Origin: a bacterium
GTDB taxonomy: Bacteria > Acidobacteriota > Blastocatellia > HR10
Reading direction: 5' to 3'
NCBI GenBank assembly: GCA_041640655.1
Contig: JBEPZV010000030.1
Span: 1 to 33,063 of the forward strand
Length of the DNA: 33,063 nt
Shown here: one piece after another, positions 1 to 33,063 of the stretch
Numbering within the stretch: the first letter of the stretch is position 1
How the letters are laid out: each line of letters opens with the position of its first letter
Translations under genes and position numbers: made by a program
Notes under the pieces: model-generated
Databases searched by the model: none
Told to the model about the DNA's origin: nothing
What the model saw: the letters and a program-made list of their open reading frames with translations, nothing else

Positions 1-176
1 GCATCCGCGAAGGCCTCGGCCAATCGCGCGCCGAGCGCCGTGGCGATCTTCGGATATTGCAGCACGAGCGCGCACTGGATATAGCGCGCGCTGTGCAAGC
101 CCGAGGAGAGCCGAAAATGGCCCTCCAGAAGAGCCCCGGCCTCCCGAAAGAGGCGTCCGATGTCGTCTGTGCTCAT
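1..176 (-). CDS. pyrE: Orotate phosphoribosyltransferase, N-terminal part (runs off the window start)
   Basis: Not in the ORF track. Manual translation from ATG at 176 gives MSTDDIGRLFREAGALLEGHFRLSSGLHSARYIQCALVLQYPKIATALGARLAEAFAD, matching the PyrE N-terminal pattern GALLEGHFxLSSGxHS. AAGGAG SD upstream; ATGA overlap with the stop of the TPR gene. Confidence 0.92.
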   Translation of the reverse strand, partial: MSTDDIGRLFREAGALLEGHFRLSSGLHSARYIQCALVLQYPKIATALGARLAEAFAD

Positions 177-3100
177 CCCGTCGTCTCCTTCAGAGAATCA
201 GCCTCGCGTGGAGAAGAGGACGTCGCGCCTCGCCGCTCTTCCTCTGTCGCCAGCGGGGCGGCCTCTTCTTCGCCCCCAAGGGCGAGCGCGGTCGAGGGAG
301 AAGGAGGCGTCGGAGGAGTCACCCGAGGAGCTGGGCGCAACCGCTGGGCGAGGCGATCGACGAGTCCGCCGAGCAAGAGGGCCACGTCTTGCTCCGGAGA
401 GCGAACGGCTGGGCGCGGGGCTGATTCGCTTCGTTGTTGAATCGCCTTGCTGTAGGCGGCCGTCGCCCCCTCGAGGTCTCCCTTGATGTAGAGCATCCGC
501 CCCAGCTCATGGTAGGCTTCGGCGAAGACGCCCTGGCGTTGGGCGATGGCCTTCTGGAACGCTTCGATGGCCCGGGCGACTTCGCCTCGGCGCGCGTGCA
601 CGCGCCCCTTTTGGTAGTAGGCTTCGGGGAAGACGCCACGATTGGCCGCGATCGCCAGGGAGAATTGATCCAGAGCCGGATCGAGCATTCCCCGACGGCT
701 GTAGAGCAAGCCCAATTCGTAATGGGCCTCAGGAAAGCTCTGCGGATGAGTGGCGCAGACCGCGTGCAATGCGGCGATGGCTCCGTCCACATCGCCTTGC
801 GCGGTCAGGGCGCGCCCGAGCCAGTAGTGCGCTTCCGGGAAATCGCCCTGCTGCTCAAGCGCCGTCTGGAACTCGCGGGCAGCCGCGGCATACTCCCCCT
901 TCTCGTAGAGTGCTTTGCCGAGGTCGAAATGCGCTTCAGGGAAGGGGCCGCTCTTTTGCTCCAACGCCTGGCGTAGCTCCCGGAGCGCCTCCTCCAGTTG
1001 CCCCCGGCCGAGCGCGAGCACCCCCAAATAGTAGTGCGCTTCGGGATCGTTCGGGTGAAGCTCCAGCGCTTTCCGGAATGAGGCTTCCGCTTGCTCCCAT
1101 TCGCCCGCTTGCAGCAGCACCAGGCCCAGGTTGTGATGGAGCGCCGGATCGCGCCCGCCCGTTTGCTCCATCGCCTGCCGATAGGCCTCGATGGCTCTGG
1201 CGATGTCCCCTTGCCGCACGTAAGCGTTCCCCAAGTTCCACAGGGCTTCGGGGAAATGCCCGCCGCTTTGTTCGATCGCCGTGCGATAGGTCGAGATCGC
1301 ATCCTCGATTCGCCCTTGAGCGAGGAAGACGTTCCCCAGACTGTAGTACGCCAGGGGGAACAGCTCGCACTGCGCGATCGCCTGATGGAGCGCTTCCAGA
1401 GCCGCATCCAGCTCTCCTTGCTCGAGGAGCATGACGCCCAGGCTGTAGTACGCCAGAGGGAACGCATGGGGCTCGACTTCGATCGCGCGGTGAAAGGCGG
1501 CGCGCGCTTCGGCCACTTCCCCGCGTTCCCAGAGGGCGAGGCCGAGCCGATAGTGCGCTTGACCGAAATCGGGCTTGTGCTCGATGGCTGTGCGATAGGC
1601 GGCGATCGCCTGCTCCAGGTCTCCGCGCGCGAAGTAAGCGTTGCCGAGATCGTAATACCCCTCCGGGTATGGGCGTCCCGCCGTTTGAATCGCCGCCTGG
1701 AAGGCGACGATGGCGCGCTCGATCTCGCCCCGATCCAGAAGCGCCACTCCCAGATCATGATGCGCGCGCGAGAGATCGGGCTTGAGCTGGAGGGCGCGCT
1801 CCAGAGCGCGGATCGCCTCGTCCAGCTCGCCATTCAGATAGAGCGCGACGCCCAGGCCGTGATGCGCGTGCACGAAGTCGGGGCGGAGCGCGAGCGCCTG
1901 CCGATAGGCCTCGATGGCATCCTCCACGCGCCCGACGTGCAGCAGCGCGCGCCCCAGGTGATCGTACGCCTCGGGGAACTCCGGCTGCCCTTCAATCGCC
2001 AGGCGCAGACTCTGGATCGCGTCTTCCCACTCTCCAGCATCAAGCAGGGCGCGCCCCAGATGATAGTGCGCCTCGGGGAAATCGCTCCGCGCGCGCACGG
2101 CCTGGCGGAAGGCCTCGATGGCTTCCGGAAGCGCGTCCATTCCTTTTTGTTGAAGCGCGCGTCCGAGTTCCAGGTACGCTTCCGGCCACGGTGTCGGGCA
2201 CGCCGCGATCGCGCACCGATAGGCCTCGATGGCCTCCTCCAACTTCCCCTGCGCGAGGAGCGCGAGCCCCAAATCGCGCCATGCTTCCGGATACGGCTCC
2301 TGGCGCTGATGGATCGCCGTCTGGTACGCGTCGATGGCTTCGGCCAGATCACCGCGGCTATACGCGATGCGCCCCAGCAAATAGTATGCCTCCGGGAAGT
2401 GACGCTCGCGTTGCTCGATGGCCGTCCGAATCGCCTCATGGGCCGCCTCCAACTCTCCAAGCTCCAGGAGCGTGCGGGCCAAATTGAAATGCGCGTTGGG
2501 AAAGTGCGGATGTTCGGCGATCGCTTGACGGAAGGCGTCGGCCGCCGCCTGCAGCTCGCCTTTCTCGTGCAGTACGCGCCCGAGGTTATACTGCGCGCGC
2601 GGGAATGTCCCCCCGGCCGCCTCCAGCGCTTGGCGAAAAGCTGCAGCCGCTCGGTCCAGGTCCTTTCGGAGGAAGAAGAGGTGCCCGAGCTCGTACCAGC
2701 TCTCAGCCACCTCATATCCTTGGGCGATCACGTGCTCAAGATGCGCGATAGCCTCTTCCAAACGTCCGGCGCTGGCGAGCGCCCGCGCCAGCTCCAGCTC
2801 CGCTTCGGGAAAGTGCCCCTGTCGCTGTTCCACGGCGCGGCTGAGAGCCGCGATCGCCTCCTCATGCGCGCCCTGCGTCGCATACAGGCGGCCGAGATCG
2901 TAATACGCCCTGGGGAAGAAGGGATTCTGTTCGATGGCGCGATGATATGCGGCGGCGGCTTGCTCGACAGCCCCTTGCTGCGCGAGCAGCAGTCCGAGTT
3001 GGTGATGCGCCGCGGCGAAGTTCCCCCCGCGTTGGCGAATGGCTGTCTCCAGGGCTTCACGCGCGGCCTCTAGATCCCCCTGCCGCAAATACGCGCGCCC

Positions 3101-3865
3101 GAGATTGAAATAGGCCTCCGGATGATTCGGATGCACCTGAAGCAGCGCGCGGAAGGTGGCGATCGCTTCCTCCAGGCGCCCTCGCGCCAGCAATGCTCTC
3201 CCCAGCTCGTACTGCGCTTCGGGATACACACCCCCGCGTTGTGCGATCGCCGTGCGAAAGGCCTCGATCGCTTCTTCCAGATCGCCTTTCCCCATCAGGA
3301 GCCAACCGAGCTGAAAATGGATGTCCGGACTGTGCCCCCCGGACTGCTCGATGGCCGTGCGATAGGCCGCGATCGCCTCCTCGATGCGTCCGGTGTGCGC
3401 CAGCGCGAACCCCAGGTGAAAATGGGCGCGCGGGAAGATGCCGCCGCGTTGCGCGATCGCCTGCCGAAAGGCTTCGATCGCTCGCTCGACCTCCCCTTTA
3501 CCGAGGAGCGCCAGCCCGAGATTGTGATAAGCGCCGGGATGGTTCCCACCCGTTTGTTCAATGGCACGCTCATAGGCCGCGATGGCCTCTTCGAGCTCGC
3601 CGCGCCGAGCCAGCGCCATCCCCAAATAATAGTGCGCTTCCGGATACTGCGGCTGTTGCTCAATGGCCGTTCGAAACGCGGCGATCGCTCGCTCCACATC
3701 CCCGGCGTCATAAAGGGCTCGGCCCAGTAGGAAATAGGCTTTGGGGAACCGACCTTGCTGCTGCTTGATCGCCGCGCGAAGGGCCGTGATCGCCGCCTCC
3801 AGCTCCCCCCGCTGATAATGGTGCTGCGCCTGGTCGAGATAGTGCTGAGCGAGATAACCCGTCAT
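173..3865 (-). CDS. Very large tetratricopeptide-repeat protein (about 33 TPRs, 1230 aa) with Pro/Ser/Thr-rich C-terminal tail
   Basis: Continuous 34-36 aa repeats of the form PEAxYxLGxALxxxGxxEEAIxAxRxAIxQ. Start reassigned to ATG 3865 (MTGYLAQ) behind AGGAGG, because the 4090 start overlaps the kinase gene. No signal peptide or catalytic domain seen. Confidence 0.9.
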   Translation of the reverse strand: MTGYLAQHYLDQAQHHYQRGELEAAITALRAAIKQQQGRFPKAYFLLGRALYDAGDVERAIAAFRTAIEQQPQYPEAHYYLGMALARRGELEEAIAAYERAIEQTGGNHPGAYHNLGLALLGKGEVERAIEAFRQAIAQRGGIFPRAHFHLGFALAHTGRIEEAIAAYRTAIEQSGGHSPDIHFQLGWLLMGKGDLEEAIEAFRTAIAQRGGVYPEAQYELGRALLARGRLEEAIATFRALLQVHPNHPEAYFNLGRAYLRQGDLEAAREALETAIRQRGGNFAAAHHQLGLLLAQQGAVEQAAAAYHRAIEQNPFFPRAYYDLGRLYATQGAHEEAIAALSRAVEQRQGHFPEAELELARALASAGRLEEAIAHLEHVIAQGYEVAESWYELGHLFFLRKDLDRAAAAFRQALEAAGGTFPRAQYNLGRVLHEKGELQAAADAFRQAIAEHPHFPNAHFNLARTLLELGELEAAHEAIRTAIEQRERHFPEAYYLLGRIAYSRGDLAEAIDAYQTAIHQRQEPYPEAWRDLGLALLAQGKLEEAIEAYRCAIAACPTPWPEAYLELGRALQQKGMDALPEAIEAFRQAVRARSDFPEAHYHLGRALLDAGEWEDAIQSLRLAIEGQPEFPEAYDHLGRALLHVGRVEDAIEAYRQALALRPDFVHAHHGLGVALYLNGELDEAIRALERALQLKPDLSRAHHDLGVALLDRGEIERAIVAFQAAIQTAGRPYPEGYYDLGNAYFARGDLEQAIAAYRTAIEHKPDFGQAHYRLGLALWERGEVAEARAAFHRAIEVEPHAFPLAYYSLGVMLLEQGELDAALEALHQAIAQCELFPLAYYSLGNVFLAQGRIEDAISTYRTAIEQSGGHFPEALWNLGNAYVRQGDIARAIEAYRQAMEQTGGRDPALHHNLGLVLLQAGEWEQAEASFRKALELHPNDPEAHYYLGVLALGRGQLEEALRELRQALEQKSGPFPEAHFDLGKALYEKGEYAAAAREFQTALEQQGDFPEAHYWLGRALTAQGDVDGAIAALHAVCATHPQSFPEAHYELGLLYSRRGMLDPALDQFSLAIAANRGVFPEAYYQKGRVHARRGEVARAIEAFQKAIAQRQGVFAEAYHELGRMLYIKGDLEGATAAYSKAIQQRSESAPRPAVRSPEQDVALLLGGLVDRLAQRLRPAPRVTPPTPPSPSTALALGGEEEAAPLATEEERRGATSSSPREADSLKETTG

Positions 3866-3890
3866 GATCCCCCTCCTGGCGCTCCGGGTT

Positions 3891-6413
3891 TTATTCCCGA
3901 AAGTGGAAGAGCACGGCTCGACTGCCACGAAGCCAGACGAGAAGCGGAGCGCTCGTGGGTGCTCCCGTTCGCTTCGCCCGGACGACCTCTCGACCGTTGA
4001 GCGCCAGCGCCACTTCGTTTCGATCCGCCACGAGCGTGAGCGTCCAGGGAGTGGCCGGATCCGGCGGATCATTGAGCGGCTCCAGCACATCCTCTCGCGC
4101 GCCGATGAGGCGAACGGGGCGAACGCTCCAGGCGGAGAATTCGCGCGCGCGCTCGAGCCGAAAGCCGAGCGCTACATCCCCTGATCGGAAGAGGAGGACA
4201 CAGTGCCGTTCGGTCGAGGGCGGAGCGAGCGCCAGCTCGAAGGTGAGCCGAGGGGGGATGTCCGCTCGGAGCAGGCGTGGGATGGGTTCTCCCTGAGCGT
4301 GAAGCAGAAGAGCATCGCGCGTTCGATCAAGCCACGCACCTCCATCGCTCCGGGAGAGCGCCTGCTGCCACAGGCGGCGCGCATCTTCCAGACGACCGAG
4401 GCGCAGTGCGTAGAGCTCGGCGAGCGCCTCCAGAGCCTCCGGGAACTGATCGCGCCGCTGCTCGAGCGCCAGGCGTAGCTGCTCTTCCGCCTCCTCATAG
4501 CGTCCGACGGCGGGATCGGCGAGGACCAGGGCCAGGTCGTATCGAGCCTCCGGGAAATTTCCCCCGCGCAAGAGGAGAGCCGCGCGTAGTTCGGCGAGCG
4601 CCCGCTCATAGTCGCGCACGCGATAGAGCGCGCGCCCCAGCACGTGACGGGCGGTCGGGTCATTCCCCCCACGCTTGGCGAGCGCTGTCGAGAGCACCTC
4701 GATGGCCATCGGGGCTTCCCCCCGCTCCAGGAGCACGCGCCCGAGCACGAGATAGGCTTCTGGAAAGAGGCCGTTCTTCAATCGAATCGCCCGCCGGAGT
4801 TCCCGCACGGCCAGCTCATACTGCTTTTGCAGAAGGAGGATGCGCCCGACTTCAAGCAGATCCTCGGGATTCTCCCCCGCCCGCTCGAGCGCCTCGCCGA
4901 GCACGCGCTCGGCTTCCTCGCGCCGCCCCTGACGCAGATACAGCTCGCCGAGAGCCGTGGCGGCGGCGATCAAGCGGCCGCGACTTTGTTCGAGAGCCGC
5001 TCGAAAGGCACGCTCGGCGCCCTCGGCATCCCCCTCCTCCCACAACACGCGTCCGAGCTGAAGCTGCGCTTCCGGGAACGCGCCGCCCGCTTGTTCCAGC
5101 GCCCGCAGGACTTCGCTCTTGGCCCCGGCGATCTCCCCCTGATCCAGATAAATGAGGCTCAGCAAATAATGCGCGCGCGCATTACCCACTGCACTCCCGG
5201 CGATGATCTCCCGCAACAGTCGAGCGGCACCCTCTCGATCCCCCTCCTCGAACAAGCGCCAGGCTTCTGAGAGCGGATCGTAAATCGAGCGCGGCGCGGG
5301 CGGAGCGGCGATGGCGGGCGGCGGCGGAAGAGGCGGCCAGTTGGTCAACCACCGATAGGTCCGATATCCCAATCCGCTCGCGCCCACCAGCAGGAGCGCG
5401 CTCGCCAGCACTACCCCCCATCGGGGGCGGATGAGACGAGCGGTGGGCGCCGCGCTCTCTTGAGGGCGCGTGGGGTGAACCGGAACTCCTTCGGCCGAGG
5501 TCGGACGCGACGGAAGCCGCACGGTTCGTCGTCCCGTGCTCGCGCGCACCGCGCGCTCGAACTCCTCCGCCAATTCCCACGCGCTCTGCGGCCGGGCCGC
5601 CGGATCCTTGCTGAGCGCGCGCCGCACGACGGCCTCGATCTCCGGATTCACATCCGGCCGCAGCGCTCGAAGCGGCGGCGGCTCCTCGTGGACATGCTTG
5701 AGCATGACCTCCATCGGATCTCCCTCGAAGGGAGGACGTCCCGCCAGCATCTCATACAGGATCACGCCCACGCTGTAGATGTCCGAGAGCGCCGTCGGGC
5801 TCTTCGCCTGACATTGTTCGGGAGAGGCGTATTCTGGTGTGCCGATGAAGACACGGCGCGAGAGGGGGTCTCGATCCCGCTTCTGCTCATCCACCACCTT
5901 CGCGATGCCGAAGTCGAGCACCTTGACGTAATCCCTCTCCCCAGCCGCCTGCTGCAAGATGATGTTGTCCGGCTTGAGATCACGATGGATGATCCCTTGA
6001 GCGTGCGCTTCGGCCAGCGCCGAACAAATTTGCGTGAGGATGCGCGCCGCGCGCGCGGGCGAGAAGGGGCCTTCGCGCTTCAGCACCTCGGTGAGCGTCT
6101 CCCCCTCCAGATACTCCATGAGCAGGTAGACGACGTCGTCCTCGCGTCCGCAATCCACAATGTTGATCGCATGCGGGTGCGTGATGCGGGCCGCCGCGCG
6201 CGCCTCATGCAGGAAGCGTTCGACGAAGCTCGGATAGGCCGCCAGATCCTCCAGCAGGACTTTGAGCGCGACCACCTTCCCCGTCACGACGTTCCGCGCG
6301 CGGTAGACGCTCCCCATCCCCCCTTGTCCGATCTTCGCCTCGATTTGATACTTGCCCGCGATCGTGCGTCCCAGCAGCCGATCCGGCTTGGTCTCTTCCA
6401 TCGGTCCGGTCAT
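3891..6413 (-). CDS. Hanks-type Ser/Thr protein kinase with one TM helix, TPR repeats and a C-terminal beta-rich domain
   Basis: Motifs GQGGMG, VALK, HRDLKPDN, DFG, GTPEYASPE, DIYSVG. Hydrophobic segment WGVVLASALLLVGASGLGY, a Pro-rich linker, then about 9 TPR-like repeats. Start could be 6401. Confidence 0.92.
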   Translation of the reverse strand: MTGPMEETKPDRLLGRTIAGKYQIEAKIGQGGMGSVYRARNVVTGKVVALKVLLEDLAAYPSFVERFLHEARAAARITHPHAINIVDCGREDDVVYLLMEYLEGETLTEVLKREGPFSPARAARILTQICSALAEAHAQGIIHRDLKPDNIILQQAAGERDYVKVLDFGIAKVVDEQKRDRDPLSRRVFIGTPEYASPEQCQAKSPTALSDIYSVGVILYEMLAGRPPFEGDPMEVMLKHVHEEPPPLRALRPDVNPEIEAVVRRALSKDPAARPQSAWELAEEFERAVRASTGRRTVRLPSRPTSAEGVPVHPTRPQESAAPTARLIRPRWGVVLASALLLVGASGLGYRTYRWLTNWPPLPPPPAIAAPPAPRSIYDPLSEAWRLFEEGDREGAARLLREIIAGSAVGNARAHYLLSLIYLDQGEIAGAKSEVLRALEQAGGAFPEAQLQLGRVLWEEGDAEGAERAFRAALEQSRGRLIAAATALGELYLRQGRREEAERVLGEALERAGENPEDLLEVGRILLLQKQYELAVRELRRAIRLKNGLFPEAYLVLGRVLLERGEAPMAIEVLSTALAKRGGNDPTARHVLGRALYRVRDYERALAELRAALLLRGGNFPEARYDLALVLADPAVGRYEEAEEQLRLALEQRRDQFPEALEALAELYALRLGRLEDARRLWQQALSRSDGGAWLDRTRDALLLHAQGEPIPRLLRADIPPRLTFELALAPPSTERHCVLLFRSGDVALGFRLERAREFSAWSVRPVRLIGAREDVLEPLNDPPDPATPWTLTLVADRNEVALALNGREVVRAKRTGAPTSAPLLVWLRGSRAVLFHFRE

Positions 6414-6465
6414 TCGCGCGATGCTCTTGCCTGATCCCCTCTCTTGCCGTATCCTGATAGGCTTT

Positions 6466-6493
6466 ATCTTATCGCAAAACGAATCGGATGCAA
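6466..6493 (-). promoter_or_regulatory. Putative sigma70-type promoter for the kinase-TPR-pyrE operon
   Basis: Minus strand TTGCAT-N16-TAAGAT in an AT-richer divergent intergenic region. Confidence 0.35.
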
Positions 6494-6520
6494 GCCATTT
6501 CCAACCAGGGAGGTGAGCGG

Positions 6521-7585
6521 ATGCCGAGACTCACGCGCCGCCATTTCGTGTTGAGTGGAATGACCGCCCTCGTCTCCACGCGGATGCGATCCGCGCGGGC
6601 GCAGTCACGAACCCCGAATCGGCCGCTGGCGATCGCCAGCGCCAATCGCGTCACCTTGCCCGACGGCACGGTCTATTACAACGGGATTCGCGCGACGGCG
6701 CGGGCGTTCGAGCTGATGCGCGCCGGGAGCGATCCCCTGGATGCGGTGATCGCCGGCGTCACGATCGTTGAGGATGATCCCAACGATATGAGCGTCGGGT
6801 ATGGCGGCTTGCCGAATGAAGAGGGTGAGGTCGAATTGGACGCCTCAGTCATGCACGGACCGACGGGCCGCTGTGGCGCCGTCGCGGCCTTGCGCTACAT
6901 CAAGAATCCCTCTCGGGTCGCGCGTCTGGTCATGGAGGAGACCGATCACATCTTGCTCGTCGGCGAAGGTGCGCTGCGGTTCGCGCTCTCGTTCGGCTTC
7001 CAGAAGCAAGATCTGTTGACGGAACGCGCGCGCCAGGTGTGGCTCCAATGGCGACGCGAGCGCAGCGAGCGGGATCACTGGATGCAGCATCAGCTTCCCG
7101 GGGCGTTGCGCTCGGCGCTTCAGACTCTGGATGGGACGCACTTCACGGGGACGATCAATTGCCTGGCGATCACCGAAGCGGGGGATCTGGCCGGCGTGAC
7201 CACCACAAGTGGCCTGGCCTTCAAAGTCCCTGGGCGCGTCGGCGACTCCCCGATCATCGGGTGCGGCCTCTACGTGGATAATGACGTCGGGGCGGCGGGC
7301 TCGACCGGTTGGGGCGAGGATAATATCCGCGTCGTCGGCGCTCACACGGTCGTGGAGAATATGCGGCGTGGTATGAGTCCACTGGAGGCGTGCCTGGACG
7401 CCCTGCGGCGCATCGTCAAACTCTACGGCGGACGGCCCGCGCATCAGGTGAATTTCTACGCCCTCAACAAGAATGGCGAGTACGCCGGAGCCGCCATCTT
7501 CAAGGGGGCGCAATTCGCCGTCACCGATGCGCGCGGCAGCCGCGTCGAAGACTCCGCTTATCTCCTCGAGCGCCCGCCGCAGTGA
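6521..7585 (+). CDS. N(4)-(beta-N-acetylglucosaminyl)-L-asparaginase / isoaspartyl peptidase family (Ntn hydrolase), Tat signal peptide
   Basis: Motifs SVGYGGLPNEEGEVELDA, GTINC (nucleophile Thr), TTTSGL, GRVGDSPIIG. Twin-arginine TRRHFV with ARA cleavage site. GGAGGTG SD before ATG 6521. Confidence 0.88.
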   Translation: MPRLTRRHFVLSGMTALVSTRMRSARAQSRTPNRPLAIASANRVTLPDGTVYYNGIRATARAFELMRAGSDPLDAVIAGVTIVEDDPNDMSVGYGGLPNEEGEVELDASVMHGPTGRCGAVAALRYIKNPSRVARLVMEETDHILLVGEGALRFALSFGFQKQDLLTERARQVWLQWRRERSERDHWMQHQLPGALRSALQTLDGTHFTGTINCLAITEAGDLAGVTTTSGLAFKVPGRVGDSPIIGCGLYVDNDVGAAGSTGWGEDNIRVVGAHTVVENMRRGMSPLEACLDALRRIVKLYGGRPAHQVNFYALNKNGEYAGAAIFKGAQFAVTDARGSRVEDSAYLLERPPQ

Positions 7586-7629
7586 GCCCGCGCGATCGCT
7601 GACATCACCGGGAGCAGTGAGCCCACCCG

Positions 7630-9753
7630 TCAGCCGAGATGCTCGCGGAGGACTCGCACCAGGTCCTCAACCTGAAAGGGCTTCTCGATCACAGGCCTCT
7701 GGGTCCGATCCAGAAAGGCGCGCGTTCGCGGATCCACAAGGTCCCCAGTGAGGAAGATCATGCGCTCGCGCATCTCCGGCCACTTCTCGGCGATCTCTTC
7801 GTAGACCTCTTGTCCGCTGAGACCCGGCATCTTGAGATCGCAGAGGATCAGGTCATAGGTGCGATGCCGCAGTTTCTCCAGTGCTTGAAACCCATCACTC
7901 GCGGTATCCGTGTGATGTCCTTCCGCCTCCACGAGTTTCTTGATGAGGTCCAGAAGAGCTGGCTCGTCCTCTACGAGAAGGAGGGATCGTGCCGAGGAGG
8001 AGGGTGGGGGGAGGGCTGGCGCTGGCTCCACATGGCCTGCATCGTCCTGGTCAATCGGGAGCTCCACGATGAAGGTCGCTCCCTGTCCCGGTCGGCTGTG
8101 AACGTAGAGCCGGCCTCCGTGTTCCTGAACAATGCTGTGAGAGATTGAGAGGCCCAATCCGGTCCCCTGCCCGACAGGCTTCGTCGTGAAGAAAGGCTCG
8201 AAGATGCGATGGATGATGGCTTCGGGGATTCCCGGCCCATCGTCGGCGATCGCGATGCGTATCCAGCTCTCTGAACCTTGGCGTGAGTGCGCCCGAGAGT
8301 CCGAGGGAGAAAGGCATTGCGTGCGGATGGTCAGGCGTCCTCGCCCGTGCGCTTCCAGCATCGCCTGTTCCGCATTGATGATGAGGTTGAGGAGGACCTG
8401 CTGCAGTTGGGAGCCATCGGCGGGGATCGGAGGGAGAGTGGGGTCGAACTCTTTGATGACCTCGATGTTGTTCACTCGCAGGTGATAGGCGCGAAGCGCC
8501 AGCGTGCCCTCGATCAGATCATTGATCTTCACCAGAGATCGCGCGTGCTGTTTCGGTCGGGCGAACGTGAGCAGGTTCTGCACAATCCGCCGCGCCCGCA
8601 GCGCGGCCTCAGAGATGGCATTCAGGCCACTGGCGAGAGCGGGGGGGAGGTCCGGCTCAACGCGCATCAACTCGCTGTATCCGATGATGATGGCCAGGGG
8701 ATTGTTCAATTCGTGCGCGACGCCGGAGATGAGCTGTCCGAGCGCCGCCATCTTCTCCGACTGGAGGATCTGCTCGCGAAGCGCCTTCGCCTCGCTGACG
8801 TCGCGCGCGATGACCAACAGGGAGGGCTGGCCTTCGTATTCGATCGCGCAGGCATTGATGTTGACGAAGATGTGGCGCCCATCTTTGCCGATCAGGACCA
8901 CATCCTGAGGTGTGCTCGGCTCCCCCGGCTTGCGGGAGAGGTATTGTGTTCGCACCAGCTCCCGATAATCGTCGCGCACGAGATCCAGAAAATCCCGCGC
9001 GGTGATCTCTTCCGCGGAGTATCCGAGCATCTTCAAGCCGGAGGTATTGCAGTAGCGGAAGCGTCCCTGCTGGAGGATCGCCACAGCATCCGCCGCGCTC
9101 TCGATGATCGCCCGAAGTTGTTGCTCCGAATGGTGCAGCCGCTCGGCCTGCTCTCGCGTGGCCTCCAGCAGATTCGAGACCTCACGATAGAGGGAAGCGT
9201 TCTCCAGGGCGACGCCAATGATATTCCCCACCGAATCCAGGAATTGGTGCGCGTCAGCATCCCACTCGCGGGGGCGGCGATGCGCCAGGACGACGACGCC
9301 CAGGATATTCCCCTTCGCCTTCAAGGGGATCAGCGCGTGGAAGCGAAATCCCTCCCGCCGGAGGAGGCGACCGATCACTCCTTCCGTGGGCTCGCCGATG
9401 ACGGAGGTCCTCTGACTCAGGACACGGGAGAGGACAGCATCCTGTGGCCCCACATGTTGAAGAGGGGCGAGCGTTGTCGCCTGCAGCCCCTGGTGCGCCA
9501 GCAGGCGAAAAGCATCCGAGGGAAAGTCCCTCAGCAGGATAATTCCCGCGTCCAGCTCCAGCAAGCGCAGGATGTGATCGAGAGCCAGAGGGAGCGTTCG
9601 GTTCACGTCGAGCGATTGGCTCACAGCCGTCGCGATCGCGTTCAGGGCCACCAGTTGCTTGTTTTGTTCCAAAAGGCGGCCAGCTCGCCGGAGGATCCGC
9701 TCATGGGGTTCATGAAGCAGGGCTCGGGCATCGGACGGCGAATGGGCATTCAT
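7630..9753 (-). CDS. Soluble hybrid sensor histidine kinase (GAF-PAS-HisKA-HATPase-REC)
   Basis: H-box GVAHELNNPL, N-box QVLLNLIINA, DDGPGI, FEPFFTTK, GTGLGL, and receiver LLVEDE...DLKMPG...KP. N-terminal GAF and PAS; no TM. Start 9753 (MNAHS) behind GGAGG; the alternative 9786 overlaps the S8 stop. Confidence 0.92.
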   Translation of the reverse strand: MNAHSPSDARALLHEPHERILRRAGRLLEQNKQLVALNAIATAVSQSLDVNRTLPLALDHILRLLELDAGIILLRDFPSDAFRLLAHQGLQATTLAPLQHVGPQDAVLSRVLSQRTSVIGEPTEGVIGRLLRREGFRFHALIPLKAKGNILGVVVLAHRRPREWDADAHQFLDSVGNIIGVALENASLYREVSNLLEATREQAERLHHSEQQLRAIIESAADAVAILQQGRFRYCNTSGLKMLGYSAEEITARDFLDLVRDDYRELVRTQYLSRKPGEPSTPQDVVLIGKDGRHIFVNINACAIEYEGQPSLLVIARDVSEAKALREQILQSEKMAALGQLISGVAHELNNPLAIIIGYSELMRVEPDLPPALASGLNAISEAALRARRIVQNLLTFARPKQHARSLVKINDLIEGTLALRAYHLRVNNIEVIKEFDPTLPPIPADGSQLQQVLLNLIINAEQAMLEAHGRGRLTIRTQCLSPSDSRAHSRQGSESWIRIAIADDGPGIPEAIIHRIFEPFFTTKPVGQGTGLGLSISHSIVQEHGGRLYVHSRPGQGATFIVELPIDQDDAGHVEPAPALPPPSSSARSLLLVEDEPALLDLIKKLVEAEGHHTDTASDGFQALEKLRHRTYDLILCDLKMPGLSGQEVYEEIAEKWPEMRERMIFLTGDLVDPRTRAFLDRTQRPVIEKPFQVEDLVRVLREHLG

Positions 9754-9782
9754 CCTCTCACTCCCTCCCACGACCGGCATCC

Positions 9783-10979
9783 TCATTGAGTGAGGGCTGC
9801 GAACGCATCGATGCGTCCGTATCCGAGTCCGCTACCGACATAGATGGCGCTGTTCAGGACCCGGCTGGGATCGCGCCCGAGGGAGAGCACGAGGGCCACG
9901 GTCCCGCTGACGAAAGGCGCAGAGAAGGACGTACCGCTCCACCAGGCGTACCGCCCTCCCGGATATGCGCTATAAATATTCACGCCTGGCGCGCACAGAT
10001 CCACGAAGGCTCCGTAATTCGAGAAATCGGCCTTGCGATCCTGCGGATCCGTCGCCGCTACGGCCCATACCAGCGCTTCTTCTGACGCCGGGAATGGTGG
10101 TGTGCTGCTATTGTCGTTCCCCGCCGACGCGATGAGCGTGACCCCCTGTTGCGCGGCGAACTGCAAGGCCTCTCGGATCGCCCGCGAGGGTGTGGAGAGG
10201 CCAAAACTCATGTTGATCACCTGAGCCCCTCGCATCGCGGCGAACCGGATCGCCTTCACGACGTCGGCAGCCGTGCCCACGCCATCTGACGTGAACGCCC
10301 GCATGGGCATCAGCGTTGCCTCTCGCGCGACGAGCGCGACAATACCAGCGACCATCGTCCCATGACCATAAGCCGGACCACCTCCCTGTTCCACGGGCGT
10401 GCGGTCTTGATCCACAAAGTCATAGCCTTCAGTGAGCCTTGTGAAAACCGGATGCGTGGGGTCAATTCCTGTATCAATCACCGCCACGGTGATGCCCTCA
10501 CCTCGCGTGATAGTCTGCGCTTGCTTCAGACGCAGCAGTCGCGCGGCGTATTGATCAAAATAATCTGATGGGGAATAGCCATCGACGAAGGCCTGGCTTC
10601 GCTGATCCACGAACGCCTGACTTCGCTGATCAAGCTGGAAGATCCGCAGAAGGAAATTCGGCTCTGCCCATTCCACAGCGGGATCGCTCTTCAAGAGGGC
10701 GAGCGCTTGTGGGACTCCCAGAAGCGGAGGCAAGCCCAACCGAAATGTGTTCGCCTCCAGACGGTCGAGGATCGTGAGTCCCAGGCGTTGCACTACGGTC
10801 TGGATGTCCTGTCCTGGTCGCCCTTTGCAGAGGACCTCTCCCTCGCGATACAGGGGGTTGGATTGGGCCCGCGCAGAGGGTCCGAAGGAAACGAGCGAGT
10901 GCGAGCCACTCAGGCTCCAGAACAGAGACCAGATGAGAATCCAAACGCTACGGCGCGCTCGCGTGATGTGGTATCTCAT
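9783..10979 (-). CDS. S8 (subtilisin-like) serine peptidase with signal peptide and N-terminal prodomain
   Basis: Triad motifs VIDTG (D), HGTMVAG (H), GTSFSAP (S) and oxyanion SAGND. Hydrophobic N-terminus ending ARA|Q; prodomain ending AVEWAEPNF; AGGAGG SD. Confidence 0.92.
   Translation of the reverse strand: MRYHITRARRSVWILIWSLFWSLSGSHSLVSFGPSARAQSNPLYREGEVLCKGRPGQDIQTVVQRLGLTILDRLEANTFRLGLPPLLGVPQALALLKSDPAVEWAEPNFLLRIFQLDQRSQAFVDQRSQAFVDGYSPSDYFDQYAARLLRLKQAQTITRGEGITVAVIDTGIDPTHPVFTRLTEGYDFVDQDRTPVEQGGGPAYGHGTMVAGIVALVAREATLMPMRAFTSDGVGTAADVVKAIRFAAMRGAQVINMSFGLSTPSRAIREALQFAAQQGVTLIASAGNDNSSTPPFPASEEALVWAVAATDPQDRKADFSNYGAFVDLCAPGVNIYSAYPGGRYAWWSGTSFSAPFVSGTVALVLSLGRDPSRVLNSAIYVGSGLGYGRIDAFAALTQ
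10581..10631 (-). repeat. Tandem 24-bp coding repeat encoding DQRSQAFV-DQRSQAFV-D at the S8 prodomain/catalytic junction
   Basis: Unit 1 GATCAGCGAAGTCAGGCGTTCGTG (10608-10631) and unit 2 GATCAGCGAAGCCAGGCCTTCGTC (10584-10607) are 21/24 identical, and all 3 differences are synonymous third positions. Confidence 0.95.
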
Positions 10980-11021
10980 CGCTCATCCTCCTATCGGATT
11001 CATGCCCGGCCCCCATCGGGC

Positions 11022-13898
11022 TTAGAAGGGCGCTCCGATCAAGACGAACGGCGCCCAATAATAGGGATGCTCGTATCTCGCCCTCACGGCCAGATGCGCG
11101 TTCCGCAGGGCCGCGCGCTTGCTGAGTCCCTGCTGCCACCCTGCGTAGAAGTATCGCATGAAAGTCGCCGTCGAGCGGTCGCTGACTGTCCACAGGCTGG
11201 CCAGGAGAGAAGGAACTCCTGCATAGAGGAAGCCGCGCATGAGTCCGAACAGCTCATCGCCGGGGAAGATGGCGTTCATCCCGGTCTCGCACGCGCTCAA
11301 GACCACCAGTTCGGCTCGCAGCGTGAGGTTGAAGATATCGTAAAAGTTCAGCCACGCGTCCTTCAAGCGCAAGGCCGAGAAGAGCGGATTGTCCGGTCGA
11401 AAGAGGCCATGGGAGGCCAAATGCAGGACGCGGCCCGATGGCGCCGCGCGTCGGAAATTCTCCAACGTGGCGGCTTCTCCGGTGAGGAGAAGGGCATCCG
11501 TCCAGATCGAGGCGAGCTCGGCGACCTCTTCCCGAACGAAGGGGGTCGCCTCGTCCCACACGCCGACGATCACGGCCGGTCCTTCGCGCGGCCGCATCTG
11601 AGCTTTTTGCACGCAGAGCCGATAGATGCTGGCGCTCGGACAATAAGAGACCTCTCGTTGGTCCGCGAGATACTCCCGCCCATTCTGGAGCGCATGGAAG
11701 GGGACATAATGAAGGAAGCCCGAAGGCGCGATGATCACCCGCTCCCCTTCGAGGGCCGATTCGAGGGGCGCGATCAGCGCCTGATACAATTCACGGAGGT
11801 AGTGATTGACGAGCACGGACATGTCCGTGAGATGGGCTTGCGCGTAGCGCTCGCCGAGAGCGAACTTCCGAAGAGCGAATCGCAATTGGCGCAGCAGGGG
11901 AGCAACGCGGTCGGCCTCGGCGATCTCCGGAAAGACGGAGATCTCATCCCGGGTGAGGATGAAGGCTCCGATCTTGCCTCGGGCGAGAAAGTATTCCAGG
12001 AAGACGTCCTCCTGGAGGACCTCTTGCACCTGCGGTGCGGAGACAGGAGAGGTCACGCGCAGATCCGCGTATTCGGCATCATGCATTTGCAACTGGTGAC
12101 TCAGCCGCCTCAGCTGCCGCTCTCGCCGACGGATCTCTCGCCGCAGCTCCTCCTCGGCGGGCGCTCGGCGGCGCGTCGGGTGGAGCTGCTGTTCCTGAAG
12201 CCGATTGAAGAGCCAGTTCAATTCCTCGCGCACGCGATTCCACTCTCGGTGGAGCCTCTCGATGTGCGGCTCTCGTCGCTTACTCTCGATGCGCTGTTCG
12301 GCCGCCAGCAGCTCGGCCAGGGCTCGCGCCTTCGCTGCCTCGACCACAGCGAAGGCTTCCGCGACCTTCTCCGGCGTCCCGGCGCGCAGGCAAAGCGCCG
12401 TCAGATCTTCATACACTCTGAGCTTGTCGCTCACGAACGTGCACCGATACTCATCCACGCGAATGTGGCTGCGCAAATCCTCCAGGTGGGCAATCGCGCG
12501 CCGATACGCGCGATATGCCCGCTCTTCGTCTCCCTTCTGCTCGAGGACCGCTCCGAGAAGGTGCCATCCTTTCTGTTTCAGCTCTAACGCGTCTCGCTCA
12601 CGGATACGGTTCAGAGCGAAGCGACAGAAGCGTTCAGCGTCCTGCACGTCTCCTTTCACGAGTTGAATCCTGGCCATCTGCAGTTCGGCGGAGGCGACCT
12701 TCGTCACAAGCCCCTGTTCCTGAAAGAGCGCTCGGGCTTCCACGCTGAGCTGCCAAGCCGCTTCCCACTGGTTTTGAGCAATGAGCACTTCGCTCAGATA
12801 GAGGTTCGAGAGGGCGCACCAGACGAGATTGCCCTCGGCGCGGAATCCTCGGCGCGCCTCTTCTAGAAAATGCGCGGCAGCCGAGAGATCGCGGCGGTGG
12901 GCGGATGCGAGGCCCAGATACATCTGGGCCTTCGCGTGCTCATAGTTCATCTTCAACTGTGCGAACACCTCGGCTGCCGAGCGAGCGGACTCCCCCGCAT
13001 CCTCGTAGGCGTTCAGATGGAGATAGATCTCGGCCATGTCCAGATCACACAGCGCCGCCAGCACCGTGTCGCCCGATCCTCGGGCGCGGACTTTGACCTC
13101 GGCGAATTGTGTGAGGCTCTCGTGGAATCGCCCGCGCTGGAAAGCGAGCCAGGCGAGGCTATAGTCCACCTCATTCACCATGTTGGAGAAGCTCAACTTC
13201 TCGTAAATTCGCCGAGCCTCCTGGTAAGAAGCGAGCGCGCGCTCGAATTCGCCGAGCGAGGTGTACTGGTTGGCGCTATTGAAATGCGTGAGGGCGAGCC
13301 CCAGTTCGTCGCCCTGCTGAAGGAAGATCTCGCGCGCGTATTCGTAAAACCGGAGCGCCTCCCGATAGCGATCGAGGCGGTGGTAGATGTTCCCCACGTT
13401 CGTTTCCAATTGAGCCAGCAGGAGCGACTCCCCGTGTCGGCGGAAGACCTCGCGGGCCCATGCCGCGACCGCCAGCGCGCGCTCGTAGTCGCCCATGTAC
13501 ATCAGAACGTCCACTTTCGCCCGAGCGATCCGCGCGGCTTCGACCTCTCGTCCCAATTGCCGATAGATCGCTTCCGCGCGCTCGTAACAGTCGAGCGCTT
13601 CCTGATATCGCCCGGAGAAATGGCGGGCAAGTGCGCATGCGTGAAAGGCGAGCGCCGACGCTGTGGGATCTTCGCACGCGGCCGCCAAGATGCGCGTGGC
13701 TTCCGCGGCGCGCGTGGCCGCCGAGATCTCCATGCGGATCAGGCGAGCGACCTCCTCCTTGAGTTGTCGGATGAGCGAGAGGGGGACTGATCGCTCAGGC
13801 GGGAGGAGATCCTCGATCTCTTCCCCCGCGCGCAGACGCGCGAGCACGTCTTCGATCCAAGCCTTCTTGTCCTCCGTCACAGGCTCCAGCGTCCGCAT
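11022..13898 (-). CDS. TPR-CHAT (caspase HetF-associated, clan CD) protease
   Basis: N-terminal TPR-like helical repeats of about 40 aa, a coiled-coil segment, and a C-terminal CHAT domain with IIAPSGFLHYVPFHAL, HLASHG (His), LSACETG (Cys), ASLWTVSD, HPYYWAPFVLIG. Confidence 0.93.
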   Translation of the reverse strand: MRTLEPVTEDKKAWIEDVLARLRAGEEIEDLLPPERSVPLSLIRQLKEEVARLIRMEISAATRAAEATRILAAACEDPTASALAFHACALARHFSGRYQEALDCYERAEAIYRQLGREVEAARIARAKVDVLMYMGDYERALAVAAWAREVFRRHGESLLLAQLETNVGNIYHRLDRYREALRFYEYAREIFLQQGDELGLALTHFNSANQYTSLGEFERALASYQEARRIYEKLSFSNMVNEVDYSLAWLAFQRGRFHESLTQFAEVKVRARGSGDTVLAALCDLDMAEIYLHLNAYEDAGESARSAAEVFAQLKMNYEHAKAQMYLGLASAHRRDLSAAAHFLEEARRGFRAEGNLVWCALSNLYLSEVLIAQNQWEAAWQLSVEARALFQEQGLVTKVASAELQMARIQLVKGDVQDAERFCRFALNRIRERDALELKQKGWHLLGAVLEQKGDEERAYRAYRRAIAHLEDLRSHIRVDEYRCTFVSDKLRVYEDLTALCLRAGTPEKVAEAFAVVEAAKARALAELLAAEQRIESKRREPHIERLHREWNRVREELNWLFNRLQEQQLHPTRRRAPAEEELRREIRRRERQLRRLSHQLQMHDAEYADLRVTSPVSAPQVQEVLQEDVFLEYFLARGKIGAFILTRDEISVFPEIAEADRVAPLLRQLRFALRKFALGERYAQAHLTDMSVLVNHYLRELYQALIAPLESALEGERVIIAPSGFLHYVPFHALQNGREYLADQREVSYCPSASIYRLCVQKAQMRPREGPAVIVGVWDEATPFVREEVAELASIWTDALLLTGEAATLENFRRAAPSGRVLHLASHGLFRPDNPLFSALRLKDAWLNFYDIFNLTLRAELVVLSACETGMNAIFPGDELFGLMRGFLYAGVPSLLASLWTVSDRSTATFMRYFYAGWQQGLSKRAALRNAHLAVRARYEHPYYWAPFVLIGAPF

Positions 13899-13913
13899 AG
13901 GTCACCCTCGCAA

Positions 13914-14552
13914 CTACGGCAAGCCTTCCTCTGTTTGAAGCAGCGCTTGAAGCCCGGTGATGCGAATCTCGTCCCCTTCGCGCTGCAGTCGCATGTCGTA
14001 GATGCCTTCGGGGATCCCCTCGAGGACGAATTCTCCCATCGGATTGATCTTCGCCGTGCTCACCAGCTGATCCCCCCGCCACAATTCGACGATCGCCTCA
14101 CCGAAAGGGGGGATGCCCTCTCCACACGGGAGCACTTGCCCCAACAGGTCCACTCCGAGGGTGGTCTCCGAGCGCTCGATCAGCAGATCGATCTCGTAGG
14201 CACCGGCTCGATATAACATCTGCCGCGAGGATGGACCTATGTGGCGAAGTCCGAGCAGACGGCTTTCGGCGAAATTATCTATAACGAGGAAGGCCAGGAT
14301 GCGCGAGAGCCGGCTGGGTGAGGGATCCATCAGCCGCTGGCGAAACAGGACGACGGCATGACGAAAAAGCCATTCTGGAGGGTCCAGAAGGCGCGGATTC
14401 GTGATCACCTCCAGAAGGTCGCGTAATCGGCTCATCTCCCGGTGGCAACGGACGCATCCGGCCTCAACATGTCTCTGAACTGCTCCTCTCTTGTCCTCGG
14501 GCAGCTCGCCTTGCAGGAGATCGAGAAGCTCATCAAGGGTCGGACACGCCAT
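13914..14552 (-). CDS. Putative soluble anti-sigma factor: zinc-finger (ZAS-like) N-terminus plus carboxypeptidase-regulatory-like beta-sandwich C-terminus
   Basis: Start reassigned to ATG 14552 (MACPTLDELL) with AGGAG SD. Contains C...HVEAGCVRC and a C-terminal LLGQV...GEFVLEGIPEGIYDMRL pattern. No TM. Lies directly downstream of an ECF sigma. Confidence 0.75.
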   Translation of the reverse strand: MACPTLDELLDLLQGELPEDKRGAVQRHVEAGCVRCHREMSRLRDLLEVITNPRLLDPPEWLFRHAVVLFRQRLMDPSPSRLSRILAFLVIDNFAESRLLGLRHIGPSSRQMLYRAGAYEIDLLIERSETTLGVDLLGQVLPCGEGIPPFGEAIVELWRGDQLVSTAKINPMGEFVLEGIPEGIYDMRLQREGDEIRITGLQALLQTEEGLP

Positions 14553-14583
14553 GTTCTCCTCCCCGTCATGTTCTCCTTCCCTC
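14550..14583 (-). repeat. 17-bp period direct repeat duplicating SD plus ATG (AGGAGAACATG x2)
   Basis: Minus strand GAGGGAAGGAGAACATG-ACGGGGAGGAGAACATG, 14/17 identical. The first ATG (14569) is out of frame with the gene. Confidence 0.8.
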
Positions 14584-14623
14584 TTTATATGTGCCGCCTT
14601 GCGGCGAAAAGATGCACCTCCGC

Positions 14624-15217
14624 CTAAAATCCCAGCCGCTTCAGGGCGTTCACGAACCGCCTCAAGCACCGCGCGCGCATGGGACCGATACTGGAGGCGG
14701 CGAGCCCGAGCTCTTGAGCGATCTCGGCATACGGCTCCTTCTCGTAAAAGAGAAGGATCAGCAGGCGACGACAGGGTTCTCCGATCTCCTCCAACGCTTG
14801 TCGAACGAGCTGTTCGCGCTCCAGCCGCTCGATCTCTTCGAGCGGCAGAGGGGCGGCGTCCGGTTGCTGCAGGAGTTCCTGTCGCGCCTGCTCCAAACTG
14901 ATCCACTCGGGACGTTGCCGTCGTTGCACGCGAGCGCACTGTCGGATCGTGATGGTCGCCACCCATGAGCGGAATCTCGTTTCATCCTTGAGCTTGTGGA
15001 GGTTCTCCAAGATCACCACACAGACGGATTGGAACACATCGGCGACGTCCTCGGGGGGCAACCCCGCTCTCCACGCGAGGGAGTAGATCAAGCGTCCGTA
15101 TCGCTCCAGGAGCGCGATCCACGCCTGTTCCTCTCCCTGCAGGCACAGGGCGATGAGGTCTCTATCGGTGAGACGCCGGTATGCATCCGGTGCATGTTCC
15201 ATAGCGTCGTGCTCCAT
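14624..15217 (-). CDS. ECF (group IV sigma-70) RNA polymerase sigma factor
   Basis: Region 2 (AWIALLERYGRLIY...DVADVFQSV...FRSWVATI) and region 4 HTH (PYAEIAQELGLAASSIGPMRARCL); about 197 aa. Start could be 15202. Confidence 0.92.
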   Translation of the reverse strand: MEHDAMEHAPDAYRRLTDRDLIALCLQGEEQAWIALLERYGRLIYSLAWRAGLPPEDVADVFQSVCVVILENLHKLKDETRFRSWVATITIRQCARVQRRQRPEWISLEQARQELLQQPDAAPLPLEEIERLEREQLVRQALEEIGEPCRRLLILLFYEKEPYAEIAQELGLAASSIGPMRARCLRRFVNALKRLGF

Positions 15218-15249
15218 CCGGAGTGCCCGTCTTCTGGACGGAGAGCCTC

Positions 15250-15277
15250 AGTATAGCATCCTGCGAGGGCAGCGCAA
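15250..15277 (-). promoter_or_regulatory. Putative sigma70 promoter (extended -10) for the sigma-CHAT-S8 operon
   Basis: Minus strand TTGCGC-N16-TATACT with TG-n directly before the -10, about 30 bp upstream of the sigma start. Confidence 0.5.
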
Positions 15278-15489
15278 ATGAGCGGGTCATCGCGCGAGTG
15301 GGCTCTGTAAAGGGACCGCGCTTTTTGAGCGGCGCGCTTCCGAGAGTTGTGCTTCGCACAGAGTCCGCCCCTGCTTGGGATATCGGCGGCGAGAGCATCA
15401 GTTGGCGGCATCCCCTCGGGGTTTGGAGCGGGAGCGCACGAGCCGCAGGGGCCTCCCGCGACAGCGCGTCTGGTCTGTCGCTCGCGGCC

Positions 15490-17211
15490 TCATCGGCGCG
15501 CGGCAAGAGGGTGGATGCGCAACTCCTCGACGTTCCAAAGGAGGAAATCGGGGATGAGGCCAGGTTTGAGGTTCTCCACATGGGCCTTCGCCGCGACGAT
15601 CAGATCGCGAGCCACCAAGTAAATGAACGGCACGTGCTCTGCCATAATCTCCTGCACCCGATCGAAGAGCGCCTTTCGCCGTGCGGGATCGAATGTGCGC
15701 ATCTGTGCGTCCATCAGGTCGTCGATCTGTCGCTCCCATGCGGTGGCCGGAGCCTTCTGCCGGGGATACCACCAGTGGCTCGTCCCCCAACTGGGAAGGA
15801 CATTGTTGAGAGCCGAGGGATCTGTGTCCCCGAGCGCGAGCCCCAGCAGTCCGGCTTCATAGTCGAAGCTTTGTTCGAGGCGGGCGAACAAAGATTTCGC
15901 TTCCAGAGGTACGAGCTGGACGTGAAGGCCCACCTTCCTGAGATCCTCTTGGATCATCAACCCGAGGCGTTCGCGAATCGGATTTCCCGCAGTCGTCACA
16001 ATAGTGAAGGAGACTGGGCGTCCCTGTCGGTCTTCCAGTCGCCCATCACCGTCGCGGTCGGTCAGCCCCATCTCAGCCAGGAGAGTGCGGGCGCGAGTGG
16101 GATCATACGGATAGGTTCGCACCCTCGGGTTGTACCAGGGGCTTGAGGGGGGGACCGGTCCCCACACCGGAGTCGCCTTTCCTGAGAAAAGGACCTCGAC
16201 CAGGGCCTGACGATCAATGGCGAAGGCGATCGCTTGGCGGAATCGCACGTCTTGAAACCACGCCCGCTTCCACGGGGGGATGCGCGGCGCTTGCGGGTTC
16301 AGGTTGAACCACAGGACTTCGGAGATGAGGCTCGGACCGAGATCATGCACACGAACAGCGCGCGCCTCCATCTGAGGCTGCAATCGCGCGGCTTCCTCCG
16401 GCGTGATCGGAGCCAGAAGATCCAGCTCCCCTTGCTGGAACTTCAGGAATCGGGTGTTCCGATCGGGCACGATCAGGAAGAGGAGTTCATCCAAGTAAGG
16501 GAGCCGTCGCTTCTGCGCATCGCGCTTCCAGTAGTAGGGATTGCGCACGAGGACGGTCCGTTGTCCGGGCACATACTCTTTCAACATGAAGGGGCCAGCA
16601 CCGACGATTTCCGATGCCGGTGTGGAGAGTCCCCACACTGAACGGAAGCGCCCCTCTCGGTACGGCCGCTCCAGGCGATGTCGGGGCAGGATGAAGACCG
16701 CGTCAAACACGCGCTCTATCGGGGCATAGGCATAAGGGAGTGTGAATGTGAGCGTGAGCTCATCCTCGCGATGGATCGCGATCTTCCGCCCTCCAATTTT
16801 CAATAGGTCGGCCAGAGCGTTCGGCACGTTCGGGTCATAAATGACCTCGAACGTGAAGAGGACGTCGTCGGCTGTGAGTGGATGCCCATCGGAGAAGGCG
16901 AGTCCGTGCCGGAGTCGGAGGATCAGTTGCGTTCGATCCTTTGAGTAGCTGAGCGATTCGGCCAGTTCGAGTTCCGGCTGGCCTGTCTGCCGGTTGATCC
17001 GAATCAGCGGAGCCATCAGGCAACTGAGAATGCTCAAGCTCTCTTGATCGTCCGCGAAGAGCGGATTGAACGTCTTCGGCCCTGCGGCCTGGGCGACTAC
17101 CAAACGCCCCCCCGATCCCCCCGAGGATGGTGGAGAAGGAGCGCGATGGCAGGAAGCCGTCACGCTCACAAGCAGCAGGATCCCCAGTCGAGTGATCCTC
17201 GCGCTGTTCAT
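15490..17211 (-). CDS. Peptide/nickel ABC transporter substrate-binding lipoprotein (family 5, OppA/DppA-like)
   Basis: Lipobox-like VTASC; PKTFNP; FSDGHPLTADDVLFT; GAGPFML; RNPYYW; FRQAIAFAIDR. Confidence 0.92.
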   Translation of the reverse strand: MNSARITRLGILLLVSVTASCHRAPSPPSSGGSGGRLVVAQAAGPKTFNPLFADDQESLSILSCLMAPLIRINRQTGQPELELAESLSYSKDRTQLILRLRHGLAFSDGHPLTADDVLFTFEVIYDPNVPNALADLLKIGGRKIAIHREDELTLTFTLPYAYAPIERVFDAVFILPRHRLERPYREGRFRSVWGLSTPASEIVGAGPFMLKEYVPGQRTVLVRNPYYWKRDAQKRRLPYLDELLFLIVPDRNTRFLKFQQGELDLLAPITPEEAARLQPQMEARAVRVHDLGPSLISEVLWFNLNPQAPRIPPWKRAWFQDVRFRQAIAFAIDRQALVEVLFSGKATPVWGPVPPSSPWYNPRVRTYPYDPTRARTLLAEMGLTDRDGDGRLEDRQGRPVSFTIVTTAGNPIRERLGLMIQEDLRKVGLHVQLVPLEAKSLFARLEQSFDYEAGLLGLALGDTDPSALNNVLPSWGTSHWWYPRQKAPATAWERQIDDLMDAQMRTFDPARRKALFDRVQEIMAEHVPFIYLVARDLIVAAKAHVENLKPGLIPDFLLWNVEELRIHPLAARR

Positions 17212-17241
17212 CTTTGTCTCGTGCTAGCTTTGCACAGTAGC

Positions 17242-17269
17242 ATTATACGGCGAGATCGCGCGCTTTCAA
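17242..17269 (-). promoter_or_regulatory. Putative sigma70 promoter for the ABC binding-protein gene
   Basis: Minus strand TTGAAA-N16-TATAAT in the divergent intergenic gap. Confidence 0.55.
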
Positions 17270-17283
17270 GGAGGCGAACGATC

Positions 17284-18252
17284 ATGTGGATTCTTATGTT
17301 GCGGCGCAGCATCCAGGCGATCGGGTTGTTGAGCGCTCTCTCTTTCGTGACTTTTCTGGCGCTGGCCCTCACCCCGGGGGATCCGCTCGCCCAAATGGAA
17401 GGGCGTCTCTCCCTCTCTCCGGAAGTGCGCGAGGCGTGGCGCCGGCAGTGGGGGTGGGATCAGCCTGTCCTGGTTCGATACGGACGATGGCTCGCTCAGG
17501 TCGCGAGGGGGCACCTCGGGTATTCGATCGCGTACCAGATGCCGGTCTCGGAGGTGATCGGTGCGCGTCTGGGGGTGACGCTCTTGCTCACCATCGCGGC
17601 GAGCGTGATCGCGTGGGGAGTCGGCCTTCCGCTGGGGATCGTCGCCGCTCTTCGAGCCCACACCTGGGTTGATCGACTCCACGCGGTGCTCATGGCGGCG
17701 GCGTTCACGACGCCCCGATTCTTCCTGGCCTTAGTCGCGCTCCTCTTTGCGATGGTGACAGGATGGTTCCCCTTAGGGGGCCTTCACTCCCCGGGGATCG
17801 AAACGGCGCCCGCTGTCCCGCGGATCCTGGACGTGATCCATCATCTGGTGCTCCCGGCGCTGGTGCTCAGCGTGCACCCTCTGGCTGTGATCTCCACCCA
17901 CCTTCGGGGCGCGCTCGTGGAGGTTCTGCAGGCGGATTTCGTCCGCACCGCTCGCGCCAAGGGACTTCCGCCGTGGGTCCTCCTGTGGCGGCACGCGCTG
18001 CGTCCGGCGCTCGCTCCCATGATCGTGCTCCTCGGTTACTCCATTGGGAGCCTCTTGAGCGGCTCCGCGGTCGTCGAAACGGTCCTGGCCTGGCCCGGAC
18101 TCGGACAGCTCGCCGTCGAGGCGGCATTGGCCCGAGATCCGGATGTCCTCATGGCCGCTGTTCTCGCGAGTGGAGCCGCGTTGATATTCGGAAATGTCAT
18201 CGCCGATGTGCTCCTCATGCTGAACGATCCGCGCGCTCGCAGTGAGGTATGA
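17284..18252 (+). CDS. Peptide ABC transporter permease (OppB/DppB-like)
   Basis: PGDP, GWDQP..RY..WL, GHLGYS, HLVLPA, DFVRTARAKGL (EAA loop), VETVLAWPGLG. AAGGAGG SD before ATG 17284. Confidence 0.92.
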   Translation: MWILMLRRSIQAIGLLSALSFVTFLALALTPGDPLAQMEGRLSLSPEVREAWRRQWGWDQPVLVRYGRWLAQVARGHLGYSIAYQMPVSEVIGARLGVTLLLTIAASVIAWGVGLPLGIVAALRAHTWVDRLHAVLMAAAFTTPRFFLALVALLFAMVTGWFPLGGLHSPGIETAPAVPRILDVIHHLVLPALVLSVHPLAVISTHLRGALVEVLQADFVRTARAKGLPPWVLLWRHALRPALAPMIVLLGYSIGSLLSGSAVVETVLAWPGLGQLAVEAALARDPDVLMAAVLASGAALIFGNVIADVLLMLNDPRARSEV

Positions 18253-18256
18253 GCTG

Positions 18257-19384
18257 ATGGCTTCTGCATCAGGCTTCCGTCGGATATGGGCCCATCCGCG
18301 GGCACGCCGACTGTTGGTGGCTGCTCTGGGCGTTTCTCTGCTGGCGCTTTTGGCCGGATTTATCGCTCCGTATGATCCCCGGACTCAGGATCGAGAAGCC
18401 GTGAAGATGCCACCACATCGGTTGCGCTTTCGTGATGCCGAGGGGCGTCTCCATCTGCGCCCCTTCTTTCATCCCTGGCGCATTGTGGATCGGGCGCGCT
18501 GGCGATACGAAGAAGACCGATCGCGCCGCTATGAGCTGGTGTTCTTCGTTCGCGGGGAGCAAGCCCCGCTTTTCCTCGGCGTGAGGACCTCGTGGCATCT
18601 CTTCGGGGTCCGCTCTGCTCCTTCGGCGCGCCGGGCAGGTCTCTTCGATCGAGGGGATCGGGAACGCCCTCCGCGCTTTTATCTGCTGGGCACGGATCCG
18701 CTGGGGCGCGACGTTTTCTCCCGCCTCGTTCACGGCGCGCGCCCCGCGCTCTTGATCGCTTCGTTGAGCCTGGCCGGAGCCTTCCTCGTCGGATTCGTGC
18801 TTGGGGGGCTGGCCGGATACTACGGTGGGATTGGAGACGCCGCGCTGATGCGCATCGCTGAGCTGGTGGAATCCGTCCCCATTCTCTTCCTGCTCTTGGC
18901 CTGGCGCGCGGCCCTCCCACTGCAACTCTCGGTCGAGATGAGTCTCTTCACGTTGGTGGCCCTCTTTGTGCTCGTGAGTTGGGCGGCAGTCGCCCGTATC
19001 ACTCGCGGATGCGTGCTCTCGTTGAAGACGCAGGACTTTGTCCTGAGCGCGCTCGCTCTGGGAGCTGGTCCGGGGTGGATCTTGCGACGTCATCTCCTAC
19101 CGAATGCGCTCACGCCCGCGCTCATTCAAGCGACGGTCATGCTCCCCAGCTTCCTCTTAGGAGAAACCGCGCTCTCCTTCCTCGGACTCGGCGTTCCAGA
19201 ACCCGAGCCGAGTTGGGGGAATATGTTGACAGCCGCGCGGGATCTCTCTGTGCTCTACGCGCATCCATGGCTCCTCGCTCCGGGATTCGCCATTTGGGGA
19301 CTCGTTCTGCTCTTCACACAGCTTGGCGAGGCCGTCCGCGCTGCATCCGATCCCCGCTCTCCACACTCGGCGCCGCTCATGTGA
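18257..19384 (+). CDS. Peptide ABC transporter permease (OppC/DppC-like)
   Basis: APYDP, LLGTDPLGRDVFSRL, DFVLSALALGA, RHLLPN, ETALSFLGLG, PSWGNML. Start ATG 18257 (alternative GTG 18242). Confidence 0.92.
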   Translation: MASASGFRRIWAHPRARRLLVAALGVSLLALLAGFIAPYDPRTQDREAVKMPPHRLRFRDAEGRLHLRPFFHPWRIVDRARWRYEEDRSRRYELVFFVRGEQAPLFLGVRTSWHLFGVRSAPSARRAGLFDRGDRERPPRFYLLGTDPLGRDVFSRLVHGARPALLIASLSLAGAFLVGFVLGGLAGYYGGIGDAALMRIAELVESVPILFLLLAWRAALPLQLSVEMSLFTLVALFVLVSWAAVARITRGCVLSLKTQDFVLSALALGAGPGWILRRHLLPNALTPALIQATVMLPSFLLGETALSFLGLGVPEPEPSWGNMLTAARDLSVLYAHPWLLAPGFAIWGLVLLFTQLGEAVRAASDPRSPHSAPLM

Positions 19385-19448
19385 GGAAGTCGCTTGCCTC
19401 GTTCGGCAGCATGAGTTCTCGTGGGTTCGGACGTGGGGGGCATCACAT

Positions 19449-19470
19449 CTCCTGCTCTCTCGTGCAGGAG
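19449..19470. other. Intergenic inverted repeat (hairpin), possible terminator or processing stem
   Basis: CTCCTGC-N8-GCAGGAG downstream of the permease; no U-tract. Confidence 0.3.
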
Positions 19471-19515
19471 GGACAGTCACCCCTTTGAGGCCGTTGGCGC
19501 GGGCGGGGCGGATGC

Positions 19516-19545
19516 TTGACAAGGAGCGGACCGAAAGCGTAGTAT
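19516..19545 (+). promoter_or_regulatory. Putative sigma70 promoter for pgsA
   Basis: TTGACA-N18-TAGTAT about 30 bp upstream of the start. Confidence 0.5.
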
Positions 19546-19573
19546 CCCGCAGGGAACTCGCGCGAAGGGGGAT

Positions 19574-20317
19574 GTGTTGAACGCGCCGAATGCGGTGACA
19601 TTGCTCAGAATCTTCATCGTCCCGCTGCTGGTCGTCGTTTTGCTCACGCGCGTCTCGGAGGCCTGGTTCGGCGTCTCGCAGCGGTTGTTGGGCGTGGCCA
19701 TCTTTCTGGTGGCGGCCCTCACGGATTGGTTGGATGGATTTTTGGCGCGCCGCCGCCGTCAGGTCTCTCCGCTGGGCATGTTGCTCGATCCTCTGGCCGA
19801 CAAGCTCTTGATCTCGGCGGCCTTGATCGCGCTGGTGGACAATCGGCTCGCGCCGGCCTGGGCCGTGGTCATCATCATCGGGCGCGAATTCGCCGTGACG
19901 GGCTTGCGCAGCATGGCCGCGCACGAGGGTTTGGTGATCGTTCCCTCCCGGGTGGGGAAGTTCAAAATGCTCGCCGAGGTCGTCGCCGTCGCCTTGCTCA
20001 TCCTGAGCATGACCGATGAGGGGGGACCGCCGGTGACGCCCTATGCCGTTCCCGTCTTCTGGGAAGCCCCGGCTTTCGTCCACGTGCTCGCACGTTTCTC
20101 CGAGAGCGGGCATCTCTCGGCGCAGGATCTGCGCATCTTGCTCTACAGCGCGGGCCGCGCTGTCCTCTGGCTCGTCGTCGTCTCTTCGATCTGGTCCATG
20201 TATGGCTACTTCCGGCAGTTCTACACCTTCGTGCGTGCGTCGGCGCCATCACGCCAGCAGGTCGCTTCGGCCGGTGAAGATGCGGTCGCGCCGTCGTCCG
20301 GGCGAAGGCTCCGATGA
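19574..20317 (+). CDS. pgsA: CDP-diacylglycerol--glycerol-3-phosphate 3-phosphatidyltransferase
   Basis: NAPNAVTLLRI; CDP-alcohol phosphotransferase motif TDWLDGFLARR...G.LLDPLADK; IIGREFAVTGLR; GKFKM. Confidence 0.88.
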   Translation: MLNAPNAVTLLRIFIVPLLVVVLLTRVSEAWFGVSQRLLGVAIFLVAALTDWLDGFLARRRRQVSPLGMLLDPLADKLLISAALIALVDNRLAPAWAVVIIIGREFAVTGLRSMAAHEGLVIVPSRVGKFKMLAEVVAVALLILSMTDEGGPPVTPYAVPVFWEAPAFVHVLARFSESGHLSAQDLRILLYSAGRAVLWLVVVSSIWSMYGYFRQFYTFVRASAPSRQQVASAGEDAVAPSSGRRLR

Positions 20318-20318
20318 T

Positions 20319-21311
20319 TCACCTGTGGAAGAAGAGGCCCCAGTAGCTGTTCACCATCCAATGCAGAAGGGCTGCGATCGTCACCTTTCCCGTCCGCGCG
20401 TAAGCGAGCCCGTAGAACCATCCGGCGATGGTCGCGAGCACGACGTACACCCAGACCGGTTGATCGGGATTGTTGGCGTGAGCCAGGCCGAAGATGAGCG
20501 AAGCGAGCGCGAGCGCTCGGAGCGGATGCGCGCGGAAGCGCTGAACGAGGAGATTTTGGATCACGCCGCGGAAGAGCAGCTCTTCCGGGAGCGCGATCAA
20601 GAATGCCGTGCCCAGCAGAAGGACGCCGATTTCCGAAAGCGGTCGCATCCTCACCGAGGAGGCGGCGAACCCGGTCGGAATCGCCAGTGGGAGGGCGAAG
20701 AACACCACAAAGAGCGCGAAGTACACGAGGGCGCGCCTCACGTCCTCTCGCCCGAGAAGGAACGTGTATCCGATGTCCAGGCGGCGCACGGCGAGGAAGA
20801 GCACGAGCAACCAGGTCACGCCGATGAGCTTATCCAGGCCGATGCCCGGTCGTCGGGGGATTTCGGCCAGCGGCAGCCACTCGAATTCGATGGGGAACCA
20901 GAGGGCCAGAATGGCGAGCGCGTCCTGCCAGGTGAGTCCCTCCGCATTCGGACGCCGCAGCGTGAGCGAGAGGGCGGGGAGTGAGAGATACGCTGCGCAC
21001 GCCCCTATACTTCTCCAGTGGAATTGGCCGAGTCCGAAGGCCACAAGCGCCACAAGCGTCGTGAGGGCGAGCGCGAGGCCGAAGACGCGCGCGCGGCGGA
21101 TCGCATCGCCCACGTGGAGGAAGGCCGTGAGCCGCTCCCGCACGTCCGCGAGGCCCAGCAGGAGCATGGGCCAGAAAAAGAGCGCGAACGCGAGGAGCGC
21201 TCCAAGGCGGACGCGCCAGGACTCGTCCCTCAAGGTATAGAGGGAGAACGCCGCCGTCGTCACGAGGATGAGGAGGAGCACGATCCGTCTCTCTGGCGTC
21301 GTTGAAGGCAT
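20319..21311 (-). CDS. CPBP family (Abi/CAAX type II) intramembrane glutamic endopeptidase
   Basis: Multi-TM protein with motifs EELLFRG, FGLAH, LLHWMVN. Start 21311 (MPSTT) just after the SWIM gene stop; 21362 is an alternative. Confidence 0.85.
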   Translation of the reverse strand: MPSTTPERRIVLLLILVTTAAFSLYTLRDESWRVRLGALLAFALFFWPMLLLGLADVRERLTAFLHVGDAIRRARVFGLALALTTLVALVAFGLGQFHWRSIGACAAYLSLPALSLTLRRPNAEGLTWQDALAILALWFPIEFEWLPLAEIPRRPGIGLDKLIGVTWLLVLFLAVRRLDIGYTFLLGREDVRRALVYFALFVVFFALPLAIPTGFAASSVRMRPLSEIGVLLLGTAFLIALPEELLFRGVIQNLLVQRFRAHPLRALALASLIFGLAHANNPDQPVWVYVVLATIAGWFYGLAYARTGKVTIAALLHWMVNSYWGLFFHR

Positions 21312-21316
21312 TGGCG

Positions 21317-22474
21317 TCACGTTCGTTTCAGCAGGCGCTTTGCTCTCGCCGTCTCGCCCCATTCCTGATAGAGCGCGGCCAAGCGCTCGCGCAATCGCGG
21401 CGCTTTCGCGCCGAGCGCCTTGATCCCTTGTTCCCCCACGCGCATAGCCCGATCCGGGTAGTTCGTCGCCAAGTAATGATCGAACAGCTCCACGTAATCC
21501 TCTTCGGAGACCAGGCTCTTATGCCGGGCGGCCTCGTACTCTTCGATTCGACCTTCGAGGCGGCAGAGCCGGGCGAGCAGGGCATACGCGCCGGTATCCG
21601 ACCCGAGCCATTGCTCCTGCAAGACGGTGATGGCCTCCGCGCGTCGGCCCCAGCGTTCGGTCAACTTCAGCAGCGCCGGCTCAAGGAGCGCGCGCGCAGG
21701 GACGCGCGCCATGAGGAACAGTTCGGTCAGAGCGCGCACGAAGGATGTCGCGAGTTTCGGATCGCGTCCGAAGGCCTCGGCGTGGTGCTCGATGAGTTCG
21801 AGCGCGTGCGCGATAATGGGCGTCAGCTCCGCGTCCGGCCGATGCCGACGCACCTCGAGCGCGCGCTGGAGCGTCTCGCGCGCGATCGCAGCCGCAGGGG
21901 TGGGCTCAAAGGTCTTCGCCCATACGAGCAGATGCGCGATGCGCTCTTGGTTACGCCGAAGGCCTTCTTGGGAAGCCCGCAGCATGCCGCGAAACAGGTG
22001 CGCGATGCGCGCGGGGAGATGCTCCGGGCGCAGCGCCTCTTTCCATCGGTGAAGCGCCTCTTCGACCGCGCTGTTGGTTCGGCTCTCGTCACAGAGCACG
22101 TCGCGGAGGATGTCGGCCGGGACCGTCTCCAGCCACATGGCCAAAGAGGCGGCGCGATCCCCCATGGGCCTGCCTGGGCCGATCTCTTCGCGCCGATCGA
22201 GCCACGCGAAGAGGGCGGCCACCACGTGTTTGCAGACGCCCCAGCCATATGGGCACGAGCAGTGCGAATACAGCTCCTGGTCTTCGATCCATATCTCCAC
22301 GCGGTACGCGCGCTCCTGCTGGCCGCGGACGCGCGCCTGCAACCGATCCTCGGCCACAAGCTGCAGCTCGCGGACGCGGCCGCCGCGATAGTAGCTCCGC
22401 CCGCGTTCCAGGATGGCATCGCTGCCAGCGTACCACTCAATATCCCGGTGGCTGAGCGTCCAGAAGTCCGGCAT
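21317..22474 (-). CDS. SWIM zinc-finger domain protein with helical C-terminus
   Basis: ILERGRSYY..GRV, ARVRG, CSCPYGWGVCKHVVAAL (CxC...CxH). Start reassigned to ATG 22474 (MPDFW) with GAGG SD; the longer ORF is antisense to slt. Confidence 0.85.
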   Translation of the reverse strand: MPDFWTLSHRDIEWYAGSDAILERGRSYYRGGRVRELQLVAEDRLQARVRGQQERAYRVEIWIEDQELYSHCSCPYGWGVCKHVVAALFAWLDRREEIGPGRPMGDRAASLAMWLETVPADILRDVLCDESRTNSAVEEALHRWKEALRPEHLPARIAHLFRGMLRASQEGLRRNQERIAHLLVWAKTFEPTPAAAIARETLQRALEVRRHRPDAELTPIIAHALELIEHHAEAFGRDPKLATSFVRALTELFLMARVPARALLEPALLKLTERWGRRAEAITVLQEQWLGSDTGAYALLARLCRLEGRIEEYEAARHKSLVSEEDYVELFDHYLATNYPDRAMRVGEQGIKALGAKAPRLRERLAALYQEWGETARAKRLLKRT

Positions 22475-22549
22475 ACCTCTTCCGACCTGTTTGACCCATT
22501 CGTTCGGCCATTGGTATTGTATGTCATGAGTATGCGAGCGGAGAAGCGG

Positions 22550-24820
22550 ATGACCCGCATCGGGCGACATCGCGGGTGGGTGCTGATGATCAGCGGGATC
22601 GTCGCGCTGGTGGGGATATTTCCGGTCCCATCTCACGGGGGCGCTTCCGTTTGGTGGCAGTTCGTCGGGCAACCGACCGGAGACACGACGCGGGGCATGG
22701 CGGAGCTTCAGGCGCTCTGCTCGCGCGGGAGGGAACCCTCGGACGCCGAGCTGCAATCCGTAGAGCGGCGGCATCCGAACACGAAGGCGGCGGCGCTGGC
22801 GCGACTGCTGCGGGGGTATCGGAAGTACGCGAATCTGGAATACGCTGCGGCGGTGGACCTCCTTCGAGATCCGCTCATTCCGACCCGAACGCGGCTCGGG
22901 GATTACGCGCTCTTCTACTTGGCCAAGAGTCTTCTGGCTCTCGGCCGCGCGACGGAGGCCGAGGCGCAGTGGATGAAGCTCTGGCATTCTTATCCGAATT
23001 CGATCCATGCGCGCTCGGCGGTGCTGGAGGCGGCGCGTTCGGCGCTCAATCGCCGGGATGCGCGCGCGGCGATCCAGTATCTGACGCCTTTGGCGGACGC
23101 CGGAGATGTCGAGGCGCTGCTTGTGCAGGCCGAGGGGTATGAGCAGCTCGGTCAACGAGAGCGCGCGATCGCGCTCTACGAGCGCATTCACTTCGATCTG
23201 CCGCCTGTGCGCGCCAGTGCGCGCGCGCGCGCGCAGTTGCTGCGATTGGGTGTGGCCGTGGATGAGGTGGCGCGCTACCCGCTGGAGCGTGTGCGCGGGC
23301 GCGCTGATCGGCTCTACGCGTCCGGGGCCTTTGAAGAGGCGGCGCGGGCCTATCGAGCGCTGCTTGCCGCCTTCCCCGAGGCGGCGCGCGACGATGCGGT
23401 GATGCTTCGCTTCGGCATCAGCCTCTTGCGCAGCGGAGCTGTGGGAGAGGCGATCGCCACGCTCCTGCGCGTGAGCGATCGCGCCTCGGCAGAGCTGCAG
23501 GCGGAGGCGCTCTATCATCTGGCCGAAGGCTATCGGCGGCTCGGACGCGCCGCCCAGTTCCTGGAGACCAGTCAGCACCTGGTCAGGCGCTATCCCTCCA
23601 GTCCTTGGGCGGCTCGTGTCCTCTTCTCGCGCGCCCAATTTCACTTGAGAAACGGAGAGCGCGAGGCCGCGCTGGAGGCGTTCGAGCACCTCGTTCGCCT
23701 GCATCCCGATTCCGAATTCGCCCCGGAAGCGCTCTGGGCGATCGGATGGGATGCCTATCGTCGGCGGGCATACGAGCGAGCGGTGACGACGCTGCTTCGG
23801 ATCGTCGCGCGACATCCCCACGCCGAGGTCGTCGCTCAAGCCGCATACTGGGCGGCGCGCGCCGAGGAGAAGCGGGGACAGAGCGCCCGTGCGGCGCTTC
23901 TCTACGAGAAGATCGTCCAGCGATACCGCGATGCCTATTACGGACAATTGGCGCGGCAGCGCGCGGAACGCTTAAGCGCCCGTGGCGTCGCGCCCGTGGC
24001 GTCGCGACCGGCGCGGCGGCAGGGGGAGGTGGCCGCGAACGATCCGCTCTTTGATCAAGCGGTGACGAACCTGCGTCCCATTCGCGCCCCGGAGGAGACG
24101 GCCGGACCGACGACGCTCGAACGCGTGGAGAAGGCCGTCGAGCTGCGCGTGATTCGACTGGATGAGCTGGCGCTTGGCGAACTCACCGCTGCTCAACAGG
24201 AGGCGCCCACATCCCCGCGCGTGGCCCTGGAACTGGCTCGCCTCTGGCGAGATCGCGGTGATCCTCTGGCGGCCATCAACGCCTTGCGGCAGGCGCATCC
24301 CGAATATGCCGCCTATCGCGGCGATGAAGTGTCGGAGGAGGTCTTCCGCTTGCTCTTCCCTCTCACCCATTGGGAGGTGATTCGGCGGAATGCGCGCGCG
24401 CAGGGCCTGGACCCGTATGTGATCGCCGGGTTGATCCGTCAGGAATCGGGATTCCATCCGCGCGCGCGTTCGGTCGCCAACGCGCGCGGGCTGATGCAAC
24501 TGATCCCTTCGACGGGACGATTGGTCGCGCGGCGATACGGCCTGCGGCGCCTCTCTCCGGAGCGGTTGTACGATCCGGTCTTGAACATTCGCTTGGGAAC
24601 GGCATACTTCGCCGAACAGCTCCGGCGGTTCGGGCGGATCGAGTACGCCCTGGCGGCCTACAATGCCGGACCCGCGCGCGTCGCGCGATGGCTCACGGAG
24701 CTTCCCACCGAGGAGATGGATGAGTGGATCGAGAGCATTCCGATCACGGAGACGCGCCAGTATGTCAAGAGCGTGCTCCGCAACGTGGCGCATTATCGCC
24801 GAATCTACGGCGCATCCTGA
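22550..24820 (+). CDS. Soluble lytic transglycosylase (Slt70-like) with TPR/helical N-terminal region
   Basis: C-terminal SLT motifs IRQESGF, ARGLMQL, LAAYNAG, ETRQYV. N-terminal signal/TM then TPR repeats. Start about 22550 (22526 or 22532 possible). Confidence 0.9.
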   Translation: MTRIGRHRGWVLMISGIVALVGIFPVPSHGGASVWWQFVGQPTGDTTRGMAELQALCSRGREPSDAELQSVERRHPNTKAAALARLLRGYRKYANLEYAAAVDLLRDPLIPTRTRLGDYALFYLAKSLLALGRATEAEAQWMKLWHSYPNSIHARSAVLEAARSALNRRDARAAIQYLTPLADAGDVEALLVQAEGYEQLGQRERAIALYERIHFDLPPVRASARARAQLLRLGVAVDEVARYPLERVRGRADRLYASGAFEEAARAYRALLAAFPEAARDDAVMLRFGISLLRSGAVGEAIATLLRVSDRASAELQAEALYHLAEGYRRLGRAAQFLETSQHLVRRYPSSPWAARVLFSRAQFHLRNGEREAALEAFEHLVRLHPDSEFAPEALWAIGWDAYRRRAYERAVTTLLRIVARHPHAEVVAQAAYWAARAEEKRGQSARAALLYEKIVQRYRDAYYGQLARQRAERLSARGVAPVASRPARRQGEVAANDPLFDQAVTNLRPIRAPEETAGPTTLERVEKAVELRVIRLDELALGELTAAQQEAPTSPRVALELARLWRDRGDPLAAINALRQAHPEYAAYRGDEVSEEVFRLLFPLTHWEVIRRNARAQGLDPYVIAGLIRQESGFHPRARSVANARGLMQLIPSTGRLVARRYGLRRLSPERLYDPVLNIRLGTAYFAEQLRRFGRIEYALAAYNAGPARVARWLTELPTEEMDEWIESIPITETRQYVKSVLRNVAHYRRIYGAS

Positions 24821-24823
24821 GCG

Positions 24824-25747
24824 GTGATGATTCGTTCGCATGTCCTCGGTTTTGTGTTCTCGGCGCTCCTCTTGCCCAGAGGGGGAGAGGGGCAGCCCGC
24901 GCGCGCGCCTTCGGAGAATCCGCGCGCCCAGGCGCGGCTGGTGATCTCCACGCTGCCGGAAGCTGTCGTCTTCCTCAACGGCGTGCGCCGGGGGACGACT
25001 GAAGCGCATGGGATATTGGCGCTCACGGTGGAGCCCGGAACGTACAGGCTGCGGGTGAGCAAGCTCGGGCGTCAGGAGGTCGAGAGGCGCGTGCACCTTC
25101 GGCCTGGGGTCGCACGACGGCTTGTGCTCTCGCTCCCGCCGCTGCGGGATCGCGCCGAGCGCCATCGTCAGCAAGGCGATGCGTGGCGCGAGCAGAAGCT
25201 CTTCGCGCGCGCTGTCGCCGAATATCGGCGGGCGATCGCGTTGAGAGGAGGGAGGTTCCCCCGCGCGCGGCTGGGACTGGCGCGCGCGCTGCTGGCGCTC
25301 GAAGAGCACGAGGACGCGTTGCGACAGGTCCGACGGGCTCTTGCCGAGAGTCGAGCCCCGTTGCCCGAAGCGCACACGCTCTTGGGGAACATCCTCCGCG
25401 CTCAGGGCCTGTATGAGGAGGCAATTCGCGAATATCGCGCGGCGCTTCGGCACGCGGGCGGTTTCTCTCCGGAAGCGCATGCCGGCTTGGCCCTCGCCTT
25501 GGAGGAGATCGGAGAGACCGAAGCCGCCATCACCCACATGCGAACGGCGATCGCGCAAAATGCGGACACGGAGCCTATCCTCTATTACCTCCTCGGCAAT
25601 CTCCTGCTCACGGCCGATCGTCTGCCTGAGGCCATCGCTGCGTATGAGGCGTACCTGCGATTAGCCCCGCAGAGCGAGACAGCACCGGCGGTCCGGTCGC
25701 TCGTCGAACAGCTCCGTCGAGAACTCGCGTCACAGGAGCAGCGATGA
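24824..25747 (+). CDS. Exported PEGA-like plus TPR protein
   Basis: Signal-like N-terminus; PEGA-like LVISTLPEAVVFLNG..RGTT...VEPGTYRLRVSKLG; about 5 TPRs. Confidence 0.8.
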   Translation: MMIRSHVLGFVFSALLLPRGGEGQPARAPSENPRAQARLVISTLPEAVVFLNGVRRGTTEAHGILALTVEPGTYRLRVSKLGRQEVERRVHLRPGVARRLVLSLPPLRDRAERHRQQGDAWREQKLFARAVAEYRRAIALRGGRFPRARLGLARALLALEEHEDALRQVRRALAESRAPLPEAHTLLGNILRAQGLYEEAIREYRAALRHAGGFSPEAHAGLALALEEIGETEAAITHMRTAIAQNADTEPILYYLLGNLLLTADRLPEAIAAYEAYLRLAPQSETAPAVRSLVEQLRRELASQEQR

Positions 25748-27129
25748 AGCCGTCGGCCGATGACATGCGGGTCTTCGAGCAGGTGGAGGACGCTGGAGCC
25801 GGGCGTGAAACACTCAGCGCGTGTCCGAGCGTCGTCATCCTGGGACGCCCCAATGTCGGGAAATCCACACTCTTCAATCGCCTCGTGGGCATGCGGCGGG
25901 CGATCGTGGGGGATGAGCCGGGGATCACGCGCGATCGGATTCACGGGCGCGTGCGCTGGCGCGGCCGCGAGTTCGAGCTGGTGGATACGGGGGGGCTGCT
26001 CCCCGATGAGGCGGCGATCATTCCGGCCAGCATCGTGCGCCAAGCCGAGGCGGCCATCGCGCGCGCGCATCTGCTCCTCTTCGTGGTGGATGTGCGCGAG
26101 GGGGTGACGCCGCTCGATGAAGACCTGGCGCGGCGCTTGCGCCGCTTCGGCAAGCCCATCTTCCTGATCGTCAACAAAGTGGATGCCGCGCGCTGGGAGG
26201 CGCATGCGGAAGATTTTCGGCGCCTCGGCTTCGCGCGCGTCTTTCTCATCTCGGCCGAACACGGGCACGGCATCGGCGAGTTGCTGGACGCGATCCTTGA
26301 GCTCGTCCCAGCTCCGGAAGCCGTGGAGACGCGCCCGGATGAGATTCGTCTCGCCATCATCGGGAAGCCGAACGTCGGCAAGTCCTCGCTTGTGAATCGA
26401 CTGCTCGGCACCGAGCGCGTGATCGTCGCGCCCACCCCCGGCACGACGCGCGACGCCGTGGACTCGGAGTTGGAGTTCGAGGGGATGCGCTTCCGCCTCA
26501 TTGATACTGCCGGCATTCGCCGGAGATCGCGCGTGCTGGAACAGACCGAGCGCATCGCCGTGCTCATGGCCGAGCGTCACATCGAGCGGGCGGATGTCGC
26601 CGTGCTCCTGATTGATGCGACCGAGGGACCGACGGCGCTGGATGCGCGTATCGCGGGATTCGCGCATGAGGCGGGGAAGTCGCTCATCATCGCCGTCAAT
26701 AAGTGGGATCTGGTCCCGCAGGATCCCCAGATGGCCGCGCGGATGGAGGAAGCCATCCGCATGCGCTTGCGGTTCCTCGATTACGCGCCGATCATCTTCA
26801 TCTCAGCGCTCACGGGTCAGCACGTCAGGCGCGTTTTGGAGCTGGCCGTACGGGCGCACGAGGCGCGCCATCGGCGCATCCCGACGGCCGAATTGAACCG
26901 CTTCTTCCAGCAGTTCGTCGCCGAGGCGCGGGCGACCACACGCCATCGGGGGGTGCGCGTGCAGTACCTCACGCAGGCGGGCGTGGACCCGCCGACCTTC
27001 GTCCTCTTCCTCAACTCGCGACGCGAGAAGCTGGAGGCCGCCTATGAGCGCTACATCGAGAATCGGTTGCGCGAGCAGTACGAATTCTTCGCCACACCGA
27101 TTCGCATCAAGCAGCGACTCAAGGCGTGA
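25744..27129 (+). CDS. der: Ribosome biogenesis GTPase Der (EngA)
   Basis: Two G domains (GRPNVGKST/DTGG/NKVD and GKPNVGKSS/DTAG/NKWD) plus a KH-like C-terminus (PPTFVLF...YIENRLRE). Confidence 0.97.
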   Translation: MKPSADDMRVFEQVEDAGAGRETLSACPSVVILGRPNVGKSTLFNRLVGMRRAIVGDEPGITRDRIHGRVRWRGREFELVDTGGLLPDEAAIIPASIVRQAEAAIARAHLLLFVVDVREGVTPLDEDLARRLRRFGKPIFLIVNKVDAARWEAHAEDFRRLGFARVFLISAEHGHGIGELLDAILELVPAPEAVETRPDEIRLAIIGKPNVGKSSLVNRLLGTERVIVAPTPGTTRDAVDSELEFEGMRFRLIDTAGIRRRSRVLEQTERIAVLMAERHIERADVAVLLIDATEGPTALDARIAGFAHEAGKSLIIAVNKWDLVPQDPQMAARMEEAIRMRLRFLDYAPIIFISALTGQHVRRVLELAVRAHEARHRRIPTAELNRFFQQFVAEARATTRHRGVRVQYLTQAGVDPPTFVLFLNSRREKLEAAYERYIENRLREQYEFFATPIRIKQRLKA

Positions 27130-27155
27130 GCCTCGATCGCAGCGGAGAGGAGCGC

Positions 27156-27638
27156 ATGGAGGGCAAGCGCGTCAGTGAGAGCCAGGTCGTCCTCAGCCAG
27201 ATGATGCAGCCGGAGCACGCGAACACTCTCGGGAATGTCCACGGCGGATGGATCATGAAGCTCATTGACGAAGCGGGAGCGATCGTCGCCTCGCGCCATG
27301 CGCGAAAGCCCGTCGTCACGGTCGTCGTGGATTCGATCCGATTCTGCGCGCCCGTGCATGTCGGCGATCTCGTGCATGTGCGGGCCCGCCTGACGCAGGT
27401 GTGGCGCACCTCGATGGAAGTGGAAGTCGAAGTCGAGGCCGAGGCGCTGCTCACCGGAGAGCGTCGCGTGACCTCGACGGCCTATCTCGTCTACGTCGCC
27501 CTGGATGAGGCGGGGCGGCCGACGCCTGTTCCCCCTCTGCTTCTCGTGGACGAGGAGGAACGCCGGCGCGCCGAGGCGGCCGAGCGACGGCGCGTCGAAC
27601 GTCTGGCCCGACGGGCGGCTGAAGATGCGCTGCGATGA
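27156..27638 (+). CDS. Acyl-CoA thioesterase (hotdog fold, YciA-like)
   Basis: PEHANTLGNVHGGWIMKLIDEAG, VVTV, RTSMEV, YVALDE.GRP.PVP. GAGGAG SD before ATG 27156. Confidence 0.9.
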   Translation: MEGKRVSESQVVLSQMMQPEHANTLGNVHGGWIMKLIDEAGAIVASRHARKPVVTVVVDSIRFCAPVHVGDLVHVRARLTQVWRTSMEVEVEVEAEALLTGERRVTSTAYLVYVALDEAGRPTPVPPLLLVDEEERRRAEAAERRRVERLARRAAEDALR

Positions 27639-27796
27639 GTGGACTCCGCCTCCTGCCCCTCCCACGCTCTGATTCTCCTCGCGCCCGCGGCTTGCTCATC
27701 TTCCGCCCTCTTCGATAAGATCACACCTTCCGTCGCGCGGAGGGCTCGCAAGCAGAAGGGACCTCCGTGACATCTGCGAGGCGAGGAGTGATGCGT

Positions 27797-28585
27797 ATGG
27801 AGACGAGATTGGTCGACTATCGCGTGGAGGACGGCATCGCCATCATCGAGCTCTCCGATCCCCCGGCGAACACCTACACCTACGAGATGATGCGGCAGTT
27901 CGATGATGCCATCCTTCAGGCGCGGTTTGACGACCGCGTGCACGTGCTCGTGGTCACCGGAGCGGGCGATCGGTTCTTCTGCGCGGGCGCCAATATCCGC
28001 ATGCTCGCCGAAGTCACGCCGCAGTACAAGTACTATTTCTGCCTGCATGCGAACGAGACGCTGAACCGTTTGGAGAACACGCCCAAGCTGGTGATCGCCG
28101 CGCTGAACGGGCACACGGTGGGCGGGGGGTTGGAGATCGCCCTGGCGTGCGATCTGCGCATCGCGCGGAAGGATAGTGGGAAGATCGGGCTGCCCGAGGT
28201 CTCGCTCGGCGTTTTACCCGGCACGGGGGGGACGCAGCGATTGGCGCGCCTTCTGGGAAAGGCGCGCGCGCTGGAGCTGATGGTCACCGGGCGCCTGCTG
28301 ACCTACGAGGAGGCTCTGGAGATCGGGCTCATCCATCACATCTTCCCGAACGAGAACTTCATGGCGCACGTCCTGGACTACGCGCGCCAATTCCTCCCGC
28401 CGCGAAAGGCTAGTCGCGCCGTCGGCCATATCAAGCGCGCCGTTCAATCCGGATGGGAGATGTCCTTCCACGATGGATTGGCTCTGGAGCGCGAGCTGCA
28501 GCAACTCCTCTTCCAGAGCGAGGACGCCCGAGAGGGGCTCACGGCCTACGTCGAGAAGCGCGAGCCGCGATTCCAGGGGCGATGA
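27797..28585 (+). CDS. Enoyl-CoA hydratase/isomerase (crotonase) family protein
   Basis: FFCAGANI, GGGLEIALACD, GLPEVSLGVLPGTGGTQRL (both catalytic Glu), EDAREG..A..EKR.P.F.G. GAGGAG SD; start 27791 or 27797. Confidence 0.92.
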   Translation: METRLVDYRVEDGIAIIELSDPPANTYTYEMMRQFDDAILQARFDDRVHVLVVTGAGDRFFCAGANIRMLAEVTPQYKYYFCLHANETLNRLENTPKLVIAALNGHTVGGGLEIALACDLRIARKDSGKIGLPEVSLGVLPGTGGTQRLARLLGKARALELMVTGRLLTYEEALEIGLIHHIFPNENFMAHVLDYARQFLPPRKASRAVGHIKRAVQSGWEMSFHDGLALERELQQLLFQSEDAREGLTAYVEKREPRFQGR

Positions 28586-28600
28586 GGCCCCTTCGATGCT

Positions 28601-28630
28601 TTGACAGCCAACGCCGCGCCTCCCTACAAT
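28601..28630 (+). promoter_or_regulatory. Putative sigma70 promoter for the DASS transporter
   Basis: TTGACA-N18-TACAAT. The -10 overlaps the ORF-track ATG at 28629. Confidence 0.55.
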
Positions 28631-28637
28631 GGCGCGC

Positions 28638-30203
28638 GTGAGCGCGGAGCGAGCGGCGGCGTTCGAGCGCGCGCGTTCGGGGATCGGCTTCTTCGCTGGT
28701 CCCCTGGTGTTTCTTCTCATCCTCCTGCTGCCGACGCCATCGGCCTTCTGGCGCGAAGCCGAGGCGCTCATCGCCGCATCTCCGACGGCGCCGGAGGTCG
28801 CGCAGCTCGCCTTCGGCATGAAGGTGACGCTCGCTCTGCTTCTGCTCATGGTCATCTGGTGGGTGACCGAAGCCGTCCCCATCCCCGTCACCGCATTGCT
28901 CCCTGGCTTCATCCTTCCGGTCTTTCAGGTCGTCGGCGTTCAGGGGGGGCAGGTGGTGGAGCTGAACGCCCGCACCGTGCTCGCTCATTATGCCAATCCC
29001 GTGATCTTCCTCTTCCTCTCCGGATTCCTGATCGCGGGCGCCATGCAGAAATGGGGAGTGGATCGGCGCATCGCCCTCTGGATCTTGACGCGCGGACGCG
29101 CGGCCAAGAGTCCCGATCGGGTCCTGCTCAGCCTGATGGGGGCCTCGGCCTTCATCTCCATGTGGGTCTCCAATACGGCGACGACGGCCATGATGCTGCC
29201 GATCGGTTTGGGTGTGCTCTCGCGCGTGCGTGGCGCGTCCTCGAACTACGCGCGGGCGATGCTGTTGGGTATCGCCTATGCGGCTTCTATCGGCGGTGTG
29301 GGGACGATCATCGGGACGCCACCCAATGGCATCGCCGTCTCTATTCTCCGGCAGCAGAACATCGCGCAACTCCATTTCCTGGAGTGGATGAGCTTCGGCG
29401 TCCCCTTCGTCCTCGTGGGCGTTCCGCTGGCCTGGCTCGTGCTGCGCGCGCTCTTCCCCTGTGACGTCACCTTCGATGCGGAGGTCGGCGCGCTCCTGCG
29501 TGAGGAGCGCGCGGCATTGGGGCCGTGGGGGCGAGGCGAGAAGCTGACGCTCGTGGGATTCCTCCTGGCCGTGACGCTCTGGACGACCACCCCCTTCTGG
29601 TCGCTCATTCCCGAGCTCGGTCGCCGGTGGTCCGGGCTCGATGAGCACGTGATCGCTCTGGGCGCCGCGATCCTCCTGTTCCTCCTGCCGGTGGATTGGT
29701 CCTCACGCCGGTTCGTCCTGCACTGGGAGGATTCCCGCTCCGTGGACTGGGGGACGCTGCTGCTGTTCGGCGGAGGGATCGCGCTCTCCGATGCCATGTT
29801 CAAAACAGGATTGGCGCGCGTGCTCGCCTCGGAATTCGTGACGCTCTTTGGGAAGCCGGCTCCGGTGGTGCTCGTCCTTCTGGTGGTGATCTTCATGGAG
29901 CTGCTCACCGAAGTGACTTCGAATACGGCGGTCACCTCGATGATGGTGCCGATCCTGATCTCGATGGCTTCGGGGTTGGGAGCCGATGCCCTCTCGCTCG
30001 TCCTCCCGGCGACGATCGCGGCCTCGATGGCCTTCATGCTCCCGGTGGCGACGCCGCCGAATGCGCTCGTCTACGCGACGCGGCGCGTGACGATCGCCGA
30101 TATGCTGCGAGCGGGCATCATCCTGGACTTGGTCGCCTGGCTCTACATCGTCGCGTTCTTCTACAGCTATGTCTCTGTGGTCCTCGGGCTCGTCCGCTTC
30201 TGA
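28638..30203 (+). CDS. SLC13/DASS family di-/tricarboxylate or sulfate:sodium symporter
   Basis: WWVTEAVPIPVTALLP, SMWVSNTAT, GTIIGTPPN, TEVTSNTA, FMLPVATPPNA (two SNT motifs). Start GTG 28638 or ATG 28629. Confidence 0.92.
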   Translation: MSAERAAAFERARSGIGFFAGPLVFLLILLLPTPSAFWREAEALIAASPTAPEVAQLAFGMKVTLALLLLMVIWWVTEAVPIPVTALLPGFILPVFQVVGVQGGQVVELNARTVLAHYANPVIFLFLSGFLIAGAMQKWGVDRRIALWILTRGRAAKSPDRVLLSLMGASAFISMWVSNTATTAMMLPIGLGVLSRVRGASSNYARAMLLGIAYAASIGGVGTIIGTPPNGIAVSILRQQNIAQLHFLEWMSFGVPFVLVGVPLAWLVLRALFPCDVTFDAEVGALLREERAALGPWGRGEKLTLVGFLLAVTLWTTTPFWSLIPELGRRWSGLDEHVIALGAAILLFLLPVDWSSRRFVLHWEDSRSVDWGTLLLFGGGIALSDAMFKTGLARVLASEFVTLFGKPAPVVLVLLVVIFMELLTEVTSNTAVTSMMVPILISMASGLGADALSLVLPATIAASMAFMLPVATPPNALVYATRRVTIADMLRAGIILDLVAWLYIVAFFYSYVSVVLGLVRF

Positions 30204-30213
30204 AACGCCATCG

Positions 30214-30687
30214 CTATGGCGCGCGACACGCGTTCAGGCCGAGCCATCGCGAGAGCCGGTGACGGTATTTCGCCACGAGCGCATACAGGGCCATCTCCAG
30301 GAGAAGAAGCGGGGGCAGGGCGTAGATCGCGAGCACGAGGAATCGCCAGGGGAGGAGGTGAAAGAAGAACGCGTTGATTCCGAAGACGCCGCCCCAGACG
30401 CGCCCGCGCCGAGTGATGACATAGAGGCGCTGGGCGCACCGTTCGGGAGTGAGGCCGACGCGCGCGAGCGCTTCGGCCGAGACGGCTTGATAGGGGAGGA
30501 GGGTGAATCTCCCGCGCCGATCGCGGCGCCGCGCCCAGTGAGCGAACGCCGTGCAGAGGCCACACGCTCCATCGAAGAGCAGATAGCTCGTAGCGCCGAT
30601 CCTCAAGAGGACGGTCCCCTCCCCATTCGGTCGCTCCGCGCGCGCATCGCGCGGCAGTGGGATGTCGGACATCGGGATCGCGCGCAT
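30214..30687 (-). CDS. DCC family (DUF393) thiol-disulfide oxidoreductase-like protein
   Basis: LLFDGACGLC (DxxCxxC), RDRRGRF...PYQ, Y.LVAKYRHR. GAGGAG SD before ATG 30687. Confidence 0.85.
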   Translation of the reverse strand: MRAIPMSDIPLPRDARAERPNGEGTVLLRIGATSYLLFDGACGLCTAFAHWARRRDRRGRFTLLPYQAVSAEALARVGLTPERCAQRLYVITRRGRVWGGVFGINAFFFHLLPWRFLVLAIYALPPLLLLEMALYALVAKYRHRLSRWLGLNACRAP

Positions 30688-30700
30688 CTCACTCCTCGCG

Positions 30701-32251
30701 TCAGGCGAAAAGCTCCGCCCTCCTGCTCCCCGCGAGCGAATCGGCATCCTGCACCCATGTGCGCCGAGCGAGACAGCCCAGGAAGGATCGGTTCGAGTCG
30801 GATGGCGGACTGGGCGATTTCGGCGGCTCGTCCTCGGGGCAGGTCTCCTCTTTTCGCAACCGCGGCCGCTTGCGCTCTTGCTCCTTCTGCTGCTCCATCG
30901 CCTCTTGAGACAGTTTGCGCAAGCGCTCTTTGATCCGGTGGAACTCCTCGCTGTCGGTGATGTAGTCCTCGCGCGGCGGCAAGAAGGCGAATTCCCGGAA
31001 GCTGTGGATGATGCGGTCGGCGAAGGCTGGATGCGTGCGGAAGAAGCTCGTCCCTCGCGCGTAACCGTGCTTACTCGCCATCTTGTCGAAGAAGGTGATG
31101 AACGCGCGCGGGTCGTAGCCGCTCTTCCAGAGATATTGCGCGCCGAGCTGATCGGCCTCCAACTCGAACTCCCGGCTCACGCCGAGCAGCTTCAGCTCGA
31201 TGACCAGTCCCAAGCCCGCGAATCCGTATTCGAGCAGATAGTACGTGAGGAGGCTCACCACGCCGCCCGTGGCGATGTAGGCCGCGATCTGCGCCGCCTG
31301 GTAGAGGATCGAAGCGATCGTCGCGCGCTTCATCAGGCGCGCGCTGTGGCGCGCGGCCGCGTGCGCGATCTCGTGGGCGATGACGCCCGCCAATTCCGAC
31401 TCGGTCTCCGCCTCGAGCACCAGTCCCGTGTTGATGAAGAGGAATCCGCCCGGCAGGGCGAAGGCGTTCACCTCATCCGTCAGCAATAGCTGCGTCTTCA
31501 CCGGGACGCGCAAATCGGAGTTCCGCGCGATGTGCTCGGCCAGGTTCCGAATGTAGGTCTCGATCTCCTCGTCTTTGAATTCGGGCGGCATGAGCCCGAG
31601 CGCCTTCAATTCGCGAATCGCGTCCTCGCCCATCTTGATGTCCTTCTCCTGGCCCTTGCCGACTTCGCGGAATCCGATGTCCTCCACATCGCCGTAGGGC
31701 CGCTGCCGCGCGCGTCCCAGCCTGATCTCTTCCTCGATGCGTTTTTTCTCGGGAGGCCAGCGCGTGAGCAGGTCCAGTTTCGCCTCCTTGTTCTCGTACG
31801 TGACCTCGACGGTCTTTCGCTCGAGAGCTTCTTTCTCAACGAGCTTCTTGCGGAGGCGCTGAATGTGGCAGTGGATCTCGCGCCGCTCTTTCGCGGTTTG
31901 CGGGTCATCGCGCGAGGAGCGCCGGTTCAGCTCCGAGAGCTTCCGACGCGCGGCCTCGATCTGCTGGCGGAGCGCCGCGATCTCCTGCTTGAGCACGGTG
32001 AGCTTCTGCTCCTTCTCCGTCTCGAGTTGCTTGCGGAACGCTTCGATCTCATTCTGGCGGAACGAATATTGCTCGGCGATCGCGAGGACGTCCAGATACG
32101 GTTTCTCGACGATCTCCGCCAGGGAAGGCGGAGGCCCGGCCCGATCCTGCGGGACCGCTGCGCTCGCTCTCGCGCTCTCGACGGGCAGACTCACCAGGCT
32201 GAGCGCGAGCATCACTGCCGCTGCGAGGATGCGCCGTGTCCATTCCTTCAT
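30701..32251 (-). CDS. Exported M48 family zinc metallopeptidase with N-terminal coiled coil
   Basis: VNAFALPGG, ELAGVIAHEIAH (HExxH), SREFELEAD, RTHP. Signal peptide after ATG 32251 (AAGGAGG SD). Confidence 0.9.
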   Translation of the reverse strand: MKEWTRRILAAAVMLALSLVSLPVESARASAAVPQDRAGPPPSLAEIVEKPYLDVLAIAEQYSFRQNEIEAFRKQLETEKEQKLTVLKQEIAALRQQIEAARRKLSELNRRSSRDDPQTAKERREIHCHIQRLRKKLVEKEALERKTVEVTYENKEAKLDLLTRWPPEKKRIEEEIRLGRARQRPYGDVEDIGFREVGKGQEKDIKMGEDAIRELKALGLMPPEFKDEEIETYIRNLAEHIARNSDLRVPVKTQLLLTDEVNAFALPGGFLFINTGLVLEAETESELAGVIAHEIAHAAARHSARLMKRATIASILYQAAQIAAYIATGGVVSLLTYYLLEYGFAGLGLVIELKLLGVSREFELEADQLGAQYLWKSGYDPRAFITFFDKMASKHGYARGTSFFRTHPAFADRIIHSFREFAFLPPREDYITDSEEFHRIKERLRKLSQEAMEQQKEQERKRPRLRKEETCPEDEPPKSPSPPSDSNRSFLGCLARRTWVQDADSLAGSRRAELFA

Positions 32252-32333
32252 TGTGCTCTCCTCCTTTCCCACCTTTGAGATGCGCTCATGGGCCGCTCGG
32301 GTTCCCTCCTCAGCAATCCCATCGCCCCACATC

Positions 32334-32362
32334 AGTATAGAGCGAGTTCCGCGCGCGCCCAA
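32334..32362 (-). promoter_or_regulatory. Putative sigma70 promoter for the M48-DCC genes
   Basis: Minus strand TTGGGC-N17-TATACT. Confidence 0.35.
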
Positions 32363-32363
32363 G

Positions 32364-33063
32364 TCATTCCTTGGAGGCGGCCGATTCGGAAGCGGTGGAG
32401 ATCGGACGATGCCACGCGCGATACCACGTCCACGCCCATCCGATATGGATGAGCGCGAGGAGGGGGATCCCCAGGAGCGTCCAGGCGCCGAGATCCTTCC
32501 ACCAAGTGGCGATCAGCAACGCGACCAGCGGCACGCTCGACGCGACGCGAGCCGTATAGGCGATCACCCGATCTGGGTCGGCCCAGGGCGTGGGCAAGCG
32601 CGAGAGCTCCAGGTGCTCTCGAATCGGCTCGAGCGCGCGCTGCATGACGCGCGACAAGTGCACAAGCACCACCACCCCGATCGCGGAAAGGAGCGCGCGC
32701 TCCATCACCGAGCGCGCGGCGAGCGCGCCGAGCAAGAGCAGGGCGATCGCCCCCCAGAGCAGGAGCCAGCGAGCCGGTCCGCATCGCGCGCGCGACGTCG
32801 CTCCGGAATTCGCCGTCACGGACCACAGCGTCATCGGTCGGAGCGTGATCGAGATGAGCATGCCGGCGAAGGCGATCGGTCTCGGAATAAAGCGGTGCAG
32901 GAGGCGATAGAGCGCTCGGGTGTTCTTCATGAAGACGGGCGCCAGAAGGGTCATCGCGAAGACGTACCATCCCGTGAATTGAAAGAGGTCCGAGCTGATG
33001 AGTCCGAGCTGCTGCCCGAACGCCGCGTAGAGGAGAGCATACTCCCCGCGCGGGATCATCCCC
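32364..33063 (-). CDS. Cation:proton antiporter (CPA2/Kef-like), C-terminal part; the 5' end lies outside the window
   Basis: GMIPRGEYALL resembles the CPA2 TM motif (PRGEF); hydrophobic helices follow; the frame is open to the window edge. Confidence 0.65.
   Translation of the reverse strand, partial: GMIPRGEYALLYAAFGQQLGLISSDLFQFTGWYVFAMTLLAPVFMKNTRALYRLLHRFIPRPIAFAGMLISITLRPMTLWSVTANSGATSRARCGPARWLLLWGAIALLLLGALAARSVMERALLSAIGVVVLVHLSRVMQRALEPIREHLELSRLPTPWADPDRVIAYTARVASSVPLVALLIATWWKDLGAWTLLGIPLLALIHIGWAWTWYRAWHRPISTASESAASKE

Follow-up and report, generated by a model that had tools for sequence, protein, structure and literature searches.

A conserved bacterial cassette with an ECF sigma factor, a TPR-CHAT protease, and a secreted subtilase may be a protease-gated transcriptional switch

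A 33,063-nt stretch of DNA from a member of the Blastocatellia (Acidobacteriota), which we refer to as the window, encodes a conserved unit of four genes: an ECF sigma factor, an anti-sigma factor, a TPR-CHAT protease, and a secreted S8 subtilase. We propose that this cassette controls the subtilase through a cytoplasmic ECF sigma switch that is gated by the protease. The caspase-like protease probably frees the sigma factor from the anti-sigma factor, and short peptides that are repeated within S8 may be the signal. We give the whole proposal, including the octapeptide as the signal, a probability of roughly 50%.

In the proposed mechanism, a soluble zinc-type anti-sigma factor would hold the sigma factor via its N-terminal helical domain, and its beta-sandwich would dock on the helical insert of the CHAT domain, beside His830 and Cys870. 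The long TPR superhelix would read the signal and activate the protease, which would then cut the anti-sigma factor; the best candidate site is the loop with the invariant Gly101-x-Arg103. Once freed, the sigma factor would drive higher transcription of the operon, which includes the gene for the exported S8. As the signal, the best candidate is S8's own octapeptide DQRSQAFV, which would be set free extracellularly and then re-imported by an Opp-like importer that is linked to the cassette. In the window's order of bacteria, a hybrid histidine kinase would be a local addition on the input or output side.

Table 1. Positions of the cassette genes and associated features within the window
Feature	Positions	Strand	Basis or remark
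Cytoplasmic hybrid histidine kinase, GAF-PAS-HisKA-HATPase_c-Response_reg	7630..9786	-	Pfam; overlaps S8 stop by 4 bp
Secreted S8 subtilase, 398 aa	9783..10979	-	Pfam Fervidolysin N-pro + Peptidase_S8
Two tandem copies of octapeptide DQRSQAFV (S8 residues 117-132)	10584..10631	-	Between pro-domain and catalytic domain
Cytoplasmic TPR-CHAT protease, 958 aa	11022..13898	-	Pfam, AF2 model, Foldseek
Soluble anti-sigma factor, 212 aa	13914..14552	-	Alignment, AF2 model, PDB profile matches to RsiW and DdvA
ECF sigma factor, 197 aa, sigma2 + sigma4	14624..15217	-	Pfam Sigma70_r2 + r4_2
Weak sigma-70-like promoter candidate, TTGCGC-16 nt-TATACT	15250..15277	-	About 33 nt upstream of sigma start; read from sequence
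SBP_bac_5 solute-binding lipoprotein (SBP; peptide/nickel type)	15490..17211	-	Pfam SBP_bac_5, E = 5e-85; directly upstream of sigma
Two ABC permease genes (BPD_transp_1), starts provisional	17044..19384	+	Pfam; divergent from SBP gene

An earlier note on this DNA described a module of five co-oriented, closely spaced genes, and the open reading frames agree with it: sigma, anti-sigma, TPR-CHAT, S8, and the hybrid kinase are all on the minus strand, with gaps of 71, 15, and 42 bp in order from sigma, and S8 and the kinase overlap. The genes surrounding the module in the window are housekeeping genes. We retrieved 587 relatives of the CHAT protein and kept the best 80 for counting gene neighbors, so that loci were found through the CHAT protein alone. 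Among these 80 loci, 76 contain the anti-sigma factor, 66 contain sigma, 66 contain S8, and 59 contain all four genes; of the 21 loci without the full set, 11 terminate roughly 1 kb or less from the module. Such recurrence (59 of 80 loci, with CHAT as the only search seed) puts the arrangement far beyond chance. The neighborhood is conserved across genomes, as the earlier note had suggested checking, and S8, which it took to be an extension of the module, is a core member. In contrast, the kinase, which it counted as a fifth member, is in none of the 80 loci and is absent from the second full cassette of the source genome (on contig C27). Kinases of the same family stand behind the module in just 5 of the 20 loci that come from the order to which the window belongs (L011, L014, L016, L019, and L024), and the kinase is a lineage-specific add-on that is found only in that order.

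The relatives show two gene orders, sigma-anti-CHAT-S8 and sigma-CHAT-anti-S8, and the hosts of the CHAT relatives belong to the Acidobacteriota and the Chloroflexota. There are up to 7 copies of the anti-sigma factor per genome.

The S8 protease has a signal-like N-terminus, an N-pro domain (residues 37–108), and a catalytic domain from residue 160 with the triad D169/H206/S351. Signal-like N-termini are present in 76 of 84 cassette subtilases, and the triad is kept in 81/84; the three exceptions are fragments. The octapeptide repeat within S8 had escaped the earlier reader. TRF describes it as having a period of 24, 2.1 copies, and 88% matches, and the two 24-nt copies differ at three bases, all of them synonymous. 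The S8 of the C27 cassette has two copies of a DQKTVIFI-type repeat, and no such repeat was found in the five non-cassette S8 proteins of the source genome. More broadly, tandem peptide repeats are present in 51 of 83 cassette S8 reading frames. As read by eye, these include 39 octapeptides of the type [DNE][QP]xxxxx-hydrophobic and 7 Trp-containing hexapeptides; lineage-specific repeats of these two types are thus present in 46/83, and the other 37 have no such repeat, including those of Blastocatellia loci L031–L037. None of 63 adjacent pairs of repeat copies are identical in DNA, and of the 382 codons whose residue is shared by both copies, 205 have synonymous differences. The repeats are under selection. 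In Terriglobia-type S8 proteins, the repeats lie between the catalytic Asp and His, so releasing the peptide would nick the enzyme.

The SBP upstream of sigma has a lipobox-like N-terminus, and its best NCBIfam match is the oligopeptide SBP Opp4A (180 bits, which is below the cut-off of 650). It scores 400–816 bits against cassette-adjacent SBPs from other lineages and only 103 and 68 bits against the two other SBP_bac_5 proteins from its own genome. Judging from these scores, it belongs to a family of orthologs that travels with the cassette. The SBP adjoins the cassette in only 38 of 100 loci (L011–L110), and among loci with the order sigma-anti-CHAT-S8, it is adjacent only in L015 and in the window itself. 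In Terriglobia-type loci, permeases also precede the SBP. This module-linked SBP lies outside the region that the earlier note described and was missed there.

These features would also fit a regulator of protein foraging that uses no peptide signal, which we consider unlikely but worth weighing. An internal cue such as starvation would turn on the secreted protease and the peptide importer, and the repeats would be processing spacers or structural elements. The secretion of S8, the adjacent peptide-type SBP and permeases, and the housekeeping genes all around are as expected for such a regulator. However, it does not explain why the repeat copies encode the same residues despite synonymous divergence of their DNA, why paralogous cassettes of one genome contain different peptides, or why one genome contains up to 7 separate cassettes.

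If the peptide is indeed the signal, then the signaling logic would match that of the RRNPP systems of Firmicutes (Rap/Phr, PlcR/PapR, and NprR), in which an exported precursor is trimmed by extracellular proteases, brought into the cell by an Opp-type system whose SBP belongs to family 5, and sensed by a cytoplasmic TPR receptor. This is an analogy, and we do not claim homology. The output of RRNPP systems is a helix-turn-helix domain or a phosphatase, while the proposed output here is a protease that acts on an anti-sigma factor. Also, the peptide here is part of the protease, which contains several copies of it, and the hosts are diderm Acidobacteriota and Chloroflexota.

Residues 1–75 of the anti-sigma factor form a helical anti-sigma domain with Cys3, His28, Cys33, and Cys36; across 89 sequences of the family, C/H3, H28, C33, and C36 are conserved. 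Residues 83–203 form a C-terminal beta-sandwich that is related to carboxypeptidase-regulatory-like domains. The AF2 model (pLDDT 87) has a three-helix bundle, a fourth helix, and the beta-sandwich. When a profile of the family was compared to the PDB, the best solved match to the N-terminal 75 residues was the anti-sigma domain of RsiW (RsiW/SigW from Bacillus subtilis, PDB 5wuq; E = 1.6e-6), and this match includes the pattern of zinc ligands. The N-terminus of DdvA matched as well (E = 1.6e-4). These similarities support the view, also taken by the earlier note, that the protein is a soluble zinc-type anti-sigma factor. Unlike RsiW, which resides in the membrane and is degraded by regulated intramembrane proteolysis, the anti-sigma factor here is a soluble protein that ends in a beta-sandwich. 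We found no 19-residue hydrophobic segment in the sigma factor, the anti-sigma factor, the CHAT protein, or the kinase. Domain homology and one natural sigma::anti-sigma fusion (P0043, a single cluster representative that could be a gene-calling artefact) suggest that the anti-sigma factor binds the sigma factor.

The CHAT protein matches the Pfam CHAT family (E = 7.6e-66) and contains TPRs. It comprises a TPR superhelix (58–476), long helices (486–605), and the CHAT domain (620–958) with its helical insert (662–708). The AF2 model (pLDDT 83) is similar to separase, Csx29, and DdvA according to Foldseek. H830 and C870 are invariant in 14/14 aligned relatives, so with the S8 triad, the catalytic residues of both proteases are intact, as the earlier note had read them. 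Modeling of the CHAT/anti-sigma complex, with CHAT residues 1–175 left out, supported the binding that the note had proposed to check: the ipSAE was 0.62 (0.61–0.63 across three runs), compared to 0.00 for the best control. Of 157 solved complexes, 116 reach our ipSAE mark, as do 2 of 215 mismatched pairs; this calibration is approximate here because we used small self-made alignments. The runs share at least 33% of contacts, and the pLDDT of the partner is at least 72. The modeled interface joins CHAT 670–699 and 835–836 to anti-sigma 91–174, and 6 of the 13 conserved beta-sandwich positions are among its 18 interface residues (hypergeometric p = 0.004). Arg103 falls outside the confidently placed interface residues. 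A sequence search of the PDB found no similar complex among solved structures. The model supports a placement of the conserved beta-sandwich on the CHAT domain, beside the active site.

It seems doubtful, and somewhat more so than foraging, that CHAT acts without cutting the anti-sigma factor. The beta-sandwich protein could be a securin-like inhibitor or an adaptor, with sigma or the pre-export S8 precursor as the substrate, or CHAT could be a non-cleaving partner switch that pulls the anti-sigma factor off sigma. The predicted contact would be compatible with this, as it involves the surface of a folded domain beside the active site and no inserted loop, and the available part of a preprint reports that a bacterial caspase-like protease cleaves a putative sigma factor. 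On the other hand, the invariant dyad speaks against CHAT being no more than a scaffold, CHAT stays in the cytoplasm while S8 is exported, and the anti-sigma factor is the most constant neighbor of CHAT among the best 80 of 587 relatives. We prefer cleavage of the anti-sigma factor by CHAT.

The sigma factor has family-conserved Cys25 and Cys149 and the motif SIG..R.RCL at residues 176–185. The earlier note had pointed out this motif (as SIGPxRARCL), and S-I-G..R.R-C-L is at least 90% conserved across 82 sigma factors. Presumably it is characteristic of ECF54, as the earlier note has it. The gene context of ECF54 is reportedly described in Huang et al. 2015 and Casas-Pastor et al. 2021. A review, in its available text, confirms what the note said of ECF54 sigma factors beside CHAT and subtilase genes: the sigma factor has conserved neighbors of the carboxypeptidase(-regulatory-like), subtilase, and CHAT types, and proteolysis was proposed (PMC8999054). 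This gene context is therefore already catalogued, without an anti-sigma factor or a mechanism as far as that text goes. ECF54 is described there as actinobacterial and devoid of anti-sigma factors, while the hosts here are Acidobacteriota and Chloroflexota; the "carboxypeptidase-like" protein here has a recognizable anti-sigma domain; and that text does not mention peptide repeats or an importer (PMC8999054).

Among characterized systems, DdvA/DdvS from Myxococcus xanthus is similar in that an ECF sigma factor is bound by a three-helix zinc anti-sigma domain of the CHCC type, and this domain is joined to a TPR-CHAT of the separase/craspase type; CHAT-mediated proteolysis was proposed to free sigma (PMC11506125; PDB 8rot, 8rw5, and 8rlz). 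According to the available part of that paper, DdvA is one transmembrane protein that needs RseP, its TPR-CHAT is periplasmic and dimeric and lacks the three-helix motif, and its regulon is CBASS/CRISPR (PMC11506125). Here, the anti-sigma factor and CHAT are separate and cytoplasmic, CHAT keeps the helical insert, the beta-sandwich mediates the modeled contact, and both proteins are accompanied by a subtilase and a peptide importer. In type III-E Craspase (Csx29, a TPR-CHAT protein; Csx30; Csx31; and CASP-sigma), the protease cleaves an inhibitor that binds sigma, and this cleavage is connected with an ECF-type sigma factor, as far as the available text indicates (PMC10028731; PDB 8eex and 8eey). 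Csx29 chains are among the top fold matches of our CHAT protein. However, it scores just 66 bits against the Csx29 family model (cut-off 300), there is no Cas7-11 or CRISPR nearby, target RNA cannot be the activator, and the PDB profile search revealed no relationship between the anti-sigma factor and Csx30. With no cas gene in the window and no system-level match from PADLOC, the module is independent of CRISPR, as the earlier note had proposed. In CalpL/CalpT/CalpS (type III CRISPR), a signal-activated Lon-SAVED protease cuts an anti-sigma factor and frees an ECF sigma factor. The logic would be the same as we propose for the cassette, but CalpL has a Lon fold instead of CHAT, a cyclic oligoadenylate ligand, and a link to CRISPR.

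Given the parallels to Csx29/Csx30/CASP-sigma and DdvA/DdvS, and a match of S8 to PADLOC's "subtilase" model (E = 7e-26), the cassette could be an infection-triggered anti-phage or abortive-infection module analogous to the Craspase or CalpL arms, but this is very improbable: PADLOC did not match the sigma or anti-sigma factor, there are no cas, mobile, or defence genes near the cassette in the window, and synteny is stable across whole classes, including the nutrient-type transporter.

We found no ECF-type promoter motif upstream of the cassettes, so autoregulation is assumed rather than seen. One enriched bipartite motif was rejected as a promoter because it turned out to be the last part of the coding sequence of the SBP gene upstream. 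The single sigma70-like promoter of the earlier note stands in part: the candidate upstream of sigma is present, but it matches just 8 of 12 consensus positions, and a consensus promoter scan reported no sites on the minus strand that resemble a promoter. A looser pattern, TTGNNN-N16-18-TANNNT, precedes sigma in 5 of 15 relatives (the mean for shuffled sequences was 1.1, and 3/500 shuffles reached 5), and from these sequences, housekeeping-type promoters seem to lie ahead of several of the sigma genes.

The five co-oriented minus-strand genes described in the earlier note lie where it had placed them, and Pfam recovered every domain that it had named (see the table for coordinates). From the sigma gene to the S8 gene, neighboring genes are separated by 71, 15, and 42 bp; the S8 and kinase genes overlap by 4 bp. 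Both proteases have intact catalytic residues, as was claimed (H830 and C870 in the TPR-CHAT protein; D169, H206, and S351 in the S8 subtilase). The N-terminus of the S8 protein is signal-like, and we found no hydrophobic segment in the sigma factor, the 212-aa protein, the CHAT protein, or the kinase of the window.

Genes of the cassette, the adjoining solute-binding protein, and the second cassette in the same genome (on contig C27)
Feature	Contig	Position	Strand	Basis or remark
ECF sigma factor	window	14624-15217	-	ORF + Pfam
212-aa protein (anti-sigma)	window	13914-14552	-	ORF
TPR-CHAT protein, 958 aa	window	11022-13898	-	ORF + Pfam
S8 subtilase, 398 aa	window	9783-10979	-	ORF + Pfam
Hybrid histidine kinase, 718 aa	window	7630-9786	-	ORF + Pfam
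Family-5 solute-binding lipoprotein (SBP)	window	15490-17211	-	adjoins sigma gene upstream
Sigma factor	C27	1184-1933	+	second cassette
Anti-sigma	C27	1896-2636	+	second cassette
CHAT protein	C27	2419-5514	+	second cassette
S8 subtilase	C27	5518-7323	+	second cassette; repeated octapeptide unlike the window's

Ordinary genes surround the module; they encode Der GTPase, enoyl-CoA hydratase, a Ser/Thr kinase, and TPR proteins, and one belongs to the asparaginase family. Just past the asparaginase-family gene, which is convergent, 173-6413 of the minus strand encodes two proteins: one of 1305 aa that consists of TPRs throughout, and a Ser/Thr kinase of 840 aa that has TPRs at its C-terminus. No cas domains were found among the 20 flanking ORFs scanned in the window, and PADLOC gave no system-level match. 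The sigma70-like promoter proposed for the module can be located (TTGCGC-16-TATACT at 15277-15250), but it is weak: it matches 8 of 12 consensus positions and is absent from the list given by a consensus scan. A looser pattern of this type is found upstream of sigma in 5/15 relatives, versus 1.1 in shuffles. The regions upstream of 81 sigma genes yielded no ECF-type promoter motif. Their sole enriched bipartite motif, TGGGAA-N17-GATGC, was rejected, as it is the conserved end of the SBP coding sequence in Terriglobia-type loci.

Of 41 related genomes, 21 encode relatives of the 212-aa protein, none of them more than 7 copies. We fetched 20 loci around these matches: sigma, the 212-aa protein, and CHAT are in the same order in 14, a same-strand S8 gene follows CHAT in 9, and a window-type kinase comes next in 5. 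We also searched contigs from one genome per species with the CHAT alignment as the sole seed. This gave 587 relatives, and we then looked for the window's five proteins, by profile, in the best 80 of these loci. The 212-aa protein was found in 76, the sigma factor in 66, S8 in 66, and all four core genes together in 59. Of the 21 incomplete loci, 11 reach no farther than about 1 kb beyond the module. The window-type kinase was found in none of the 80. Because of these counts, we consider the core of the cassette to be four genes, including S8; the kinase is an add-on that is confined to the window's own gene order. The earlier view of S8 as an extension of the switch is therefore wrong, and the kinase should not be counted in the conserved unit.

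The cassette occurs in two gene orders. The commonest is sigma-CHAT-anti-S8 (32 plain cases), and the window's order, sigma-anti-CHAT-S8, accounts for 23 cases. By their record titles, the hosts of the best 80 loci are nearly all Acidobacteriota or Chloroflexota, and the Acidobacteriota include Blastocatellia, Terriglobia, Pyrinomonadaceae, Bryobacterales, and Vicinamibacterales. There was no convincing actinobacterial host among the best 80 CHAT relatives (one MAG bears the label Bifidobacterium).

The window's sigma factor has 197 residues and matches Sigma70_r2 (E = 7.5e-10) and Sigma70_r4_2 in Pfam, both above the cut-off. It scores 93 bits against TIGR02937 (sigma70-ECF; cut-off 42.9), and NCBIfam assigns it to the generic superfamily only. 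With just the sigma2 and sigma4 regions in about 200 residues, it is an ECF (group 4) sigma factor. Each of three cysteines (C25, C149, and C184; C184 belongs to the recognition helix of sigma4) is kept by at least 90% of 82 family members. Such conservation is uncommon among ECF sigmas, and the three might form a redox or metal site.

The earlier note had stated that ECF54-like sigma factors sit next to CHAT and subtilase genes, and this was right. Passages of a review (PMC8999054) catalog CHAT, subtilase, and carboxypeptidase(-regulatory-like) proteins as conserved neighbors of ECF54. As far as the text we drew on goes, the 2021 classification describes ECF54 as actinobacterial and without a clear regulator (Casas-Pastor 2021); the word "CHAT" is absent from its main text. 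Our cassette resembles ECF54 in its CHAT and S8 neighbors, which Pfam confirmed, and in a neighbor whose C-terminal half would be carboxypeptidase-regulatory-like; all four core genes co-occur in 59/80 of the best CHAT-seeded loci. Unlike published ECF54, it has an anti-sigma domain, and its hosts are nearly all Acidobacteriota and Chloroflexota. In the passages that we covered, from the review and the main text of the 2021 classification, we found no anti-sigma identity, CHAT docking, importer, or peptide repeats. The cassette would give this cataloged but unexplained context a concrete and testable wiring, in which the "carboxypeptidase-like" neighbor is the missing anti-sigma factor and the docking partner of CHAT.

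Several observations identify the 212-aa protein. The family alignment keeps Cys/His3, His28, Cys33, and Cys36; over 89 sequences, H28, C33, and C36 are 94-96% conserved, and either Cys or His occupies position 3. The window's protein has the spacing H-x4-C-x2-C, and some relatives have H-x3-C-x2-C. In an AlphaFold2 (AF2) model (pLDDT 87), three helices (6-13, 19-30, and 34-50) are followed by a fourth (60-74) and then by a beta-sandwich (83-203). Pfam's zf-HC2 does not match the protein at E = 0.01. The family profile matches the anti-sigma domain of RsiW (E = 1.6e-6, residues 1-75) and the N-terminal anti-sigma domain of DdvA (E = 1.6e-4). The conserved ligands, the predicted helical bundle, and these two matches agree with the earlier claim of a zinc anti-sigma factor: judged by its sequence, the 212-aa protein is an anti-sigma factor with a zinc-binding (ZAS-type, class I) domain. 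That it binds and inhibits the sigma factor is supported indirectly, by gene adjacency and by one fused form, a 432-aa protein (P0043) that joins a sigma factor (46% identical) to an anti-sigma relative (34% identical).

A word-based homolog search with the anti-sigma factor returned 3 proteins; an exhaustive profile search returned 5050 at E ≤ 1e-10 and 355 at E ≤ 1e-30, many of them full-length at about 200 aa. The C-terminal half also matches repeats of giant proteins, which we take to be carboxypeptidase-regulatory-like repeats. Such a resemblance would explain why surveys label this neighbor a "carboxypeptidase." The beta-sandwich of pyrogallol transhydroxylase matches the profile as well. 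When we compared the anti-sigma model to the PDB with Foldseek, we found generic Ig-like beta-sandwiches only, none at E ≤ 0.001.

The CHAT protein matches the Pfam CHAT family (E = 7.6e-66) as well as TPRs, and H830 and C870 are invariant in the relatives aligned. Its AF2 model (pLDDT 83) has a TPR superhelix (58-476), long helices (486-605), and a CHAT domain (620-958) with a helical insert (662-708). The top Foldseek matches of this model are separase (1e-15), Csx29 (9e-15), and DdvA (4e-13). The architecture is that of separases and craspases, an N-terminal TPR superhelix and a C-terminal His-Cys CHAT domain.

The earlier note had suggested a predicted CHAT/anti-sigma complex. We modeled CHAT 176-958 with the whole anti-sigma factor, along with three controls, using our own alignments. 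The complex reached an ipSAE of 0.62 (0.61-0.63 across runs), compared to 0.00 for the best control; the runs share at least 33% of contacts, and the partner's pLDDT is at least 72. The ipSAE mark is reached by 116/157 solved complexes and by 2/215 mismatched pairs, counts that are rough here, with our own alignments in use. In the confident interface, CHAT residues 670-699 (in the helical insert) and 835-836 (by His830) contact residues 91-174 of the beta-sandwich. The 18 interface residues include six of the 13 conserved positions of the beta-sandwich (p = 0.004). The model supports binding of the anti-sigma factor by CHAT via the beta-sandwich, and it bears on binding, not on cleavage.

As for where cleavage might occur, Arg103 is the sole invariant charged residue in the 89 anti-sigma factors, and the Gly101-x-Arg103 loop to which it belongs is modeled with lower confidence. 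According to passages of the DdvA paper, separases cleave after arginine (PMC11506125). Given this specificity and the invariance of Arg103, the loop is a candidate CHAT cleavage site. It is outside the confidently placed CHAT contacts.

We conclude that the cassette is probably a variant of the protease-gated sigma/anti-sigma switch, in an already cataloged gene context. Among known systems of this kind, CalpL/CalpT/CalpS and the type III-E Craspase arm have been characterized experimentally. We reject a periplasmic "split DdvA" topology for the cassette family, as the membrane segments and export signals were not found: 87/89 anti-sigma factors lack a hydrophobic segment, and a few relatives' CHAT proteins have short stretches near the N-terminus, with none in the window's. 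In DdvA itself, one membrane-spanning polypeptide carries both a zinc anti-sigma domain, on the cytoplasmic side, and a TPR-CHAT domain, in the periplasm, while the cassette has two separate genes. Nor does the cassette's CHAT belong to Csx29, the protease of type III-E Craspase: it scores 66 bits against NF041237 (cut-off 300), and no association with Cas7-11 was seen among the 20 flanking ORFs scanned. Of the switch that the earlier note envisaged, independence from CRISPR stands, given that score and the lack of nearby cas domains, and binding of the anti-sigma factor by CHAT is supported by the model. Anti-sigma cleavage, sigma release, and operon induction are what we infer to lie downstream of this binding.

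In this protease-gated switch, the zinc-type anti-sigma factor would sequester the sigma factor, and its beta-sandwich would tether it to the CHAT domain. The TPR array would read a signal and thereby activate CHAT, which would cut the anti-sigma factor and free the sigma factor. Free sigma would then induce the operon, whose products include the secreted S8 protease. In our literature search for TPR-CHAT proteins with sigma and anti-sigma factors, the matches all concerned CRISPR or DdvA. To our knowledge, protease-gated release of an ECF sigma factor has been shown experimentally in CRISPR-linked systems and DdvA only. With at least 587 CHAT relatives in one genome collection, the cassette would show it to be a common, chromosomal, CRISPR-free device in Acidobacteriota and Chloroflexota.

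The genes linked to the cassette hint at the signal. Two divergent permease genes lie beside the SBP gene (Pfam), and the nearest named relative of the SBP is an oligopeptide-binding protein, at a score under that model's cut-off. In Terriglobia-type loci, SBP_bac_5 or its permeases are found upstream (as the largest upstream ORF; 74 cassettes scanned). Relatives of the window's SBP are present in 39 of 100 loci (L011-L110); in 38, the relative is encoded upstream, on the same strand as the module. In bits, the window's SBP reaches 400-816 against cassette-adjacent SBPs and just 103 and 68 against the other two family-5 proteins of its own genome. Because of this difference, we regard the SBP as an orthologue that accompanies the cassette in different classes and in both gene orders. 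Besides the window, L015 is the only sigma-anti-CHAT-S8 locus with an adjacent SBP. Relative to the module as first described, SBP should be added, S8 counted in, and the kinase left out. In three paralogous cassettes with the window's order (L021, L023, and L025), the largest upstream ORF is TadE/G-like (Flp pilus assembly), in place of the SBP. At two other loci (L069, 1848-6510, and L092, 2-4180), a cassette-type SBP gene directly abuts the CHAT gene, with no sigma gene between them; these look like a trimmed version of the cassette.

The S8 protein of the window contains a tandem peptide repeat (EPNFLLRIFQL-DQRSQAFV-DQRSQAFV-DGYSP) between its pro-domain (37-108) and its catalytic domain. 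The two 24-nt copies differ at 3 bases, all synonymous. The C27 S8 has AQKTVIFI-DQKTVIFI at the corresponding place. Neither peptide string occurs elsewhere in this genome, and its five non-cassette S8 proteins have no such repeats. Overall, 51/83 cassette S8 ORFs have a tandem peptide repeat. By our own reading of the list, 39 of the 51 are octapeptides, [D/N/E]-[Q/P]-x-x-x-x followed by hydrophobic residues; 7 are Trp-containing hexapeptides, from Pyrinomonadaceae and Chloroflexota; and 5 are low-complexity only. No such repeat is present in 37/83. Among 63 adjacent copy pairs (chosen at 75% residue identity or above), none are identical in DNA, and 205/382 same-residue codons differ synonymously, which argues that the copies are old and have been held identical as protein; the unit varies between cassettes. 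In Terriglobia-type S8 proteins, an insertion separates the catalytic Asp from the His, and the repeats lie in it, away from the pro-domain junction. The Asp-His spacing in the S8 genes of this type among L039-L101 (e.g., L066, 9674-11086) is 75-105 residues instead of 37, and the S8 of L099 has one and the same unit both ahead of the catalytic Asp and within the Asp-His insertion.

This parts list (a secreted subtilase with embedded identical peptides whose last residues are hydrophobic, a linked Opp-like SBP, and a cytoplasmic TPR protein) suggests that the signal could be a peptide. It parallels RRNPP signaling in Firmicutes, where an imported mature peptide binds a cytoplasmic TPR receptor; the counterparts in the cassette would be the S8 protein with repeats, the family-5 SBP, and the cytoplasmic TPR protein. 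There, the output is a DNA-binding receptor; here, it would be a protease and a sigma factor.

We consider the peptide-signaling reading plausible, and we give a probability of roughly 0.3 to its full form, in which diderm bacteria of soil and hot springs would use the cassette as a self-contained, quorum-sensing-like circuit for peptide autoinduction. The subtilase, once secreted, would be both pheromone precursor and processing enzyme, and would free identical cassette-specific octapeptides (here DQRSQAFV). The dedicated Opp-like binding protein would return the peptide to the cell, where it would bind the TPR superhelix of the caspase-like protease, and the peptide-bound protease would respond by cutting the anti-sigma factor. 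Among the matches listed in a literature search on subtilase tandem repeats, signaling peptides, oligopeptide permeases, and TPRs, the cassette was absent. We know of no peptide-based cell-cell signaling in these phyla. If the peptide reading is true, they would have it, with peptide, receptor, importer, and output all legible from sequence.

On the same reading, genomes with multiple cassettes would operate several private peptide channels. The genome of the window has a second complete cassette (contig C27, 1184-7323, plus strand), with no window-type kinase adjoining it. In two related genomes, the anti-sigma paralog genes at L015 (G007:C40) and L019 (G008:C32) each have one in-frame stop, TAA and TGA, respectively. 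The stops sit within matches that are otherwise full-length, and these genes may be pseudogenes or may reflect sequencing errors or recoding.

Follow-up and report, generated by a model that had tools for sequence, protein, structure and literature searches.

The window, that is the whole stretch of 33,063 nucleotides analysed, encodes on its minus strand a subtilase (S8 protease; positions 9783–10979, 398 amino acids, P0001). Its N-terminal segment resembles a signal peptide when judged by eye, as do the N-termini of all S8 proteases examined in CHAT-linked loci, the actinobacterial ones included. The protein consists of a Fervidolysin_NPro-like prodomain (residues 37–108, positions 10656–10871, minus strand; PF22148, 27.5 bits with a cut-off of 21; pLDDT above 93) and a Peptidase_S8 catalytic domain (residues 160–366, positions 9882–10502, minus strand; PF00082, E = 1.6e-38). 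Membership of peptidase family S8 follows from the domain match, from the Asp/His/Ser triad and the oxyanion Asn (D169, H206, S351 and N288, all invariant in 84 homologues) and from the fold match (TMt 0.82–0.89); the closest solved relatives are thermitase and AK.1 protease. The AlphaFold2 model has a mean pLDDT of 90.4, and its top fold match is unautoprocessed pro-subtilisin E (PDB 3whi), aligned over 381–385 columns. This match and that to PF22148 identify the prodomain as one of the inhibitor/chaperone type, packed on the catalytic domain.

Between the two domains the octapeptide QRSQAFVD is encoded twice (positions 10581–10631, minus strand), residues D117–D133 reading DQRSQAFV DQRSQAFV D. 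Unit 1 comprises Q118–D125 (positions 10605–10628) and unit 2 Q126–D133 (positions 10581–10604), in a register set by the homologues. The preliminary description had reported two 24-bp units with three synonymous nucleotide differences, which is borne out by the translation of the open reading frame and by Tandem Repeats Finder (10581–10631, period 24, 2.1 copies, 88% matches, score 81). The differences (AGT/AGC, GCG/GCC and GTG/GTC) all lie at third codon positions; since 15 of the 72 possible single-base changes per unit are synonymous, the probability that three out of three are so by chance is about 0.009. The repeat had also been placed between the end of the prodomain and the catalytic domain. 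The Pfam prodomain indeed ends at residue 108 (AEPN), and the thermitase alignment agrees, with mature residue 1 of thermitase aligning with Y135, directly after ...QAFVDG. The recurrence of Asp every eight residues that had been pointed out extends to the homologues for D125 and D133, which are invariant in 84 sequences and as conserved as the catalytic residues, but not for D117, whose position is mostly R, E or A in homologues; the conserved register is therefore Q......D (Q118–D125, Q126–D133) and not D......V. The linker that carries the repeat has low AlphaFold2 confidence and almost no secondary structure, apart from one beta-bridge (F123–V124, in unit 1). Elsewhere in the 3.1-Mb genome, QRSQAFVD and its five-residue core are absent, bar one RSQAF in a 54-aa frame, so that there is no second carrier of the motif. 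The beta-aggregating motif that had been proposed is disfavoured by the structure prediction and by the confinement of the peptide to this gene. Such an amyloid motif was dropped also because the units are too short and the partner proteins hold no matching motif, and an RNA-level role was dropped because the peptide is conserved but the nucleotides are not.

The S8 gene is part of a conserved cassette, made up of ECF sigma factor, zinc-finger anti-sigma-like protein, TPR-CHAT protein and S8 protease. The TPR-CHAT gene lies directly upstream of the S8 gene (positions 11022–13898, minus strand; 958 aa, P0002); the protein has TPR_12, TPR_1 and TPR_2 matches, invariant H826, H830 and C870, and no signal peptide by eye. 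Next comes the gene for a small soluble, zinc anti-sigma-like protein (positions 13914–14552, minus strand), which has 212 aa when started at MACPTLDELL; the listed 350-aa frame (13914–14966) is over-extended. Four N-terminal helices are followed by a CarboxypepD_reg-like beta-sandwich. All 25 sequences compared retain C3, H28, C33 and C36, with a spacing that is mostly H-x4-C-x2-C, compared with Cys...His-x3-Cys-x2-Cys in ZAS proteins. CarboxypepD_reg is matched by 21 of the 25 small proteins (best E = 1.7e-8), and zf-HC2 weakly and below the cut-off by seven (best E = 0.025). With a threshold of E ≤ 0.001, Foldseek matched the model to no PDB structure; the anti-sigma factor ChrR appeared at E = 0.011. 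The sigma factor gene occupies positions 14624–15217 of the minus strand (Sigma70_r2 and r4_2); a gene of this type precedes that of the small protein in 14 of 15 scanned loci.

Upstream of the sigma gene, and co-directional with it, is the gene for an Opp/Dpp-type solute-binding protein (SBP_bac_5; positions 15490–17211, minus strand), and two peptide ABC permease genes are divergent from the cassette (positions 17044–19384, plus strand). A plain protein-foraging regulon would also have this appearance, with a secreted protease next to a peptide importer. On the other side, the start of a lineage-specific GAF-PAS hybrid histidine kinase gene (positions 7630–9786, minus strand) overlaps the S8 stop codon. 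Blastp found the kinase in three other loci (L195, L203 and L227); it is directly downstream of S8 only in L195, and in L203 it follows a second S8 gene. Over 42 distinct loci, the S8 gene has TPR-CHAT as a neighbour in 40, the small protein in 34 and the sigma factor in 29; an Opp-type importer adjoins the sigma side of the cassette in 11 loci, from eight genera.

Homologues number 3117, which implies several thousand cassettes. Copy number among the 120 best homologues ranges from 1 to 5, and 108 of them have at least two units (two in 102 proteins, three in four and five in two). All copies are identical in 88 of these 108 multi-copy proteins, with 48 distinct peptides, and paralogous cassettes of one genome carry different peptides; in the present genome, the paralogous peptide is of the QKTVIFID type. 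One clade stably holds T/V at unit position 2. More distant members of the family have an 8+8 two-unit layout in which position 6 of either unit is aromatic and position 8 acidic; their second unit has diverged. Because of this divergence, and because cassettes with a single or a degenerate unit exist (L220, L221, L226, L233 and L234), copy identity is no requirement of the module itself. Members with one unit often have H, N or S in place of the aromatic residue. Most of the locus DNA came from a class-level genome search followed by retrieval from the genomes; a single-protein search of genome contigs yielded only two loci with the repeat (L001 and L002), and a metagenome scan by S8 alignment, which used generic S8 patterns, added only L081 and L082.

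From cassette to cassette the peptide diverges, yet within a gene selection keeps its copies identical. The 35 genes for which DNA was at hand provide 37 copy pairs, two of which are identical in DNA. Of 294 codon pairs encoding the same residue, 96 differ in codon, and there are two residue differences; counted by nucleotide, 100 differences are synonymous and 5 non-synonymous. Orthologues at a synonymous divergence of 0.3–0.4 differ at 13 of 80 repeat residues (16%), and those at 0.4–0.5 at 343 of 1040. The difference between copies and orthologues has a Fisher p of 3e-8, calculated from pairs that are not independent. As the copies differ synonymously but barely in residues, whereas orthologues at the same level differ in 16% of residues, their identity must be selected. 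An old duplication and selection on the peptide had been proposed from three sites; the 37 pairs support this strongly. The mean copy-to-copy synonymous difference of 0.33 is below saturation (about 0.5), so that turnover of units at the DNA level also contributes to the likeness of the copies. Individual loci differ in this respect: L209 has nearly DNA-identical copies with a common two-base Q-to-M change, which fits conversion; parallel changes in both copies (L187/L188 and L182/L186) are compatible with point mutation and micro-conversion alike; and in L002 the two copies encode a serine by different codons, TCG and AGC.

Alignment of S8 homologues from CHAT-linked loci had been put forward as a test, and in these the motif is present, varies in copy number as given above and co-varies with the TPR part of TPR-CHAT. 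For 31 cassettes, a partial Mantel test of the peptide against the TPR domain, controlled for the S8 catalytic and CHAT domains, gave a partial r of 0.33, and the reverse test, peptide against S8 and CHAT given TPR, a partial r of −0.15; such tests are inflated by shared ancestry. The signal lies in residues 60–340 of TPR-CHAT and is gone in residues 480–700. With the full TPR range, 2 of 173 control eight-residue windows of the S8 catalytic domain and 1 of 205 of the CHAT domain reached the observed value. With the range 60–480, which was picked after inspection of the residue-range result, this was the case for 0 of 64 windows of the prodomain, 0 of 173 of the small protein and 4 of 155 of the sigma factor. 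About 1% of control windows thus reach the observed co-variation. Between the peptide and the importer binding protein no co-variation was seen (partial r −0.01, over 11 loci and with low power). Overall, the sequence comparisons indicate that the TPR domain of TPR-CHAT is a better guide to the divergence of the peptide than the catalytic domain of the S8 protein itself.

The best explanation of these data is that the octapeptides would be a cassette-specific recognition peptide within the activation linker of a secreted subtilase zymogen. Two functions already suggested in the preliminary description, a repeated processing site and a released ligand for TPR-CHAT, are the leading readings, and the co-variation lends the second indirect support. 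We tentatively prefer, at somewhat less than even odds, that S8 maturation cuts the units out and that, once imported, they are read by TPR-CHAT. The exported S8 protease would autoprocess at equivalent sites in each unit, either in the register small-x-Ala-aromatic | Val/Ile-Asp or after Val/Ile, and so free one or two defined octapeptides. This reading requires re-import, and the signal must cross two membranes, since the signal peptide recognised by eye in S8 is lacking in TPR-CHAT; uptake would plausibly be via the often-adjacent Opp-type importer. The octapeptide would then bind the TPR domain of the cytoplasmic TPR-CHAT protein, whose caspase-like domain would cut the anti-sigma-like protein and thereby free the ECF sigma factor. 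Two identical copies would give a double dose of a single signal, and the differing sequences would keep paralogous cassettes of one genome apart. The adjacency of an importer in only 11 of the 42 loci counts against this preferred reading, as do the missing co-variation of its binding protein, the resemblance to a foraging regulon and the cassettes with one or a degenerate unit.

More boldly, Acidobacteria and their relatives might use cell-to-cell peptide signalling of a new design, in which the zymogen of a secreted protease doubles as pro-pheromone. With every activation a private octapeptide would be released that is imported and switches on a caspase-like TPR-CHAT protein, which destroys the anti-sigma factor, and a genome could hold up to four mutually insulated 'pherotype' cassettes. 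We regard this as speculative and doubtful.

Alternatively, the octapeptides could act purely in cis, as a zymogen linker whose units are each cleaved by the subtilisin itself. A first cut would remove the prodomain and a second would trim the N-terminal extension, which would time or secure activation; TPR-CHAT, sigma and anti-sigma would merely regulate S8 expression, and the need to fit one and the same active-site cleft would keep the units alike. The conserved positions suit a subtilisin substrate (small P4, Ala P2, aromatic P1; a known subtilisin site is ..HAY|AQS), and positions 2 and 4, which vary, would correspond to P5 and P3, both facing the solvent. The low pLDDT of the linker with its one beta-bridge, the match to unautoprocessed pro-subtilisin E and the two-unit layout of distant members, with its aromatic and acidic positions, are all in keeping with such a linker, and the thermitase-like WF146 protease reportedly matures stepwise via a core prodomain and a linker peptide. 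However, recognition by the cleft leaves the identity of the solvent-facing variable positions unexplained (two residue differences as against 96 synonymous ones), as it does the tracking of the TPR domain over the own catalytic domain (the negative reverse correlation), and the aromatic residue is often H, N or S in single-unit members. We consider a purely cis-acting linker somewhat unlikely.

The co-variation is equally compatible with direct docking, in which the TPR domain binds the repeat on the S8 precursor in the cytoplasm, before export, with possible cleavage by the caspase-like domain on the C-terminal side of the invariant Asp, gating S8 export or activation as a protease cascade. 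The invariance of D125 and D133 goes beyond the need of a subtilisin P2' position, and CHAT-led protease cascades are described for type III-B CRISPR in the available text of bioRxiv 10.1101/2023.06.23.546230. Yet all examined CHAT-linked S8 proteases, actinobacterial ones included, have N-termini that look like signal peptides by eye, and the first site (PEV-R/D/E/A) lacks the Asp, which makes docking improbable. Finally, a slippage-prone linker without special function, with units repeatedly gained and lost and each under ordinary purifying selection, would account for the range of copy number, the synonymous difference below saturation and the copies of L209, but it is already disfavoured and very improbable, as neutral turnover predicts equal non-synonymous to synonymous ratios in copies and orthologues whereas the ratio in copies is about 40-fold lower (2:96 versus 13:16 and 343:345), two or more copies persist in 108 of 120 homologues across deep divergence, and L002 has its two different serine codons.

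Peptide quorum sensing with cytoplasmic TPR receptors is, as far as we know, seen as peculiar to Gram-positive bacteria and the phages that infect them, and we know of no activating signal for free-standing TPR-CHAT proteases and of no mechanism for the ECF54-type sigma module. For these three questions the octapeptide is a concrete and cheaply testable candidate ligand, the sequence of which can be read from each genome. The repeat also shows with unusual clarity how selection can keep tandem copies identical. Should the signalling reading fail, it would still be an element of subtilase zymogen activation that selection maintains and that had gone unremarked.

Several known systems can be compared with the cassette. 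In the RRNPP(A) systems of Bacillota (Rap-Phr), a secreted precursor is matured by proteases (for Phr subtilisin, Epr and Vpr), re-imported by an oligopeptide permease and read by a cytoplasmic TPR receptor; the pheromone can be duplicated and paralogues have private specificities. Tandemly duplicated Phr propeptides matured by extracellular proteases are described in the part of PMC11343458 available to us. The cassette has a candidate cytoplasmic TPR receptor in P0002, and SBP_bac_5 and permease genes adjoin it in the window, as an importer does in the 11 loci, with a binding protein that does not co-vary. Unlike in RRNPP(A), the candidate peptide is embedded in a protease zymogen and not in a small pro-peptide gene, the host is a diderm acidobacterium, and the TPR protein has a CHAT protease domain instead of a phosphatase or DNA-binding domain. 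The likeness is one of genes and TPR domain matches; release, import and binding are predictions here.

In type III-E Craspase, the TPR-CHAT protein Csx29 cuts the sigma inhibitor Csx30 (PMC10028731, as far as its available text goes). Like Craspase (Csx29, Csx30, Csx31 and CASP-sigma), the cassette encodes TPR-CHAT beside an ECF-type sigma factor and a soluble protein, which is a cleaved sigma inhibitor in Craspase and a putative inhibitor and candidate substrate here. The activating input would be a peptide and not a target RNA, the secreted S8 protease is an extra component, and the scanned neighbours, part of the window's open reading frames, include neither Cas7-11/gRAMP nor another CRISPR gene. 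Alike in gene content is ECF54, defined in Actinobacteria (PMC7826278, available part), in which conserved carboxypeptidase-, subtilase- and CHAT-domain proteins are found beside the sigma factor; the sections of the review at hand describe the group as lacking an anti-sigma factor and give no mechanism (PMC8999054). The same four kinds of gene (ECF sigma, CarboxypepD_reg-domain protein, subtilase and CHAT) are present here by domain matches and synteny, a likeness of gene context, but the 'carboxypeptidase-like' protein, unlike ECF54 as described there, has a zinc anti-sigma-like N-terminal domain. The literature searched, in its available main text, contains the gene context (PMC7826278, PMC8999054 and PMC10028731) and no description of the linker repeat or its concerted evolution.

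As in WF146 protease and pro-subtilisin E (3whi), the prodomain packs on the catalytic domain, and those proteins are cleaved more than once within the short linker as they mature. To our knowledge their linkers are neither tandem repeats nor selected for identity, and we know of no partner protein that reads them. Multi-copy precursors such as yeast alpha-factor and the fungal Kex2-processed repeat proteins are cut by kexin-type proteases, which also belong to family S8. Like the cassette, they have tandem identical units with synonymous differences and concerted evolution, the units being released by an S8 protease; in contrast to it, they are eukaryotic, have dibasic spacers, and their precursor and protease are separate proteins.

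The repeat DQRSQAFV DQRSQAFV D (10581–10631) corresponds to D117–D133 of a 398-aa open reading frame at 9783–10979 on the minus strand. Pfam placed a Fervidolysin_NPro-like prodomain at residues 37–108 and Peptidase_S8 at residues 160–366 (E = 1.6e-38), and by eye the N-terminus is signal-peptide-like; by its domains the product, S8, is a subtilase. Tandem Repeats Finder returned identical coordinates, with a period of 24, 2.1 copies and a score of 81. As the preliminary description had it, three nucleotides differ between the 24-nt units, all at third-codon positions and none changing a residue; 15 of the 72 single-base changes possible per unit are synonymous, and the chance of three out of three is about 0.009. 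The placement of the repeat between the prodomain end and the catalytic part proved exact: from the Pfam prodomain limits and the HMMER alignment of mature thermitase residue 1 to Y135, immediately past unit 2, the repeat fills precisely the gap between prodomain and expected mature N-terminus. An AlphaFold2 model (84 homologues in the alignment) had a mean pLDDT of 90.4, with both domains above 93; the linker scored 72, 59 and 63 across the ten-residue blocks of 111–140 and below 50 at residues 128–134, and its sole secondary structure was one beta-bridge at 123–124. The closest fold match of the model was unautoprocessed pro-subtilisin E (PDB 3whi).

Copy number varied from none to five units among the best 120 homologues of S8 (90% cluster representatives): two units were found in 102, three in 4, five in 2, one in 11 and none in 1, and a diverged second unit was visible in 4 of the 11 scored as single. 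Of the 108 proteins with several units, 88 had no difference between units, the remainder having one (15), two (4) or three (1) mismatches. These multi-copy homologues carried 48 distinct peptides, among them QRSVAWVD, QKTVIFID, QVSHAFID, HNSQAYID and TRSFVFID. Their consensus register, Q-x-[S/T/G]-x-[A/I/V]-[F/Y/W]-[V/I/L/T]-D, varies most at positions 2 and 4; one clade stably retains T/V at position 2. In this register the octapeptide first described as DQRSQAFV reads QRSQAFVD; the residue preceding unit 1 varies among homologues, so that the first Asp (D117) lies outside the motif.

Copies were compared codon by codon in 35 distinct S8 genes that have two or more units; some belong to close relatives and hence are not independent. 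Only 2 of the 37 adjacent copy pairs were identical in DNA. Among the 294 same-residue codon pairs the codon itself differed in 96 (0.33), and only 2 further pairs specified different residues (T/V at locus L184, V/A at L186), which bears out the earlier inference that the peptide is under selection. Nucleotide differences were 100 synonymous versus 5 non-synonymous (5, 3 and 97 by codon position); at L002 one copy spells its serine TCG, the other AGC. For comparison, orthologue pairs were binned by how far their S8 catalytic domains differ in synonymous codons: at 0.3–0.4, 13 of 80 repeat residues differed, and at 0.4–0.5, 343 of 1040. Relative to orthologues, the copies showed a roughly 40-fold lower non-synonymous/synonymous ratio (Fisher p = 3e-8 and 1e-23, from non-independent pairs), and between lineages the repeat evolves at about the protein average. 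The repeat is a family feature whose units evolve in concert, and on the codon evidence their identity is selected and not just the mark of a recent duplication. DNA-level turnover of units evidently also takes place, because the synonymous difference between copies lies below saturation (about 0.5, paralogues inside one genome included), copy number varies, and the near-identical copies of L209 both carry one common two-base change. Changes shared by both copies may stem from micro-conversion or from parallel point mutation. Among the 33 two-copy genes (L001–L231), the serine codon went from AGT in the first copy to AGC in the second in 8 and the reverse in 0, and the final Asp codon ran GAT then GAC in 10 and in the opposite order in 2; this copy-specific bias may come from ancient copy identity or from sequence-context effects.

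A profile search over 1.84 billion 50% cluster representatives found near-identical units in only about a dozen of the best 150. In many more distant S8s the linker has a two-unit 8+8 layout and its second unit has diverged (PE-x-x, QxSxAF[VL]D, xxxPxF[VI][DE], then xSPxxYF; P0134, P0136–P0139, P0144, P0148, P0150, P0151, P0158, P0170 and P0196). The duplication had been taken to be old, and because of this distribution the two-unit design is judged old, the acidobacterial clade holding its units identical. P0159 and P0252 are also more distant S8s; P0159 carries four copies of another 8-mer in its linker, and the unit in both is of SQAALDGF type, in up to four copies at the equivalent position, which suggests that repeat expansion arose there more than once. 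Four of the top profile matches (P0127, P0128, P0149 and P0187) are very long (3094–5373 aa), with several S8-like stretches; they may be fusions, giant surface proteins or artefacts of assembly.

Within the class, 33 of 401 genomes yielded 40 S8 places, whose flanks were examined over about 9 kb each way; neighbours were counted over 42 distinct loci, the window included. A full-length orthologue (34–60% identity) of the TPR-CHAT protein (11022–13898, minus strand) was present at 40 of 42 loci, immediately upstream and co-directional in 38 and divergent in L199 and L227; the two others are a contig edge (L196) and an S8 without the motif (L232). Residues H826, H830 and C870 of TPR-CHAT are invariant, and no signal peptide was seen on it by eye. 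The small protein was found at 34 loci and an ECF sigma factor at 29 (Pfam-confirmed in 14 of 15 scanned loci, including 14624–15217 in the window). The mechanical 350-aa ORF at 13914–14966 is over-extended and masks two genes, the other-frame sigma gene and one for a putative zinc-finger protein of 212 aa, whose start lies at 14552. In this protein a CarboxypepD_reg-like beta-sandwich comes after four N-terminal helices, in which C3/H28/C33/C36 are invariant. An Opp/Dpp-type peptide ABC importer abuts the sigma side at 11 of 42 loci (8 genera; many loci are incomplete), with binding proteins 46–62% identical to one another. As gene context the module is already catalogued: a review sets it out for sigma group ECF54, with neighbours bearing carboxypeptidase, subtilase and CHAT domains, and suggests that control is by proteolysis with no anti-sigma factor involved (PMC8999054). 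TPR-CHAT/S8 linkage reaches other Acidobacteria and several other phyla, with a single or different linker.

The histidine kinase downstream of S8 is lineage-specific. In the window the S8 stop overlaps the start codon of this GAF-PAS hybrid kinase (ATGA, 9783–9786); blastp found related kinases at L195, L203 and L227; of these only the L195 kinase (49% identity) follows S8 directly, and at L203 a second S8 comes before the kinase. L203 (9450–12005) has tandem S8 genes behind one TPR-CHAT, with degenerate, non-identical units in both. The stretch 173–7585 near the cassette encodes a 1305-aa protein consisting almost wholly of TPR repeats, a TPR-tailed Ser/Thr kinase and a member of the Asparaginase_2 family. 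The genome holds a second TPR-CHAT and S8 pair (L197, contig C27, 2581–7326), whose S8 (598–602 aa) carries QKTVIFID twice; proteins matching it have a DUF4398-type N-terminal extension in precomputed Pfam. No sigma or small-protein gene was found upstream of this pair by blastp, and likewise at L198 and L202. Paralogous cassettes of one genome differ in peptide (QRSQAFVD and QKTVIFID here, four different ones in another genome), by itself weak evidence because 48 peptides are in circulation.

Across 31 cassettes, peptide distance correlated with TPR-region distance (residues 60–690) when the S8 catalytic domain was controlled for (partial r 0.32, permutation p = 0.0025) and when CHAT was controlled for as well (0.33); the reverse partials were −0.02 and −0.15. 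The co-variation with TPR-CHAT lay in residues 60–340 (0.37, 0.29) and was absent in 480–700 (0.05, 0.03). Overlapping 8-column windows, similarly variable and taken from other proteins, served as an empirical null: the observed value was reached by 2 of 173 S8 catalytic and 1 of 205 CHAT windows (range 60–690), and, for the range 60–480, picked after the localisation was seen, by 0 of 64 prodomain, 0 of 173 small-protein and 4 of 155 sigma-factor windows. Given this overlap, and because shared ancestry inflates Mantel tests, co-variation with the TPR part is suggestive and no proof. The peptide did not co-vary with the importer binding protein at the 11 loci.

We tentatively propose that the units represent a peptide specific to the cassette, which would be cut out when the exported S8 zymogen matures, be taken up by the cell and be sensed by TPR-CHAT through its N-terminal TPR repeats; TPR-CHAT might then cleave the zinc anti-sigma-like protein. 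What the data show is the position of the repeat, selection for identity, synteny and co-variation, and the biochemical steps are all inferred. The main rival, a purely cis-acting two-site activation linker, is considered somewhat less likely; it accounts for the conserved P4/P2/P1-like positions, but leaves unexplained why the variable positions are identical and why the peptide tracks the TPR domain. That TPR-CHAT docks on the S8 precursor before export seems improbable, and neutral slippage highly so.

Literature searches returned the gene context and both analogies drawn here, and no description of the linker repeat was found. For the last step of the proposed peptide pathway the analogy is Csx29, the TPR-CHAT protease of Craspase, and the sigma inhibitor Csx30 that it cuts (PMC10028731). 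The module would thereby join RRNPP-type peptide sensing, as by the cytoplasmic TPR receptors of Bacillota (Rap-Phr and relatives), to Craspase-type sigma control.
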